Source of the DNA: Candidatus Cloacimonadales bacterium
Lineage (GTDB): Bacteria > Cloacimonadota > Cloacimonadia > Cloacimonadales > JAFGVF01
Length of the DNA stretch: 64,000 nucleotides
Reading direction: 5' to 3'
Assembly (NCBI GenBank): GCA_963678315.1
Contig: OY782781.1
Location: forward strand, 1,056,001 to 1,120,000
Numbering within the stretch: position 1 is the stretch's first letter; the number at the start of each line of letters is the position of its first letter. This document shows positions 1-64,000 of the stretch, in pieces. The translations under genes were made by a program, and so were the position numbers. The notes under the pieces were generated by a model. The model searched no databases. It saw only the letters and a program-made list of their open reading frames with translations, and had not been told where the DNA came from.

Positions 1-1483
1 GTATAGTTAGTTGGAACTGTGTATTGGTATTTGCAGTTACATCATTTAGAAACTTAATTTCATTGCTGTCATTGTTTATAAATGGCATATAAGTATATGA
101 AGGAATACCGCTTGAATATATCCATTGATAGAAGAATTGCTCTAAGTCTAGCCCTGAAACACTTTCACAATGAGCAATAAACTCTTCTGTAACTACATTG
201 CTATACTTGTTATTTTCAAACCAGCTTGCAATTATTTCCCAGAAAGTATCATTGCCAACTTCTAATCTCAACATGTGTAAGACAGATGCTGCTTTTTCAT
301 AAGATGGTGGCGAGAAATAAGACATGTATTCCGGGTCATATATAGTTTGAGGACCATTGCTATTAGCCCAATTCTTGTAATAATTCTGGATATCAGTATT
401 TACATATTCTATCATAGAATCATATCCATTTAAATGATAATCCCATACAGCTTCAGAGTAGACTGCAAATCCTTCAGAAAGCCATACATCTTTCCATGTG
501 AGGGGAGTTAGACAGTTTCCGAACCAATGGTGGGAAAGTTCATGAGCTACCGTGTATTCTTCATCATCAGCTTCTCCATCGATAAAGTTAGTGCCCAGGG
601 TTGTCATAGTTTGATGCTCCATTGCTCCGAATGTTTGCATTACTACCAGAGCCTGTCCATATTTTTCAAAAGGATATTCACCATAAAAGCTTGCATAAGT
701 TTCCATCATCTCTGGAACTAAAGCAAAGTCAACTAAGCAATCATCATAGAAGTTGGATTGAACAAAGTGCTGGATAGGTACAAGTGTACCATCTTCTTTT
801 TCATAAGTCTGTTCTATTAACTGATATGGTCCTATGTGAATTACTGCTAAGTATGTGGACATAGGATTTTCCCCAATCCATTCATAAGTTTTTGTTCCAT
901 TACTGTTATCAGTTGTTTGCCCTTGTAAACCATTGCAAGCAGCAAGCCAATCAGATCTACAAGTTACATAGAAGTCTATTTCAGCTTTATCCCAAGGATG
1001 GTCGTAAGATGGCCACCAGAATCTACCAGCATTAGGGTCTGAAATTGTAAATACTGACTCATTTCTGAAAATCATGCCGATATTGTAGCCTTCACTCAAG
1101 CTAGGAGAACCTGAATAGAATACTTTGGTTGTAAATTCTTCTCCAGCATTCACATCAAGGTCAATACTGATAATGCCATTTGCAAAAGAATATTCAGCGT
1201 TTTGTCCATTTACTTCAACACTACTTATTCCTAACCCTTCTAATTCATACTCTATTTCAGATAAGTTTTCTTCAGCAAGAACAGTAGCTAAAACAGATCC
1301 TTGGATATATTCATTTTCATCATCTATTGTTAAATCAATTACATATCTTTCAACATCAAAACCATGCAGAGAATCGGCTAATACAGGTCTATCTAATCTA
1401 ACATTATTGCTTTCAAAATGTGGATGTGCTATTGCAAATGTTCCCCAAATTGATAACAGAATTATCATAATGTATTGTCTCAT
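1..1483 (-). CDS. M1-family zinc aminopeptidase, secreted (3' end runs off the window; absent from the ORF track)
   Basis: Manual translation from ATG at 1483: signal-peptide-like MRQYIMIILLSIWGTFAIA, GAMEH exopeptidase motif, and HELSHHWFGN...WLSEGFA (HEXXH-18X-E). Confidence 0.9.
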   Translation of the reverse strand, partial: MRQYIMIILLSIWGTFAIAHPHFESNNVRLDRPVLADSLHGFDVERYVIDLTIDDENEYIQGSVLATVLAEENLSEIEYELEGLGISSVEVNGQNAEYSFANGIISIDLDVNAGEEFTTKVFYSGSPSLSEGYNIGMIFRNESVFTISDPNAGRFWWPSYDHPWDKAEIDFYVTCRSDWLAACNGLQGQTTDNSNGTKTYEWIGENPMSTYLAVIHIGPYQLIEQTYEKEDGTLVPIQHFVQSNFYDDCLVDFALVPEMMETYASFYGEYPFEKYGQALVVMQTFGAMEHQTMTTLGTNFIDGEADDEEYTVAHELSHHWFGNCLTPLTWKDVWLSEGFAVYSEAVWDYHLNGYDSMIEYVNTDIQNYYKNWANSNGPQTIYDPEYMSYFSPPSYEKAASVLHMLRLEVGNDTFWEIIASWFENNKYSNVVTEEFIAHCESVSGLDLEQFFYQWIYSSGIPSYTYMPFINNDSNEIKFLNDVTANTNTQFQLTI

Positions 1484-1715
1484 AGTTCTCCCAAATTTTT
1501 TATATTTTTTTATTAATAAAAATAGAGCTAGCATATTTGACAAGAAAAAAGTAAAATAAGTGGAGGGAGTCTTGTGTAATCGCCTTTTATGTTATGTTAA
1601 ATTCTTTTTAAATATAGGCTATTTATACTATAATCTTAATGGTCTCCTGCATTAAATTGTCTTTTTATGCAGGTGGTGCAAGGGGACATAGGCAGTGTGG
1701 AGTTAGGAGTCGGTT

Positions 1716-1840
1716 ACTGGGAACGCTCAGCTGCTAGCTGGCAAAGAGAAGTTAGCAATTACTGGGATCGCCAGCCTCCGCGCTGGCTTCACTTAGAACC
1801 TAGTGATAAGTGAATTGTAGAGACGAACGGCCGTTCGTCT
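1716..1840 (+). repeat. BIME-like mosaic: two ACTGGGA(A/T)CGC REP hairpins, a TTCACTTA/TAAGTGAA hairpin and a GTAG-AGACGAAC palindrome
   Basis: Same module order as at 23250-25250, where the group II intron interrupts it. Confidence 0.85.
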
Positions 1841-2057
1841 AAATTAATTGATAATGTTGGGAGTGTGAATCTGTAAACTAGTAACCCCGACTAGCCTATA
1901 TATCATTTGATAAAGGGCATAAGATATTATAAATGTATCGATTTAATCAACAAATCAAGTTAAGATTCTCTAAGCATAACATACTAAACCTAAAGTTTAA
2001 TCTTGACATATTTGCACTATTAAACAAATTAAGAATAATACATTCAAAAGGATAAGT

Positions 2058-3806
2058 ATGGAAACATTTAAGCATGTAAAGAAATATGTAAAAAAGAGTA
2101 TTCCACGTTTGGCTCTAGGCTTTTTAGTTTTGCTAGTTGTTGATGTAATTCAACTAGTTATCCCAATAATAACTAAGAATGCTATTGATAGAATTCAAGC
2201 ACAAGAGATTTTAAAATCAGGTCTATTAATAGTTGGGGCACAGATTCTTGGTTTAACCGTCGGAATAATGGTAATGAGGTTCTTCTGGAGAATTCTAATA
2301 ATAGGTAACTCTTTCATTATAGAAAAATTGATTAGAAATCAGTTCTATAAACATTTGATGAGACTTTCTCAAAACTTCTTTAACCATAATAAAATTGGTG
2401 ATTTAATGGCTCATGCTACCAATGACCTTACAGCAGTTAGAATGATGTTTGGATTTGGTTTGATAGCAGGTTTCGATATCCTTTTAATGGCAGTAGCTTC
2501 TTTAGCTTTCATGGTATCTATAAATCTGAAACTTACTTTATATGCTGTTATACCAATGCCTTTTATCTCAATAACCATTCTTATCTTTGGTAAGAAGCTT
2601 CAAAAAAGATTTATGAAGGTACAAGAATCATTCTCAGAAATGTCTGGAACAATTCAAGAATCAATTTCAGGAATTAGAGTGGTAAAAGCATTCGCTCAGG
2701 AGGATTCTGAATTAAAGAAAGTTAAGAAAAGCTCAATTAATTATGTAAAGAGAAACATTTCAATGGCATTGCTTGATGGTATATTCCATCCTTTCATGGG
2801 TTTTGTAATTAGTTTATCTATGCTAGTTACCCTTATTCTTGGAGGACAGCTAGCAATCAATGGTACTATTACTATTGGTGATTTCTATGCATTTAACTCC
2901 TATTTAGGCATGCTTATCTGGCCTATGATGGCTATTGGTTGGATTGTTAATCTATATCAAAGAGGTACTGCTTCTCTAAAAAGATTAAATAAAATCTTTG
3001 ATACTGAAGCTGAAATTACAGATGATGAAGCAGACTTTTCTATCAAAGATATTAAGGGTAAAATAGAAATAAATAACTTGAACTTCAATTATGAAGGTAG
3101 CAAGGCAAATGTATTTAACAACATTAGTACAGGTATTGATGTTGGACAAACTTTGGCTATTGTGGGAAGAACAGGTTGTGGAAAATCAACATTGATTGAT
3201 TTATTAGCAAGAATATATAATCCACCAAAGCGTTCTATATATATTGATGGCAATGAAATTCATAATATTCCTTTAGAAGTCCTTCACCGTGACTGTGTGA
3301 TGGTACCTCAGGATATTTTCCTCTTCTCTGATTCTATAGCTAATAACATTGCTTTGGGAAAACCTGATGCTTCTAGAAAAGAAATTGAAGAAGCTACTAA
3401 ATTAGCTCAAGTTTATGATGATATTATTGAGTTTGAAAATGGCTTTGATACAGTAGTAGGAGAACGTGGAGTTACTTTATCTGGTGGACAGAAACAACGT
3501 GTTGCTATTGCACGAGCTTTATTATGCAACCCTAGTATTCTTATATTAGATGATGCTCTTTCTGCAGTTGATACTCTAACAGAAAAGAACATTCTTAATC
3601 ATTTGATTGAATTTAGAAAAGCCAAAACGACAATCATAATCTCACATAGAATTTCATCTGTTAGTCATGCAGATAAGATAATTGTGATAGATAATGGCAA
3701 GATTGCTGAAAGTGGATCTCATGATGAACTTATTAGCCTTAATGGTTTGTATAAAGACTTAGATGATAAACAGAAAATAGAAGAACGTTTAGAAGGAGAG
3801 TTTTAG
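2058..3806 (+). CDS. ABC exporter, fused permease/ATPase (MdlA-like half of a heterodimer)
   Basis: N-terminal TM domain, Walker A GRTGCGKST, LSGGQ signature, ILILDD Walker B. Confidence 0.93.
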   Translation: METFKHVKKYVKKSIPRLALGFLVLLVVDVIQLVIPIITKNAIDRIQAQEILKSGLLIVGAQILGLTVGIMVMRFFWRILIIGNSFIIEKLIRNQFYKHLMRLSQNFFNHNKIGDLMAHATNDLTAVRMMFGFGLIAGFDILLMAVASLAFMVSINLKLTLYAVIPMPFISITILIFGKKLQKRFMKVQESFSEMSGTIQESISGIRVVKAFAQEDSELKKVKKSSINYVKRNISMALLDGIFHPFMGFVISLSMLVTLILGGQLAINGTITIGDFYAFNSYLGMLIWPMMAIGWIVNLYQRGTASLKRLNKIFDTEAEITDDEADFSIKDIKGKIEINNLNFNYEGSKANVFNNISTGIDVGQTLAIVGRTGCGKSTLIDLLARIYNPPKRSIYIDGNEIHNIPLEVLHRDCVMVPQDIFLFSDSIANNIALGKPDASRKEIEEATKLAQVYDDIIEFENGFDTVVGERGVTLSGGQKQRVAIARALLCNPSILILDDALSAVDTLTEKNILNHLIEFRKAKTTIIISHRISSVSHADKIIVIDNGKIAESGSHDELISLNGLYKDLDDKQKIEERLEGEF

Positions 3807-5948
3807 ATGCGTGGTAATCACGGAATGGATTTTGATGAAATAAAAACAAATATTCTAGATCGTAAGCTTCTAGGCAAACTACTTGTATACCTGAAACCAT
3901 ATTCTTTTATGGTGGTTGTAGCACTAGTAATTCTATTTATCATTGCTGGTATTGAGCTTGTTATACCTCTTATTACAAGAACTGCGTTGGATAATTTCAT
4001 TATTCCTAATAAACGCGTGTATCAAACAGTTGAAGTTGAGCAAGCAGACTTTATTCAGAGTAAACTTAAAGAAGAAGCCTATACAAAGATAAGCCTTCAA
4101 GACACAATAACTTTTGTTATTGATAATCAAGAAATTAAAAGAATTGCTAAAGTAGATGAAAAGTTTGCTTCTATAATAAACCAAAACCAAGAACTATATT
4201 ACCTGATTCCTTTGAACCAGAAGAACCGTTCTATCTTAGAAGAGAATTCTTTGATGGATAAGGTTAGTTTTATTGGTTCTGACAATGTGGCTATCCCATA
4301 TTCTCAAGTAAAAGTAATGTCTTCTTCTGATATCCTTAACTTGAACAAGAGAGTCGAATATCAATTGTTTGGGAAAAAGAACAGTATAATTAACTTCTAT
4401 ATCTTGGGACTAGTTTATCTAGTATTTATACTTCTTCGTTTTGTAGCTCAATTCTTGCAAACTTATATTTCAAGATATTTCTCACAGCACGCTATGAATG
4501 ATTTACGTTCAGACTTGTATGAACACCTTCAAAAGATGCCAGTTAGCTATTTTGATAAAAACCCTGTGGGAAGACTAGTTACTAGAGTTACTAACGATAT
4601 TAGAGCTCTAGATGAAATGCTCTCAGCTGGCGTTATAACAATTGTTCAAGATATGATTCTTATTGTTGTAATCGTGGTAATTATGCTGACATTAAATTGG
4701 AAATTAGCTCTGATTTCTTTTGCTACAATTCCATTAGTGATAGTTCTAATTAATATCTTTAAAAGCAAAACTAGAAAGATATACAGAGTAGTTAGAAAGA
4801 GACTTGCAAGCTTGAATGCAACTTTAGCTGAACACATGTCTGGAGCAAAGATTATTAACTTATTCAATCAAAGACAGGCTAAAGAAGCAGATTTCGAGAA
4901 GCTTAATGAAGAATACTTTGAAACTAACTTCCAGCAGTTAAAACTATTTGCCTTCTTTAGACCAACTATTCATGTAATGTCGCAAATAGCAACAGCTTTA
5001 ATTCTCTGGTACGGTGGTGGACAGATTCTTGATGGTATCATCACTATCGGTACATTTACAGCCTTCACATTCTACGTTGGAAAACTATTCCAGCCAATTA
5101 ACGACTTTAGTGAGAAGTTTAATATCTTGCAAGGTGCCATGGCTGGTGCTGAAAGAATCTTCGACTTAATGGCTATGGATCTTGATGATTATAGAGAAGA
5201 ATTGACTATGAATAAAATCATGAACGGCTCTATTGAATTTAAGAATGTCTGGCTTGCATATATTGAAGAAGATTGGATTCTTAAAGATGTATCTTTCAAG
5301 ATTAATAAAGGTGAAAAGGTGGCTCTTGTAGGTCATACTGGTTCTGGTAAAACATCTATCGTTAACTTAATTCTTGGCATGTATCCATATCAAAAAGGTC
5401 AAATCCTTATTGATGGTAAGTCTCTCAAAGAATACTCTTTACACGATATAAGAAATAATATTGGCATTGTTCAACAAGATGTCTTCTTGTTCTCTGGAAC
5501 TATAAAAGACAATATTCTGCTTAGTAATACAAAGTTAACTGACAACGATATGCACAGAGTTGCTAAACATGTTAACGTTGATAAATTCATAGAAAGTCTT
5601 CCAGAAAAATACTATGAGCCTGTTATGGAGAGAGGTTCAACCTTCTCTGTTGGGCAAAGACAGTTGATGGCTTTTGCTCGTGTTTTAGCTTACAATCCAG
5701 CTATATTCATTCTCGATGAAGCTACTTCCAACATTGATACTGAAACTGAAATCTTGATTCAAGATGCTCTTGAAAAGATAATGGAGAATAGAACTTCTAT
5801 TATTATTGCTCATAGACTGTCAACGATTCAACATTCTGATAGAATTATTGTGCTACATAAGGGAAAAATTGTTGAACAAGGCAATCATCAAGAACTTTTG
5901 CAAAAAGAAGGACTTTATTACGACCTTTATAGACTGCAATACAGTTAG
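3807..5948 (+). CDS. ABC exporter, fused permease/ATPase (MdlB-like partner)
   Basis: Walker A GHTGSGKTS, FSVGQ signature, ILDEATS; starts directly after the previous stop. Confidence 0.92.
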   Translation: MRGNHGMDFDEIKTNILDRKLLGKLLVYLKPYSFMVVVALVILFIIAGIELVIPLITRTALDNFIIPNKRVYQTVEVEQADFIQSKLKEEAYTKISLQDTITFVIDNQEIKRIAKVDEKFASIINQNQELYYLIPLNQKNRSILEENSLMDKVSFIGSDNVAIPYSQVKVMSSSDILNLNKRVEYQLFGKKNSIINFYILGLVYLVFILLRFVAQFLQTYISRYFSQHAMNDLRSDLYEHLQKMPVSYFDKNPVGRLVTRVTNDIRALDEMLSAGVITIVQDMILIVVIVVIMLTLNWKLALISFATIPLVIVLINIFKSKTRKIYRVVRKRLASLNATLAEHMSGAKIINLFNQRQAKEADFEKLNEEYFETNFQQLKLFAFFRPTIHVMSQIATALILWYGGGQILDGIITIGTFTAFTFYVGKLFQPINDFSEKFNILQGAMAGAERIFDLMAMDLDDYREELTMNKIMNGSIEFKNVWLAYIEEDWILKDVSFKINKGEKVALVGHTGSGKTSIVNLILGMYPYQKGQILIDGKSLKEYSLHDIRNNIGIVQQDVFLFSGTIKDNILLSNTKLTDNDMHRVAKHVNVDKFIESLPEKYYEPVMERGSTFSVGQRQLMAFARVLAYNPAIFILDEATSNIDTETEILIQDALEKIMENRTSIIIAHRLSTIQHSDRIIVLHKGKIVEQGNHQELLQKEGLYYDLYRLQYS

Positions 5949-6093
5949 TCCTATACGCATTTTAACAAAAACTTAATACTTTTTAGCTTATTTTATGCAT
6001 TTTAAGTAAATATATTAAAAAAAATGTTTGACATTGTTTTTAATAGACATAATATGCCTTAATGAAATTTTATAATAAAACTCATGGGAGGAA

Positions 6094-8841
6094 ATGATGA
6101 AAAAAAACTTGTTATTTGTACTCGCGTTTATTCTAGTAGTTAGTTCTGCATTCGCTAATTCTTTTAAAGTAGCTGAATTCAATGCTAACAATGAAAAAAA
6201 CACACGTTACGAACAAATTTCTTGGATTGATGATTTCGAAGGTGAAGACAACTGGACATCTGTTGATGAAACAAATGCTCCTCAAGCTTGGGAATCTCAT
6301 GAAGAAGGTGGAACATACGGTGATGTATGGTACATGGGTGGAGATATTAATGGTTATGTAGATAACTTATATCTCGTTTTAGACACTCCAGCTATTAATG
6401 TTACAGCTGGTAATTCAACATTAACTTTTGACTTAAACTACGCATTTGAAGGTCCTGGTGTATCAGGCGATTATGATGGTTGGGACGGTGGTAACATCCG
6501 TGTTTCTACTGACCAAGAAAACTGGACTGTTTTAACAGGTGCTCCTGCATATAACTGTACTTCAATGTACTCTTTCGGCGAAATTCACGGTGAAGGTGCT
6601 GGTGTAGCTGGTTGGGGCGGAAGCTCAAACGGTTGGACAGAAGCTTCATTTAACTTATCAGCTTATGAAGGTCAAACAGTATATGTAAGATTTGCATTTG
6701 CTTCAGATCCTGCTTATAACACAACTGATGATGCTACATTATTCGGTATGAAAGTTGATAACATCTCTTTAGGTGATTTCACTAATGATGGTACTGAAGG
6801 TCAAATGGTTCCTTCTTCAATGGTTCCTCTAGGTGGCGACATCTGGAATCTTGCTGAAGTTACTAATGCTTTCTCAGGTACTCACGTATACCAATTACAA
6901 AATGATGAAGGTACTTATAATCCTAATATGATTAATGGTATCATCTCTCCAGTTATTACTCTTCCAGCTGATGGCGACATTATCGCTACTTTCGAAGCTA
7001 TGGGTAACTGGGTAGATCCAGAAGATGAAGTTCAAGGAACTCCTCTTAGTGATTTAGAATATGTTGGTTTTGAAGTTTCTTTAGAAGGTGAAGACCAATG
7101 GTATGCTATGTCAAACCCTTACGGTTTAGATACTGGTTCTAACTATGTTTATTCTTCAATGGCTGACGTTTGGATGCCTTTCCATGAAGCTTACACTGGT
7201 TTAGACGGTAGAATCGATGATTATGCTGGTGAAGATGTAAGATTTAAATTCTACTTCAAATCTGATGGTGACACTCCTTCAGGTACTGGTGTAATGGTTG
7301 ACGACTTTAGAATCATCAACGATGTATTCTTAGCTAACCCTACAAACTTAAACGCTGATGTTATTGATAACTCAGAAGTTGAATTATCATGGGATGCTCC
7401 ATTATTAATGGCTCCATCAGAAGTTGTTTGGACTGATGCTTCATGGGCATCATTCATTAATGACGCTGCTCCTTATGCAATCAAAATTGTAAATGATGAT
7501 AATTATGATAAACCACTTGCTGATGTAAGCTTTATGCTTTACAACACTGAAGGTACTATCGCTGGTACTGCTTCTGTTTACGCTTGGGCAGACAATAATG
7601 GTCTTCCTGGTACAGAATTAGCTGCTGTTACTGGTGTTGCAGATATCACTTCACAAGCATGGACATTAGTAGACTTCTCAGCAGAAGGCGTTGTAGTTCC
7701 TGCTAATGGTGCTATTTACGTTGGTGTTGGTGACTTCGAAAACGATAGTAACCAACAAGGTCTTCTTTGTGATACAACATCTGAAACTGTAATGTCATTC
7801 ACATTCGGTCAAGGCGTATGGTCACAAATCGATGCTGCTTATGATACAGTTAAAAATGTTGCTTTAAAAGCTAACATCTTAGAAAGTGATTCTTCAATCC
7901 CTAATGCTGATAGCTATGTAGTTTATCATTCAGAAGATGGTGTTGATTACTCACAATTAACTGAAACAACTGCTTTAACTTATACTCATACTAGCCCAGT
8001 TCAAGGTGCAACTAACTACTATAAAGTTACTGCAATGTTCGGTGCAAATGAATCTACTGGTACTATCACAACAGCTTTCTTATTACCTGCTGGTTTAAGT
8101 GAAGTTTCTAATGATGATGGTTCTTCAGAAGGTGCTTATGAAGCTGGTGTTGGTGCATTAGTTGCAACTAAATATCAACATGATTACCAAGCTACTTTAA
8201 AGTATATCAAATTATACGTTGAAGAAGTTGGTACTGGTGCTACTCTTTGCAGAATCCACGAAAATGATGGTGGAATTCCTGGTACTCAATTAGCAAACGT
8301 TGTTATTCAACCTGCTAACTTAATTGAAGGTTGGAACACTATCGAATTAGATAACGAATTTGAATTTGTAACAGGTTCATTCTTTATCGTATTTGTTAAT
8401 GTTAACAACACATCAGCTATCGGTTTTGACGAAGATACTAATGGTATGACTTGGTCATCAACTGACGGTGGTGCTAACTGGGCAGATGTAACAGAAGGTA
8501 ACTTATTAGTTCGTGCTATCGTTGAAGATGGTGGTACTGATAATGATAACAATGAAGTTCTTCCTTTTGTTTCTTCAGTAAGCAACTATCCTAACCCATT
8601 CAACCCAGAAACAACTATTAGCTTCAACATGTCAAAAACAGGTAAAGCTAACGTTTCTATCTACAACATTAAAGGTCAATTAGTTAAATCTCTTCTTAAC
8701 GGAACAGTTTCAGCTGGTCAAAAAGACCTTGTATGGAATGGTACAGACAACAATAATAACTCTGTTGCTTCAGGTGTTTATTTCTACAAAGTAGAAACTT
8801 CAAACCAAACAATCAACAGAAAAATGGTTCTTCAAAAATAA
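6094..8841 (+). CDS. Large acidic secreted/surface protein with C-terminal FlgD-Ig/T9SS-like sorting domain
   Basis: Signal peptide; beta-sandwich/FN3-like segments; C-terminus NYPNPFNPETTI...YNIKGQLV...WNGTD...SGVYFY...KMVLQK. Confidence 0.85.
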   Translation: MMKKNLLFVLAFILVVSSAFANSFKVAEFNANNEKNTRYEQISWIDDFEGEDNWTSVDETNAPQAWESHEEGGTYGDVWYMGGDINGYVDNLYLVLDTPAINVTAGNSTLTFDLNYAFEGPGVSGDYDGWDGGNIRVSTDQENWTVLTGAPAYNCTSMYSFGEIHGEGAGVAGWGGSSNGWTEASFNLSAYEGQTVYVRFAFASDPAYNTTDDATLFGMKVDNISLGDFTNDGTEGQMVPSSMVPLGGDIWNLAEVTNAFSGTHVYQLQNDEGTYNPNMINGIISPVITLPADGDIIATFEAMGNWVDPEDEVQGTPLSDLEYVGFEVSLEGEDQWYAMSNPYGLDTGSNYVYSSMADVWMPFHEAYTGLDGRIDDYAGEDVRFKFYFKSDGDTPSGTGVMVDDFRIINDVFLANPTNLNADVIDNSEVELSWDAPLLMAPSEVVWTDASWASFINDAAPYAIKIVNDDNYDKPLADVSFMLYNTEGTIAGTASVYAWADNNGLPGTELAAVTGVADITSQAWTLVDFSAEGVVVPANGAIYVGVGDFENDSNQQGLLCDTTSETVMSFTFGQGVWSQIDAAYDTVKNVALKANILESDSSIPNADSYVVYHSEDGVDYSQLTETTALTYTHTSPVQGATNYYKVTAMFGANESTGTITTAFLLPAGLSEVSNDDGSSEGAYEAGVGALVATKYQHDYQATLKYIKLYVEEVGTGATLCRIHENDGGIPGTQLANVVIQPANLIEGWNTIELDNEFEFVTGSFFIVFVNVNNTSAIGFDEDTNGMTWSSTDGGANWADVTEGNLLVRAIVEDGGTDNDNNEVLPFVSSVSNYPNPFNPETTISFNMSKTGKANVSIYNIKGQLVKSLLNGTVSAGQKDLVWNGTDNNNNSVASGVYFYKVETSNQTINRKMVLQK

Positions 8842-8861
8842 GAAGACATCATAAATAAATT

Positions 8862-8895
8862 AAAGACTCTTGGCTTTGCTGAGAGTCTTTTTTTT
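8862..8895 (+). terminator. Intrinsic terminator
   Basis: AAAGACTCTTGGC-ttt-GCTGAGAGTCTTT followed by a T tract, 20 nt after the stop. Confidence 0.85.
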
Positions 8896-8965
8896 GTATA
8901 TAATATATAAGGCCTGGCTCAATTAGACGTTTTTCACTCCTTACTCTAAGACATTTTTAGAGATA

Positions 8966-9130
8966 ATCCCATTTGATGCAGTAGGCTTCTCGAGAAGAGT
9001 GCAGATTATTTCAGCAAAATAAGTTACAGAATCGAAGTTTGAATAATATATATTCTAGCTGAGATTATGGAAGTTATTCTTGCAAAATAATATAGTACTA
9101 TTCTAGAAGTTCTACTGTATTAGATGGGAT
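8966..9130 (+). ncRNA. Candidate structured RNA (165-nt imperfect hairpin)
   Basis: atcccatttgatgcagtagg... pairs with ...ttctactgtattagatgggat over about 65 bp; several mismatches become G-U pairs only on the + strand. Confidence 0.35.
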
Positions 9131-9141
9131 AATTACTCCAT

Positions 9142-9203
9142 CCTTACTTGCCTCCTTGAAAAAATGCCGATTTTTCAATGAGACCCTTAAGGCAGCAGTA
9201 AGG
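9142..9203. repeat. CCTTGAAAAA-loop-TTTTTCAA palindrome family (other copies 23109-23160, 37291-37341, 54085-54130)
   Basis: Four recognisable copies; 23106-23168 is nearly the reverse complement of 37281-37344. Confidence 0.8.
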
Positions 9204-9245
9204 AATGAGGAGTTAGGACACTAGGAAAGGAGTGCGGCGTTAGGA

Positions 9246-9290
9246 GTGTAAGCATCCGCCGATAGGTTGAACATAGTTCATGCTTACGCA
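9246..9290 (+). repeat. GTAAGCA...TGAAC-nnn-GTTCATGCTTA hairpin module (second copy 25688-25731)
   Basis: Two similar copies, each inside a repeat mosaic. Confidence 0.7.
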
Positions 9291-9318
9291 AACTGTATAG
9301 ACGAACGGATGTTCGTCT

Positions 9319-10989
9319 CAGACTGCTGACAAAGTAGAAAAAAGGTGTTTACAGCCAATTTTAGTTTTCATCTGATAGTTGATAGATTTTTTAGTATTGG
9401 TGATGATATTGTTGCATAAGTTCACTATGGGAGACAATATACCCAAAATAATCAAAAAATTTGAGTATTTTTGTTAAAATAGAACCCTTTTTTAGCTTTT
9501 TATTGATTCTCTTAAAGTATTTAACTAATTTTACTAAATTTTGAGTACAAGCTGTCATTAGAGCTTGTTCTTTAACTTTTTCAAGTCCTCTATATCGTGC
9601 ATATCGATATCCATGATTTTGTTTTGCATTAGCAAAACTCCTCTCAATTGTCTCTTTTCGGCGCTTATAAATTTGTTTACCACAGAATGTTAAACGATTC
9701 ATATTTATCTGGTCTTTATATTTTTCCCAGACATGCCGATTTAGTACTTTCCTCCTTGTTTTATTTGAAGTACATTTAGATAAATGAGGACAGTTTTTAC
9801 AGTCTTCAGCATTTGATACGTATTCTTTGTAGCCCTCTCTTCTTGTTGTTTTGTAATGTAATAATTTGTTATTTGGACAAATATATTGGTCGTTGACTGA
9901 GTCAAATTTGAATTTATTCTTGCTGAAAAATCCTTTTTTATGGCTACCTCTTTTGTACCCTATTACCCCCATTATTCCTTTTTCACATAAAAAACGACAA
10001 TTATCTACAGTATTATACCCAGCATCTAAGCCTACAGCTATAACATTAAAATTAAACCTTTCAATCTGCCGAAGAAGACGAGATTTATATACCACTGCAT
10101 CATTTATATTCCCAGGTGTTATAAATACATCTGTTATAAAATTACATTTAGGATCCGTTGTCCTATGGTCTAAATAAAAGAAGCCTTGTGGTTTGCGGTC
10201 TCGTGCCATAAAACCACTGTCTGGATCTGTTGTGCTGGATTTAATTGTCTTGGTTTCTTCCTGTGGTTCCTTAGGAGGAAGTGGTTTTATATTGTGTTTT
10301 TTTCTGTCTTCTGCGACTGCTTCATCCAAATCTTTAATATATTCTTTTGTAGTTCTTTTTACTACAATTTTTATGAACTTATTCTTATTCGCATTAGCTT
10401 TTATATGGGTTGAGTCTGTATATAAAATTTTCCCATTAACTAAACCATTTTCAATGCCTAACTTAACAATATTATCAAAAATCTCTTGAAATAAATCATT
10501 ATTAGCAAATCGTCTTTTACGAGTTTTACTTATAATTGAATGGTGAGGAATTTTATCATTAAATCCGAACCCTAAAAACCATCTATATGCAAGATTAACT
10601 TGTATTTCTTTAAATATTTGACGTTCTGATTTAATACCAAAGAGATAACCTATTAATATTATTTTAAAAAGAGTTATTGGATTAATAGCAGGTCTGCCAA
10701 AAGTCTCATTGTATGTGTCTTTCATTATATCATAAACGAAAGAGAAATCTATATATTCATCAAAAAACCTAAGGATATGATCGTCTGGAACCTGTTCTTC
10801 TAAATTTACAAGCTCAAATTCGTATTGTTTTCTATATTCTTCTTTAATCATTTTACCACCTCTAATTATATGCCTATCATATAATAAGGAGTAATATTGT
10901 CAAGTCTATTTGTGCTTTTTCTGGGTTGTTTAGTACAGAAAAAACATACGAAAATCACACATTGATTACATGACTTTGTCAGCAGTCTG
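9319..10989 (-). mobile_element. IS1182-family insertion sequence
   Basis: Perfect 17-bp terminal IRs CAGACTGCTGACAAAGT (9319-9335 / 10973-10989); flanked by a 20-bp direct repeat AGACGAACGGATGTTCGTCT (9299-9318, 10990-11009). Confidence 0.92.
9391..10851 (-). CDS. IS1182-family DDE transposase
   Basis: GRPAINP...LAYRWFLG N-terminal domain, YTDSTHIKANA, STTDPD, LDAGY, Cys cluster, YKRRKETIERSFANAK. Confidence 0.93.
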   Translation of the reverse strand: MIKEEYRKQYEFELVNLEEQVPDDHILRFFDEYIDFSFVYDIMKDTYNETFGRPAINPITLFKIILIGYLFGIKSERQIFKEIQVNLAYRWFLGFGFNDKIPHHSIISKTRKRRFANNDLFQEIFDNIVKLGIENGLVNGKILYTDSTHIKANANKNKFIKIVVKRTTKEYIKDLDEAVAEDRKKHNIKPLPPKEPQEETKTIKSSTTDPDSGFMARDRKPQGFFYLDHRTTDPKCNFITDVFITPGNINDAVVYKSRLLRQIERFNFNVIAVGLDAGYNTVDNCRFLCEKGIMGVIGYKRGSHKKGFFSKNKFKFDSVNDQYICPNNKLLHYKTTRREGYKEYVSNAEDCKNCPHLSKCTSNKTRRKVLNRHVWEKYKDQINMNRLTFCGKQIYKRRKETIERSFANAKQNHGYRYARYRGLEKVKEQALMTACTQNLVKLVKYFKRINKKLKKGSILTKILKFFDYFGYIVSHSELMQQYHHQY

Positions 10990-11347
10990 AGACGAACGGA
11001 TGTTCGTCTATATGATAATGCTAATTGCCATAGTTTATTAAATTATCTTTATTCGTACATTTCCATGTACTTCATGATACACACGTCTGTGTGTATCTAC
11101 GGAAAAGGGGGTATGCTATCCTTTTTACAATAAAGCTTTTGCTTAATATCAGTCTTAAAGGGACGCAATATCCAATAGCTTGGGGTTTTAACCTAAATAA
11201 TGTAGCATCTGGGTTCGATTCTAGAGATATATTTAGCTTGTGAAAGATAGTATAAGTCAAACAACTTTAGTAAAAAAACAGAATTTCCTTTACAGATTTT
11301 TATCAAAGTGCTATAATGAAAAAAATAATAATAAAAAAAGGAATACC

Positions 11348-13063
11348 ATGGAGAAAGTATGGGAAATCGGGGGAGAATTATCCCTTAAAGAGAAGAAGTT
11401 CCGAAATGAAATTTCCACAGAACTGAAATGTCCTCGAACGATTGCTGCTCTTCTTATTAAGAAAGGGCTAAATACTAGAGAAGATATTGATGCTTATCTG
11501 AACCCAAAGATTGAAGATATTCATGATCCATTTCTATTTAATGACATGGATAAAGCAGTTGATAGAGTTCTATATGCTATTGACAATAAAGAAAAGATAA
11601 CAATTTATGGGGATTATGATGTTGATGGAACGACATCTACAGCCCTTCTATATCTTGGTTTAACAAAGCTTGGTGGTATTATAGACTATTATATTCCTCA
11701 TAGAATGATAGATGGTTATGGGCTATCTCTTTCAGGCTTAGAGCAGATACAAGAAAACAATACAAAACTAATTATTTCAGTAGATTGTGGGATTAATGCA
11801 ATTGATGAAGTTGAACAGATAAAATCCTATGGAATGGATATTGTAATTACAGACCACCATAATCCTAAAGAAGAGTTACCAAAAGCTTTAGCTATTATTA
11901 ATCCTAAAGTTGAGGGGTGTGGTTATCCATTCAAAAAGCTAGCAGGTGTTGGGGTTGCTTATAAACTTTTAATGGCAATTTTCAAGCGTTTAGGAATAGA
12001 TAATAAAGAGAATATTACCAAGTATTTAGATCTAGTAGCTGTTGGAACTATTGCTGATATTGTACCTTTAGATGGGGAAAACCGAGTTTTCTCTTCATTA
12101 GGGTTAATTCAATTGATTGAGAAGAATAATTATGGACTCAAAGCTCTGATAAATATGGCTAATCTTAATCAAAAGACATTAACTTCTACGGACATAGTTT
12201 TTGGTTTAGCACCTAGAATCAACGCTGCCGGAAGAATGGGTTCTGCTGATATTGCTGTTGAACTTCTTATCTCAAATGACATAATACAATCAAATGAATT
12301 AGCTGAAAATATTGAGAGACAAAATTCTTTGAGACAAAGGGAAGATCAAAAGACTTATCGAGAAGCAATCGAAATTATTGAAAAGAAATACCCTAACATA
12401 GATGATACAGTTTTGATGGTTCTTTCATCTGATAGCTGGCATCAAGGTGTTATTGGCATTGTTGCTTCTAAACTAGTTGAGCAATACAATAAGCCTATAA
12501 TTATGATTTCAGTTAAAGATGGAGTAGGTTCTGGTTCTGGAAGAAGTGTTTCAGACTTTGATTTGTTTAAAGCCCTTACATGTAATGAAGAAGATTTGAT
12601 AAGCTTTGGTGGGCATAAATATGCTGTTGGATTAACTTTATACCAAGAATATATTGATATTTTCGAGAATAAATTAACTGATTACATACGCAAACACATG
12701 ACCCAAACTATTGCACAGCCAATAATAAGTATAGACTCTCATTTAGAATTATACGATATAAATAATACTTTTGTTGATTGGATTGAAAGATTTAGTCCTT
12801 TTGGCTCTGGCAATAAGGTTCCTGTTTTCTATACTGAGAAAGTAGCAGTTTCAACTTATCCCTACGTTGTGGGAAGGAATCATCTTAAACTTAAAGTTAT
12901 TAAAGATGGGGTAGAACTTGATTTAATAGGCTATAACCTTGGAGATTACTTAACCCATATTAGAAAAAATAGTGTCATCGATATTGCTTATTCTGTTGAA
13001 ATTAATACTTTCTTCAAAAAGAAGACAATCCAAGGTAAATTGATTGATATAAAGATTGATTAA
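11348..13063 (+). CDS. recJ: Single-stranded-DNA exonuclease RecJ
   Basis: YGDYDVDG, VDCG, TDHH, PRINAAGR, GSGRS and GGH motifs; start moved to ATG 11348. Confidence 0.95.
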   Translation: MEKVWEIGGELSLKEKKFRNEISTELKCPRTIAALLIKKGLNTREDIDAYLNPKIEDIHDPFLFNDMDKAVDRVLYAIDNKEKITIYGDYDVDGTTSTALLYLGLTKLGGIIDYYIPHRMIDGYGLSLSGLEQIQENNTKLIISVDCGINAIDEVEQIKSYGMDIVITDHHNPKEELPKALAIINPKVEGCGYPFKKLAGVGVAYKLLMAIFKRLGIDNKENITKYLDLVAVGTIADIVPLDGENRVFSSLGLIQLIEKNNYGLKALINMANLNQKTLTSTDIVFGLAPRINAAGRMGSADIAVELLISNDIIQSNELAENIERQNSLRQREDQKTYREAIEIIEKKYPNIDDTVLMVLSSDSWHQGVIGIVASKLVEQYNKPIIMISVKDGVGSGSGRSVSDFDLFKALTCNEEDLISFGGHKYAVGLTLYQEYIDIFENKLTDYIRKHMTQTIAQPIISIDSHLELYDINNTFVDWIERFSPFGSGNKVPVFYTEKVAVSTYPYVVGRNHLKLKVIKDGVELDLIGYNLGDYLTHIRKNSVIDIAYSVEINTFFKKKTIQGKLIDIKID

Positions 13064-13065
13064 TC

Positions 13066-13902
13066 ATGATAAACAACATTAAATATCTATTATTACTATG
13101 TCTTCTAAGTCTTTGCATAGTTTCTTGTGCTAGCTATAAGAAAACTAATTTACATATTGAAAAAGTTGAACTTCTCGGACTTGTTAATCATGAGATAGAC
13201 TTTTCGGATATAGCTTATGATGAGAGAAGCAAGACTCTTTTTGTTGCAGACAAGCAAAGTAACAAAATTAGCTTATATAAAGATTTCAAATATCAAAATA
13301 AGTTTGGTGGATCTGGTTTTAATAATACACAATTCCAAAGACTGTCAGATATTGCAATAGCTTCTAATGGTAATCTACTTGCTTTAGATGACTTGGATAA
13401 AAGAATAAAGATATATAATACTGATGGTAAGTATTTGAATATAATTGATTTAAAGAAGTTCTCTAATCCAGTTAAATTCAGTATTGATAGAGATGATTTT
13501 TTGTATATCTACGACAACAATCAACAAGAGATAATTGTCTACAATCTATTGAACGACAGTGAATTTATTAGATTCGGAAAGTTTGAGATTGATTTACCAA
13601 TAAATATAGTGATTCATGGGGATTTACTAAGTATTAGAACTTACGACGATGAAACTGATTTCTACACTACAATGGGTGAGTTTGTGCAAGCTGTACCCAA
13701 ACTTGCAGTTCAGGATAGATATGAGAATGTAATAACTCACGAGGGCAGATTTTTAAAAATCAATGGGGATATATATCCCAGTATTGTTTTACCATTACAA
13801 GTAAAATTTATAGATATTAACGGAGATAGCTTGATAATTGCAAGTAGTAATCAAATACAATTATTTAAGCTGAATTATAGAAGATTAGGAGATGATAAAT
13901 AG
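13066..13902 (+). CDS. NHL-repeat/beta-propeller lipoprotein
   Basis: Lipobox-like IVSC; repeated DIA...VAD...I blades. Confidence 0.65.
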   Translation: MINNIKYLLLLCLLSLCIVSCASYKKTNLHIEKVELLGLVNHEIDFSDIAYDERSKTLFVADKQSNKISLYKDFKYQNKFGGSGFNNTQFQRLSDIAIASNGNLLALDDLDKRIKIYNTDGKYLNIIDLKKFSNPVKFSIDRDDFLYIYDNNQQEIIVYNLLNDSEFIRFGKFEIDLPINIVIHGDLLSIRTYDDETDFYTTMGEFVQAVPKLAVQDRYENVITHEGRFLKINGDIYPSIVLPLQVKFIDINGDSLIIASSNQIQLFKLNYRRLGDDK

Positions 13903-15405
13903 ATGGCTAATAAAAATATAAGCTACTACACATATATTATTTTTGCAGCAATTGCTTTGGGGATTAGTAGGTACTCGTATAGTTTAGGGATATTTGCTTT
14001 CATTGGCTTTATTCCATTGTTTAGATTCTTTGAACAAGCAAAACATAAGACTTTAACTCTTCTCAAAGCAGGTGCAATATTCTCGATAATAAATACTTTA
14101 ATCTCCTATCACTGGGTCGGTGTAGTAACTATTCCGGGTTTAATTGGAATGATTATTCTGTTTGGACTCTACTATTGGGCAAGTTTTGGAATGATAAACT
14201 ATATCTGGAATAAGAACCCTAAGCTAAAATTGTGGGGCTTCATCATGACTTGGATGGCTTTGGAATCATTTACTTTCTTAACTGAATTTAGATTTCCATG
14301 GCTAAACATAGGTTATGCGCTAGTTGATTTTAACTACTTACTACAAATAGCTGATATTGGTGGGGTTTACCTCTTATCTTTCTTAGTCTTGCTAGCAAAT
14401 GTTATTATCTACCAAATTATGCAAGGGAAAAAGCAGTTCATATATGTAATGCTAATACTTGTAACTGTCTGGTTAGGATATGGATATGTAAGGTCTTCTA
14501 ATATAAAGCTAACTAAAGAAGATATTAAAGTAAAAGTTATGCAACCATGTATTCCGGTTGATAAGTTTGATATGGATTTGCAGGATATTCTAAATATTTA
14601 TGATAAACAAGCTTATTATGCTTCATTAGAAGATGTAGATTTGCACATCTGGCCAGAAGCTTCTATGCCAATCTCTATGTTAGATCCTAATTATGCTAAC
14701 GTTAAGGAAGCAGTTAGAGCCATAGCTAAACGCTATAAACTAAATCTCTTCTTAGGTACTATCCATCATGAGAAAGCACCAGAAAACTACTATTTTGACC
14801 AATATAACTATAATACAGCTGTAATGGTGTCTTATCCAGAATTAACATTCTCAGAACCTTACTTCAAAAGAATTTTAGTTCCTGTTGGAGAAAGAATGCC
14901 ATATTTAGACTACTTACCTTTCTTGAGAAACTTAGAGTTTGGTCAAGCAAATTGGGAATTCGGAAAAGAAGCTAAATTCTATCATGTTAAGACTAAACAA
15001 GGTAAAGAATTTACTTATTCTCCACAGATATGTTATGAGATTATCTTTCCAGAAATATCCAATGAAATAGCAAGGCACGATGTTGATTTTATAGTTAATA
15101 TTACTAATGATGCTTGGTTCGGCAATACAGTCGGCACTTTCCAGCATGCTATGATGACAAGGGTGAGAGCTATCGAAACAAGAAAGCCTATCATCAGATG
15201 TGCTAACAATGGACACTCAATGGTTGTATCCCCTAATGGTAAGATTGAGACTTATTCCAAGCTTAACGACTTATCAAATTTCGATGCTCCTGTATTCACA
15301 ACAAGCAGTGAGTCAATCTATGTGAAGTACTTGTATGGAATTAAATATTTCTTCTTTGCAGGCTTATTTATTGTTTTTTTACTTGCCAAGTTTTTGAAAG
15401 TGTAG
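13903..15405 (+). CDS. lnt: Apolipoprotein N-acyltransferase
   Basis: TM N-terminus, FPW motif, nitrilase triad WPE / K in YFKRILVPVGE / ICYE, TNDAWFG. Confidence 0.93.
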   Translation: MANKNISYYTYIIFAAIALGISRYSYSLGIFAFIGFIPLFRFFEQAKHKTLTLLKAGAIFSIINTLISYHWVGVVTIPGLIGMIILFGLYYWASFGMINYIWNKNPKLKLWGFIMTWMALESFTFLTEFRFPWLNIGYALVDFNYLLQIADIGGVYLLSFLVLLANVIIYQIMQGKKQFIYVMLILVTVWLGYGYVRSSNIKLTKEDIKVKVMQPCIPVDKFDMDLQDILNIYDKQAYYASLEDVDLHIWPEASMPISMLDPNYANVKEAVRAIAKRYKLNLFLGTIHHEKAPENYYFDQYNYNTAVMVSYPELTFSEPYFKRILVPVGERMPYLDYLPFLRNLEFGQANWEFGKEAKFYHVKTKQGKEFTYSPQICYEIIFPEISNEIARHDVDFIVNITNDAWFGNTVGTFQHAMMTRVRAIETRKPIIRCANNGHSMVVSPNGKIETYSKLNDLSNFDAPVFTTSSESIYVKYLYGIKYFFFAGLFIVFLLAKFLKV

Positions 15406-15437
15406 TTAAGTTGGCAAAGTAACATTTTAAGGTGATT

Positions 15438-15791
15438 ATGGAAAAACTATATTATACTATTACAGAAGTAAGTGAATTGCTAGATTTAAAGCCTTACGTC
15501 ATTCGCTATTGGGAAACCGAGTTTCCTCAAATAAAAGGAAGCAGAAGACAAGGACGTAATAGGCGCTATACACCAAATGAAGTTGAGTTTATTAAGCAAC
15601 TTAAAGAGTTGTTACATGAAAAGAAGTTCACTATTAAAGGTGCAAAGCAAAAACTTAAAGAGAAGAAACAGGTAGCTCAAACAGTTGTAACTACTAAGCC
15701 AGCTGTTGATAAACTTGGTAAGTTAAAAGCAATAAAAGAAAAGATTCATTATATCAGCACTTTGGTAGAATCTGCTACTAGTAAATCCTAG
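15438..15791 (+). CDS. MerR-family HTH regulator
   Basis: YYTITEVSELLDLKPYVIRYWETEFP...RRYT. Confidence 0.88.
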   Translation: MEKLYYTITEVSELLDLKPYVIRYWETEFPQIKGSRRQGRNRRYTPNEVEFIKQLKELLHEKKFTIKGAKQKLKEKKQVAQTVVTTKPAVDKLGKLKAIKEKIHYISTLVESATSKS

Positions 15792-15794
15792 TTA

Positions 15795-16415
15795 TTATAC
15801 TAAGAAGTTTAGCAGAGCAAAAAAAGCCATTAGAATCATCATTACCCCTGATGCTTTTCTAATGTTGCGTTGGAACTTCTCGGATACAAACTTCTTGAAG
15901 TGGCTGATAAGGTAAGTCATTCCTATCCACCAAGCTGTAGAACCTAATAATATCCCAATTACTACTGTTGTTACGTCCATTACCCTATTTGAGGCACTAA
16001 TTGACATATGGAATAAGATAAATATCTGTAAGAATACAAATATAGTAGGTGGATTAATTATTGCTAATAAGAAGGTGTTTCTAAACTCATGATGCAGTTT
16101 AGGAGTCTTAGTTTTAACTTCAAAATCACTCTTTTTAAGGATTCTAATCCCTAATAAGGTCAGAACTACGGCAGAAATAATTCTTACCCAAAACTGGTTA
16201 TCTTTAAGGAACTGGTCAATTTGCATTACTCCTAGCGAAGCAATAAAAGCAAATATAGCATCAGCCGAAGCAGATCCCATTCCGGCAGCAAAGCCACTTC
16301 TTTTACCCTTCTCCATTATTCTGTGAAGCGCAAAGAAGGTTATAGGTCCTGAAGGCATTGATGTTACTATACCAGTAATAAATGCCTTAAAAAATAAAAC
16401 GTAATCTATATTCAT
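15795..16415 (-). CDS. LysE-family exporter
   Basis: PSGP motif, G-x-ASAD, INPPT; hydrophobic helices. Confidence 0.82.
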   Translation of the reverse strand: MNIDYVLFFKAFITGIVTSMPSGPITFFALHRIMEKGKRSGFAAGMGSASADAIFAFIASLGVMQIDQFLKDNQFWVRIISAVVLTLLGIRILKKSDFEVKTKTPKLHHEFRNTFLLAIINPPTIFVFLQIFILFHMSISASNRVMDVTTVVIGILLGSTAWWIGMTYLISHFKKFVSEKFQRNIRKASGVMMILMAFFALLNFLV

Positions 16416-16636
16416 AATCCAAACTTCTTTCTACTTAATTAAATTCATGCAATACAAAGTTTATATTGTTGTAAAGGTATTTTTGAATAAGTTAATTTAA
16501 CAAACACTATAGATGCGTGATAATAAAGGACTTTACCCTATGTTTAGTTATTGAATTTTACTCTAAGTTATTAATAATCTTGCATAAAAATATTAAAACT
16601 TAAAAGTAGGATTATTATTTGAGGAAATGGTAAGAT

Positions 16637-16924
16637 ATGAAAGTCATTTTAGTGTTTGTAATCGGATTTATCCTAGGTTCTTTTCTTCTTAAGAAGGCTA
16701 AGATCTTTAAAATAAGCTCAATTGCTACAGATTGGAGCTTATATCTTTTATTGTTAGTGCTAGGTATTACAATTGGTGCTAATGATAAGATAGTTAGTAA
16801 CTTCTTTAGCATAGGGTTAAAGAGCTTTCTGTTTGCAATTGCTTCAATTCTTGGTAGTATAGTTTTTATTCTTCCCTTGTATTTAATCTTCAAAAAGAAG
16901 GTAAATCATGAAACAAAGTCTTAA
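16637..16924 (+). CDS. LysO/DUF340 family transporter, N-terminal half
   Basis: Small three-helix membrane protein with LLLVLGITIGAN. Confidence 0.7.
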   Translation: MKVILVFVIGFILGSFLLKKAKIFKISSIATDWSLYLLLLVLGITIGANDKIVSNFFSIGLKSFLFAIASILGSIVFILPLYLIFKKKVNHETKS

Positions 16925-17513
16925 GTTCTTAGCTATATTTGCTATCGGAGTTCTTATAGGAATATATATTAAGTTCCCAGAAAGCATAGACTTTGACTTC
17001 ATATCAGAGATTCTTTTGTATATGCTTGTCTTTAGTGTAGGAATATCACTTGCTAAATCAGAAGGAGTCTTTCGGATAATCAAGACCTATCATCTAAAAT
17101 TGTTCTTACTTCCTCTAATGATAATAATAGGCAGCTTAGTTGGCTCTGTATTACTTGGAATGTTCTATCCTGATGTAAACTTAAAACACTCACTGGGCTT
17201 AGGCTCTGGTTTAGGTTATTATAGCTTATCTAGTCTGATGATTTCTCAGTACGGCTTTAAAGAAATATCTGCTATAGCTTTAATGAGCAATATACTACGA
17301 GAACTTATTACCCTGATTACAGCTCCAATAATGATAAAAGTATTTGGACGCTTTGCTCCTATTGCTTCTGCAGGTGCTACTTCTATGGATACTACTCTTG
17401 GAGTTGTTTTGAAGCATACAGGAGAAAAGAATGCAGTAATCTCGATGTTCAATGGTGTTATACTGAGTCTAATGGTGCCTCTATTAATAACCTTAATCTA
17501 TTCCGTTTTGTAA
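16908..17513 (+). CDS. LysO/DUF340 family transporter, C-terminal half
   Basis: GLGYYSLSS, NILRE and GATSMDTTL motifs. Confidence 0.85.
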   Translation: MKQSLKFLAIFAIGVLIGIYIKFPESIDFDFISEILLYMLVFSVGISLAKSEGVFRIIKTYHLKLFLLPLMIIIGSLVGSVLLGMFYPDVNLKHSLGLGSGLGYYSLSSLMISQYGFKEISAIALMSNILRELITLITAPIMIKVFGRFAPIASAGATSMDTTLGVVLKHTGEKNAVISMFNGVILSLMVPLLITLIYSVL

Positions 17514-17551
17514 TATTATAAACTAGTAAACCCCTATCTTTAAAAGGAAAT

Positions 17552-18184
17552 ATGATGCAAATTAAAAATATAATCTGGGACTTCGATGGAACTCTAATGG
17601 ATACTTATCCGGCAATAGCAAGAACAACCTATAATGTCAGTCAAAAGAATGGAGCTCAAGTAAGTTATGATGATATCTATAGGTTAAGCAAAGTTACTCT
17701 CAAAACAGCACTGCAAGCAATATCTAACGAGTCAGGTAAAACAGTAGAAGAGCTCTTTCAAGAGTATTTGGAAGAATATCCTAATTTCCCAGCAAGCACC
17801 TTAAAGGTATTTCCTATTGTCGAGAATGTGCTTCAATATGTAATCAGTAATGGTGGAAAGAACTATCTAATAACAAATCGAGATAAAGAATCCTTGTATA
17901 ATCACTTAGAAGAGCATAATTTAGACATATACTTCTCTGATATAATTACAGGATCTTGTGGCTTTCCTAGAAAACCAGACCCTTCAGCTTTTTTACACCT
18001 AAAAGCAGAACACAAGTTATCTGGGAAAGATACTATTACGGTAGGGGATAGGTTTATTGATGTTGAAGCAGGTCAGCAGGCTGGTTTTGCAGGCATTATA
18101 TATGACCCAGCAAGTTACATTCCTGAGAGTAAGTTTCAGAAAGTTACTTCTTACGCAGAATTACTAGATTTGCTTAGACTTTAA
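17552..18184 (+). CDS. HAD-superfamily hydrolase (IA)
   Basis: WDFDGTLMDT, TN, RKPDP, VGDRFID. Confidence 0.9.
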   Translation: MMQIKNIIWDFDGTLMDTYPAIARTTYNVSQKNGAQVSYDDIYRLSKVTLKTALQAISNESGKTVEELFQEYLEEYPNFPASTLKVFPIVENVLQYVISNGGKNYLITNRDKESLYNHLEEHNLDIYFSDIITGSCGFPRKPDPSAFLHLKAEHKLSGKDTITVGDRFIDVEAGQQAGFAGIIYDPASYIPESKFQKVTSYAELLDLLRL

Positions 18185-19235
18185 TTCTTTCGAGAATCTG
18201 TTCTTCTATTGATTTGTCTGTAGGACTAAGCTCCACTGCTAATACTACATAAGGTATTGGGAAGTCTTGTAGTTGTTTGATTTTCACATAGTCTTTCTCT
18301 GTTATGATTAAGCTGTTAAAGTTTCCTTTTGCATAAGATTTCTTTATCTGCTCAATTATCTCAGGATCATCATAAGCAAAGTGGTCTGTTAGCTTAAAAT
18401 GTTTAGTAAAGACAATGCCGTATTCTCTACAACTTTTCTCAAAGCCTTCTGGATAGCCAATCCCTGACAGAAGTGCATTTCTTCCCTTGTTTAGCTCAGA
18501 TACTTCAACATTCTTGTGCTGAGAATCATATAGAGCAAGTGGCTGATAATTAAACTTAAGAATATCGACTCCTGAATTAAGTAATTGTAGGGGAATATTC
18601 TTATCATCTAGCTGATTCCAGATTAGAAAAGATGCCTTATTCATTGTGCAAGTAAATTCTCTTAGAAGACCTGCTGGTAGAGTGAATCCATTGCCTAATC
18701 CAAAGCCTGAGTTGAATATCAAGAAGTCATAGTCATGCTTCACTTTTAAGTGCTGAAAAGAATCATCTAGTATTACGAAGTCTGTATCAGGATATTCACT
18801 TTCTATCATCTCAAGGGATTTTCTTCTATCTTTCCCTACAATCACAGGAATATTACTAAGCTTCTGGGCTAAGAGTAAAGGCTCATCACCGGCTAGTTTA
18901 GCTTCTTCAAAGACTTCTTTCCCATTGGAAATAAACTTATTGCTATCTTCATAAGCACCTTTATAGCCTCTATGTGATACGATTATCTTGAATCCCTTTC
19001 TTGTAAGCAAATTAGCTAAGAATATGGTAAAAGGGGTTTTCCCTGCTCCACCACTCACAATATTTCCAACAGAAATTATTTTAATATCTGATTTGTATGA
19101 TTTAAACAATCCCAGCGTGTAAAATACTCTTCTAATATACTGCACACTTCCATAGCCTATCCCAAGGGGGGCTAGCAAGTATGACAATATAGATCTTTTT
19201 CGAAGATGCTTATCGATTAGTTTTTGAAGGTCCAA
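18174..19235 (-). CDS. lpxK: Tetraacyldisaccharide 4'-kinase
   Basis: SVGNIVSGGAGKTP, RGYKG, GDEP, LDDSFQH, LPAGLLRE, TEKD. Confidence 0.95.
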   Translation of the reverse strand: MDLQKLIDKHLRKRSILSYLLAPLGIGYGSVQYIRRVFYTLGLFKSYKSDIKIISVGNIVSGGAGKTPFTIFLANLLTRKGFKIIVSHRGYKGAYEDSNKFISNGKEVFEEAKLAGDEPLLLAQKLSNIPVIVGKDRRKSLEMIESEYPDTDFVILDDSFQHLKVKHDYDFLIFNSGFGLGNGFTLPAGLLREFTCTMNKASFLIWNQLDDKNIPLQLLNSGVDILKFNYQPLALYDSQHKNVEVSELNKGRNALLSGIGYPEGFEKSCREYGIVFTKHFKLTDHFAYDDPEIIEQIKKSYAKGNFNSLIITEKDYVKIKQLQDFPIPYVVLAVELSPTDKSIEEQILERIKV

Positions 19236-19243
19236 TCTTACTC

Positions 19244-20443
19244 CTAGAAAGCCTGACCAAAGTTTATTCTGATTTGTAAATCTTCTTCTTCAGAGTGACC
19301 TAAGTCTGCTCGTATAACCATGTCTTGATTGAAGTAGAATCTAAAACCACCACCCCAACAGTATTTCATGTCTTCAAAGAATAGTGAAAAGTCATAATCT
19401 GGTGCAACTCTTCCTAATTCCCCGAAAACCATTCCTTGGAATCTATGTCCATAAATAGGGAATCTATATTCTGATTGCATCAAGAATGAGTGTCTATCCC
19501 TAAAACGATAGTAGTAGTAGCCTCTAAAAGTCTCGAAATCACCTAATAATGCTTGGTCTAAGTAAGGAGCAACTTCGGTGTATTGCCCTTCTTCTTGGAA
19601 AACATAATTCATTAATAGAGTTCTTTCTTGGTCAACAACTTCTTTACCATCGGTGAACTGGGTATATGCTCTTAAAGCTAAAGTGCTTCTTTCTGTAATT
19701 GGAATAAATCCCATTAAATCAGCATCAATTTTGTAATAATCCCAGTCATTGTCTTTATCATGACCTAACATATTCAAACTCTTCTTCACAGAAGTAATGA
19801 ATTTTACTCCTTGATGAGGATTCATCTTGTTGTCTACAAAAGAAGATTCTAAGCCTAGTGTCATTGTATCTGTTATATAATCTTTTTCTTTAGAAGAAGA
19901 AGACTCGTATCTATATTCTGTATATAAATCAGTGTGGTCAAACAAGCTGTACTTTAGTCCTCCATAATATGCTTGGGTCCAACCTTCTTTAATTGCATAT
20001 CCTTTGCTAGTTGGAATTGTTCCAACTGTAGGAATATCCATAGTCTCAGCTTCGTAGTTTGGACTATCATTTCCTAACCAATAGATTCTCACATCATTGA
20101 ACTTTATAATTGAAGTTGATGCATAAGTTGAAAGTTTGTCATTTAGGCTAATGTCGTAAAGGTCAACCCATAGGGTAGAGGTATTACTGGTAGGACTCCA
20201 CAAGGCTCCAACAGAAGTCTTAGCTCCTTTTTCCATAATGTCGATATTATAATAGAAGGCACCAATCATAAAACCAGCTTCATTTATATAGAATCCAAAG
20301 GGGATTAGCTTAGATTTTTCGTTTTCTTCTACTTTATAGAAGTCAATAACTGGGTCGATAATATTTGAAAGAGCTCTAGAAGAGAGTAAGTTTATGCTTA
20401 TTAGTAAAGATAGTAACAGCACTATATTTTTAGTTTTAATCAT
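19244..20443 (-). CDS. Omp85/BamA-TamA-like outer-membrane beta-barrel without evident POTRA domains
   Basis: Signal peptide, FRGY lid motif, GGGFRFY...RADLG, C-terminal FGQAF. Confidence 0.75.
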   Translation of the reverse strand: MIKTKNIVLLLSLLISINLLSSRALSNIIDPVIDFYKVEENEKSKLIPFGFYINEAGFMIGAFYYNIDIMEKGAKTSVGALWSPTSNTSTLWVDLYDISLNDKLSTYASTSIIKFNDVRIYWLGNDSPNYEAETMDIPTVGTIPTSKGYAIKEGWTQAYYGGLKYSLFDHTDLYTEYRYESSSSKEKDYITDTMTLGLESSFVDNKMNPHQGVKFITSVKKSLNMLGHDKDNDWDYYKIDADLMGFIPITERSTLALRAYTQFTDGKEVVDQERTLLMNYVFQEEGQYTEVAPYLDQALLGDFETFRGYYYYRFRDRHSFLMQSEYRFPIYGHRFQGMVFGELGRVAPDYDFSLFFEDMKYCWGGGFRFYFNQDMVIRADLGHSEEEDLQIRINFGQAF

Positions 20444-20733
20444 TTGCACCTCATAATCATTTTATTCAATATCTGAACAATCAACTAAAATTGTCAAAGT
20501 TTAATTAAATATTCAGCGTTTTGAAATTTTCTAAAAAAAGTATATTTTGCTTGATTGTGCCTGTAAGTTCCCTGTTTATAAAAGATTATAGCTTTACGAT
20601 GTTCACTTAGAAGTCTAGTCAAAAACAAAAATTTGACAACAAGATTTTTTTTCGTATAGTTGGGGATAATTATTTTATAAGCTGTAAAATAGTGACTTAG
20701 TTTATTATAAAATTTGTACTTAGGAGTTATATT

Positions 20734-23037
20734 ATGCAAATTCCAGTTTTTTGGTATGTCGCCCCGATTGGTGCAGTGATTGCACTACTATTCGCATTTG
20801 TTTTTTTTAACGAAGTTAAGAAGAAAGACCCTGGAAATGCTAGAATGCAAGAGATTGCTTCCCATGTTAGAGAAGGTGCCTTTGCTTATTTAAAACAACA
20901 ATATATTGGTGTTGGTATATTCTTCATCGTAGCTTTCATTGTCTTCAATATCATGGCATGGTATGACCTCCTTCATAGTTTAGTTCCAATTGCTTTTATT
21001 ACTGGTGGATTCTTTAGTGGCCTAGCTGGCTTTATCGGTATGAAGACTGCTACAATGGCCTCTAACAGAACTGCTCAAGCGTGTTCAAAAAGTTTGAATC
21101 AAGGACTTAAAGTTGCCTTTAGAGCTGGTTCAGTAATGGGACTAGTTGTGGTAGGTCTTGCATTAATTGATATTTCTGCTTGGTTCTATTTCTTAAACAT
21201 GTTTGGTGTTAAGCTTGAAACTATTACAGTAATTATGTTATCATTCGGAATGGGTGCATCTACTCAAGCTCTTTTTGCTAGACTTGGTGGCGGTATCTAT
21301 ACTAAAGCTGCTGATGTAGGAGCTGACTTAGTAGGTAAAGTTGAAGCTGGAATCCCTGAAGACGACCCTCGTAACCCTGCTACAATAGCAGATAATGTTG
21401 GTGACAATGTTGGTGATGTTGCTGGTATGGGTGCTGATTTATATGAATCTTATGCTGGTTCAATCCTTGCTACTGCTGCCCTAGGAATGGCTGCTGTTAC
21501 TCAATTCGGACAGAACTTTGCTGCTGAATGGGCTATGAAGTTTGTTACTGCTCCAATGGTGCTTGCTGGTATTGGTGCATTTCTTTCCATTATAGGTATC
21601 TATATGGTATCTAGTAAAGAGAATGCAGGAACTAAAGAATTAATGTTTGCCTTGAATAAATCTGTTTATGGCTCTTCTCTGCTTATCGCAATTGCTTCTT
21701 ATTTTGTTACAAAATTTATGTTACCGCCTGAAATATCTTTTGGAATCTTTATAGCTAGTGTTGTCGGTTTGATTGCTGGTGTTCTGATTGGATATTTCAC
21801 AGAAAGATACACTTCTGATTCTTATTCTCCAACTCGTGGTATTGCTAAACAAGGTGAATACGGTCCCGCAACTGTAATCATTGATGGACTTGCAGTTGGA
21901 ATGAAATCAACTTTCGCACCTGTCTTTATTATTGCTACGGCTATTTTAGTAGCTTTCAGTGTAAGTGGTGGTTGGACAAGTATAGAATTAGGTTTATATG
22001 GAATCGGTTTTGGAGCTGTTGGCATGCTAGCAACTCTGGGAGTAACATTAGCTATGGATGCATTCGGACCTATTGCTGATAATGCTGGTGGTAATGCTGA
22101 AATGTCTGCTTTACCTGAAGACGTTAGAAAGAAAACAGATGCTCTTGACTCAGTAGGAAACACAACTGCTGCAACAGGTAAAGGTTTTGCTATAGGCTCA
22201 GCTGCCTTAACAGCTATGGCACTTTTAGCTGCTTATCTAGAAGAAGTAAGATCTGCTCTTCATCACTTGAATCCAGAAACTTTAATTAACAATGTTTCTC
22301 TCAAAACTGCGTCTGTAACCGACTTCATAGCCCACTTCGAAGTACATTTAATGAATCCAAAATTCTTATTAGGTATCTTTATTGGTGCTATGGTTGCTTA
22401 TGTTTTCTCTGCTTTCACCATGAAGGCTGTTGGTAATGCTGCTGGGGATATGGTTGCAGAAGTTAGACGTCAATTCAAAGAAATTCCAGGTATTCTTGAA
22501 GGTAAAACTAAGCCAGATTACAAACGCTGTGTTCTTATCTCAACTAAAGGTGCTCAACGTGAAATGGTTAAACCTGCTATCGTAGGCATCATTACCCCTG
22601 TTATTGTTGGCTTAATCCTTGGTGTTGCTGGTGTTTTAGGACTTCTAGCGGGTGGCTTGGCTGCAGGCTTAGTGTTGGCTATTATGATGAATAATTCAGG
22701 TGGTGCATGGGATAATGCTAAGAAATATGTTGAAACTGGTCAACATGGCGGTAAGGGTTCTGATACTCATAAAGCTACTGTTGTTGGCGATACTGTCGGC
22801 GATCCATTCAAAGACACAGCTGGCCCTTCAATCAACATCTTAATCAAGCTTATGAGTATGGTTTCAATTATCTTTGCAGGACTTATTGTTGCCTATTCTC
22901 CATATTTTGAAAGTCTTTATGATAAAGGATCTGATGAGATTGAACAACTGCTATCTAACAAAGATAATGCTAAAGTAGAACTTGTTAATATTGATAAAAC
23001 AGAAGTTAAATCAACTGAAAAACAAATCCAAAAATAG
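20734..23037 (+). CDS. hppA: Membrane-integral ion-translocating pyrophosphatase, K+-dependent type (probably Na+-pumping)
   Basis: [26 protein letters not shown] (Ala = K+-dependent determinant), [10 protein letters not shown]. Confidence 0.93.
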
Positions 23038-23060
23038 AAAAAACCCTAGTTAAATAAATT

Positions 23061-23097
23061 AAGAGAGTGCTGGATTTTCAGCACTCTCTTTCTTTTT
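23061..23097 (+). terminator. Intrinsic terminator
   Basis: AAGAGAGTGCTG-gatttt-CAGCACTCTCTT followed by a T-rich tract. Confidence 0.88.
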
Positions 23098-23181
23098 GCC
23101 TATAGCACCCTTACTAGCCACCTTGAAAAATTGGCTTTTTTTCAAGGAGGCAAGTAAGGACGGAGTTAGACATGAGGAGTT

Positions 23182-23281
23182 ACTGGGAACGCTTTGCCTT
23201 GAGTCTGGCTGCTGCCGGATAGCTGGCTAATAGTGGGAACGCACAGCCCCTAGCTGGCAAAGAGAAGTTAGCAGAAACTGG
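23182..23281 (+). repeat. REP cluster (ACTGGGAACGC family); last copy split by the intron
   Basis: Two REP variants, then ACTGG directly abutting the intron 3' end. Confidence 0.8.
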
Positions 23282-25175
23282 ATAGGGGTAGGGGTGCTAT
23301 CATTACTGACACCCCTCCCTCCGAACCGTACGTGCGGTTTTCCCGCATACGGCTCTCCAGATAATAATTTACTCTCTATGTAGAGATTGACATAATTGAC
23401 GGTGGGTTTCGGTTAGAGAGAGAAGCCCAGCGTCTTCAAAGATTTTGTTTGGGTATCTGATATTATCTCTACCTGTTGTAGCTATTCCTTTCCGTTTTTC
23501 AAATTTCTTAAGAATACTTCTTAATCGCCGTCGTATCCAACCATCTAAACTTGGAAAAGTACTTTTATAACAATGTTTATAATATTCAAACCAACCCCGA
23601 ATTATACGGTTTATTCGTTTGATTATTTCTTTTAAGCTTTTCCCATTTGTTCTTCTAGTATGTTTTCTTATACTATCCTTGAATTTCTTTTCGCTCTTAC
23701 GTTTAGGAAACTTTCAGAAAATCTTTATTTTCTCATAGTTCTTAGATTTAACAAACCTATAACCTAAAAAGCCTATCTCATCTTGCATACTATCAAGAAT
23801 TTTAGTCTTTGTAGGATGAAGAATTAACTCAGCTTTTTCCGTCCATTGCTTTACTATTTCAAGAGCTTCTTCTGATTCTTTCTGGCTTCTACACATGATA
23901 ATAAAATCATCAGCATATCTTACCATTTGATAGTATTTGCTACTCATTAACCAGTCGAATTTGTTCAAGTAGATGTTTGCTAACAGTGGACTTAATACTG
24001 CACCTTGTGGTGTTCCTTTTTCGGGAATCCATGTATCTAGCCCATTAAATATACTTTGATTTAGAAATTTCTCAATCAATTCTAATACCCGACTATCAGA
24101 TATTTCTTCTTTTACTAAATCCATTAATTTAGACTTAGGTATTGTATCAAAATATCCTTTTAAATCTGCATCAACTACGTATCGATAGCCTCGGTTAAGG
24201 TTATTATACACTATTCTAAGTGCATCTTTGCAACTTCTTTTAGGTCTAAAACCAAAACTGTTATCTGAAAACTTTATTTCAAATATTGGTTCGATTACAT
24301 TTCTTATTGCTGTTTGAACAATTCTGTCCTCAACTGTTGGAATACCTAAAGGTCGTTTCTCCTTACTTCCAGGTTTATCAATCATTACCCTTTTAATTGC
24401 ATTTGGCTCATATTCCTGCATTTCTAAGCGTTTAGCTAAGCCTTGCAGCCTTTGTTCAAGATGTTTCTCATAGTGAGAAATATTCATCTTATCAACTCCA
24501 GCACTACCTTTATTAGCTTTTACTCTTTTCCATGCAGATAACAGATTAGCTTTTGAATAAACTTTATCTATTAAACTAAACCATTTGCCACCTTTGACTC
24601 CCCTTTGGAGAGCTGTCAACATTTTGTCTGTCCAGACAGATGATTCTGTCCACTCCCATTCTAATCTTAGTTGTGAGTTTTCTTCTTGTTCTTGTTTAGT
24701 CTCTTTTGACACTGTCGAACATTTTTCTTTCATCTGTTTCTCCTTTCAAAATTTTATTATCCTGTTCCCCTTCGCTACTCTTAGGTTATGTTGTCCTAAG
24801 TATCATCACTACTATGAGAACTCTGACTCCTGAATATATCTCTAAACCTATATTCAGGTCTCATAGCTTACCTCTAACTAACTTCTTACCATTCCATCTC
24901 CTACCACATCTAAAGTCCTGATATAACTTTATCACATCATTCAGTTTATCAGGTGTATGATAAAACTCTTTATCATCATCAGTTTTCGCCCTGCGATCGG
25001 AGGCTCAACACTATTAGCTGCCGAAACGAGTTCACTAATGTTACGGACTGGTCTTTCATTTCCTGTTACTCCCCACCTAACCTCACGGTTACGCAGTTAC
25101 ATTCAATTACAAATCTCTGATGTAAGATTTGGTTAGGACTTTCACCTAACAGATAGTTAGATATCACTATCGTAC
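23282..25175 (-). mobile_element. Group II intron (1,894 bp)
   Basis: 5' end GTACGATAGTG...GGTGAAAGTCC; domain V GAGCCGTATGCGGGAAAACCGCACGTACGGTTC; domain VI ending CCCCTAT; excision restores ACTGG|GAACGCCAGCTGCTAGCTGGC. Confidence 0.92.
23369..24733 (-). pseudogene. ltrA: Group II intron reverse transcriptase/maturase with an in-frame TGA at 23714-23716
   Basis: RT motifs (NKGSAGVD, RPLGIPT, GTPQG, YADD). The same frame continues after the TGA with maturase domain X (IRGWFEYY...LDGWIRRRLR) to TAA at 23369. Confidence 0.88.
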
Positions 25176-25731
25176 GAACGCCAGCTGCTAGCTGGCTTCA
25201 CTTAGAACATAGTGCTAAGTGAATTTGTAGAGACGAACGGACGTTTGTTTAAATTAAAAAAGATGGTAGATAATTGAGCTCCATTTTATCACCCATGGTT
25301 AAAACCATGGGCTCTTTATTGATTTACCCTTACAGGGTATAAATACCTTTTACTGGAAGAAAGAAGGAACGCGGACACTCCGAATTTGATGAAATATATG
25401 GAGTCAAATGAAGGTTGGTCCGCTTTGAAAGATATTTTCTCGATGGAAATAGCTTTTAAAATTAATCTTACATCTTTAATAAATAGGATTCTAACCTTTC
25501 GAACATCCAGTTAGGATTAAACATTATGTCGTCCCTTCGGGACTCAATTCATTTATATTATTCTACATGGGGTACAAGACTCAGTCAAAGCCTGACACGG
25601 CCCTGGCTTAATATATGACTTCCTTTCAGGACTAATACAAACATCGAATTTGAAAGCTAGAAGCTTGAGTACCCAGATGCTGATGGGGTGTAAGCACCAC
25701 TGATAGCTTGAACAAAGTTCATGCTTAGGCA
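25176..25731. repeat. Repeat mosaic: REP remainder, GTAG palindrome, and solo end modules of both IS200-like TnpA families
   Basis: CCCATGGTTAAAACCATGGG (about 25292; tnpA1-type) and TTATGTCGTCCCTTCGGGAC...ACATGGGGTACAAGACTCAGTCAAAGCCTGACACGGCCCTGGCTTA (about 25524-25635; tnpA2-type). Confidence 0.8.
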
Positions 25732-25845
25732 AAATAGAGTTTCTTTCCCTTATAAATAACTGAGACCACCTCTAATAAGAGCTAGATTTAAGCTTGACTT
25801 AATCTTACCATAAAATATGCTTGAATTTTAATATAGATAAAATGA

Positions 25846-26874
<1,029 letters not shown>

Positions 26875-26875
26875 G

Positions 26876-27958
26876 ATGGATTTAGGGCATTTAGAAAACT
26901 GGATTAAGTTTAAAAGATTAGAAGGTGTAGGAAGCGTTTATAGTCAGAAACTTTTAGAAAGTTATGGCGATCCTGAGAATTTCTTAGGTAAGAAGTTAGA
27001 TGTTGATTTCTTGCCTAAGAAAGTTCGAGACAGTATTTATAATTGTCCTTCCTTAAATGATTGGGGAAGGATTTGCAAGCTGATTGATAAGTTTGAAATC
27101 AATTATTTAACAATTCTGGATAAGGAATATCCTGATGAACTGAGGAATATATATTCCCCTCCATTAGTAATATTCTATCGAGGTCAACTACCACTAAAAC
27201 AATTAAACAATACTTTAGCTATCGTAGGTACTAGAAGAGCTGATAACTATGGTAAATACATGGCTAATAAAATTAGTAGAGAGCTATCTACTAAGGGTGT
27301 GATAATTGTGAGTGGACTTGCTTATGGTGTTGATACAATAGCACATCAAGCTTGTTTGAATGCTGGTGGAAAAACTATTGCTGTAATGGCTACAGGTTGT
27401 GATCAGATATACCCTCCTGAAAACAGAAATTTAGCTGATGAAATAATTAAAAATGGTGCAATTCTATCTGAATATGAACCTGGAGTCGCTGCCGAAAGAT
27501 ACTATTTCCCAAGAAGAAATAGGATTATTTCTGCTTTATCAACTGGTACATTAGTAGTGCAAGGTAAGAAGAATAGTGGTGCTATGTTGACAGCTAAGTA
27601 TGCTTTAGATCAAGGCAAAGAATTATTTGCAATTCCGGGAGAAGTTAATAACTATCTTTCTGAAGGTCCTAATTACTTACTGCAAAATGGGGCATCTATA
27701 GTTTTAGATTCAGAAGATATATTCGCTATTTTTGCTAATGGTGACTATGTGGAACAACTTACTATCTTTCCTGAACTTTCACAAGAAGAAAAGAAGGTCT
27801 ATGATGTTATCAAAAAAGAGAATAAAGAAGTCTATTTTGATGAATTAGTAATAAAGACAAGACTTCCTTTACCAAAACTTTCTTCCTTACTCATGAACTT
27901 AGAACTCAAGAGCGTGATAGAAGCATTACCAGGGAATAAGTATATATATATTCTATAA
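26876..27958 (+). CDS. dprA: DNA-processing protein DprA
   Basis: AIVGTR, VSGLAYGVD, FPRRNRIIS, C-terminal winged helix. Confidence 0.95.
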   Translation: MDLGHLENWIKFKRLEGVGSVYSQKLLESYGDPENFLGKKLDVDFLPKKVRDSIYNCPSLNDWGRICKLIDKFEINYLTILDKEYPDELRNIYSPPLVIFYRGQLPLKQLNNTLAIVGTRRADNYGKYMANKISRELSTKGVIIVSGLAYGVDTIAHQACLNAGGKTIAVMATGCDQIYPPENRNLADEIIKNGAILSEYEPGVAAERYYFPRRNRIISALSTGTLVVQGKKNSGAMLTAKYALDQGKELFAIPGEVNNYLSEGPNYLLQNGASIVLDSEDIFAIFANGDYVEQLTIFPELSQEEKKVYDVIKKENKEVYFDELVIKTRLPLPKLSSLLMNLELKSVIEALPGNKYIYIL

Positions 27959-28031
27959 GCCAAATATAGTTTTTAGTTGACTGGTCACCAAGAGTGTAAA
28001 TCTGTGTTCTCAGATTATATCGGAGAAGTAA

Positions 28032-28631
28032 ATGTTATATATATTAGATTTATGCGGAACCTTTGTATTTGCCGTAACTGGTGGACTTAAAGCAGTTAAG
28101 AATGACCTTGATATATTAGGAATAATAGTTTTGTCGGTTATTACAGGTGTTGGTGGGGGAATAGTTCGAGATATTATTATTGGACTAAAAACACCAATGG
28201 CTTTTCAAGATGAAAGCTATCTAATTATCTCTATAGTAGCAAGTATAATAGTCTTCTTTTGGGGTGGAAAGATAGAAAGTAGAATGACAACTATCAAGAT
28301 TCTTGATGCAATCGGAATGGGTTTATTTGCCAGTATTGGTGCCAGGAAGGCTATAGTTTTTGGAATGGGTCCTATCGGAATACTCATGATGGCAGTAATT
28401 ACAGCTACTGGTGGAGGAATGATAAGGGATATCTTTGTGAGAGAAGTTCCAGCTATAATTAGAATTGATATCTATGCTACTGCAGCCTTGTGCGGAGGAA
28501 TAGTCGTGCTAGTTTTGAACCAATTAGGAATAGGTGAAAGCTATCAATATATGGCAGCAATCATCACTACTATGGGTATGAGGTTATTAGCTATGAAGTT
28601 AGATTTACATCTTCCAAGAGCGAGAAAGTAG
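28032..28631 (+). CDS. TRIC channel / UPF0126 membrane protein
   Basis: Duplicated GGG-x-x-RD motifs. Confidence 0.9.
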   Translation: MLYILDLCGTFVFAVTGGLKAVKNDLDILGIIVLSVITGVGGGIVRDIIIGLKTPMAFQDESYLIISIVASIIVFFWGGKIESRMTTIKILDAIGMGLFASIGARKAIVFGMGPIGILMMAVITATGGGMIRDIFVREVPAIIRIDIYATAALCGGIVVLVLNQLGIGESYQYMAAIITTMGMRLLAMKLDLHLPRARK

Positions 28632-28840
28632 AATAATTATATAAACTTGGTTGCTATAGATAATTAAGCTAAATTTAAAACTCTTCAATACAAATTAAGA
28701 ATTCTACAAAGAAAAATAAACATTGTTAATAGTGTTAATATGTATGTTTCTTAACAATTTAGGAGATACCAACTAAATAATAATTGACTTATATAATGTA
28801 TATAAAAATATGTCAGAAAAACGATTATGAGGTAAGAATT

Positions 28841-30097
28841 TTGGCAAGTAAATATAAATTACCACGTGGAACCTATGATATCCTACCGGAAACAAGTTAC
28901 CAGTGGCAATATATTCTTAATACATTTAGGGATACTGCTAAATTATTTAATTTCAAAGAAATAGTTACACCTATATTTGAAGATGCAGACCTTTTTGAAA
29001 GGAGCTCGGGAGAAACTTCTGACGTTGTCTCAAAAGAAATGTACAGATTTCAAGATAGAAAAGGTAGAACTTTTGCCCTTAGACCAGAAGGCACAGCTCC
29101 TGTTGTAAGAAGCTTTGTTGAGAATAATCTAGGTGGACAAGGGGAAACTCAAAAACTATTTTACTTTGGACCTATGTTCAGGTACGATAGACCTCAAAAG
29201 GGGCGTTACCGCCAGTTCTATCAATTCGGGATAGAAGCTATTGGTTCTAATAATCCTTTTGTAGATGCTGAAGTTATCTTCTTCTTTTCTACATTCTTGA
29301 AGACGCTAGGTCTAACTGACTATGAAGTAGAAATTAATTCTGTCGGAAATAAGGCAGTTTCAGACAGATACGATACAGTCTTAAAAGAATTCTTCCAACC
29401 TCATAAAGATGAATTATGTAGTGACTGCAAAACTAGATTAGATAAGAAACCACGCAGACTGCTAGACTGTAAGGTTCCTTCTTGCAAAGAGATTGCTAAA
29501 GGTGCACCTGTTATGCTTGATTATTTAGATCAAGAGTGTAGTGAACACTTTGAACAGGTGAAAAAGTATCTTGATTCTTTTGGTGTTAAATACACTGTCA
29601 ATCCTAAAATAGTGAGAGGATTAGATTATTATACACACACAGCTTTTGAGTTTTTAAACAATAAGCTTGGAGCTCAAAATGCTATTGGTGCTGGTGGACG
29701 TTATAACGGACTAGTTCAACAAGTGGGTGGAAAAGATGTTCCAGGAATCGGCTTTGCTGGTGGGTTGGAGCGAATACTTTTATCTATGGAAACTCAAGGA
29801 TTATTCTGTGGAAATCAAACTCAGCCAACTGTTTATATGATTCCAATGGGAGCAAAGGCAATTGAAGCTTCTGTTGAAATTATTGCAAATCTAAGAACTA
29901 ATGGTGTTTCTGTTGAATACAATCCTGACAAGTTATCTATGAAGGCACAAATGAAAGCAGCTGATAAGAATAAGGCAAAATATGCTGTAATCATTGGAGA
30001 TGAAGAACTTGATAAGGGAGTAGTCACTCTTAAGAATTTAATGGAGCGTACGCAATCTGAAGTGCAGATTTCAGATTTAGTATCTAACATTCTATAA
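28841..30097 (+). CDS. hisS: Histidyl-tRNA synthetase
   Basis: PRGTYD, LRPEGTAP, RYDRPQKGRYRQF, VRGLDYY, GGRY; TTG start after a GAGG RBS. Confidence 0.97.
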   Translation: MASKYKLPRGTYDILPETSYQWQYILNTFRDTAKLFNFKEIVTPIFEDADLFERSSGETSDVVSKEMYRFQDRKGRTFALRPEGTAPVVRSFVENNLGGQGETQKLFYFGPMFRYDRPQKGRYRQFYQFGIEAIGSNNPFVDAEVIFFFSTFLKTLGLTDYEVEINSVGNKAVSDRYDTVLKEFFQPHKDELCSDCKTRLDKKPRRLLDCKVPSCKEIAKGAPVMLDYLDQECSEHFEQVKKYLDSFGVKYTVNPKIVRGLDYYTHTAFEFLNNKLGAQNAIGAGGRYNGLVQQVGGKDVPGIGFAGGLERILLSMETQGLFCGNQTQPTVYMIPMGAKAIEASVEIIANLRTNGVSVEYNPDKLSMKAQMKAADKNKAKYAVIIGDEELDKGVVTLKNLMERTQSEVQISDLVSNIL

Positions 30098-30110
30098 TAT
30101 CTCAATTTTA

Positions 30111-30139
30111 TAGCAGTCATTTACCGGCTGCTATTTTTT
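30111..30139 (+). terminator. Intrinsic terminator
   Basis: TAGCAGTC...GGCTGCTA followed by T6. Confidence 0.75.
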
Positions 30140-30165
30140 CATAAATAAAAACAAAGGAAAAACTG

Positions 30166-31833
30166 ATGCACGCTTTTGCTATTATTTTTAATTTGTTAGG
30201 ATCCCTTGGCGTCTTTCTTTATGGAATGCGAGTCATGAGTGACGGTATTCATAAAGTAGCTGGAGAAAAACTTAAAAACATTCTAAACTTCATGACCAAA
30301 AACAGATTTATGGCTGTGTTTACTGGCTTTTTCATTACAGCCTTAGTCCAGTCTTCTTCTGCAACAACTGTTATGGTCGTGAGTTTTGTTAATGCCGGAC
30401 TTTTAAACCTTGTTCAATCTATTGGGGTTATCATGGGTGCCAATATCGGTACTACTGTTACAACCTGGATTGTGTCTTTTATTGGTTTTAAATTCAAAAT
30501 ATCTGCTATAGCTCTTCCTATTATTGGTGTTGGGCTACCACTATTCTTTTCAAAATCAAAGAAGAATAAAGAGTGGGCGGAAGTATTGATAGGTTTTGGT
30601 TTACTCTTCTTGGGACTATCTTTCTTGAAAGGTTCAGTTCCTGATATTAAGAGTCACCCAGAAATACTTAATTTTGTAACTGACTTAACAGGACATGGCT
30701 ACTTCACATACTTTGGTTTTGTTCTATTAGGAACTCTTTTAACCATAGTAGTACAGTCATCATCAGCGGCTATGGCGATAACTGTGACTATGGCTTACAA
30801 AGGATGGATTGACTTTCCAACAGCAGCCATGATTGTTCTTGGTGAAAACATAGGAACAACTATAACAGCATATTTAGCATCTATTGGAACAACGGTGAAT
30901 GCAAGACGTGCTGCTAGAGCACACATGCTCTTCAATGTGTTCGGGGTATTGTGGATGACGATATTCTTCTATTGGTTCATCAATGGAATTGTTTGGCTAG
31001 CTCCATGGGATAGCTCATTGATAAACTTACCTTTATCATTATCTCTTTTCCACACTGTATTCAATATACTTAATACACTTATTTGTATCTGGTTAATTCC
31101 TTATTTTGCAGTGCTAGTAGAAAAGCTGGTAAAACCTTCATCAGTTGACAAGAATAAAGACTATAATCTTCAATATATTGATTCTGGAGTAGTTGATACT
31201 ACAACTTTCAATCTTGAGAAAGCTAGACATGAGATATTTAAACTTGCTAGGATTTCAGAAGAGATGTTTGAGACTGCTTTACATCTATTCTTTAACCCTC
31301 ATAAGAAGTTGGGACAAGAAGTTGATTTGATTAAAGACCAAGAAAATCTAACAGACCAAATGCAAGAAGGTATTACTAAGTACTTAACTAAATGTTCTAC
31401 TGAAGCTATTTCTGAACAATATGCTCAAAATATAAATGCTATGATTAGAATTACTAGTGAGCTTGAAAGTATTTCAGATTCTGCCTTTAGAATCATGCTA
31501 ATCACTAAGAAGAAGTATGACCAAAAGCTTGAAATGCACCCAGAAGCTACAAAAGAAATTAAAGATATAGCTAAGACTGTTAAAGAATTCATGTCTTTAT
31601 ATAATGAGAAGATGCTTGAACATATGAAGAAAACAGATCTTAAGCAAGCTTATGATATAGAAACAGAGATTAATAATATTCGTAAGAAGTACAAGAATAA
31701 TGCAAGAAAGAGAATTGCTTCAGGTCAAGCTGATGTACAAGCAGAATTGCTTTACATTGATTTGCTTAAGCACTTTGAACATATCGGAGATTACTCCTTA
31801 AATATTGCTCAAACTCTTAGAAGCGTTAGATAA
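30166..31833 (+). CDS. Na+/Pi cotransporter (NptA family) with PhoU-like C-terminus
   Basis: Duplicated QSSS and G(A/E)NIGTT motifs; EHIGD in the C-terminal part. Confidence 0.92.
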   Translation: MHAFAIIFNLLGSLGVFLYGMRVMSDGIHKVAGEKLKNILNFMTKNRFMAVFTGFFITALVQSSSATTVMVVSFVNAGLLNLVQSIGVIMGANIGTTVTTWIVSFIGFKFKISAIALPIIGVGLPLFFSKSKKNKEWAEVLIGFGLLFLGLSFLKGSVPDIKSHPEILNFVTDLTGHGYFTYFGFVLLGTLLTIVVQSSSAAMAITVTMAYKGWIDFPTAAMIVLGENIGTTITAYLASIGTTVNARRAARAHMLFNVFGVLWMTIFFYWFINGIVWLAPWDSSLINLPLSLSLFHTVFNILNTLICIWLIPYFAVLVEKLVKPSSVDKNKDYNLQYIDSGVVDTTTFNLEKARHEIFKLARISEEMFETALHLFFNPHKKLGQEVDLIKDQENLTDQMQEGITKYLTKCSTEAISEQYAQNINAMIRITSELESISDSAFRIMLITKKKYDQKLEMHPEATKEIKDIAKTVKEFMSLYNEKMLEHMKKTDLKQAYDIETEINNIRKKYKNNARKRIASGQADVQAELLYIDLLKHFEHIGDYSLNIAQTLRSVR

Positions 31834-31871
31834 ATAAGAAGATTTATAATTAATTACAAGATATAAAGTCA

Positions 31872-31909
31872 CAAGCTCACATTATTTGAAATGTGAGCTT
31901 GACATTTTT
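31872..31909 (+). terminator. Intrinsic terminator-like hairpin
   Basis: CAAGCTCACATT...AATGTGAGCTTG followed by a T-rich run. Confidence 0.65.
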
Positions 31910-31963
31910 AAAGAGAATAATTTTATGTAACATAGATAAATATAAAAATTCCAAGAGGTTCTA

Positions 31964-32221
31964 ATGATTAAAGCCAAAGTTTTTGTTAAACTAAAACCAA
32001 GTGTTCTTGACCCACAAGGTAAACAAGTAATGAATTCATTACACACATTAGGTTATGATAATGTAGAGGAAGTTAGAGTTAGTAAGTTTATTGAAGTTAA
32101 CTTGAAAAGCAATGATTTAAAACAAGCTGAAGTTGAAATTAATGAAATATGTAACAAGATTTTAGCAAACCCAAATACTGAAACTTACTCCTGGAATCTT
32201 GAAGTAGTTGACGGGGAATAA
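31964..32221 (+). CDS. purS: FGAM synthase subunit PurS
   Basis: LKPSVLDPQG...LANP. Confidence 0.95.
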   Translation: MIKAKVFVKLKPSVLDPQGKQVMNSLHTLGYDNVEEVRVSKFIEVNLKSNDLKQAEVEINEICNKILANPNTETYSWNLEVVDGE

Positions 32222-32222
32222 T

Positions 32223-32909
32223 ATGAAAATTAATGTTATTACTTTCCCTGGTTCTAATTGTGACCACGATGCTTATCATATTAGTGAAATCAGGGGACAT
32301 AAAGTAGACTTTGTTTGGCATAAAGATGCAGAATTGAAATCTCCAGACTTAGTTATTATACCAGGTGGTTTCTCATATGGTGATTACTTACGTTGTGGAG
32401 CAATTGCTAAATTCTCACCTATTATTAAAGCAGTGATTGACCATGCTAACAAAGGTGGTTATGTTATGGGAATCTGTAATGGCTTCCAAATACTAACTGA
32501 ATCAGGCCTTTTACCTGGTGCTTTAATGATGAATGAAAGCCTTAGATTTATCTGTAAACACCAATATATTAAGCCTGTTAATACTACTTCTATATTTACA
32601 AAAGGACTTGATAAAGATCTTGCTCTTGATATTCCTATTGCTCATAAAGAAGGAAACTATTTTATAGATGCTGACGGTCTTAAGATGTTACAAGATAATG
32701 ATCAAATTGCTTTTAAATATTGTAATGAGAAAGGTGAAATTAGTAGAGACTTTAATCCTAATGGAGCTGTAGATAATATTGCAGGTATTCTCAACAAAGA
32801 TAAAAATATCTTAGGAATGATGCCTCATCCTGAAAGAGCTAGTGAAGAGACTGTTGAATCTCAAGACGGTAAAGCAATCTTTGCTTCAATCGAGAAGTTC
32901 TTTAAGTAA
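32223..32909 (+). CDS. purQ: FGAM synthase glutaminase subunit PurQ
   Basis: FPGSNCD, PGGFSYGDYLR, GICNGFQ, MMPHPER. Confidence 0.97.
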   Translation: MKINVITFPGSNCDHDAYHISEIRGHKVDFVWHKDAELKSPDLVIIPGGFSYGDYLRCGAIAKFSPIIKAVIDHANKGGYVMGICNGFQILTESGLLPGALMMNESLRFICKHQYIKPVNTTSIFTKGLDKDLALDIPIAHKEGNYFIDADGLKMLQDNDQIAFKYCNEKGEISRDFNPNGAVDNIAGILNKDKNILGMMPHPERASEETVESQDGKAIFASIEKFFK

Positions 32910-33540
32910 TCTACTTTTCCCGCCTGTTTGCATCCATTGTGGTAAGTCTATTGATAAGCAATCAGACTTCTTATGCCCTGCTTGTATTGAGAAGATTGAT
33001 TTTTCTTATCCCTTGTTAGAGAAAGCCGATTTGGATGTAGCTTACGATTATCTTATAAGCGTTTGTTGTTATAGAAAAGTTGTTGTATCAATAGTTCATG
33101 AGCTTAAATACTACGGATTATCCTCAATTAGTCGCTTTATCGCTAAGCTAATGTATGATAGGATATTTGAAAGTAATTTAAATCTTGACTTTGATATAAT
33201 AACAACTGTACCCTTGCATTTTGTGAAAGAGAAAGAACGTGGTTATAATCAAGCATCATTGATTGCCAAGGACTTAGCCTCTTTATTTACTTGTGAATTT
33301 AACGGTGATATTCTAAAAAGAACTAGTTATACAACATCACAAGCAACTCTTGAACATGATGAAAGACTTAAAAATCTAAAAAATGCTTTTAAGTTAAAGA
33401 AAAATATTGACTTAAATAATAAAACTATAGTTTTGTTAGATGATGTATTCACAACAGGAACTACTGTTAATGAATGCTGTAGGGAGCTTAGAAAAGCTAA
33501 CCCTAAAAAAATAATTATACTTACATTAGGAAGAGCGTGA
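32842..33540 (+). CDS. comF: ComF-family phosphoribosyltransferase-like protein (start uncertain)
   Basis: CxxC...CxxC zinc ribbon, RGYNQ, LLDDVFTTGTT. Confidence 0.88.
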   Translation: MKRLLNLKTVKQSLLQSRSSLSNLLFPPVCIHCGKSIDKQSDFLCPACIEKIDFSYPLLEKADLDVAYDYLISVCCYRKVVVSIVHELKYYGLSSISRFIAKLMYDRIFESNLNLDFDIITTVPLHFVKEKERGYNQASLIAKDLASLFTCEFNGDILKRTSYTTSQATLEHDERLKNLKNAFKLKKNIDLNNKTIVLLDDVFTTGTTVNECCRELRKANPKKIIILTLGRA

Positions 33541-33908
33541 AAGACCTTATAGTTAATATACCAGAAGAAAGAGCAGTTGAACTCATTGAGAAGGCTGCCC
33601 GATTTATTGTAGAAAGAAACATGGCAGCTCCTGCACTTATTGCTACGGAGATGTTCATGCCTTTAAATCATATTGGAAGCCAACTTATGTATTTTGTGCT
33701 TCCGGTTGCTGAATTCATTTTTGACTCTAAGTCTTATCAAGAATTTGCTGCCTTGATTGAAGAGGATAGATATATGAAGATGCTCTCCAAACGTATTGAT
33801 GAATTAGATTTAGAACTTTATAAAGATAAATATAAAAAAAGAAGACAAAAGAAGATGCAAAGAAGAAAGAGACTTCGTAAAATCTTCTTGTTCTGGAAAA
33901 AAGATTAG
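33537..33908 (+). CDS. Hypothetical protein with basic C-terminal tail
   Basis: ORF overlaps the comF stop (GTGA) and lies in the same operon-like run; no motif recognised. Confidence 0.7.
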   Translation: MKDLIVNIPEERAVELIEKAARFIVERNMAAPALIATEMFMPLNHIGSQLMYFVLPVAEFIFDSKSYQEFAALIEEDRYMKMLSKRIDELDLELYKDKYKKRRQKKMQRRKRLRKIFLFWKKD

Positions 33909-33919
33909 AATTATTATAA

Positions 33920-35797
33920 ATGGAGGAAAGAATGCAGTACGCGAAAGAAAAATTGACTCGTATTATCGCAACAGACTGTGGTTCGACTACTACTAAAGCT
34001 ATCATGATAGAATATGTAGATGGTGAATACCGTCAAACTGTTCGTGGTGAAGCTCCAACAACTGTGGAAGCTCCCCTAAATGATGTTACTCGTGGTGTAC
34101 TTAATGCTGTAACTGAGCTTCAAGAATTGGCTCGTCTTAAATACAACAATCCAAATATTAAACTTATTGAGGATAACAAGTTAATCATTCCTAAGAATGG
34201 TGACATTGGTTCAGATGCTTATGTTTCTACATCATCTGCTGGTGGTGGTCTTCAAATGATGGTTACTGGTGTTGTTGCTAAAATGACTGGTGAATCTGCT
34301 GAACGTGCGGCTCTTGGTGCTGGTGCTATCGTTATGGATCTTATAGCTAGTAATGATACAAGAATGGACCATGAAAAAATTGAAAGAATTAGACAGTTAC
34401 GTCCTGATATGATCCTTATGGCTGGTCATACAGATAATGCTACTAGTAATAAGCATGTTGTTGAAATGGCTGAGTTGGTTGGTGCTGCAGACCCTAAACC
34501 TCGTTTAGGCTCAAGTTATAAACTTCCTGTTATCTATGCAGGTACTAAACAAGCTCATGAAGAAATCAAAGCTACATTAGGTGAAAAAGTTGACTTGATG
34601 ATTACTGATAACTTAAGACCTACTCTTGAAGCTGAAAACCTCGGACCTGCTCGTGATGAAATTCATGAAATCTTCATGGAACACGTTATGCAGCAAGCTC
34701 CTGGTTATAACAAGCTTATGGCATGGACAGTTGGTCCAGATTTAAAACCTGTTCCAATTATGCCTACACCTGCTGCTGTGGGTAACATTATGCAAACTAT
34801 TGCTAAACAAGAGAACATCGAGGTTCTTGGTGTTGATATCGGTGGTGCTACAACTGACGTATTCTCAGTGTTCACTAAAGACTTCATCTTCAACAGAACT
34901 GTGTCTGCTAACTTAGGTATGAGTTATAGTATCTCAAATGTTTTAGCTTCTGCTGGACTTGATAACATTCTCCGTTGGGTTCCTTTCGATATCGATGTGA
35001 AAGAACTTAGAAACATGATTAAGAATAAGATGATTCGTCCAACTACTATCCCTGCTCTTTTCCAAGAACTTGTTTTAGAACAAGCTATTGCTAAAGAAGC
35101 TCTTAGATTGGCTTTCATCCAACATAAAGAATTTGCTGTATCTCTTAAAGGTACTCAAAAGAACACTGATATCTCTGAAGCATTCTCTCAATCAGAATCT
35201 GGAGATACTATTGTTAATATGACTACTCTTGACCTTCTTGTTGGTTCAGGTGGTGTGCTTTCTCACGCTCCTAGAAGAAACCAAACTATGATGATGCTAA
35301 TCGATGCTTTCTTACCTGAAGGTGTTACTAGATTAGCTGTGGACTCTATCTTTATGATGCCTCATCTTGGTGTTCTTGCTGAAATCAATGCAGAAGCTGC
35401 TACAGAAGTGTTCAATAAAGACTGTATGATTTACTTAGGTTCATGTGTTGCTCCTATTGGTAAATGCAAAGAAGGTAAGATTGCCCTAGAAGCTGAAATA
35501 ACTCTTCCAGACGGTACAAAATTCAATGAACAAATCCCATTTGGTGAAGTTAGACTTTTACCATGTGGAATTGGTCAAAAAGCTAAAGCTAAATTAAAAC
35601 CTGGTAGAGGTCTTGATTTAGGTGCTGGTAAAAACCAAGAACTTGATACAGAACTCATGGGTGGAGCTGTTGGTATCGTACTTGATACTCGTGGAAGACG
35701 TCCATTTGTGTTACCTGTTGAAACTAGCGAACGTGTTCCTCGTCTCCTTAAATGGATGAAAGAATTCGACGCATATCCACAAGAACTGTTGAAATAG
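33920..35797 (+). CDS. GlmL/MutL (glutamate mutase L)-like ASKHA-fold ATPase
   Basis: TDCGSTTTK and VDIGGATTDVFS phosphate motifs, SSAGGGL, MPTP, RTVSANLGM, GSGGVL. Confidence 0.8.
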   Translation: MEERMQYAKEKLTRIIATDCGSTTTKAIMIEYVDGEYRQTVRGEAPTTVEAPLNDVTRGVLNAVTELQELARLKYNNPNIKLIEDNKLIIPKNGDIGSDAYVSTSSAGGGLQMMVTGVVAKMTGESAERAALGAGAIVMDLIASNDTRMDHEKIERIRQLRPDMILMAGHTDNATSNKHVVEMAELVGAADPKPRLGSSYKLPVIYAGTKQAHEEIKATLGEKVDLMITDNLRPTLEAENLGPARDEIHEIFMEHVMQQAPGYNKLMAWTVGPDLKPVPIMPTPAAVGNIMQTIAKQENIEVLGVDIGGATTDVFSVFTKDFIFNRTVSANLGMSYSISNVLASAGLDNILRWVPFDIDVKELRNMIKNKMIRPTTIPALFQELVLEQAIAKEALRLAFIQHKEFAVSLKGTQKNTDISEAFSQSESGDTIVNMTTLDLLVGSGGVLSHAPRRNQTMMMLIDAFLPEGVTRLAVDSIFMMPHLGVLAEINAEAATEVFNKDCMIYLGSCVAPIGKCKEGKIALEAEITLPDGTKFNEQIPFGEVRLLPCGIGQKAKAKLKPGRGLDLGAGKNQELDTELMGGAVGIVLDTRGRRPFVLPVETSERVPRLLKWMKEFDAYPQELLK

Positions 35798-35808
35798 GAG
35801 GAATTAGA

Positions 35809-36942
35809 ATGGCACAAGCATATTCAGCTGGATTGACAGTTACAGATAATATTGTTTTAAAAAAAGATAGAATTTTACCTCTTAAAGGTAAAGTATTAGT
35901 TAAAAAAGGTGATAAAGTTAAAGCAGAACAGTTTGTTGCTGAAACTTTCTTACCTGGTAATGTTGTTCCTTTTAAGGTTGCTAATAAATTAGGTGTTACA
36001 CCTCAAATGTTAACTCAATTCTTAAAAGTTAAAGCAGGTGACATAATTAAGAAAGGGCAAATTATTGCAGAGACAAAAGGTCTTTTCGGAACAGGTTTAT
36101 TTAAAGCTTCAGTTAAATCACCAATAGAAGGTGAAGTAGAAAGTATCTCTTCTGCTACTGGTAATGCAGTTCTTAGAGAACCAAGAATACCTGTTCAAAT
36201 TAAAGCTTTTATCGATGGTATTGTTACAGAAGTTATACCTGATGAAGGTGTTGTAATTGAAAATAGATCTGCTTATATCCAAGGCATTTTCGGGCTTGCA
36301 GGTGAAACTACTGGTGAGATCAAAGTTCTTGCTAAATCACCAGAAGATCACTTAGAACCATCAATGATAACTCCAGATTGTAAAGGTAAAATCATTGTTG
36401 CTGGTGCTCTTTGCCCACTCGAATCAATCATGAAAGCAAAAGAAGTTGGTGTTTCAGCTATCGTTGCTGGTGGTGTTGATGACCAAGATCTTAAAAAGAT
36501 GCTAGGTTACGATATTGGTGTGGCTATTACAGGTCATGAAAAAATAGGTGTAACTATCGTTGCTACTGAAGGTTTCGGTCCTATCAATATGGCTCATAAT
36601 ACTTTTGAACTTCTCAAAAAGTTTAATGGTCATAAAGCATCTATTCACGGTAAAACTCAAATCCGTGCTGGTGTTATGAGACCTGAAATTATCATTCCTT
36701 TACCACTTGGAGAAGAAGAGCTTGTTGCTAAAGAAGCTGAAATGGCTACTCTTGAAATCGGTTCTCTTATCCGTGTTATTAGACAGCCTAACTTTGGTAA
36801 AATTGGTAGAATTACTGAATTACCAGAACCATTAACTAAAGTTGAATCAGAAACTCTTGTTCGTGTTCTTAAAGCTAAATTAGATAGCGGAGAAGAAGTT
36901 CTTATTCCTCGTGCTAATGTTGAGGTTATTGAAGAAAACTAA
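35809..36942 (+). CDS. Uncharacterised protein with barrel-sandwich-hybrid-like repeats and a C-terminal KOW/SH3-like domain
   Basis: VKKGDKV, VKAGDII, SPIEGEV, AFIDGIV; C-terminal IRVIRQPNFGKIGRI; AGGAGG RBS. Confidence 0.7.
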   Translation: MAQAYSAGLTVTDNIVLKKDRILPLKGKVLVKKGDKVKAEQFVAETFLPGNVVPFKVANKLGVTPQMLTQFLKVKAGDIIKKGQIIAETKGLFGTGLFKASVKSPIEGEVESISSATGNAVLREPRIPVQIKAFIDGIVTEVIPDEGVVIENRSAYIQGIFGLAGETTGEIKVLAKSPEDHLEPSMITPDCKGKIIVAGALCPLESIMKAKEVGVSAIVAGGVDDQDLKKMLGYDIGVAITGHEKIGVTIVATEGFGPINMAHNTFELLKKFNGHKASIHGKTQIRAGVMRPEIIIPLPLGEEELVAKEAEMATLEIGSLIRVIRQPNFGKIGRITELPEPLTKVESETLVRVLKAKLDSGEEVLIPRANVEVIEEN

Positions 36943-36967
36943 GATTTATATAATCATAAAATATATT

Positions 36968-36997
36968 GAGAGACTAGCAATAGTCTCTCTTTTTTTT
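36968..36997 (+). terminator. Intrinsic terminator
   Basis: GAGAGACTA-gcaa-TAGTCTCTC followed by T8. Confidence 0.9.
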
Positions 36998-37027
36998 GAT
37001 GAAAAGCATGGACTTACACTCCATTAT

Positions 37028-37344
37028 CTGAGACGTTTTTCCGAACGTCTCTACAGCATCCCCAGTTTACACAAAAATTTACTTTTCTGGTTTATCCTGC
37101 AAAGTCGGAACGCCATCGTCCCTGATGGTTAAACCTACGAAAGTAGGTTATAATGAGATTTAAATATATGTTAGCATATATTTAAATACAAAAGCCAGCA
37201 CGGAGGAGGCTGGCGATCCCAGTTTGTATGGTTACACTCCCTCTTGAGACGTTTTTCCAAACGTCTCTACAAATTCACTTCTAACTCCGTCCTTACTTGC
37301 CACCTTGAAAAAAAGCCGATTTTTCAATGAGGCTAGTAAGGGTG
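37028..37344 (-). repeat. Repeat mosaic between convergent genes
   Basis: Two GAGACGTTTTTCC(G/A)AACGTCTCTAC (GTAG-REP on the minus strand), GGAACGCCATC-GATGG variant, REP at 37194-37223, CCTTGAAAAA palindrome. Confidence 0.8.
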
Positions 37345-37395
37345 ACCTATATAACAAGACAATTAGGCTGTTTCAGGGAAATATATTGAGCAATG

Positions 37396-37423
37396 AAAAA
37401 AGAGCCCAGATTATTCTAGGCTC
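37396..37423 (-). terminator. Intrinsic terminator of the C25 peptidase gene
   Basis: Minus strand: GAGCCTAGA...TCTGGGCTC followed by T6. Confidence 0.75.
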
Positions 37424-37452
37424 AATAATTTATAATTAATGAAATAGGGCTA

Positions 37453-40400
37453 CTATTTCATAAGAATCATTTTCTTTGTAGAAGAGTATTTTCCAGATTT
37501 CATTCTGTAGAAGAATAAACCTGAAGCTACCTTTTTACCATTATCATTTTGACCATTCCAAACAACTGTATGATTACCAGCTTCCATATTTTCATTTACA
37601 AGACTTCTAACCTTTTGTCCCTTAACATTGAAGATATCAATAGAAACAGGGCCGTTTTCTTTAGTTGAGAAAACTATTCTTGTTTCTGGGTTGAATGGGT
37701 TAGGGTAATTTCCACCAAGCGTAGTTGGTGTTTCAACAAGAGATTCTTCAGCATTTGGAGTTACATTAGAAATGTTATAGTAGCCAGTTCTTTGGTAGTT
37801 ATTTCTGTAGGTAGTCCATTTAGAAGTTTCTTCATTGTAATCTACTTTTAGGTTAACTAAGCCAAGACCTTGAGTATATCCAAGGGCAATATTAAGAAAA
37901 CCATCACTATTTATATCTCCCAATGTTGCTGGAGTTTGTGAACTTAAGTTTGAATAGAAAGGATAGTTTGGAAGCATATTTCCATCATTTCCATATACAT
38001 ATATTGCATTGTTACCATCAAAACAAATAAGTTCTGGAAGTAAATCGTTGTTTACATCAGCTGACAATGGAGCAGAATAAGAGCTTGTTGACATTTGCTG
38101 AGGGAAACCATTAAAGATAGAACCATCTTCAGAAACAATATATACTTTTTTGTTTGTTGTAATAAAGGCATAATCAGCTAGATTATTATTATTAAAGTTA
38201 TTAGCAATAATATCAACAGGGTTACCATTTGTTTCAACTGAGTGTTGTAGTTGACCAGAATAATTATAAATCTTTAAACTATTTTGAGAAGCAAATGCAA
38301 AAGAGTTATTAGTTATTACAATTGAAGAATTAATGCTTTCACCAGTTTCAACAGGATAATTATCTAATTCATTAGCTTGACCATTAATGGCATGAATCTT
38401 AGAGTCTGCAGTTGTGAATACAATATCATTAGAACCATCATTATCAAGATCGGCAATAGCTAAATCATAGATAGTGAAAGCATCAAGCTGTAGAGGGAAA
38501 TTATTTAATTCTGTACCATTAAAATCAAGGGCATGTAGATATTTATCGTGGTCTATAGCCAATACTTCCATTTGACCATCGTTGTTTATATCTGCAATAA
38601 CTGGTGAAACAATAAATATATTGTTAGCTTCAAAAGTGAATAAAACATCTCCACCGATTTCTTGTAAAATTAGGTGGTTAGTTCTAGAAGTTGTAGCAAT
38701 TAGATATTGGTCATCATCTTGATAAAGAGCATAATCTCTAAAGATATTTTGTTGTTGAGCTGAGTTTTGTTCATAGATAACCTCACCATTAAAATCTAAC
38801 AATTTAATGTTTCCATAAGTATCAACATAAAGCACTTCATTAGTTCCATCATTGTTATAATCAATATAACTTGCAGATGATCTTGTACCAACACTTGATT
38901 CCCATGGGAAGTTATTTGACATTAGAGTTATGCTGAAATATTGACTGTATTTATTAAAGAAAATTGATTCGTTAGCGCTATTAAATCCTTCAACAACTAG
39001 ATTGTAGCTGAAATCATCAAAAGCTATATTTTCAGGAACTAAGAATTTGATTCTATTTGTTTCAGTTGTGGAGCTAGAACCACTATTGATAGCTCCAAGT
39101 GTTGTTTGTGCATTTAAAATCTCAAATCTATCATCTAAACCTTCTATAGAAATTTCAACACTTTCAACACCAGCCCAACCTGCTAAGTTTTCTAGAGTAA
39201 TATTAAGTTCAATAGTTTCTGTAGGGTTAATGTTTCCATCATTATCACCGATAACATCATCATATTCAACATCAGTAACATCAAGATAAGCAATTTCTGT
39301 ATTGAAGTCTTTAACAGATATAGAAGGATCTCCAAACATAACAAGTTCATAATAACACCAAAGCATAGCATTATTATCTAAAGCTGAGTCAGCATTATCA
39401 ACAAGGCAATATGAATGAGCCTTTCCAAGTTCTTTTATATCTTCTTCAAACAATGCGTCAAAGAATGAACGATCGAAGAATTGTGAAGCTCCATCAGTTG
39501 AACCAGGCCAATACCAGCCATAACGTGTGTTTCCAATGAAAGTGTGTAGTCCATGTTCTGCAATGATAAAGTGTTCCGCAACTGATTCGCTATCACCAGA
39601 AGTTCCACCACTAGTAGCTGTGTCAAAGGCAGCAGGATAGCAACCTTGAGTGAATAAGAAGCCGTATTGAGTATTAGTCAGCATTGAACTTATGCTAGAT
39701 CCATTTAGTCCACAAACAGTGTTCTCATTAGCATGGCCCATGTGATTCATGATAGTTGCACCTGAGTTGATTGCAGCCATAACTTCAGGAGAAGAAAAGT
39801 TACCATCTCTTTGGTAATTAGTTCTAATCTCATAGTCTGAAGGCATTCTATCAACTATCTCATCTTTATAATCTCCACCCCATGTAACAGGATTATTATT
39901 AAGGTTTTCACCAAACATGTTAGCAATGTTATCACCAAAATTAACATTATCTACATAAGAATATATTTTATTAAAGTAATTGTTGAATTCTGTTGGACTT
40001 TCAGCCGGTATTCTACCTACAGAAAGTTCAGGATAAAGGTCAACATCATCATTCCATTCTCCATAAACACTATTTCCGTTAGCATTCCAATCTCCATCAA
40101 GGCAACCATAATAAAGGTCACAAGGAATACTGTAATCAACGTGATCACCTACGTTTCCCCAAGCACCTCTTATAGGAATAATCTCATCGTCACCACCTAA
40201 TAGAACATATTCAAGTGGTGTGTCAGTGCTAGCCCAAGTATTGTAGGCATCAGTGATGAATCCACGGAGCATTGTTTGAAAATCATAGCCAGGATAGTAC
40301 ATTGCAATTTCTTCTAATGTATAAACTGCAGTAGGTGTATTATGGTTGTTCTTCCACTCTACAAATTCAGAAAAGATGTCTTCATGGTCTTCATCAGTTA

Positions 40401-41058
40401 AAATAATCATTTGCTTAGGTGTAGAAAGATCCATATTCTTTGGAGAAGAATAAGTTGTTTTAGAATAAGATTTAACAGCTTCTTTATTATAGAAATTACT
40501 GTTTAGCTTTTTTTCTACTAAATCAAATTTAGTAGGTAAAGTATTAGAGTTGATTTTAGCAGATTCAGAAGTAATAATTTCTATCTCAACATTCTCATAA
40601 GATTTAAGTGTCTTTTCAATTGGATTGTATTTGTAAGGATATAAGTTTATAATTGCGAAACGGTAACCATTCATTGTTTGAATACTTAGAAGTTTATAAT
40701 CATTATATGGAAAATCTTTATTATTGCTATATATATCTAAGTTCTTAGCTGTGCTTGGTACAGCATTAGAAGAAGTAGGTTGTTGTTGCAATGCATGTGG
40801 AAGCTCGATATTATTTCTAATGCTTTTAACTTCATTGAAATTTAGCTGAATTGAATCAATCGTCTCAGTAGGCTTTAGTAAGACTCTGATTGGCATATAA
40901 GGTACAAGGGGATCTCCAGGATTCATCATTAAAGGTAAATCTTTTGTGAATCTATCACCTTTTATCTTTGGTTGTTCAATCTGTAAATTTAAGTTAATAT
41001 TTCCTAAAAGGGTTAAAACAAGTGTCGTTAAGCATAGAACCAATATCAGTTTTTTCAT
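37453..41058 (-). CDS. C25 (gingipain-like) cysteine peptidase with propeptide, FG-GAP-like repeats and C-terminal sorting domain
   Basis: VLLGGD, DLYY, VGRIP, catalytic His in NHMGHA and Cys in QGCY, FGDPS; DxNxDG repeats; NYPNPFNPET...KKMILMK. Confidence 0.88.
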   Translation of the reverse strand: MKKLILVLCLTTLVLTLLGNINLNLQIEQPKIKGDRFTKDLPLMMNPGDPLVPYMPIRVLLKPTETIDSIQLNFNEVKSIRNNIELPHALQQQPTSSNAVPSTAKNLDIYSNNKDFPYNDYKLLSIQTMNGYRFAIINLYPYKYNPIEKTLKSYENVEIEIITSESAKINSNTLPTKFDLVEKKLNSNFYNKEAVKSYSKTTYSSPKNMDLSTPKQMIILTDEDHEDIFSEFVEWKNNHNTPTAVYTLEEIAMYYPGYDFQTMLRGFITDAYNTWASTDTPLEYVLLGGDDEIIPIRGAWGNVGDHVDYSIPCDLYYGCLDGDWNANGNSVYGEWNDDVDLYPELSVGRIPAESPTEFNNYFNKIYSYVDNVNFGDNIANMFGENLNNNPVTWGGDYKDEIVDRMPSDYEIRTNYQRDGNFSSPEVMAAINSGATIMNHMGHANENTVCGLNGSSISSMLTNTQYGFLFTQGCYPAAFDTATSGGTSGDSESVAEHFIIAEHGLHTFIGNTRYGWYWPGSTDGASQFFDRSFFDALFEEDIKELGKAHSYCLVDNADSALDNNAMLWCYYELVMFGDPSISVKDFNTEIAYLDVTDVEYDDVIGDNDGNINPTETIELNITLENLAGWAGVESVEISIEGLDDRFEILNAQTTLGAINSGSSSTTETNRIKFLVPENIAFDDFSYNLVVEGFNSANESIFFNKYSQYFSITLMSNNFPWESSVGTRSSASYIDYNNDGTNEVLYVDTYGNIKLLDFNGEVIYEQNSAQQQNIFRDYALYQDDDQYLIATTSRTNHLILQEIGGDVLFTFEANNIFIVSPVIADINNDGQMEVLAIDHDKYLHALDFNGTELNNFPLQLDAFTIYDLAIADLDNDGSNDIVFTTADSKIHAINGQANELDNYPVETGESINSSIVITNNSFAFASQNSLKIYNYSGQLQHSVETNGNPVDIIANNFNNNNLADYAFITTNKKVYIVSEDGSIFNGFPQQMSTSSYSAPLSADVNNDLLPELICFDGNNAIYVYGNDGNMLPNYPFYSNLSSQTPATLGDINSDGFLNIALGYTQGLGLVNLKVDYNEETSKWTTYRNNYQRTGYYNISNVTPNAEESLVETPTTLGGNYPNPFNPETRIVFSTKENGPVSIDIFNVKGQKVRSLVNENMEAGNHTVVWNGQNDNGKKVASGLFFYRMKSGKYSSTKKMILMK

Positions 41059-41340
41059 ACATCCTTCCTAATCTATATGTTTTCTTTATATCTTATACAA
41101 GTTGAATTTGATGTAAAGTTGTATCTAGTTAAAGTAACTATATTTATCTCCCAATTACAATAAATTCTTATCACAAAACTTAATAAGTATTTAACTAACT
41201 TAGTAATATTGGTAAGAATAGTTATAAAATGGATATAAATCACATCATCAATATCCCATAAAAATTGTCTTATTGCTTGTAAGTCAAGAAAATAATGAGT
41301 TATTTGTATGATTGTGCAAGAACTGCTGAATTACAGGTCT

Positions 41341-43164
41341 TTATAGGTGTCTTTTAATTGATTCAATGAGCTCGAATTGATTGATTGGTTTGCCAATATA
41401 GTCATCACAACCTGCATTTATGCAGATACCTTTATCTTCAGCTAGAATATTAGCTGTTTGCGCTATGATAGGAGTAACTATTCCTAAAGCCCTTATCTCC
41501 TTGGTAGCATCTATACCTGACATTTTGGGCATCTGGATATCCATTAAAATTGCATCATAGATAAACATAGAAGCCTTCTCGACAGCTTCAAGTCCATCAA
41601 CTGCTCTTTCAACTATGGCACCTTGCTTATCTAACATTTTCTTTATTATGATGTAGTTGAATTTTATATCTTCTGCTACAAGTATCTTAATGTCTTTTAA
41701 TTGTAGGTCAGGGTTTGCCTCTTTTGCTTTAGGCAATGTATCAACTATTTCAACAGATGAGGATATTTTAAAAGAAATGATATTACCATAAGCTTGGTCA
41801 TTATCAATTTTCAAGCCACTACCGATTACTTGTCCAAGTTTGTTCAAAAGAGAATAAGTAAAAGATTGAGGATTCGCTATTTCATTAGAAAAGTTAATGT
41901 TAGAGGAAAGAGCTTTGTGAATAATTTCACTATCAATAGCTTGACCATTATCCTTTATGATTATATTAACCCCTGAATTGATTTCAGTAACATAATTAAT
42001 GGTAATCTTGCCATAATCCATTCTTTTATATGCTTGTAGAACTAATTTCTTTAATAGCAAAGCTATTTTGTCATAATCTGAAACGATGAATATCTTCTTA
42101 CTTCCATCATTCTCAATTCTTAGATCAATCTTCTTTTTATTGATATTTTTAAAATAGTGTTGGACATTTTTAAGAACAGATGATAAGTCAAAGTTAGTAT
42201 AATTTAGTTTAAATGAATCGGTTTCTGTCTTGGAATGGAGGCTTATCTCTTCAATCAAATCTAGTAGTTCTGCACCGCTATCATGTATTTGAGAAAGATC
42301 CGTTTTACATTCTTGTGATATATCATCCTTGTGTAGCAATAGACTTGATAGTCCAATAATTGAGTTTAGTGGAGTTCTTGTATGATGAGACATGTTTTTT
42401 AAGAAGATTTGCTGTAACTCATTTGCCTTCTTCTCTTTTGAATAGGAAACTTTAAGCTCTTTAGTCTTCTCTTCTATCTTTCTATCAAGTTCAATGTTGG
42501 AATTAATCAACAAGTCATTTTTGTCTTCAACTTCTAGTTTTAAAAAGAACTCGTACAATCTATGATATTCAGTAGAATAAGAATTAACAATGAGCATGAT
42601 TAAAGTTGAATAGAAGTATAGATGATTCAGAATTATTAAGTAAGGAGATATGTTAGCATTCATGATTGTAATTTCGAAACCAATAATGAATAGTAAAGAT
42701 CCTACTAGACAGTTGATAAATGATTGCCGGAAAAATACATTTGCTACCAATACAACAATATAGAAACCAAAGAAATAATAGCTTTTATAAATAGTATTAC
42801 TGTACATTATCATAAGCAATATTGAATATCCTGCAGTCAATACAGTAATTCCAATTATTTTATCCCCTAGCTTATTAAAGAAATTATAAAAGGAAGCAAT
42901 AAAGCTTCCAAGACCTAGAAGCATACCAATTATAACTCTTGCTAATACTGCATACCAAAAAATATCATTGATTATAAAGTAATCAGAAATACTAAAGAGC
43001 ATATAAATCACAACAGAAATGATAAGAGCTACTCTGCCGTTTTTAACAAAAGCATCAACTTGTGATTCATGGTACTTATGTTGAATCTGTTTATCTTCAA
43101 ATCTCAGTAACAACTTATTTATTTTAAACTCGTTAGTGAACAATTTTTTGTATAGCGTATTCAT
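41341..43164 (-). CDS. Hybrid sensor kinase/response regulator with a degenerate ATPase domain
   Basis: About 6 TM helices; H-box MSHHTRTPLNSIIG; receiver VAED...MDIQMP...KP. Confidence 0.85.
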   Translation of the reverse strand: MNTLYKKLFTNEFKINKLLLRFEDKQIQHKYHESQVDAFVKNGRVALIISVVIYMLFSISDYFIINDIFWYAVLARVIIGMLLGLGSFIASFYNFFNKLGDKIIGITVLTAGYSILLMIMYSNTIYKSYYFFGFYIVVLVANVFFRQSFINCLVGSLLFIIGFEITIMNANISPYLIILNHLYFYSTLIMLIVNSYSTEYHRLYEFFLKLEVEDKNDLLINSNIELDRKIEEKTKELKVSYSKEKKANELQQIFLKNMSHHTRTPLNSIIGLSSLLLHKDDISQECKTDLSQIHDSGAELLDLIEEISLHSKTETDSFKLNYTNFDLSSVLKNVQHYFKNINKKKIDLRIENDGSKKIFIVSDYDKIALLLKKLVLQAYKRMDYGKITINYVTEINSGVNIIIKDNGQAIDSEIIHKALSSNINFSNEIANPQSFTYSLLNKLGQVIGSGLKIDNDQAYGNIISFKISSSVEIVDTLPKAKEANPDLQLKDIKILVAEDIKFNYIIIKKMLDKQGAIVERAVDGLEAVEKASMFIYDAILMDIQMPKMSGIDATKEIRALGIVTPIIAQTANILAEDKGICINAGCDDYIGKPINQFELIESIKRHL

Positions 43165-43232
43165 AACAAAATAATGTCTTAATTATTTTATTTGGCAAGA
43201 TATTTTTTAGATAAAAATTGTAGTTTTGTTAG

Positions 43233-43265
43233 AAAAAGAGAACTCCAAGCCAATTGAAGTTCTCT
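43233..43265 (-). terminator. Intrinsic terminator of the carboxyltransferase operon
   Basis: AGAGAACT...AGTTCTCT stem with an A run on its left (T tract on the minus strand). Confidence 0.65.
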
Positions 43266-43324
43266 CTATATTCTATACTGAGAAAGATAATTCTCCCAAT
43301 ATTTATGTATTTTGATTGTATAAT

Positions 43325-45589
43325 TTATCCAATTACCATCATTACTTCATCTTTACCAACAGAGTCACCTGCTGATTTAGTTAATTGTAATACTTTACCA
43401 CTAACTGGTGCTGGAATATTATTCTCCATCTTCATAGCTTCAAGAACCATTACAGTATCACCTTTGTTAACTGTATCTCCAACAGCTACTTTATAAGACA
43501 TAACCATGCCTGGCATTGGAGCTTTTAAAGGAGTACCTTGAGTACTTGGTGCAGGAGCAGGACTAGCTACAGGAGCGCTTTGAGTTTTCTCTGCTACAGG
43601 CTTTGCTTCTGGAATAGGTGCAGCTTCTTGACTGATAACCATAAGCACTTCATCTTTAGCAACTGAATCTCCACCACTCTTAGGGAGGGATTTAACTATT
43701 CCATCACATGGAGCAGGAATGTTATTTTCCATCTTCATAGCTTCAAGTATAAGAACAGTATCACCTTTCTTAACATGATCACCAACAGCTACCTTGTATG
43801 ACATTACCATACCTGGCATAGGAGACTTAATTACTTGTTCTGATCCAGCAACAGGAGGTGCTGCAACAGGACTAGGAGCAGGACTTGTTTTTGGTGCTAC
43901 AGCTTTAGTTGGAACAGGTCTAGTCACTTGTGGACTTGCAGGAATAGCTGTCATTCCACCTTCAGCATTAACCTCAACCTTGAAATATTCATCATCAACA
44001 TAAACATTGAATGTTCTTAGGTCTGCTGGTTTTTCTGGAGCTACTGCTTTGTTAGTTAATTCACCTGCAAGAGCTTTTCTAACTAATTCTGCATCAGCTT
44101 CAACTTGATCCATTGTTCTAGGCTTAACATCAGCTGGAGCTTCTTTTAACCCATATTTCCATTCTAAGAAACGTTTACCAGTTACAGGGTATAAAGCAAC
44201 GATTAATTCATCATCAATATCTTTTGCTAAACCTTTCACTGATTCTTGAACTGCAGGAAGTTCTGCTTCAAGAATAGCACCAGGTCTAACTGTTATTGGT
44301 TCTTGACCTCTAGGGTATTTATCAAGCGCTTTAGCTCTAACATCAGGATTCATAGCCAGAGTTGTTTTTCCATATAAGCCGAAGCAAAGGTCTTTAACTT
44401 GTTCAGTAATACGGCTGTATTTTTCTCCATCATTATCAAATAAAACATTGTTTACTGTTTGAATACCGACAATCTGACTTGTAGGTGTAACTAAAGGAAC
44501 AGTTCCCAAGTCTTTTCTAATAGCAGGGAGTTCTTCAAATACTTTATCGAGTTTGTCGAGTGCACCCATTTGACGTAATTGATTAACTAAATTAGAAAGC
44601 ATTCCACCTGGTGTTTGGTGAATTATAACTTCAGGGTCTATCACCGAGAACTTAGTATCATTAGCAATATGTTTATATTTAGGAATAAACTTCTCAATCT
44701 CTTTACCAATTTCACTAAGAAGCTTAATGTCCATACCAGTATCTCTATTGGTTCCTAAAAGAGAAACTACTATAGGTTCAACTGCAGCATGAGAAGTTCT
44801 ATAAGCGAAAGGAGACATACATGTGTCTATTATATCAACACCTGCTTCAATAGCTTTAAATATAGCTAAATCACCCATTCCTGATGTGAAATGAGTATGT
44901 AAATGAATAGGTACGTCAACAGTCTCTTTCAGTGCTTTAATTAAGTTATAAGCATCATAAGGTGAAACCAAACCTGCCATATCCTTGATACAGATTGAGT
45001 CAACACCAAGTTTATCTAGTTCTTTAGCTTTATTAATATAATAATCAAGATTATAAACATCTCCACCCATTCTCATTTCTGTTAGTGAATAGCAGATTGT
45101 GCCTTGGAAGTGTTTACCATTCTTCTTGATAATTCTATGTGCAACTTCAAAGTTCCTAAAGTCATTCAATGCATCGAATACTCTAAATATATCAATACCA
45201 TTGTCACAAGCTCTTTGAACAAAAGCTTCCACAACATCATCTGCATAGTTACGATAACCTACGAGATTTTGTCCACGAAGAAGCATAGAGAATTTTGTCT
45301 TTTTTATATATTTCTTGAGAGTTCTAATTCTTTCCCAAGGATCTTCATTTAAGAAACGATGCATAACATCGAATGTAGCTCCGCCCCAAACTTCCATGGA
45401 ATAGAAGCCAGCTTGGTCCATCTTTTCTGCTACTTTAATTAAGTCTTCAGTTCTACCTCTGGTTGCAAAGATAGATTGGTGTCCATCTCTGAATGAAACA
45501 TCTTGAATCTTGATTGGATTAGATGCTTTAGGACGATTAACGTCATAATTCATCTTAGTCATTTCTACTGTGCCATGTTTATCAAACAT
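43325..45589 (-). CDS. Pyruvate/oxaloacetate carboxyltransferase (transcarboxylase 5S / OadA / PycB-like) fused to two biotinyl domains
   Basis: RDGHQS, WGGATFD, IKDMAG, HLHTH; two EAMKMEN motifs separated by a Pro/Ala linker. Confidence 0.9.
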   Translation of the reverse strand: MFDKHGTVEMTKMNYDVNRPKASNPIKIQDVSFRDGHQSIFATRGRTEDLIKVAEKMDQAGFYSMEVWGGATFDVMHRFLNEDPWERIRTLKKYIKKTKFSMLLRGQNLVGYRNYADDVVEAFVQRACDNGIDIFRVFDALNDFRNFEVAHRIIKKNGKHFQGTICYSLTEMRMGGDVYNLDYYINKAKELDKLGVDSICIKDMAGLVSPYDAYNLIKALKETVDVPIHLHTHFTSGMGDLAIFKAIEAGVDIIDTCMSPFAYRTSHAAVEPIVVSLLGTNRDTGMDIKLLSEIGKEIEKFIPKYKHIANDTKFSVIDPEVIIHQTPGGMLSNLVNQLRQMGALDKLDKVFEELPAIRKDLGTVPLVTPTSQIVGIQTVNNVLFDNDGEKYSRITEQVKDLCFGLYGKTTLAMNPDVRAKALDKYPRGQEPITVRPGAILEAELPAVQESVKGLAKDIDDELIVALYPVTGKRFLEWKYGLKEAPADVKPRTMDQVEADAELVRKALAGELTNKAVAPEKPADLRTFNVYVDDEYFKVEVNAEGGMTAIPASPQVTRPVPTKAVAPKTSPAPSPVAAPPVAGSEQVIKSPMPGMVMSYKVAVGDHVKKGDTVLILEAMKMENNIPAPCDGIVKSLPKSGGDSVAKDEVLMVISQEAAPIPEAKPVAEKTQSAPVASPAPAPSTQGTPLKAPMPGMVMSYKVAVGDTVNKGDTVMVLEAMKMENNIPAPVSGKVLQLTKSAGDSVGKDEVMMVIG

Positions 45590-45610
45590 TATTACCTCCA
45601 TTAAAAGGTT

Positions 45611-45808
45611 TTATCTTCTTATTAATCTTCTTTGCATTAATTGCCCATTACTCATAGTATGTTGTCTACCATAAGAAGCCCAAACAGAAAAGTTATTTCT
45701 TGTTGCTTGCATAGGCTGGTTATTAGAAACTATTTGCTTCTCTTCTTCTAAATATTGGATAACACCGCTTAAAGCTGCTACCATTTTTTTCTTTTTATCT
45801 ACTGTCAT
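45611..45808 (-). CDS. Small acyl-CoA carboxylase epsilon-like accessory protein
   Basis: AALSGV helix plus WASYGR motif; lies between the two carboxyltransferase genes with an RBS. Confidence 0.6.
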   Translation of the reverse strand: MTVDKKKKMVAALSGVIQYLEEEKQIVSNNQPMQATRNNFSVWASYGRQHTMSNGQLMQRRLIRR

Positions 45809-45820
45809 ATCAACTCCCCA

Positions 45821-47374
45821 CTAAACTGGAAGGTTTCCATGTTTTTTAGGAGGTAAAGATTCACTCTTAGTAGAAAGTACTTCAAGAGCATCAATAAGTC
45901 TCATACGAGTCTCTCTAGGGTCGATAATGGCATCGATATAACCGCGAGAAGCTGCAACATAAGGATTATTAAATAGCTCTTCATATTCATGGATACATTC
46001 AGCACGTTTTGCTTCAGGATCTTCAGCATTATTAATATCTCTACGGTAGATGATATTAGCTGCACCTTTTGCTCCCATAACTGCGATTTCAGCTGTAGGC
46101 CATGCAAATACCATATCAGCACCAAGATGTCTAGAACTCATTGCGATGTAAGAACCACCGTAGTTTTTACGAGTTACAAGAGTTAATTTTGGAACTGTAG
46201 CTTCAGAATAAACCCATAAAAGCTTTGCACCGTGTCTAATAATACCACTATGTTCTTGATGTACACCAGGTAAATAACCAGGAACATCAACGATTGAAAG
46301 AATTGGAATATTGAAAGCATCACAGAATCTAATAAATCTAGAAGCTTTGTCAGAAGCATCAATATCAAGACATCCAGCTAGAACCATTGGTTGGTTAGCG
46401 ATAATACCTACTGAGCGACCGTTTAATCTAATGAATCCAATCACGATATTTTTAGCATAATATTCATGAGGCTCATAGAAGTGTCCATCATCAGCAATAC
46501 TTTGAATAATATCTTTAACGTCATAAGGTAATGTTGGAGAATCAGGTATGATAGAAGTTAATTCATCACACATTCTATTAGGAAGATCATTAGTTGCTAC
46601 TAATGGAGCTTCTTCCATATTATTATTTGGTAAGAAACTTAATAATTCTTTGATGCTATTAATTGCATCTTCATCAGTCTCACAAGCAAAGTGAGCAACA
46701 CCAGATGATTCATTATGTGCAATTGCGCCACCTAAACTTTCTTTATCAGTAACTTCACCTGTTACAGCTTTGATTACATCTGGACCTGTAATAAACATGA
46801 AAGAAGAATTCTTAACCATGTAGATGAAGTCTGTCATTGCTGGAGAATAAACTGCACCACCTGCACATGGACCCATAATACATGAGATTTGTGGTATTAC
46901 ACCAGAAGCTCTTGAGTTCCTAAAGAATATATCACCGTAGCCTTTTAAAGCATCGATACCTTCTTGAATTCTAGCACCACCTGAATCATTCATTCCAACA
47001 ACAGGAACTCCTGATTTCATTGCCATATCCATAACTTTAGTTATTTTTGCAGCGTGCATTTCTCCTAAAGAACCTGCTCTAGCTGTAAAATCTTGTGAAT
47101 ATGCAAAGACAGGTCTTCCATTAACAAGACCATGACCTGTGATTACACCATCTGAAGGAATATCTACTTTTTGCATTCCAAAATTAGTGCATCTGTGAGC
47201 AACAAATTTATCTACTTCTCTAAATGTACCAGCATCGAATAGAAGATTGATTCTTTCACGAGCTGAAAGTTTGCCTGAAGCATGTTGTTTAGCAACTTTA
47301 TCTGCTCCTCCCATCTCTTCTACTTTCGCTTCACGAGCCTTTAACTCCTGAATCTTTTGTAAGGTAGTTGACAT
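45821..47374 (-). CDS. Methylmalonyl-/propionyl-CoA carboxyltransferase (12S / PccB-like)
   Basis: GKLSARERI, DSGGARIQEG, GPCAGGAVYSPA, DVPGYLPG, KKHGNLP. Confidence 0.93.
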   Translation of the reverse strand: MSTTLQKIQELKAREAKVEEMGGADKVAKQHASGKLSARERINLLFDAGTFREVDKFVAHRCTNFGMQKVDIPSDGVITGHGLVNGRPVFAYSQDFTARAGSLGEMHAAKITKVMDMAMKSGVPVVGMNDSGGARIQEGIDALKGYGDIFFRNSRASGVIPQISCIMGPCAGGAVYSPAMTDFIYMVKNSSFMFITGPDVIKAVTGEVTDKESLGGAIAHNESSGVAHFACETDEDAINSIKELLSFLPNNNMEEAPLVATNDLPNRMCDELTSIIPDSPTLPYDVKDIIQSIADDGHFYEPHEYYAKNIVIGFIRLNGRSVGIIANQPMVLAGCLDIDASDKASRFIRFCDAFNIPILSIVDVPGYLPGVHQEHSGIIRHGAKLLWVYSEATVPKLTLVTRKNYGGSYIAMSSRHLGADMVFAWPTAEIAVMGAKGAANIIYRRDINNAEDPEAKRAECIHEYEELFNNPYVAASRGYIDAIIDPRETRMRLIDALEVLSTKSESLPPKKHGNLPV

Positions 47375-47525
47375 AGCATCTCCTCTAATATATATTTTTT
47401 ACTTGAATTTTATTCATTATGTAATTTTTATATAGCTGATTATATTAGGCAAGTTTTTTTTTAACAAGCATTTTATGGAAACAGGGAAGGTAAAGAATAG
47501 AAGCCCTAGGAATAGTTAAACCTAG

Positions 47526-49040
47526 CCATGATTGAAATCATGGGCTTGGGCTACTACACCCCGATGAGGTAAAATGTATAATTGGATAATAGATTAATGG
47601 GATGATTTTATCCTTTTTCTATCCCGAAGGGATTAATTGTCCAAAGCCTAGCTTTTCAAAGCTAGGTTAAATGAATCCCCTCACCAGCATAGTCCTGAAA
47701 GGACTTCAAATGCCTTCTTTTAATCATTATGAAGAGATTAAGTCCCTTCAGGACTACAAATCTATCGGTGTTCTTTTACCCATGATTAAAATCATGGGCT
47801 TGGGCTCTACACCCCGATGAGGTAAAATGTATAATTGGATAATAGATTAATGGGATGATTTTATCCTTTGTTATCCCGAAGGGATTAATTGTCCAAAGCC
47901 TAGCTTTTCAAAGCTAGGTTAAATGAATCTCCTCACCAGCATAGTCCTGAAAGGACTTCAAATGCCTTCTTTTAATCATTATGAAGAGATTAAGTCCCTT
48001 CAGGACTACAAATCTATCGGTGTTCGTTTACCCATGATTAAAATCATGGGCTTGGGCTCTACACCCCGATGAGGTAAAATGTATAATTGGATAATAGATT
48101 AATGGGATGATTTTATCCTTTGTTATCCCGAAGGGATTAATTGTCCAAAGCCTAGCTTTTCAAAGCTAGGTTAAATGAATGCCCTCACCAGCATAGCCTG
48201 AAAGGACTTTTATGACATTTTAATCCCATATATATTTTGGATTATAAGGTATTTTATATTGATTCAAAAATTTAGTAAGTTCATTTTTAAAATCTGTTCT
48301 TTTATGATGTTCTTTCTGATTGCTAATATACTCAACAACTAAACTTACATCCTGTGGCTTGATTGAAAATGCTCCATAACCACTTTGCCAATTAAAATGA
48401 TAGTTCAATGTAAAAGTAACATTGACCCATTTTGATGTTGAGCCTTTCAAACGCTTCATGAAATCTGATAATGAATAATTTTTAGATAGTTCACATAAAA
48501 TATGAATATGGTCTGTGAAACCACCAATTTTGATTAGTTTTGAATCTAAAGATTTAATAATTCTACCTATATATTTATAGAGCTGTTCTTCAATCTCTGG
48601 TGTAATTGTATTTAATCGGTTCTTAGTACTAAACACAATATGTCGATAGTTTTTTACTAGTGATTGCCCCATAACCACTCCTTATATCTTTTAATGAACT
48701 CATGTAATATAATATATAATCGTAACTATTGTCAAATCATAAATAATTTTATTTTAGGAAAAAGTCCCTTCAGGACTACAAATCTATCGGTGTTCTTTTA
48801 CCCATGATTAAAATCATGGGCTTTGGATATTGTACCCCTTTGGGGTAAGATGAACATTTGATTACACACAAATAAATTCAATCTTTATTATCCTCGTTGG
48901 GGTTAAAATGAACAATTGGGTAATGTATAAACAGATTGATTGATTTACCTTTTTCTATCCCGAAGGGATTAATTGTCCAAAGCCTAGCTTTTCAAAGCTA
49001 GGTTAAATGAATCCCCTCACCAGCATAGTCCTGAAAGGAC
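47526..49040. repeat. Array of about 253-bp units built from two mutually inverted three-hairpin modules (A and B), enclosing tnpA1
   Basis: CCATGATT recurs at 47526, 47780 and 48032 (periods 254 and 252), and again upstream of tnpA; module B ATCCCGAAGGGAT...GCCTAGCTTTTCAAAGCTAGG...CCTGAAAGGAC occurs four times. Confidence 0.92.
48220..48672 (-). CDS. tnpA: IS200/IS605-family Y1 HUH transposase (tnpA1)
   Basis: HIVFSTKNR, DHIH (HUH), WQSGYGAF, YISNQKEHH; AGGAG RBS; TTGACA at 48735-48730. Confidence 0.92.
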   Translation of the reverse strand: MGQSLVKNYRHIVFSTKNRLNTITPEIEEQLYKYIGRIIKSLDSKLIKIGGFTDHIHILCELSKNYSLSDFMKRLKGSTSKWVNVTFTLNYHFNWQSGYGAFSIKPQDVSLVVEYISNQKEHHKRTDFKNELTKFLNQYKIPYNPKYIWD

Positions 49041-49055
49041 TTCAAGTGCCAAAGT

Positions 49056-50402
49056 CTAGCTCTTCTTCAACTCCTTAATCAACGTCTCAATATCAACTCG
49101 CATATCATTGTCTGCGTTAAATTTGGCATCAATCATTTTCTTAGCATGAAGAACTGTTGTATGGTCTTTTCTATTAAAGAAGCTTGCAATTTCTTTTAAG
49201 GATAATTGTGGTATCAACAGACTGATAAGGTACATAGCAACTTGTCTAGGGAAGGCAATATTTTTCTTACGAGTTTTATCCATTATTTGTGAACGAGTAA
49301 TGTTGTAAAAAGAACAGACTTTATCAACGATAGAATCTTCTGTTATATCTTTAGGTCTATCAGAAATCATATCAGCAAGAATCTCTAAAACTAGTTCCTT
49401 ATCAACATCATTAGGATTCATCTTATTGTAGGAGGCATAAGCTAGGATTCTGATTAGAGAGCCTTCTAGAGCACGCACAGAACTAGAAATATTATCAGCA
49501 ATAAATTCAATGATTTGGTCATCTATATATATATTTTGATTTTCAGCCTTTTTCTTCAAAATAGCAATTCTAGTTTCAAAATCAGGATTCTTAAGGTCTG
49601 CGACTAATCCTGATTCAAAGCGAGTAACCAGTCTATTTTCTAAGTCAGGAATATCTTTAGGAGGTCTATCACTTGTTAGAATAATCTGCTTTCCTGCTGA
49701 AGATAGAGCATTAAAAGTATGGAAAAACTCTTCTTGAGTTCCCTCTTTCTTAGAAAGGAAGTGAATATCATCAACAAGGAGAACATCAACATGTCTAAAC
49801 TTCTGCCTAAATTGAATCATTCTATTCTTCTTGATTGATTCAATCATTTCATTGGTGAACTCTTCTGAACTGATGTAATAAACGATTTTGCTGTTATCAC
49901 AGTCTAGAATATACTGACCTGCTGCTTGCATGAGGTGAGTTTTTCCCATTCCAGATTCCCCGTAAATAAATAGAGGGTTGTAAGTCATACCTGGAGCTTC
50001 TGCTACTCCCATTGCTGCTGAGTAGGCAAAATTACTGTTCTTACCAACAACAAACTGATCAAATGTATAAAATTGATTTAACTTAGGTAATTGAGTCTTT
50101 TTAATAAGATTTTTTTGAATAGGTGTAAATGATTTTTGGCTTGAATCTGTAGTTGAATTAGAGAATATAACTTCGAATTTTTGACCATATATGTTAAAAG
50201 CCAGCTCCGTGATTATCTGCATATAATTACTTTTTATAAAATCTGCAGCTACTTTAGTTGGAACTAATATGTGCAAGCGATTACCTTCTATTTTTGCAAG
50301 GTGTGTTTCGCTAAACCAAGTCTTAAAACTCTGTTCTTGTATATGATCTTCTAACTCATCTAATATGTTTTGCCAAATATCTTGATCCATTCTTACCTTC
50401 AT
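49056..50402 (-). CDS. dnaA: Chromosomal replication initiator DnaA
   Basis: YNPLFIYGESGMGKTHL, LLVDDI, QEEFFHTFN, RQVAMYL, RKDHTTVLHA. Confidence 0.98.
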   Translation of the reverse strand: MKVRMDQDIWQNILDELEDHIQEQSFKTWFSETHLAKIEGNRLHILVPTKVAADFIKSNYMQIITELAFNIYGQKFEVIFSNSTTDSSQKSFTPIQKNLIKKTQLPKLNQFYTFDQFVVGKNSNFAYSAAMGVAEAPGMTYNPLFIYGESGMGKTHLMQAAGQYILDCDNSKIVYYISSEEFTNEMIESIKKNRMIQFRQKFRHVDVLLVDDIHFLSKKEGTQEEFFHTFNALSSAGKQIILTSDRPPKDIPDLENRLVTRFESGLVADLKNPDFETRIAILKKKAENQNIYIDDQIIEFIADNISSSVRALEGSLIRILAYASYNKMNPNDVDKELVLEILADMISDRPKDITEDSIVDKVCSFYNITRSQIMDKTRKKNIAFPRQVAMYLISLLIPQLSLKEIASFFNRKDHTTVLHAKKMIDAKFNADNDMRVDIETLIKELKKS

Positions 50403-50419
50403 TATTCAAATTTATGTTT

Positions 50420-50745
50420 ATTTAAGCGTGCTTGCATTAGATTTTATTTGTATGAATATGAAAAATTCCCCTTTCCATATCGTCATATAGTATATTAGTA
50501 CTTATCCACAATTTTGCTTTGTTGCTAAATAATAATAACTTACACATTTTTACTAATGCAATAGGATAAATTTATATAGGTCTCACAACTTGTCAAGCGC
50601 TGAAAATCAAGTTAAAGAAGTAGTGAAAAAGACCTCTTACTCAAATTCTAGTAACTTATCCACATTCTTACACAATACAAAAAACACAATCTAGAGCTAT
50701 AACTAACTGTTAAATATGTACTTGCTATTTGGCAAAAAAATATTG
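50420..50745. promoter_or_regulatory. Putative oriC / dnaA autoregulatory region
   Basis: Perfect DnaA boxes TTATCCACA at 50502-50510 and 50656-50664, plus weaker TTACACA-like sites, in AT-rich DNA upstream of dnaA. Confidence 0.6.
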
Positions 50746-50785
50746 GTACTCAAGCTTCTAGCTTGATAAATAATGTTCAAAAGTA

Positions 50786-51108
50786 AAACCCCGAAGGGGT
50801 GGCATATATTAAGCCTGGATCTTGTACCCCATGTAACATGATATAAATGATTTGAGTCCCGAAGGGACGGCATAATGTTTAATCCAGAATGATTATTATG
50901 TATTAGTCCCGAAGGGGCGACATAAATTAAGCCAGGGCTGTGTCCTGCTTTGACTGAGTCTGGTACCCCATGTATGTTCGCAAAGCCTGAATCTTAAAAA
51001 CCCCAAAGGGGTGGCATATACTAAGCATGGGGTCTTGTACCCCATGTGGGGGATTGCACCCCATGTATTAGAGTTAGAGAAGTACCTAGCCCTGAAAGGG
51101 CGACATAA
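50786..51108 (+). repeat. Upstream three-hairpin modules of tnpA2 (CCCGAAGGG / CATGGGGT-ACCCCATG / GCCCTGAAAGGGC)
   Basis: About three tandem modules; mirrored in inverted orientation downstream of tnpA2. Confidence 0.88.
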
Positions 51109-51161
51109 AACTTGACAATATAACTATTTGAATTTTTTATATAAACTACTAGGAGGTAAAA

Positions 51162-51614
51162 ATGGGGCAATCGTTAGTAGTATCTTATTTCCACTTTGTA
51201 TTTAGTACAAAAAATAGGCACAACTCTATTAATGCAGATTTAGAACTTGAGCTTTATCCATACATAATCTCAATTACAAAAGAGCTAAAGTCGGATGTAA
51301 TAGCAATCGGTGGTTATTCTAACCATATACATATACTATGTCAATTATCAAAAAATATTTCAGTTTCCGAATATATCAGAAAGATTAAATCAAACACATC
51401 AAACTGGATTAACAAGAAAGATTTCCTACGATATCGTTTTAAATGGCAGACGGGTTATGGTGCTTTTACTGTACGTCCTTATGATCTAGATGTGATAATT
51501 AAATATATACATAATCAAAAAAAACATCATAAGAATATAAGTTTTGAAGATGAATTGATGAGCTTTGTTAAAAGCTACAAAATAGACTATGATGAACGTT
51601 ATATTTGGGAATAA
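51162..51614 (+). CDS. tnpA: IS200/IS605-family Y1 HUH transposase (tnpA2)
   Basis: HFVFSTKNR, NHIH, WQTGYGAF, YIHNQKKHH; AGGAGG RBS; TTGACA at 51112. Confidence 0.92.
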   Translation: MGQSLVVSYFHFVFSTKNRHNSINADLELELYPYIISITKELKSDVIAIGGYSNHIHILCQLSKNISVSEYIRKIKSNTSNWINKKDFLRYRFKWQTGYGAFTVRPYDLDVIIKYIHNQKKHHKNISFEDELMSFVKSYKIDYDERYIWE

Positions 51615-51621
51615 TGTTAAC

Positions 51622-52384
51622 TTATGTCGCCCTTTCAGGGCTTGAATTTTGTATGCTAACATACATGGGGTACAAGACCCCATGCTTAGTATATGTCACC
51701 CCTTCGGGGTTGTTAAAATCCAGATTTTGCTAACATACATGGGGTACAAGACTCAGTCAAAGCCTGACACGGCCCTGGCTTAGTATATGCCACCCCTTCG
51801 GGACTAAATAGCAAATAAGTCAACTATCCACGAATGGCCCTAATAAACACGAATAAAAGAATACAAAAAACATATTTAACACAAAGACACAAAAAAACAC
51901 TAAGCTACACAAATCCAGACCATAAACAATTAAACATCTAAACTCGTAAACATCTTATCTGTTAAATCAGTGTTTTCAGTGTTCTATTGTCTTTCTCTTT
52001 TCATTATTAATTTATCATTTTTAATTTATTTTATGCCACCCCTTCGGGACTCAATTCATTTATGTCATGTTACATGGGGTACAAGACTCAGTCAAAGCCT
52101 GACACAGCCCTGGCTTAGTATATGCCACCCCTTCGGGACTAAATAGCAAATAAGTCAACTATCCACGAATGGCCCTAATAAACACGAATAAAAGAATACA
52201 AAAAACATATTTAACACAAAGACACAAAAAAACACTAAGCTACACAAATCCAGACCATAAACAATTAAACATCTAAACTCGTAAACATCTTATCTGTTAA
52301 ATCAGTGTTTTCAGTGTTCTATTGTCTTTCTCTTTTCATTATTAATTTATCATTTTTAATTTATTTTATGTCACCCCTTCGGGG
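51622..52384 (-). repeat. Downstream inverted modules of tnpA2, including a 335-bp-period tandem duplication
   Basis: TTATGTCGCCCTTTCAGGGC (51622-51641) is the exact inverse of 51089-51108; the block starting ACATGGGGTACAAGACTC recurs at 51737 and 52072. Confidence 0.9.
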
Positions 52385-52441
52385 TTTTAATGGATAGAGT
52401 TTGATTCTAACACTTTAGCTATACTAGCCAGCTAACCTACA

Positions 52442-53893
52442 TTAAAACTGTCTAATAGTCCAATCAAGAGTGTTTTGCAACAGCTGATCTGGTGGATTTT
52501 TAATGAATTCTTGTTCCATCATCATTTTCATTAAAGAGCGAGCTTCTTCAATATCATGCTTTGCAATCTGGAATACTTCCTCAAAGCTCAAATCGACATT
52601 TGCAACTCCATCTTGGATTGCTTGCATGGCAACATCAGCCGCTTCTTGCGGGAATACTTGGGCTTCACTCATTGTAGGGATTATATTGTCAGGTGAAATT
52701 CCTCTTTTTTCTGCATAATCGGCTAAAGAATAAGCTGATCTAATAGCCATGTTATCTGTGATTTTTCTTGCTCTTACAGTTAAAGCACCTTTTAATATGC
52801 CTGGGAACCCTAATGAGTTATTAACTTGATTAGGGAAATCTCCTCTACCTGTTGCTGTTATGAAAGCACCTGCTTCTTTAGCAGCATAAGGATATATTTC
52901 AGGAACTGGATTAGCACAGGTAAACACGATAGCTTTTTCATTCATCATTTTAATCCATTCAGGTTTAACAGTATCTGGACCTGGTTTAGAAACAGCAATT
53001 AAAACATCAGCACCTTTCATAGCTACTTCTATGTCTTTGATTTTTTTAGGATTAGTTTTCTGACACAGTTCCCACTGTCTGTAGGCTAGTGGATTGCTTT
53101 CAAAGTCTTTTCTGTCTGAATCTAAAGCTCCATCAGCATCGAAGATTACCATGTCTTGACCAGACATTCCTGCTTTAAGAAGAATTGAGGCAATTGTAGA
53201 ATTAGCAGCACCAGCTCCAAGTAAAACAGCTTTAACAGAATCTATCTTCTTGTTAGCTAATTTTAGAGCATTAATAAGACCTGCTAGGGTTACAGAAGCT
53301 GTTCCTTGCGCATCATCATGCCAAACAGGAATATGGCAATCTTCTCTAAGTGAATCAAGAACTTTGTAGCAATTAGGTTGAGAAATATCTTCTAGATTCA
53401 CAGCACCAAAAGAAGGTTCAATCATCTTTACGAAATCAATCAGTTTATCTGGATCTGGATTGCCATTCTTATCTCTATTATTTACACATAATGCTACAGC
53501 ATCAATACCGCCGAGATACTTCATTAAAAAGGCTTTACCTTCCATGACACCTAGTCCACCGTGTGAACCGCAATCACCATCTCCCAACACCCTAGTTGAA
53601 TCAGAAACTACAGCAACTAAGTTACTTTTGTTAGAAAGATTATAGGCTTCAAGTTTATTGTCTCTGATTGTAGTAGAAACCTGAGAAACTCCAGGAGTGT
53701 ACCACACATTGAACCAGTTAAAACCATAAACTCCGGCTTTGGGAACTGTCTGCATTTTACCTTTATAGAATCTATGAGCATCTTCAGATAGCTTCTTCAA
53801 AAAGACTGTTTGAGCTTTTGCTTTCTGCTCTGCTGTAAAATGCTCTGGGAAAACATCACGTAAATTTGATAAATCTAGATTTAACTTCTTCAT
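52442..53893 (-). CDS. NAD(P)-dependent malic enzyme
   Basis: YTPGV, VMEGKA, NLEDI, WHDDAQGTA, GAGAA, ANPVPEI, TGRGDFPNQVNN. Confidence 0.93.
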   Translation of the reverse strand: MKKLNLDLSNLRDVFPEHFTAEQKAKAQTVFLKKLSEDAHRFYKGKMQTVPKAGVYGFNWFNVWYTPGVSQVSTTIRDNKLEAYNLSNKSNLVAVVSDSTRVLGDGDCGSHGGLGVMEGKAFLMKYLGGIDAVALCVNNRDKNGNPDPDKLIDFVKMIEPSFGAVNLEDISQPNCYKVLDSLREDCHIPVWHDDAQGTASVTLAGLINALKLANKKIDSVKAVLLGAGAANSTIASILLKAGMSGQDMVIFDADGALDSDRKDFESNPLAYRQWELCQKTNPKKIKDIEVAMKGADVLIAVSKPGPDTVKPEWIKMMNEKAIVFTCANPVPEIYPYAAKEAGAFITATGRGDFPNQVNNSLGFPGILKGALTVRARKITDNMAIRSAYSLADYAEKRGISPDNIIPTMSEAQVFPQEAADVAMQAIQDGVANVDLSFEEVFQIAKHDIEEARSLMKMMMEQEFIKNPPDQLLQNTLDWTIRQF

Positions 53894-54161
53894 TATAATC
53901 CTCACTGACTTGATAATTCAGCTTTGTTGTAAGCATCTTTTAGTCAAGAAATATTGAATGAAAAATCCTCAAAAGAACATTGAACACATGTTGAAAACAT
54001 CTGCTGAACTCACAAGATTTCAACATTAAACCTAGTGCATTATTTGGGTTGAAAGCCTTTTTTTAGAAGGATAATATACTTCAGCCTTAATAGCCTCCTT
54101 GAAAAAGTGGCCTTTTTTTAAGGTGGGGCATAGGCAAGAAGGGAGTTAGGAGTGAGGACAA

Positions 54162-54238
54162 ACTGGGAACGCTGTGCCTTTACTGGGAACGCTGGCTGCT
54201 AGCCGGCCTACACTGGGAACGCTGCCGGATAGCCGGCC
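54162..54238 (+). repeat. Three REPs upstream of RAYT1
   Basis: ACTGGGAACGCT... three times. Confidence 0.85.
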
Positions 54239-54303
54239 AACACTTTTTCATTGACAAAAAACAAAAACCATTCCCTATTATATAAATGACAATGGGAGGA
54301 CAA

Positions 54304-54825
54304 ATGCATAAGTTGAAAGGTATGTTTGATAGAGGGTATTTACCACACTATGATTTTGATCATTTATATCAATTTATTACTTATAGGTTATATGATTCTG
54401 TTCCAAAAGATGTAATTGCTTCTTGGAAAGACGAATTGATAAATAATGATAAACTAACGGATATAGAAAGAAGAATAGTTTTAGAAAGAAAAATTCATAA
54501 ATATGAGGATGCTGGACATGGATGTTGTTATTTAAGATTGCCTAAAGTAAATCAAATTGTAGAAGAAAATCTATTATTTCATAATGGTAAAAAATATGAT
54601 ATGATTGAATATAAAATAATGCCAAACCATGTTCATGTTCTGATCAGAGTAATTGAAAATAAAAGCTTGTCAACAATTGTTCATTCTTGGAAATCATACA
54701 CTTCTAAAGAAATCAATAAATTATTAAATCGTAGTGGACAGGTGTGGATGAGAGAGTATTATGATAGATATATTAGAAATCAACAGCATTTTGCAAAAGT
54801 AATTGAGTATATAAGGAATAATTAG
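54304..54825 (+). CDS. REP-associated tyrosine transposase-like HUH nuclease (RAYT1)
   Basis: YLPH, QFITYRLYDS, MPNHVH, HSWKS, WMREYYDRYIRN, EYIRNN; GGAGG RBS before ATG 54304. Confidence 0.88.
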   Translation: MHKLKGMFDRGYLPHYDFDHLYQFITYRLYDSVPKDVIASWKDELINNDKLTDIERRIVLERKIHKYEDAGHGCCYLRLPKVNQIVEENLLFHNGKKYDMIEYKIMPNHVHVLIRVIENKSLSTIVHSWKSYTSKEINKLLNRSGQVWMREYYDRYIRNQQHFAKVIEYIRNN

Positions 54826-54853
54826 TTATCATTTATAACTTTGTTATAAATTA

Positions 54854-55058
54854 GCCGGCTAGCAGCCAGCGTTCCCAGTATTGGCCGGCTATCCGGCAGT
54901 AGCCGGACTAAAGGCACAGCGTTCCCAGTAGAAGCCGGCACGGAGGCCAGCGTTCCCAGTGTTGGCCGGCTATCTGGCAGTGGCCGGACTAAAGGCACAG
55001 CGATCCCAGTAAAAGCCGGCTATCCGGCAGTGGCCGGCTAGCAGCCAGCGTTCCCAGT
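54854..55058 (-). repeat. Five inverted REPs downstream of RAYT1
   Basis: ...GCG(T/A)TCCCAGT five times. Confidence 0.88.
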
Positions 55059-55106
55059 ATATCATAAATGTTACTAAGCTAATATTAAGTAAGAGGTAAG
55101 TTAAAC

Positions 55107-56402
55107 ATGAAAGATGAGATATTTCAAGAAGAAAGCTATGAAATCCCTTTAGCAGAGCGAATGCGTCCTAATGAGATAAAGTCTGTCTTAGGGCAAGAAC
55201 ACTTGCTAGAATATGGGTCTTTACTCATGAAGATGATTATATCCGATAAGATTAAATCATTTATAATGTGGGGACCTCCAGGCTGTGGTAAAACAACAAT
55301 AGCCAAGATAATCAAAGCAAGAACACAGAAAGAGTTTCTAGAATTCTCTGCAGTTCTTTCTGGTATCAAAGAAGTGAAAGATGTAATGCTTGATGCTGAA
55401 AAGAGATTTAAACTCACCCATCAACCAACAATTATCTTTATAGATGAAATACATCGATTCAATAAGTCTCAGCAGGATGCTTTTCTACCATTTGTAGAGG
55501 CTGGTACTGTTGTTTTGATTGGTGCTACTACAGAAAACCCTTCTTTTGAAGTAATCTCTGCTTTATTATCAAGGTGTCATGTCTTTGTGCTAAAGAACCT
55601 TTCGGTTCAAGATATGCTTCACATTCTTGAAAATGCTAAAGAAAAATATTATCCAAGTTTACCTCAAGAGATTCTATTGTATATAGCTAATGCTAGTGGG
55701 GGAGATGCAAGAAGAGGACTAAACTATCTTGATATGTTGTGCAGTGTTGAAGAAAACTATCAGGATCTGACTTTAGAGAAGGCAAAATCAATACTTAAGA
55801 AGAAGTCAATGTTCTATGATAAAGACAGGGAAGAACATTATAACGTAATATCAGCACTCCATAAATCACTGAGAGGTAGTGACCCCCAAGCAGGCTTATA
55901 TTGGCTTGCTCGAATGTTAGAAGCAGGCGATGACCCTATGTACATAGCAAGAAGACTTGTTCGCTTTGCTACAGAAGATGTAGGACTTGCTGATCCCAAT
56001 GCTATCACACAAGCAATAGCCTGTAAAGAAGCTGTCCATTTCTTAGGAATGCCAGAAGCAAATACTGCATTAGGGCAACTTGTAGTCTATCTGGCTACAG
56101 CCCCTAAAAGCAATTCTGTCTATTCTGCTTATAAACAAGCAAAGATATCCGCTAATGAAACTTCCCATCTAGGAGTCCCTATTCATATAAGAAACGCCCC
56201 AACCAAACTTATGAAAGAACTAGATTATGGAAGTGAATATAAATATGACCATGATTATGAAAATGCCTATTACTATCAGAAATACTTCCCAGACTTAATG
56301 AAAGAAGAAGTCTTCTACCAACCATCTAAATTCGGTTTTGAAAAAGATATTCAGAAACGCCTTGATTGGTGGAAGAAACTTAAAGAGACACAAGAGGAGT
56401 GA
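55107..56402 (+). CDS. rarA: Replication-associated recombination protein A (RarA/MgsA)
   Basis: PLAERMRP, WGPPGCGKTT, DEIHRFNK, GATTENPSF, SALHKSLRGSD. Confidence 0.96.
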   Translation: MKDEIFQEESYEIPLAERMRPNEIKSVLGQEHLLEYGSLLMKMIISDKIKSFIMWGPPGCGKTTIAKIIKARTQKEFLEFSAVLSGIKEVKDVMLDAEKRFKLTHQPTIIFIDEIHRFNKSQQDAFLPFVEAGTVVLIGATTENPSFEVISALLSRCHVFVLKNLSVQDMLHILENAKEKYYPSLPQEILLYIANASGGDARRGLNYLDMLCSVEENYQDLTLEKAKSILKKKSMFYDKDREEHYNVISALHKSLRGSDPQAGLYWLARMLEAGDDPMYIARRLVRFATEDVGLADPNAITQAIACKEAVHFLGMPEANTALGQLVVYLATAPKSNSVYSAYKQAKISANETSHLGVPIHIRNAPTKLMKELDYGSEYKYDHDYENAYYYQKYFPDLMKEEVFYQPSKFGFEKDIQKRLDWWKKLKETQEE

Positions 56403-56579
56403 GGAGTTACTGGGAACGCTCGGCCTCCGTGCCGGTCTCTTGAAACTGGGAACGCTCGGCTGCTAGCCGGTCTCTTGAAACTGGGAACGCCGGCTGCTAG
56501 CCGGTCTCTTTGTCAAGAGAAGTTTAAAATGTTACACTTTTGGAAGTATAAACTGTTACACTTTGGTTAAAAAAATAAG

Positions 56580-57308
56580 TTAAATTTTACCTTTCATTCT
56601 ATAGCTATCACCATCCATCGTGATTAGCTGTGCATGGTGTAGAAGTCTATCTAATATTGCTGAAGTAATAACATTATCTCCAAAAGCAGATCCCCACTCT
56701 TGAAATAGTTTGTTTGATGTTATAACAATAGATCTAAATTCATATAGTTCGCTAACTAGTTTAAAGAACATACTTGAAGATATTTCCTTTATTGGTAAAT
56801 AGCCGATTTCATCAATAATTATTAATTCATTTTTACATAGTTTCTTAATAAACTCTTTCAGGCTTTTCTCATTGGATGCTATTAACATATCATCTAGTAA
56901 ATCATTAAATGTGTAAAATTTTACATTATATCCCTTTTGTATTGCTTCATATCCCAAAGCTAATGCTATATGCGTTTTACCAACTCCAGGAGGTCCCATA
57001 AATATCTTATTTTCTCTGTTATCTATCCAATCAAAATCCAACCACTCATTGACCATCCTTTTAGTTACACTGTGTTGATATTTATAATCAAACTCTTCAA
57101 ATGTCTTTACTGAAGGGAAATTTGACCTTTTTATTTTTAGCTTAATAGCTGTTTGATTTCTGCTATTAACTTCATTTCTGATAATATACGATAAAAACTG
57201 CTGATTAGAGAGTTCTTTCTCTCTTCCATGCTGTAAATATGATTCAATGTTATTGAGTATATGTCGACACCTTATCCTGAATAAATCTTTCTTTAATTGT
57301 TCCATCAT
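56580..57308 (-). CDS. istB: IS21 helper ATPase
   Basis: GPPGVGKTH, IIDEIGY, ITSN, AILDRLLH, GDSYR. Confidence 0.95.
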   Translation of the reverse strand: MMEQLKKDLFRIRCRHILNNIESYLQHGREKELSNQQFLSYIIRNEVNSRNQTAIKLKIKRSNFPSVKTFEEFDYKYQHSVTKRMVNEWLDFDWIDNRENKIFMGPPGVGKTHIALALGYEAIQKGYNVKFYTFNDLLDDMLIASNEKSLKEFIKKLCKNELIIIDEIGYLPIKEISSSMFFKLVSELYEFRSIVITSNKLFQEWGSAFGDNVITSAILDRLLHHAQLITMDGDSYRMKGKI

Positions 57309-58789
57309 TTTTTTACCATCCTATCATAATCTGATAAATCTCTTGCTAGTTTTGAACTACTTGTGTTATTATTACTTTGGTTGTTTTGTATATAATCATT
57401 TATCTTTAATTGCTTTGTGAGAGCTTCAAGAACATTTTCAACTTTGCTTGCGCGTAGTTGTGAAAATGCTAAAGATTGATTAATTACAAAATTCCAGTCA
57501 AGACGGTTATATTCATTATATAGCCGTCTTATTGCTCTTAATTGTTCTCGTGGGTGACTTGTGTTTTCTTTTAAAATCCTGGTCACAAAAACGTCATAAT
57601 TTTGATATCCTTTCAGAAGTTCTAAAACGTCATCCTTTAGAGTTTCTAATTTTTCTGAATAATCAATATAATGTGCTTGATTTATAGTCGGCTTTGACTT
57701 TCCATATTTTACAGAATGACTAGCTACTTGTGCTAGTGTTAAGCTATCTATTATCAAAAGTTTGCTATTTAATTCTTCTACTAAAACTTCTTTTTTTTGA
57801 TAAATATAAGGAACTGAATATTTATTACCTTTCCAAGATATTATTCCTTGTTTATCTACTTTTCTCAATACTCTATTGTTTGGTATATAAGTTCTCATTA
57901 AATCCTTTTCAGCTTTAAATACTTCTGTCGGAATTTCTAAAGTTGTGCTATGCTCTCTATTATTTACCATTTCAAACCAATCTTTTGAACGCATTTCTAT
58001 CTCACTTAACCCTGAAAACTTATCTCCATAAAGAAAATCTTCTTTTACTTCTCTTACATGGCGTTCCACAAGTCCTTTAGTTTGAGGGTCATAACCTTCG
58101 CATATATAATAGTTTAAATTGTGTTTGTTTAGGAACTGTTCAAATAGTTTATTTAACCATACTTCCCTATATTTTTCTCTTATTACAACTAACTTTGTTT
58201 GGTCATAAACTAATTGCTTTGGTAAGCATCTAAAATAATTAAAACAGGCTTCATGAGCTTGTATAAAATCATTAGTATTATATGGTCTTAATTGGAAATG
58301 AGCATACACCATTCTTGAGTATGAGATTTTAAAGGCTACAAAATAAACTTTTATCTTTTCACCTGTTGTGAGTAATACTTTTTGTTCTCCCGGATCTACT
58401 TGTATCTGTACTCCTGGTTCATACGTTACAGGGGTAAAATAACGTCTACAACGAGGCTTTATTGCTTCTTTGAGTTTATTTATGTAATTCGAAAATGCTC
58501 GCTCTGATATAACTATATCGGGGTATTTCTTTTGGAATTTACGATGAAGTTTGGTTGTGCGTATTCGTGGATATTCCTTAATCCAAAGGCTTAACAACTC
58601 TTTATAAGACTCTAAAATACTGTTTCGTCTAAAGATATTGCTCTTATATTCTGTATAATCTTTTAACGACATCTTTCTGAACTTCTGCACTGTCGTTGGT
58701 GATATAGCTAATTGCCTAGCTGTTTCTCTTACACTTAAGTTTAAATTCTGACACGATTTTATCTTGTGATACATGCTTTCCTCTATCAT
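57305..58789 (-). CDS. istA: IS21 transposase
   Basis: N-terminal HTH, PGVQIQVD, YSR, YDQ, PQTKGLVER, N-x-YSVP. Confidence 0.93.
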   Translation of the reverse strand: MIEESMYHKIKSCQNLNLSVRETARQLAISPTTVQKFRKMSLKDYTEYKSNIFRRNSILESYKELLSLWIKEYPRIRTTKLHRKFQKKYPDIVISERAFSNYINKLKEAIKPRCRRYFTPVTYEPGVQIQVDPGEQKVLLTTGEKIKVYFVAFKISYSRMVYAHFQLRPYNTNDFIQAHEACFNYFRCLPKQLVYDQTKLVVIREKYREVWLNKLFEQFLNKHNLNYYICEGYDPQTKGLVERHVREVKEDFLYGDKFSGLSEIEMRSKDWFEMVNNREHSTTLEIPTEVFKAEKDLMRTYIPNNRVLRKVDKQGIISWKGNKYSVPYIYQKKEVLVEELNSKLLIIDSLTLAQVASHSVKYGKSKPTINQAHYIDYSEKLETLKDDVLELLKGYQNYDVFVTRILKENTSHPREQLRAIRRLYNEYNRLDWNFVINQSLAFSQLRASKVENVLEALTKQLKINDYIQNNQSNNNTSSSKLARDLSDYDRMVKK

Positions 58790-59147
58790 GGTTATCCTCA
58801 AAATTTGTATTTTGAGGAGTGTACCATTTTATACTTCCATTACTGTACCACTTTATAATTCTATTAACAGTCTCTTGAAGCTGTGAGCGACGGCCTCCGT
58901 GCCGGTCTCTTGAAACTGGGAACGCCGGCCTCCGTGCCGGTCTCTTGAAACTGGGAACGCTCGGCCTCCGTGCCGGTCTCTTGAAACTGGGAACGCCGGC
59001 CTCCAGTCGGTCTCTTGAAACTGTGAGCACCGGCCTCTGTGCCGGTTTCTTGAAACTGGGAACGCCGGCCTCTGTGCCGGTCTCTTGAAACTGGGAGCGC
59101 CGGCCTCCGTGCCGGCTAATTTATAACAAAGTTATAAATGATGACAA

Positions 59148-59669
59148 CTAATTATTCCTAATATACTCAATTGTTCTAGCAAAGTGTTCTTCATTCCTAA
59201 TAAATCTATCATAGTATTCTCTCATCCAAATCTTACCTTCAATGTTCAAAAACTTCTTTATTCTATTTGCTGAATACGATTTCCATGAGTGGACTATTGA
59301 AGATAAGCTATAGCCAATATAAACTTGTATCAAGACATGTACATGATTAGGCATTATCTTGTATTCTATCAAATCATACTTCTTGTAATTATAAAAATTT
59401 AGAACATCAACCATTAATTGCTTTACCTTAGAGATTCTAAGTATACATGCCCCATACCCCATATCCTCATATTTATGAATTCTTCTTTCTAAGATTATAC
59501 GAGTGCTTTTGTCATCTATCTTTGAATCTCTAGCTAATTCTTCCTTCCATATTTGAATAACTTCAGCTGGAACAGAATCATATAATCTAAATGTAATGAA
59601 TTGACATTTTCCATCAACATCAACATGAGGAAGATAACGCCTGTCGAAGACACCTTTAATCTTGTTCAT
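59148..59669 (-). CDS. REP-associated tyrosine transposase-like HUH nuclease (RAYT2)
   Basis: Paralogue of RAYT1: YLPH, QFITFRLYDS, MPNHVH, WMREYYDRFIRN, EYIRNN. Confidence 0.88.
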   Translation of the reverse strand: MNKIKGVFDRRYLPHVDVDGKCQFITFRLYDSVPAEVIQIWKEELARDSKIDDKSTRIILERRIHKYEDMGYGACILRISKVKQLMVDVLNFYNYKKYDLIEYKIMPNHVHVLIQVYIGYSLSSIVHSWKSYSANRIKKFLNIEGKIWMREYYDRFIRNEEHFARTIEYIRNN

Positions 59670-59775
59670 AAACCCTCCTTGATTGTTTATAATATTGAGA
59701 AAGAAATAATTGTCAATTTATTTTGATAAAATAGAGAAAAATTTAAACAATACTTTTATGAAAAAGTGTTAGTTA

Positions 59776-59898
59776 GCCAGCACGGAGGCTGGCGCTCCCA
59801 GTTTTAGCCAGCACGGAGGCTGGCGCTCCCAGTGTTAGTTAGCCAGCACGGAGGCTGGCGCTCCCAGTTTTAGCCAGCACGGAGGCTGGCGCTCCCAG
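59776..59898 (-). repeat. Four identical REPs upstream of RAYT2
   Basis: GCCAGCACGGAGGCTGGCGCTCCCAG four times. Confidence 0.9.
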
Positions 59899-59904
59899 GA
59901 TAAG

Positions 59905-59934
59905 AAAAAAGACCACCCTTTCAGGTGGTCTTTT
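59905..59934 (-). terminator. Intrinsic (possibly bidirectional) terminator
   Basis: AAAAAAGACCACC-ctttca-GGTGGTCTTTT. Confidence 0.85.
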
Positions 59935-59958
59935 AATTTATATGTTATTTAAAATTAA

Positions 59959-62010
59959 TTATTTAATTTTAACAACTTTATAAGATTTTGTTTGTGAAGG
60001 TGTTGTCATTCTGAAGAAATAGATACCGTTAGCAGCTCTGTTTCCTTTAGAGTCTCTACCATTCCATTGGAATGTGTGGTCGCCAGCAGAGAAGTTATCT
60101 CTTGAAACAACTTGACCTAATAGGTTATAAACAGTTACTGTTGCAGTTTCGCCTTCTTTAACTCTTAAGTCAGCTTGAGTTGAACCTGCGAATGGTGTTG
60201 GGTAAGGATTTCCAAGAACTGTTTCAGTTGGAAGTTGTGGAACGTCATTAGCTTTTACAACAACCATGAATGATTGGCTTAAGTCAACTTCATTACTTAA
60301 TTCTCTAGTTTCTAACCAGTAGTAGTAAGTACCTTCAGCAACTTCATCATCAACGAATGAATAGCTAGCTGTTTGAGTTGTATTTGTAGGAGCAATCATT
60401 GAACCATTAACTCTGATAGCATTTTCAACATCTTCTGTTTCAGCTCTAAGAACGTTGAAACCTAAAAGATTAGATTCTGATGCTGTTACCCAGTTTAATG
60501 TAACATATTCATCAGCATGTGCTACAGCTGTGAATGATGAAAGTTCAACAGGAAGTGTACCGTCAGTAACAACGATTTCACCAGCTTCTTTAGCACCTGT
60601 AAAGTCAACAGTGATTTCAAAAGATGTACCAGGAATCCAAACAGCAGGAACTATGTTACCATTAAACCATACAATACCATTAACAAATGAAGTAGGAATA
60701 ACGAAAGTATAAGCACCAGCATAACCTTGAGCTACTTGAAGAACTTGACCAATTGTACCAGAAACTGGGAAGCTAGGAATCCAATCACCAAGTTCAACAG
60801 CTGCAGGAATTTCAGGAGTCCAATCATTAGGAACAGGAACTGTTACAGTAACTGTTACAACAGGTTGACCTTCTACTACAGGAGCTGCAATTTCAGCTAC
60901 AGTTGTAAATGTTGAAGTTGGCATATCATCGCCTTCAGGATATATTCTATCTTCACCAGGAACCCATTTTGAAGCTTTAGCTGTTTTAGCTGTTTTAACA
61001 TCAGTAAGGATATAAGGTTTTACACCCCATGTGTATTCTGTATTATAAGCTAAGTTTTCCATTGTGTATGTTAATTCAGTAACATCACCCATGTCTTCGT
61101 CATTAATCCATATTTCATAACCATCAACAGCAACACCATTGTGTGTCCATGTTAAATCTACAGATTCAACAGCAACATCAGTTGCGCCATCTACAGGAGA
61201 TGTGTATGTTGCCCAGCTAGGGTTGATTATAGGCATATCCATTGTTGTGAAACCAACAGTGTTAGCTGATGCATCAAAGTCAGTAGGATATAATTTTTCT
61301 TTTGCTTCATTCATTACAAAGTAAGGTTTAACATACCATACATATAATGTAGAATAAGCTAATTCAGGATCATAAGTTAATTCAGTTACATCAGCAACCA
61401 TTGCATTGTTAACCCAAACTTCATAACCAGCAGAATAACCTTCATCAGGTGTGTTATTACCAGCTGTCCATGTCATTACTGCATCTAAAGCAACATCAAC
61501 TGCACCATTTGCAGGAGCTGTGATTGTTACTTCGTTTGGAAGTGTTGGTTCTACTGCGCCAACAGCTTTAAGCACAACAGGTGCAGCTTCAGTATGAGTA
61601 GAACTTGCACCTCTAGTAACTTGAACTTCACCTTGAGATTCAAGAGATTCACCATTAGCGTTTACAAAATTAAACTTAGCAACAACAGCTCCACTCCAAT
61701 GTTCCATTGGAGCCATTTGCACTGAAAGTTGACCAGTTGTAGGATTGTAACCAGTAGATGTTACATTTAAATCATCAGTAGCAGGCCAATTCCAATAGAT
61801 TTCACTTTTTGCTTGGCCTGGGTATACCATATCCCAAAAACCAGGAAGCACAGCTTCAGATAGGTGGTATTCAATTGCATGTAAGCCCACAACTTCTGGG
61901 ATGTCACCATTTTCATCAACAACGTTAAAGATAACAGAGTATGGCGTACCCTGTGCAAAGATAGCTGTTAATGCTAATAAAAATAATGAAATGATTAATA
62001 ATTTTTTCAT
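59959..62010 (-). CDS. Acidic secreted protein with two FN3/Ig-like repeats, an LPVELSSF motif and a divergent C-terminal sorting domain
   Basis: Signal peptide; P-x-(N/D)GA-x-DV...YST/YNT-x-Y-x-W-x-VKPY twice; TLPVELSSFTA; NPYPTPF...YNLLGQ...WNGRD...GIYFFR. Confidence 0.8.
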   Translation of the reverse strand: MKKLLIISLFLLALTAIFAQGTPYSVIFNVVDENGDIPEVVGLHAIEYHLSEAVLPGFWDMVYPGQAKSEIYWNWPATDDLNVTSTGYNPTTGQLSVQMAPMEHWSGAVVAKFNFVNANGESLESQGEVQVTRGASSTHTEAAPVVLKAVGAVEPTLPNEVTITAPANGAVDVALDAVMTWTAGNNTPDEGYSAGYEVWVNNAMVADVTELTYDPELAYSTLYVWYVKPYFVMNEAKEKLYPTDFDASANTVGFTTMDMPIINPSWATYTSPVDGATDVAVESVDLTWTHNGVAVDGYEIWINDEDMGDVTELTYTMENLAYNTEYTWGVKPYILTDVKTAKTAKASKWVPGEDRIYPEGDDMPTSTFTTVAEIAAPVVEGQPVVTVTVTVPVPNDWTPEIPAAVELGDWIPSFPVSGTIGQVLQVAQGYAGAYTFVIPTSFVNGIVWFNGNIVPAVWIPGTSFEITVDFTGAKEAGEIVVTDGTLPVELSSFTAVAHADEYVTLNWVTASESNLLGFNVLRAETEDVENAIRVNGSMIAPTNTTQTASYSFVDDEVAEGTYYYWLETRELSNEVDLSQSFMVVVKANDVPQLPTETVLGNPYPTPFAGSTQADLRVKEGETATVTVYNLLGQVVSRDNFSAGDHTFQWNGRDSKGNRAANGIYFFRMTTPSQTKSYKVVKIK

Positions 62011-62022
62011 TTTCTCTCCTTT

Positions 62023-62670
62023 TTATTTACGTGCTCTAGCACTTCTTCTTGTTACATTTTTAGAAGCTGGAGCATTCCAACCTGTATTATCAGTAGTTGC
62101 ATAAATCAATAAACCATCGCCTATTGAAATTTCAAAGTCATTAACATCTACACCAACTGTAAACTGAGACCAGTTACTGATATCGTTATCCCAAGTAGCT
62201 ATTGATTCAATATTTCCTATAGCCTCAGCAATGTCTGAAACATTAATTAATTCTGAACGATTCAACGGAACCATGATTTGATTGAAGTCATTCCCAACAA
62301 TGTCATAGTTAGCTTGACTTGGTAAATCACCAGCACAATAGAAATCAATATTTTCAGTGCCAGCAAGATAAACTAATACAGATGTTCCAGCAGGAACCTC
62401 AAAATCATTAACATCAACACCAACTGTGAATTGAGACCAGTTACTAATTGAATTATCCCATTTAGCTAAAGATTCAACATCTCCACCGATAGCTGTTGCT
62501 AATTCTGAAACAGTAGTTATGTCACTATTCATAGGAACTGCAATCATGTTAAAATCATTTGCAATTAATTCATACTTTACATATCCGACAACTTCACTTG
62601 GTTCTGAGTCCAAAGCGAAGATAACAGTCACCGACGCAATTAAAATCGCTAATATAAGCAACTTTTTCAT
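62023..62670 (-). CDS. Secreted protein with an internal duplication and a basic C-terminal tail
   Basis: Signal peptide; NDFN-x-I-x-VP...WDN-x-ISNWSQFTVGVDVNDFE twice; GGAGG RBS. Confidence 0.75.
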   Translation of the reverse strand: MKKLLILAILIASVTVIFALDSEPSEVVGYVKYELIANDFNMIAVPMNSDITTVSELATAIGGDVESLAKWDNSISNWSQFTVGVDVNDFEVPAGTSVLVYLAGTENIDFYCAGDLPSQANYDIVGNDFNQIMVPLNRSELINVSDIAEAIGNIESIATWDNDISNWSQFTVGVDVNDFEISIGDGLLIYATTDNTGWNAPASKNVTRRSARARK

Positions 62671-62994
62671 AAACAAAACCTCCAAGGTTTTTATTTTTTG
62701 TTTTGGTCACCACACCACTACTCAGTCAATTTAGGATATAAATTCTAACTTGTCAAACATTTTTTTTAGCTTTTAAGTTTTTGGACTAATAATTCACATA
62801 ATATTAACATTTATAGGCTTCTAGGGGCATTTTGCTAGATAAGAAAACTGGCTGATTATTCAAGTAATTCCATGAAATTACTAATAATTTTGCCTAAAAG
62901 TAGATTATTTTTGTGATTCTTTTTTAAGAAATGTAAAAATTAGTTAATTATTATGAAAAATGAGTAAAATATGTTGATTTTTATCAAAACACTG

Positions 62995-64000
62995 GCCAGA
63001 GATAAATGGGAAAAATGAAAAATGAAAGCCACGGATTACACAGATAAGCACGGATAAAGACAAAATTAAAAATAGGAAGAATGATAGCCACGAATGGCAC
63101 AAATAATCACTGATAAATGAAAAGTTAAAATTGAAGAATGAAAAATTAATCATTTTAATCAGTAAAATCAGTGTCATCAGTGTTCTATTAAATATAACCA
63201 CGAAATACACGAAAAGACACGAAAGTAAGTATTAAATGCTTTTGGCCACGGATAACACTGATAGTCACGGATAAAGGGGAAGAAATGAAGAATGATGAAT
63301 GAAGAATGATTGAAGAATGATTGAAGAATTGAGGAGATGCTATCCATAAAAACCCCGAAGGGGTGGCATATACTAAGCATGGAGGCTTGCCCTCCATGTA
63401 ATAGTTAAAAAATAAAAAAAGCCCTGAAAGGGCGACATAAAGGCTAGGCTATATCTGCAAACAGGAAAGTTTACCACGAAAAGCACGAATAACACGAAAA
63501 ACAGTAAAATTATTTAGGACTGGACAGATAGCCAAGAATGGCACAAATCTCACGAATAAGAAGAGATATAACCACGAAACACACGAAAAGACACGAAAGA
63601 AAGTCTTAATTGTTTTTAGCCACGGATAACACAGATAAGCACGGATAAAGACAAAATTAAAAATAGGAAGAATGATAGCCACGAATGACACAAATCTCAC
63701 GAATAATAAGAGATATAACCACGAAACACACGAAAAGACACGAAAGTAAGTATTAAATGCTTTTAGCCACGGATAACACTGATAGTCACGGATAAAGGGG
63801 AAGAAATGAAGAATGATGAATGAAGAATGATTGAAGAATTGAGGAGATGCTATCCATAAAAACCCCGAAGGGGTGGCATATACTAAGCATGGAGGCTTGC
63901 CCTCTATGTAATAGTTAAAAAATAAAAAAAGCCCTGAAAGGGCGACATAAAGGCTAGGCTATATCTGCAAACAGGAAAGTTTACCACGAAAAGCACGAAA
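62995..64000 (+). repeat. Non-coding mosaic of CAC-triplet repeats, (A/G)AATGAA runs and tnpA2-type modules, with a 521-bp-period duplication
   Basis: CCACGGATAACACAGATAAGCACGGAT and ACCACGAAA(T/C)ACACGAAAAGACACGAAA recur; the block starting at 63192 repeats at 63713. Confidence 0.85.

Follow-up and report, generated by a model that had tools for sequence, protein, structure and literature searches.

A group II intron precisely inserted in a REP-like hairpin of a Cloacimonadales bacterium, and its probable place beside canonical class C introns

The window analyzed here, a stretch of 64,000 nucleotides from a Candidatus Cloacimonadales bacterium, contains a complete group II intron of 1894 nt that is precisely homed into a REP-like hairpin. 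The intron occupies positions 23282–25175 of the minus strand and reads from GUACG, with its 5′ end at 25175, to CUAU at the 3′ end. It is, in our opinion, probable that this is a retromobile intron of a widespread lineage standing beside canonical class C (IIC), which targets RAYT-associated REPs through the hairpin together with the guide sequences EBS1 and EBS3.

The identification rests on a match of domains V–VI to Rfam RF00029 (62.7 bits, the gathering score being 40; E 5.8e-10, 23357 to 23282, minus strand), and the intron ends follow from a comparison of two copies whose flanks differ and from an intron-free paralogous REP. The second copy (G000:C1:2505193-2507086) differs at 11 of 1894 positions, i.e., it is 99.4% identical. 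Its outer flanks are different and its junctions are the same (GCCAGC ACGGAG GCUGGC GUUC/intron/CCAGU); the stem is identical to that of the REP hairpin in the window, and the loop differs. Thus, both genome copies occupy the same nucleotide of the REP repeat, and their 5′ flanks have about 50 nt of REP modules in common. The intron is absent from the orthologous gene neighborhood in all five related genomes examined, where the region downstream of the orthologous gene is different and REP-free and does not form a clean empty site. Both copies place their sense strand on the leading-strand template, which differs from the orientation that endonuclease-less introns are reported to prefer; because there are only two copies, we give this no weight. 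The features that define the site and its repeat family are as follows.

25180..25196, minus strand: REP hairpin of the 5′ exon (GCCAGC at 25196-25191, loop UAGCA, GCUGGC at 25185-25180)
25176..25181, minus strand: IBS1 GCGUUC, the final six bases of the 5′ exon, including the last two stem bases
23277..23281, minus strand: CCAGU, the start of the 3′ exon, with IBS3 being the C at 23281
1761..1787, plus strand: intron-free paralogous REP, ACTGG/GATCGCCAGCCTCCGCGCTGGC
54286..54825, plus strand: RAYT-like Y1 transposase gene (NF047646 62.3 bits, IS200 model 32.6 bits), with inverted arrays of this REP family on both sides
59148..59669, minus strand: second RAYT-like gene (NF047646 61.4 bits), with inverted REP arrays

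The flanks on the plus strand are those written in an earlier note on this DNA, ...ACTGG (23277-23281)/intron/GAACGCCAGCTGCTAGCTGGC (25176-25196). In intron orientation they become GCCAGC UAGCA GCUGGC GUUC/intron/CCAGU, from which the insertion 4 nt downstream of the GCCAGC/GCTGGC stem, also claimed there, can be read directly. The site lies inside the conserved GCGTTC^CCAGT head of the REP-like repeat. The empty homologous mosaic that the same note placed at 1716-1840 is real: it carries ACTGG/GATCGCCAGCCTCCGCGCTGGC, and its flanking modules aaagagaagttagca... and ...cttcacttagaac are in common with the intron site. The GCGAUC of this intron-free REP would pair with EBS1 at all six positions.

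The repeats are short palindromes in intergenic arrays, with 236 motif copies at no more than one mismatch. The sequence GCGTTCCCAGT occurs 142 times in the genome, compared with 0.24 occurrences expected from base composition, and the most conserved part of the repeat is the 11-mer GCG[AT]TCCCAGT, present in 196 exact copies. The GCCAGC..GCTGGC hairpin subclass comprises 48 of the 196 unoccupied motif sites and both occupied sites; the hairpin sites with the GCGATC variant, which matches EBS1 perfectly, number 35 and are all empty. Copies of the REP motif flank three Y1 genes, and at two of these, both in the window, they have opposite orientation on the two sides. An association of the REPs with RAYT-like genes is suggested by these inverted arrays; it should be noted that the RAYT-like genes, at 61–62 bits, fall below the NCBIfam cut-off of 80 bits for NF047646, while scoring above the IS200 model.

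Exon recognition and the alpha-alpha′ pairing can be assigned to the following elements.

24993..24998, minus strand: EBS1 GAUCGC, in the loop of hairpin 25009-24982
24904, minus strand: EBS3 (G)
25118..25123, minus strand: alpha ACAUCA, in the Ib loop
24934..24939, minus strand: alpha′ UGAUGU, in the terminal loop of hairpin 24952-24918

Throughout the family, EBS1 and the six exon bases preceding the intron covary. Its alignment column (184) gives at least four contiguous pairs with the lineage's own exon in 13 of 19 lineages, and five or six contiguous pairs counted from position −1 are formed in 17 of 29 distinct intron-exon pairs. The mean pairing is 4.59 of 6, compared with 2.86 for shuffled combinations, the maximum among 2000 shuffles being 3.66. 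In the window itself, five of the six positions are paired, with a U-U at −3. EBS3 was assigned by covariation: column 343 is complementary to exon position +1 in 16 of 17 rows, and the 17th has a G-U. By comparison with the 13 of 19 rows for EBS1, complementarity of an intron column to exon positions −5 to −20 reaches 5 of 19 rows at most, so no EBS2 was found in this range. The loop GAAUG (24942-24938), which had been suggested as EBS1, is ruled out; it overlaps alpha′, which forms a kissing pair with the Ib loop that covaries in most rows. The predicted fold of domains I–III contains 100 pairs, 74 of which have compensatory changes among 19 sequences, in agreement with the six-domain fold of group II introns. 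In several lineages 2–4 nt of IBS1 belong to the base of the hairpin, and because of this overlap guide pairing and stem compete.

Homologous introns lie directly behind hairpins, and not at the unrelated, non-hairpin sites that the earlier note had named as counterevidence. Within this bacterial order, all 17 related intron copies follow GC-rich hairpins of unrelated sequence at a distance of 0–7 nt: the full-length copies of four genomes (G000, G005, G001, G027) are 2–4 nt past a GC-rich stem in 11 of 11 cases, and all five copies read in G013 and the single copy in G006 are 3–7 nt past one. For the introns of other phyla, 31 distinct 5′ flanks were compared with 124 control windows taken 60–180 nt upstream: a perfect stem, 6 bp or longer, with its end 0–5 nt ahead of the intron is present in 21 of the flanks, and 17 of the controls have such a stem. 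The other ten distant flanks fail this strict definition. By analogy with IIC introns, the DNA stem itself appears to be recognized. The rival view is that EBS1 and EBS3 find the 11-mer GCG[A/T]TCCCAGT by sequence alone and that the hairpin, present because REPs happen to be palindromes, is incidental. The 6-nt length of EBS1, which extends into the stem, and the status of the 11-mer as the best-conserved part of the repeat, with its many exact copies, agree with this view. It is nevertheless very improbable, given that relatives elsewhere sit behind hairpins of unrelated sequence, some of them not obviously REPs; the presence of both copies in the GCCAGC..GCTGGC subclass, which would happen by chance in about 6% of cases, weighs weakly in the same direction.

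The protein and the catalytic core of the intron are described by the following features.

23369..24733, minus strand: RT/maturase ORF of 454 codons, located in domain IV (RVT_1 E 1.5e-41, GIIM E 1.9e-19)
23714..23716, minus strand: in-frame TGA at codon 340, a Trp codon in intact homologs
23323..23355, minus strand: domain V, with an AGC triad, a distal stem of 4 bp and the 5-nt loop GAAAA
23282..23322, minus strand: domain VI, with a bulged A at 23289 taken by eye as the branch site, 7 nt from the 3′ splice site

The in-frame TGA is present in all five copies from three genomes, that is, at five different sites, and three database proteins with 82–99% identity terminate at this residue as well. 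In copy 2, codon 403 is an additional stop. Downstream of the TGA, dN/dS is 0.044 (35 synonymous and 10 non-synonymous changes) compared with 0.057 upstream, and purifying selection past the TGA is strong across dS values of 0.5–0.85. Because dN/dS downstream is this low, the data suggest readthrough of the conserved UGA of the RT gene. It is probably decoded as Trp, and with readthrough the maturase domain would still be made. Reassignment of TGA in the host is ruled out, as TGA behaves as a true stop: 90 of 1221 long ORFs terminate with it, and the extensions behind it are short; a bypass by frameshifting is not needed, the downstream frame being the 0 frame. No in-frame ATG, GTG or TTG was seen by eye close after the TGA.

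These observations bear on whether the intron is still mobile. At both occupied sites the pairing with EBS1 is interrupted by a central U-U mismatch, and the 35 perfectly matching sites are empty; because of this, the occupied sites fit poorly with an actively homing element. Both copies could be dead relics, in which the TGA killed the protein and copy 2 arose by DNA recombination between REP mosaics instead of by retromobility. Besides the mismatches and the empty sites, such an origin would accommodate the TGA in both copies, the second stop in copy 2 and the REP modules common to the two 5′ flanks. We consider it unlikely, however, in view of the strong purifying selection past the TGA, the occurrence of the TGA-bearing intron at five sites in three genomes, and ribozyme parts that appear intact.

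A further question is whether the intron is simply an ordinary member of class C in which the AGC triad is a trivial within-class variant. Much of its biology is shared with that class: insertion next to a hairpin, the absence of EBS2, an EBS3 like that of IIB and IIC, and a small RT without an endonuclease domain, the ORF having no Pfam family besides RVT_1 and GIIM. Among solved RTs, those of IIC introns are nearest (7uim_D 214 bits, 6ar1_A 210 bits), compared with 143 bits for the CL-type 6me0_C and 141 bits for LtrA. The class C ORFs D.p.I1, Al.or.I2 and Pe.th.I1 were already placed outside the main class C node (Toro and Martinez-Abarca 2013, PMC3552965), and the present family might correspond to them. 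On the other hand, three hallmarks of IIC as described by Toor et al. (2006, PMC1702495), namely a CGC triad, a distal stem of domain V shortened by 2 bp relative to IIA and IIB, and an EBS1 of 3–4 bp, are lacking here. Thus, the AGC triad noted earlier in the window recurs in every one of the 77 loci of the family for which domain V was matched, whereas all five canonical IIC controls have CGC; domain V of the intron parses as GCGG-GAAAA-CCGC and that of the canonical IIC loci L132, L133 and L137 as ACG-GAAC-CGU (3 bp, 4-nt loop). The IIC domain I model RF02001, which scores 130–147 bits on canonical IIC and 34.4 bits on a family member from Cupriavidus (L131), gave no match to the window intron at E up to 10. 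In the epsilon′ region the window reads ...CAGGAAAUG... and the family consensus is GGAGG; RF02001 contains UCUGAAGGAA, and an 11-nt bulge with AGGAA is described for IIC.

The RT has an extension of 52 residues ahead of RT0, the solved IIC RTs aligning only from residue 53. The RT phylogeny that the earlier note proposed recovers a family clade (96/94) separate from the canonical IIC clade (100/99), in a tree of 29 rows that includes five canonical IIC sequences and no references for classes E, F, g1–g4 or "divergent class C". No class label comes from NCBIfam, in which the general model TIGR04416 was the sole match (414 bits on P0001, an 80%-identical protein). That the intron is an ordinary IIC intron is unlikely. 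It should be noted, nonetheless, that "non-IIC", the term used in the earlier note, is too strong: domain V, RF02001 and the separate RT clade speak for a distinction from canonical IIC, while exon recognition, the layout of the EBS1 hairpin and the nearest solved RTs are IIC-like. A more apt description is that of a lineage of its own next to canonical class C.

The mechanism we favor combines a ribozyme with an endonuclease-less RT/maturase in a retromobile intron. Its target recognition would be IIC-like, a DNA stem-loop being found before a short guide match, in which EBS1 (GAUCGC) would pair with the final 4–7 bases of the 5′ exon and EBS3 (G) with exon position +1, with no EBS2. The RAYT-associated REP family would offer dozens of such sites, a hairpin followed by GCG[A/U]UC^CCAGU, two of which are occupied. 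Reasoning by analogy from IIC introns and others that lack an endonuclease, we infer that the intron reverse splices into transiently single-stranded DNA and that nascent strands at replication forks may prime cDNA synthesis.

Members of the lineage were found in Cloacimonadota, Planctomycetota, Acidobacteriota, Verrucomicrobiota, Pseudomonadota and other phyla. A broader reading, which we put forward tentatively, is that of a large, so far unnamed lineage with an AGC core and hairpin targeting, with a leaky UGA acting as a throttle in one sub-lineage. Such a lineage would join an IIB/E/F-type domain V (AGC, 5-nt loop) to IIC-type recognition of DNA hairpins, and the leaky UGA, which takes the place of a Trp codon between the RT and the maturase part of the gene, would limit the intron's own protein. 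If the lineage is real, hairpin targeting is either older than class C or has evolved repeatedly, and REP/RAYT repeats constitute a dedicated landing pad. The intron is also a case of one selfish element that uses the repeats of another as safe sites. A second, well-populated hairpin-targeting lineage with a different catalytic core could show which parts of RNA and protein read the DNA hairpin, and it is relevant to the question of which form of intron came first. The conserved UGA with selection behind it makes stop-codon readthrough controlling a retroelement protein testable in a bacterium with the standard code.

A literature search on REP targeting, a new IIC-like class and readthrough in intron RTs found nothing past the works cited here; the supplements of Toro and Martinez-Abarca (2013) and Nagy et al. 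(2013) may list members of the family. The closest known systems are class C introns such as B.h.I1 (Toor et al. 2006, PMC1702495), which are alike in insertion a few bases past a stem-loop, in EBS1 and EBS3 without EBS2, in a small endonuclease-less RT, in intergenic sites and in the layout of the EBS1 hairpin. Their EBS3-IBS3 pairing is like that of IIB. According to Sonbol and Siam (2021, PMC7923331) and Gomes et al. (2025, PMC12584367), IIC introns are the only ones for which upstream stem-loops had been reported. Class C differs in CGC and a shorter distal stem, compared with AGC, a 4-bp stem and a 5-nt loop here, and in an EBS1 of 3–4 bp, commonly 5–6 bp in the present family; the family also has a spacer between stem and site of mostly 1–4 nt that overlaps IBS1. 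The missing RF02001 match of the window intron, the N-terminal RT extension and the RT clade of its own further set the family apart.

IIC-attC introns (Leon and Roy; Quiroga et al., via PMC4424553; here L134 and L136) are alike in landing in the multicopy recombination hairpin of another mobile system and in lying antisense to neighboring genes. The EBS1 hairpin layout is that of integron-borne IIC introns, in which ACAA pairs with UUGU. IIC-attC introns differ in targeting attC instead of REP/RAYT, in the CGC triad and in a spacer of 11 nt. Introns of classes E and F (Nagy et al. 2013, PMC3753933) resemble the present intron in the 5-nt loop of domain V, the alpha′ that tips its own stem-loop, a ribozyme of about 530 nt and the lack of an endonuclease domain. 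They differ in a covarying EBS2-IBS2 pairing, where no EBS2 is seen here, and an association with hairpins is not described for them. The same work describes a 3′ splice site AC in Ge.ur.I1-1 and six nucleotides from the branch to the 3′ end in Pe.th.I2 and Ge.ur.I1-1; by this description the present intron, with a 3′ end CUAU and a tail of 7 nt, is set apart from IIE/IIF. Finally, the group II intron of P. putida KT2440 (Tobes and Pareja 2006, PMC1525189) is also found at REP elements, but as described there two of its nine copies are REP-associated with no precise rule, whereas both copies of the present intron sit at the same nucleotide of the repeat.

The window carries a group II intron, complete at 1894 nt and beginning with GUACG; its final 76 nt are matched by the Rfam domain V-VI model (62.7 bits, E 5.8e-10). 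Domain I folding, proposed in the earlier note as a check, was obtained together with that of domains II and III from a 19-sequence alignment; the fold has the expected architecture, with 100 pairs and compensatory changes in 74, and the EBS1 and EBS3 columns were located by exon complementarity. A Pfam search of the intron ORF returned nothing besides RVT_1 and GIIM, and an endonuclease domain is thus absent.

Features of the window intron
25175 to 23282, minus strand: group II intron
25123-25118, minus strand: alpha, ACAUCA, in the Ib loop
24998-24993, minus strand: EBS1, GAUCGC, pairing with GCGUUC at 5/6 positions (U-U at -3)
24952-24918, minus strand: hairpin with alpha', UGAUGU, in its terminal loop
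24904, minus strand: EBS3, G, in a column complementary to exon +1 in 16/17 rows
24733 to 23369, minus strand: RT/maturase ORF in domain IV, 454 codons (RVT_1, E 1.5e-41; maturase domain GIIM, E 1.9e-19)
23716-23714, minus strand: in-frame TGA, the sole interruption of this ORF

Read in its own orientation, the intron follows GCCAGC-UAGCA-GCUGGC-GUUC and precedes CCAGU, as the earlier note had described its flanks. The intron-free mosaic reported there for 1716-1840 is likewise present, with the same neighbouring modules and an uninterrupted junction (1761-1787 reads ACTGG/GATCGCCAGC...GCTGGC, the slash marking the junction). The host genome (G000; a single contig of 2.99 Mb, G+C 32.8%) holds a second copy at 2505193-2507086, which differs at 11 positions and has the same junctions (GCCAGC-ACGGAG-GCUGGC-GUUC, intron, CCAGU) within unlike outer flanks.

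The 11-mer GCGTTCCCAGT occurs 142 times in this genome, against 0.24 expected, and its variant GCGATCCCAGT 54 times; with one mismatch allowed, the REP motif has 236 copies. Several GC-rich unit types precede the motif, frequently as arrays. Copies of one REP unit, GCCGGCTAGCAGCCGAGCGTTCCCAGTATTA, follow one another head to tail in tandem arrays whose period is 31 nt (G000:C1:545059-545214 and elsewhere), which is unusual for classical REPs. At 23100-23160, 3' of a 767-aa gene, lies a long hairpin that contains runs of T and of A (ccttactagccaccttgaaaaa...tttttcaaggaggcaagtaagg); near-identical copies occur at 54090-54140 and next to the second intron copy, and the module looks like a terminator-like part of the REP mosaic. 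The genome has nine Y1-transposase matches.

Y1-transposase genes in the window
48220-48678, minus strand: IS200-type gene (NF033573, 63-64 bits, exceeding the cut-off)
51162-51614, plus strand: IS200-type gene (NF033573, 63-64 bits, exceeding the cut-off)
54286-54825, plus strand: RAYT-like ORF (best model, NCBIfam REP-associated tyrosine transposase, 62 bits; cut-off 80)
59148-59669, minus strand: RAYT-like ORF (same best model, 61 bits; cut-off 80)

Both RAYT-like ORFs score lower with the IS200 model, and both have oppositely oriented arrays of the intron-bearing repeat on their two sides. Given these inverted arrays and the best-matching model, whose scores fall under the 80-bit cut-off, the earlier description "RAYT-associated REP" is a fair one. 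The IS200-type genes lie within 10 kb of the RAYT-like pair, giving four Y1 genes in a 12-kb part of the window, and more lie directly outside it.

Of 41 genomes searched at the DNA level (G000 itself and 40 relatives), 17 gave intron matches. Every full-length copy (11 in all, in G000; G005, 2; G001, 1; G027, 6) has a GC-rich stem 2-4 nt upstream, and the stem sequences are unrelated, for example CGCGGG..CCCGCG followed by ACC, or GGGCAGAC..GUCUGCCC followed by CUA. Near-full copies were found in G013 (6 among the matches listed) and G006; a stem of this kind, 3-7 nt before the intron, is present in 5/5 G013 copies read and in the G006 copy. A wider scan, of one genome per species, gave 602 pattern matches, 591 of which encode a relative; the best 80 of these 591 (46-94% identity) come from Planctomycetota, Acidobacteriota, Verrucomicrobiota, Pseudomonadota, Myxococcota and other phyla. 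The 5' end was set in 34 of the 80 by a profile of the intron 5' part, and 31 distinct flanks remained once duplicates and loci with <250 nt upstream had been dropped. In 21/31, the intron is preceded by a perfect stem, 6 bp or longer, whose end lies 0-5 nt from it; under the same rule, control windows placed 60-180 nt further upstream gave 17/124; bulged stems escape this strict rule, which 10/31 flanks failed. Homologs at unrelated, non-hairpin sites, which the earlier note regarded as evidence against its claim, are therefore not the pattern in the 17 copies read in G000 and related genomes, all of which follow stems, or in most of the distant flanks (21/31).

Column 184 of the alignment opens a stretch complementary to the intron's own 5' exon end in 13/19 rows. 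Across 29 distinct intron-exon pairs (nine loci where the hairpin pattern found no such hairpin being omitted), an average of 4.59 of the exon positions -1 to -6 are paired with the six-base EBS1 loop; shuffling lowered the average to 2.86, with 3.66 the top of 2000 shuffles. Exon positions -5 to -20 were complementary to any one column in at most 5/19 rows, and hence there is no EBS2. The GAAUG proposed previously as EBS1 was rejected, since it sits in the alpha' loop, whose pairing with the Ib loop covaries in most rows. Close copies carry different versions of EBS1 (GAGCGC in G001, GAUUGC in G005, GAUCGC in the window), none of which matches its own current site perfectly. GAGCGC would fully pair with GCGUUC, one G-U included, so the U of the window EBS1 may have arisen by a later change.

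EBS1 is mismatched to both occupied sites in G000, where 35 sites that combine this hairpin with GCGATC, a perfect partner for EBS1, are empty, and 11 further GCGTTC hairpin sites are also unoccupied. The mismatch and the empty perfect sites count against active homing. Cumulative GC skew places the origin at about 0.73 Mb and the terminus at about 2.0 Mb; the sense strand of both copies lies on the leading-strand template, which at n=2 says little.

The in-frame TGA replaces a codon that is Trp in homologs of 76-81% identity. It is common to 5/5 copies in G000, G005 and G001 (loci L014, L015 and L031 included), which occupy five different sites and differ by ~12% in DNA; three database proteins (99, 94 and 82% identity) terminate at this residue. 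When G000 is compared with G005, synonymous and non-synonymous differences number 35 and 10 in the 114 codons past the TGA (dN/dS 0.044), and 75 and 24 in the 339 codons ahead of it (dN/dS 0.057). In the host, TGA is a real, rare stop: it terminates 90/1221 long open frames, with the next stop a median of 3 codons on. The second copy has an additional stop at codon 403. In our opinion, the simplest reading is low-level TGA readthrough, probably as Trp, which would still give the maturase; the shared TGA is a candidate conserved readthrough site.

G000 also contains another group II intron family, unrelated to the first (982618-984573, plus strand; 2874725-2876678, minus strand), whose two copies are 99.5% identical. 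Its domain I matches Rfam group-II-D1D4-4, its RT is split across two frames, and the duplicated stretch starts ~47 nt ahead of a GUGCG motif; the related genome G009 has at least 7 matches.

Group II introns at REPs are known from P. putida (2/9 copies, as given in a table of PMC1525189), and upstream stem-loops are stated, in the relevant passages of PMC7923331 and PMC12584367, as reported for IIC only. In the literature searched, with many subscription papers outside its reach, no description was found of an AGC-type hairpin-homing intron lineage or of stop-codon readthrough in the RT of a bacterial intron. Toor et al. 2006 (PMC1702495) give, in the part concerned, the IIC hallmarks as small size, CGC replacing AGC, an AGGAA bulge, a distal stem of domain V that is shortened by two pairs, EBS1 pairing of 3-4 bp, lack of EBS2, an EBS3 like that of IIB and a 5' exon stem-loop. 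The window intron shares the last three. Its family differs in the triad: domain V was matched in 77 of the best 80 loci, and AGC with a 5-nt loop is present in 77/77; the AGC triad of the window copy had been observed in the earlier note. Canonical IIC controls from annotated plasmids (3 Firmicutes introns behind terminators, 2 in class 1 integron cassettes, antisense behind attC) have CGC in 5/5. Rfam RF02001, which contains UCUGAAGGAA, matches all five at 130-147 bits and a Cupriavidus plasmid member of the window intron family at 34 bits; against the window intron it gave no match with E allowed up to 10.

In a 29-row RT tree, whose deeper forks are weak and several of whose outgroups are on long branches, the window intron family (16 rows, support 96/94) and the five canonical IIC RTs (100/99) form separate clades. 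The "non-IIC" assignment of the earlier note goes too far, as exon recognition, which lacks EBS2 and is linked to a hairpin, is IIC-like. The closest solved RTs are those of IIC introns (7uim_D, 6ar1_A); their alignment starts only at residue 53, and the conserved N-terminal extension of 52 aa is thus, on this alignment, special to the window intron family. Integron IIC introns have the same EBS1 hairpin layout, with ACAA pairing to UUGU. Classes E and F share the 5-nt domain V loop and an alpha' on its own stem-loop, but are set apart by a covarying EBS2 and, in studied members, unlike 3' ends, as described in part of Nagy et al. 2013 (PMC3753933). Because class C ORFs outside the main node are mentioned in a passage of Toro and Martinez-Abarca 2013 (PMC3552965), we keep, from sequence comparison, to the label of a putative lineage beside canonical class C.

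Follow-up and report, generated by a model that had tools for sequence, protein, structure and literature searches.

The window analyzed here is a 64,000-nt stretch of the genome of a Candidatus Cloacimonadales bacterium (contig OY782781.1, positions 1,056,001 to 1,120,000). Between the start of a methylmalonyl-CoA decarboxylase alpha-like gene (position 47374) and the stop codon of dnaA (position 49056), it contains a small gene, tnpA1, that encodes a Y1/HUH nuclease; all of these genes are on the minus strand. tnpA1 is embedded among eight structured modules of two types, in the order A' B A B A B tnpA A B, and a paralogue, tnpA2, is located on the far side of dnaA. The features of the region are as follows.

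47500-47525, plus strand: decayed B-type middle hairpin, fused straight onto the middle hairpin of A' (read from the sequence, a single case)
47526-47570, minus strand: module A', truncated; it begins within the middle hairpin and keeps the linker and the outer hairpin, the inner hairpin being gone
47621-47704, plus strand: module B1, three hairpins
47705-47741, no strand: 37-nt spacer separating facing inner hairpins, with a second copy at 47957-47993
47742-47823, minus strand: module A2
47873-47956, plus strand: module B2
47994-48075, minus strand: module A3
48125-48207, plus strand: module B3, facing the tnpA1 stop, with a 1-nt deletion in its inner hairpin in this strain
48220-48678, minus strand: tnpA1, Y1/HUH nuclease gene assigned to subclass 1.2, with motifs DHIH, WQ and YISNQKEHH and a C-terminal tail
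48706-48735, minus strand: sigma-70-like promoter match for tnpA1 (11 of 12 positions; pattern match only)
48764-48846, minus strand: module A4, upstream of tnpA1 and co-oriented with it
48847-48956, no strand: 110-nt spacer, internally duplicated, that holds a decayed outer hairpin (48890-48903)
48957-49040, plus strand: module B4, ending 15 nt before the dnaA stop codon
50782-51108, plus strand: Z-family modules upstream of tnpA2
51162-51614, plus strand: tnpA2, a 52% identical paralogue with its own module family, Z
51622-52145, minus strand: Z-family modules downstream of tnpA2, inverted

The array is tandem, with a period of 252 nt and 98% identity between units. The gaps from B to A are exactly 37, 37, and 556 nt, the last of which holds tnpA1, and those from A to B are 50, 49, 49, and 110 nt. 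A preliminary description of this DNA had given the same order of modules and the same B-to-A gaps, both of which were recovered on remeasurement, but had left out the A-to-B gaps. The 110-nt gap between A4 and B4 is homologous to the 49-nt gap, its excess being the second, decayed outer hairpin. The gene is flanked by direct repeats of an A-spacer-B doublet (B1 and B4 are 99% identical over 103 nt, and A2 and A4 98% over 65 nt). The repeat unit itself is a mosaic of A4 and B4 pieces joined to a new 37-nt spacer and is a plain copy of neither flank. At the left end of the array, A' starts immediately past the TTAC located at its middle hairpin's foot and directly adjoins an apparent decayed B middle hairpin that is cut symmetrically, a single case. 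Sigma-70-like sites were not enriched in the region (5 against 8.5 in its shuffles). Other tandem duplications occur close by, such as a 335-nt repeat after tnpA2.

That the array is an artefact of assembly is scarcely credible. No single piece of the read assemblies spans the whole stretch, which would suit an artefact, but the copies carry private substitutions, and in run X1 the unitig across the 37-nt spacer has a depth of 58.4 compared to 27-31 for its single-copy neighbours, indicative of two copies, as assembled. Short-read depth thus upholds the assembled copy number, for which the preliminary description had considered collapse. The X1 pieces over the locus show no differences from the window, and none of them spans the array. 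In other runs, the depth of the left-spacer unitig was 23.1 compared to 10-12 (X2) and 23.6 compared to about 17 (X4), while in X6 the left spacer lies within one single-depth unitig and the B unitig is at twice the background. From these contig depths in X2, X4, and X6, other strains apparently hold fewer array units. Runs X2, X4, and X6 have the T that is missing from the inner hairpin of B3, and run X1 lacks it. Run X6 also has no coverage over tnpA2, which we take as proof of nothing.

Each complete module is 82-84 nt long and consists, in order, of an outer hairpin of 5-6 bp with a 3-nt loop, a 13-nt linker ending in AAAG, an 8-bp middle hairpin, a linker of 22-25 nt, and an inner hairpin. 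The three hairpins per module of about 80 nt that had been described from inspection are borne out by folding as single-stranded DNA (ssDNA), which gives three hairpins on the strand described (z scores of -3.2 for B and -3.7 for A); folding as RNA likewise gives structure. When A is reverse-complemented, B aligns with it end to end, and the two are homologous along their whole length, the 8-bp middle hairpin being the part that differs. It was therefore correct to state that A and B have the terminal hairpin in common and differ in their middle stems, but not to confine their likeness to that hairpin. When 20 modules, taken from the window and 15 loci, were aligned, 17 of 17 pairs had two-sided changes, beyond 500 of 500 shuffles and every slid control, with the proviso that the structure was derived from the same sequences and that kin are not independent. 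The stems covary, whereas the linkers conserve their length and not their sequence.

The loops of the small hairpins are strongly directional. With the strand set from the linker and middle hairpin only, GNA was the form of 206 of the 266 loops in the genome, and none had the reverse form; the corresponding numbers for the 65 distinct small hairpins were 38 and 0. Loops in relatives read GNA rather than the reverse in 25 versus 1 of 49 and in 33 versus 0 of 37 cases, although there the strand was chosen by a covariance model and the counts are consequently biased toward the GNA reading. GNA triloops are described as unusually stable in DNA in the available text of PMC3201870. The foot of the middle hairpin is AAAG in A and B and NNAG generally, with TTAG, GTAG, and ATAG the commonest forms in relatives; one strand of the module is set apart by its GNA loops and its AG foot. 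An asymmetry between G-T and A-C runs in the same direction as the GNA loops but is not significant (39:24, p 0.08; 26:13, p 0.05).

The more likely start of tnpA1 is the ATG at 48672, which gives a protein of 150 aa (150-152 aa overall), because the alignments of most single-domain homologues begin at query residue 3. Against NCBIfam, TnpA1 scores above the cut-off of the IS200 model (64.1 bits, cut-off 55) and below that of the RAYT model (24.9 bits, cut-off 80). Its motifs DHIH, WQ (as WQSGY), and YISNQKEHH match the definition of TnpA-Y1 subclass 1.2, DH[IV]H, WQ, and Y---Q--HH, and its Y---Q differs from the Y---NP of class 2. The catalytic H, H, and Y and the WQ are invariant or almost so among 80 aligned homologues. 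The length and tail also fit subclass 1.2 (about 148 aa with a C-terminal tail of roughly 30 aa), with helices at residues 128-138 and 145-148 after the catalytic helix. In the AlphaFold model (pLDDT 94.9), TnpA1 has two extra C-terminal helices compared to the IS608 and ISDra2 TnpA proteins, which are its closest folds (Foldseek E 7e-10, TM 0.65); the E. coli TnpA-REP is a poorer match. As judged from motifs, length, tail, and low copy number with divergent paralogues, TnpA1 is a TnpA-Y1 of subclass 1.2, an assignment that follows the published description and is accompanied by a tree that sets these proteins apart, on long branches, from three ordinary IS200 and three class-2-like rows.

Nine Y1 genes are present in this genome, and three of them are of subclass 1.2. 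These three paralogues are 47-59% identical and form one clade (support 95/93), and near-identical copies of tnpA1 were not found in the genome. A census with 33-nt probes at up to nine mismatches yielded 22 B and 27 A modules (a few marginal), 72 modules of the TnpA2 family (Z and Zp), 65 of the TnpA3 family (X and Y, which have two hairpins), and 5 orphans. Within 1 kb, TnpA1 is accompanied only by A/B, TnpA2 only by Z/Zp, and TnpA3 only by X/Y modules, and the six remaining Y1 genes have no modules within that distance. TnpA3 likewise lies within a tandem array of doublets, so that a gene occupying one spacer slot is seen twice in this genome.

The modules are not confined to the genes. Two 33-nt probes gave 82 matches in the genome at up to eight mismatches (some sites being matched by both) and none in the shuffled genome. 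The preliminary description had postulated non-autonomous B-spacer-A units, and convergent B-A pairs free of tnpA do occur at 12 loci outside the window, all of them intergenic and two interrupted by other inserts. Among neighbouring A/B pairs at most 2.5 kb apart, 27 of 28 consist of A with B and are inverted, the exception being a fold-back, and 181 of 182 modules (up to seven mismatches) lie outside ORFs of at least 120 aa. The dispersed units conserve the hairpins and lengths and have spacers of similar length, while the sequences of linkers and spacers are unrelated between loci save for one recent subfamily. The flanks of the modules are mosaics without fixed edges. A replichore bias was weak (46 of 74, p 0.047, with the position of the origin uncertain); the cumulative GC-skew minimum is at 740 kb and dnaA at 1,105 kb, and for this reason we do not call the dnaA site the origin. 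TnpA1 is thus IS200-class by sequence, yet distributed like a RAYT, and the view of it as an IS200-type enzyme behaving like a RAYT has held up in its scores against the two models, its single copy, its inverted flanks, and the gene-free units.

Homologues were found at E 1e-20 in 32 of 61 related genomes, and all 30 homologue loci examined carry the Q--HH motif; loci L016-L029 hold unrelated proteins and were left out of all counts. A covariance model of the modules, R1, was built from the 20-module alignment. It matched 20 of 25 related loci of subclass 1.2, chosen from those left out of the training or used there only in part, and none of 7 loci with an ordinary IS200; among the 20, L003 and L004 are training rows and L002 and L032 near-copies of such rows. 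In Acidobacteriota, the gene is present in 30 of 151 genomes, and R1 matches 16 of 25 loci. R1 gave no match at the other 5 of 25 related loci, mostly those of shorter-tail homologues, or at 9 of 25 acidobacterial loci. The model matched one of ten dnaA control loci, and that match is a real module (genome G011). A strict descriptor applied to the gene flanks matched 20 of 38 loci, with 3 matches in 190 shuffles; among ordinary IS200 loci it matched none of 6 (2 of 30 when shuffled). A free descriptor run genome-wide was too noisy (459 matches) and was dropped. The Chryseobacterium and Algivirga genomes, both of Bacteroidota, have R1 modules only adjoining the gene, among the 150 of about 1,300-1,500 candidates that were scored. 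Many homologues are located in tandem arrays, and the alternating form recurs at gene-free loci too; in genome G046, such a gene-free alternating array also has a period of 252 nt. The module arrangement is therefore family-wide and not peculiar to the window locus. The preliminary description had proposed a Y1 tree and a look at the flanks of homologues, and the homologues are without ordinary LE/RE ends.

Two Chryseobacterium species have the homologue with the same neighbours, and genomes G005 and G007 have a common gene downstream of it; their upstream genes differ, and comparison of the two revealed no clean empty site. In G007, an extra doublet is located 2.3 kb upstream, with one gene intervening. 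A conserved link between tnpA and dnaA was considered and rejected, as tnpA lies within 1.5 kb of dnaA in 0 of 10 relatives. In the tree, Bacteroidota sequences are interleaved with close relatives of this genome and the phyla are mixed, which suggests horizontal movement of the gene. The gene has changed position over longer times. A search of plasmid proteins (72,556 records, E 1e-20) returned one match, which lies on a non-mobilizable replicon of 632 kb. Viral contigs scanned by pattern gave one match at 28%, to an ordinary IS200, and no phage match to the array was found.

These data bear on the possibility that tnpA1 is an active IS200-like element with unusual inverted compound ends, that the B-A units are its MITE-like deletion derivatives, and that the gene is still selfishly mobile. 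Such an element would account for the score above the NCBIfam IS200 cut-off and the IS608-like and ISDra2-like fold, for a dnaA site that is lineage-specific, for the interleaved tree, and for the fact that B-spacer-A has the same polarity as B-tnpA-A. It would, however, be expected neither to lack near-identical gene copies in the genome and fixed ends nor to be almost missing from the plasmid and viral collections. The spacers of the dispersed units differ between loci and show no sign of gene remnants, and the shared neighbours in Chryseobacterium and the shared downstream gene in G005 and G007 also speak against continuing mobility. We consider an active element of this kind unlikely.

Searches against Rfam connected the modules to the orphan family Acido-Lenti-1 (RF01687; Weinberg et al. 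2010, PMC2864571), which, to judge from the parts of that paper available, equals two of the three hairpins of the module, the third being omitted. All 46 model positions align with B read on the opposite strand, across its outer hairpin, linker, and middle hairpin, so that both hairpins and the 13-nt linker are present in B (model positions 1-46). The match at B1 (47620-47666) scores 27 bits, under the 37-bit cut-off, and A modules are unlisted at E values up to 5. In this genome, 16 of 38 RF01687 matches reach the cut-off, mostly in the TnpA2 family, and in Acidobacteriota nine cut-off-passing matches flank the gene, at 5 of 20 loci. A tnpA match was found in 22 of 28 genomes with RF01687 matches and in 10 of 33 without (the same 61 genomes; Fisher p 3e-4, which is overstated because kin are not independent); the remaining 6 of 28 are without a tnpA match to the query used.

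Acido-Lenti-1 is still treated as a regulatory noncoding RNA in the literature, as in the accessible text of 10.64898/2026.02.09.704811, and the modules might indeed act as RNA, whether as an Acido-Lenti-1 small RNA, as terminators, or as mRNA stabilisers, with the link to tnpA being secondary. The curation of the motif by Rfam as an sRNA, the capacity of the modules to fold as RNA, and the enrichment of module clusters between convergent genes (26 of 96 gaps compared to 108 of 744, p 5e-4) would all be explained in this way. Against this, the GNA loops and the AG foot lie on the strand complementary to the one that Rfam models, and in co-directional gene gaps the strand of the module is independent of that of the genes (17 vs 18). 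Moreover, every family tracks one tnpA paralogue, and the RF01687 seed rows, in the part of the seed alignment available, are largely closely spaced repeats from one assembly. We regard a primary role as RNA as very unlikely, though the modules may have a side effect at the RNA level. GNA loops on one strand only (206 vs 0) indicate a structure of ssDNA rather than RNA, on the strand opposite to the Rfam model, and together these data suggest that the orphan Acido-Lenti-1 family is the ssDNA target of the system described here.

We propose, with a probability of about 0.7, that the locus is a REPtron/BIME-like system in which the enzyme is of IS200 class (subclass 1.2) and the cognate repeat is a three-hairpin ssDNA module. 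The enzymatic steps that follow are modelled on IS608 and the E. coli TnpA-REP. When the DNA is transiently single-stranded, a TnpA1 dimer would bind the middle hairpin, using the AAAG foot as a guide, together with the small GNA hairpins. The enzyme would then nick the DNA via its catalytic tyrosine at loosely specified sites on both sides and rejoin the ends. A convergent B-A pair would present one active module per strand, so that excision, copying, and reinsertion would act on the pair as a whole, with flanks that vary. Nick-primed, rolling-circle-like copying or host slippage could generate the local tandem copies. The gene would for the most part stay in place, moving or being duplicated along with its flanks only on occasion. 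As precedents, the left guide of IS608 is AAAG at the foot of the hairpin (available text of PMC3597680), and TnpA-REP is reported to cut loosely on both sides of the REP and may amplify BIMEs in a rolling-circle-like manner (available text of PMC3333891 and PMC8266576).

We looked for traces of such cleavage in the sequence. The IS608 rule of an AAAG guide and a TTAC site was not established, since 5 of 12 independent B flanks have an upstream TTAC and 0 of 15 A flanks do, although A and B both have the AAAG foot; the occurrence at B flanks, first noticed by eye, has a corrected p of 0.09. The TTAC seen before X modules is for the most part the adjoining GTA loop in reverse complement. The junction of A' with the decayed B middle hairpin is a hint of a cut, from a single case. 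A CT cleavage signature was not found at breakpoints (59 5' edges and 52 3' edges), no dinucleotide marks the 5' edges of shared segments, and the preference of 3' edges for AA and GT reflects the module ends. The linkers were also considered as captured spacers or guides. Matches elsewhere with no more than two mismatches were found for 5 of 36 linkers and for 0 of 36 shuffled ones, but one of these is an IS end and four are two-mismatch matches, and no case is made.

TnpA1 as the maker of both the B-A units and the tandem copies is what we infer by analogy with these enzymes. For the array step alone, a serious competitor is host slippage or unequal recombination generating the 252-nt tandem copies with no role for TnpA1, to which we give somewhat less than an even chance. 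Slippage is promoted by hairpins, and the direct repeats of the A-spacer-B doublet around the gene are good substrates for homologous recombination; further tandem duplications, including the 335-nt repeat, lie nearby. On the other hand, the array unit is a mosaic of A4 and B4 with a new spacer, and the same alternating arrays stand beside homologues and at gene-free loci, observations that speak against such events, though host mechanisms would be compatible with all of them.

If the REPtron/BIME-like reading is true, its logic is that of the REP/BIME systems, and it thus extends a known kind of system. It supplies cognate DNA for a transposase subclass reported without any, gives a likely identity to an abundant orphan Rfam family, and provides an intermediate stage, open to testing, on the path from selfish IS200 elements to domesticated RAYTs. 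Three paralogues with three module sets in one genome form a ready-made specificity matrix, to which this locus adds the strict A-with-B pairing and an apparent change of array length between strains. A more far-reaching idea, which we advance tentatively and which is doubtful in its entirety, is that subclass 1.2 represents a second, independent, and very widespread taming of IS200, or a surviving intermediate toward RAYTs. Its substrate would be a multi-hairpin ssDNA scaffold read via DNA-specific GNA loops, Acido-Lenti-1 would be that scaffold and not an RNA, and the strict A-with-B pair, with one module per strand, would let the enzyme cut, shuffle, and amplify intergenic DNA at sites guided by four bases. 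Such an enzyme would amount to a natural re-programmable ssDNA recombinase with a new mode of recognition.

Several components of the system are already in print. The protein has the features listed for subclass 1.2 (Quentin et al. 2018, PMC6006769, in the text available), namely DH[IV]H, WQ, Y---Q--HH, about 150 aa, a tail, low copy number, and divergent paralogues. That subclass is tabulated there as 'REP: no', whereas conserved three-hairpin modules, dispersed elsewhere as well, enclose the genes studied here; their presence at 20 of 25 related loci and at 16 of 25 in Acidobacteriota contradicts this table entry and not the protein assignment. IS200 Group 3, called 'RAYT-like' (Bertels, Gallie, and Rainey 2017, PMC5581495), is IS200-class, has no duplicates and no plasmid copies, and is flanked by abundant 16-mers, as here; its repeats are undescribed in the accessible part of that paper. 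Compared by description and not by sequences, Group 3 is probably subclass 1.2. According to the available text of Bertels and Rainey (2022, 10.1101/2021.07.10.451892), only Group 2 and 3 RAYTs accompany REPINs. The claim of an undescribed system must thus be narrowed, since the subclass, the RAYT-like statistics (probably those of Group 3), and two of the three hairpins (RF01687) had been published; what stands is the link among them, as no paper joining subclass 1.2 to the modules or to Acido-Lenti-1 was found in the literature searched (most subscription papers being outside its scope).

The IS608 and ISDra2 enzymes resemble TnpA1 in fold, HUH motif, Y---Q, and an AAAG at the 5' foot of the hairpin. 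In these elements, however, a single hairpin stands at each end, left and right, both on one strand; the ends are fixed, copies are numerous, and tnpB is often present, none of which is seen here. More generally, the non-inverted single end hairpins, fixed ends, and near-identical copies that define IS200/IS605 elements (subclass 1.1) are not seen here, and presence on plasmids, another of their marks, comes down to the single match above. TIRtrons, with their TIRYT genes (Di Nocera et al. 2013, PMC3733652), are similar in that Y1 genes are flanked by long inverted repeats able to disperse, but 20 of 26 TIRYTs belong to subclass 2.1 and the rest to 2.2 or 2.5, and the GGGGWSAS motif likewise sets them apart from the subclass and module described here. 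The closest parallel is the REPtron/BIME-2 system of E. coli as described in the available text of PMC3333891 and PMC8266576. There too a single-copy Y1 gene is bordered by inverted pairs of two different palindromes, and BIME-2, like the present modules, is intergenic and serves as an IS target; it forms tandem arrays that are conserved in locus and vary in number between strains, as the array here apparently does. The E. coli enzyme, in contrast, is of class 2 (Y---NP) and that of the present system of class 1 (Y---Q), and E. coli REPs are single hairpins of 20-40 nt with a GTAG foot rather than three-hairpin modules of 82-84 nt with an NNAG foot (AAAG in A and B). As in a REPtron, the single-copy gene is flanked by cognate palindromes that are dispersed intergenically in inverted pairs. 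The system is of the REPtron/BIME kind and is, strictly, a member of neither the IS200 nor the RAYT family.

The 22 kb around dnaA hold six of the nine Y1 genes of the genome (G000:C1:1104220-1126242, that is, contig coordinates; window 48220-64000 and beyond). Besides tnpA1 and its paralogue tnpA2, the following were located there:

window ~54583-54822, + strand, class-2-like Y1 gene
window ~59151-59393, - strand, class-2-like Y1 gene

The dnaA-tnpA2 interval contains two perfect matches to the DnaA box, at window 50502 and 50656; the GC-skew minimum of the genome lies at 740 kb, away from these boxes. Within tnpA1, other short-read runs revealed strain differences at window 48344 and 48644, both at second codon positions and both altering the amino acid, although two differences are too few to interpret.

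In one B module, an element with short inverted ends that carries a 486-aa transposase-like ORF (G000:C1:1710410-1712125) is located at the middle hairpin, and this hairpin (~20 nt) is found on either side of the ORF; the end sequence of the element is also present at at least four further sites. The linkers of two other B modules are split by the same ~200-nt insert (G000:C1:1433150-1433410 and 1717085-1717260), the ends of which are likewise short and inverted, and a piece resembling it was found after dnaA in two loci from relatives (L082 and L084).

Elsewhere, a fold-back palindrome with an A middle hairpin at its center is joined to a Zp module at that module's inner hairpin (G000:C1:1156480-1156560), and a 335-nt tandem duplication 3′ of tnpA2 (window 51800-52350) includes Z-family modules. 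We also found a fifth module type, V, in five copies without an adjoining Y1 gene, including:

G000:C1:1145063, V module
G000:C1:1145265, V module
G000:C1:2715082, V module
G000:C1:2786236, V module

In the related genome G007 (L060:3262-5169), two doublet copies 5′ of tnpA enclose one 635-aa gene, whereas G005 carries different genes at the matching position, a contrast that is cassette-like.

Many homologous proteins of 270-320 aa (P0001-P0012 and others) contain two matched Y1 stretches. They appear to consist of two subclass-1.2-like domains fused in tandem, and such proteins would be single-chain dimers.
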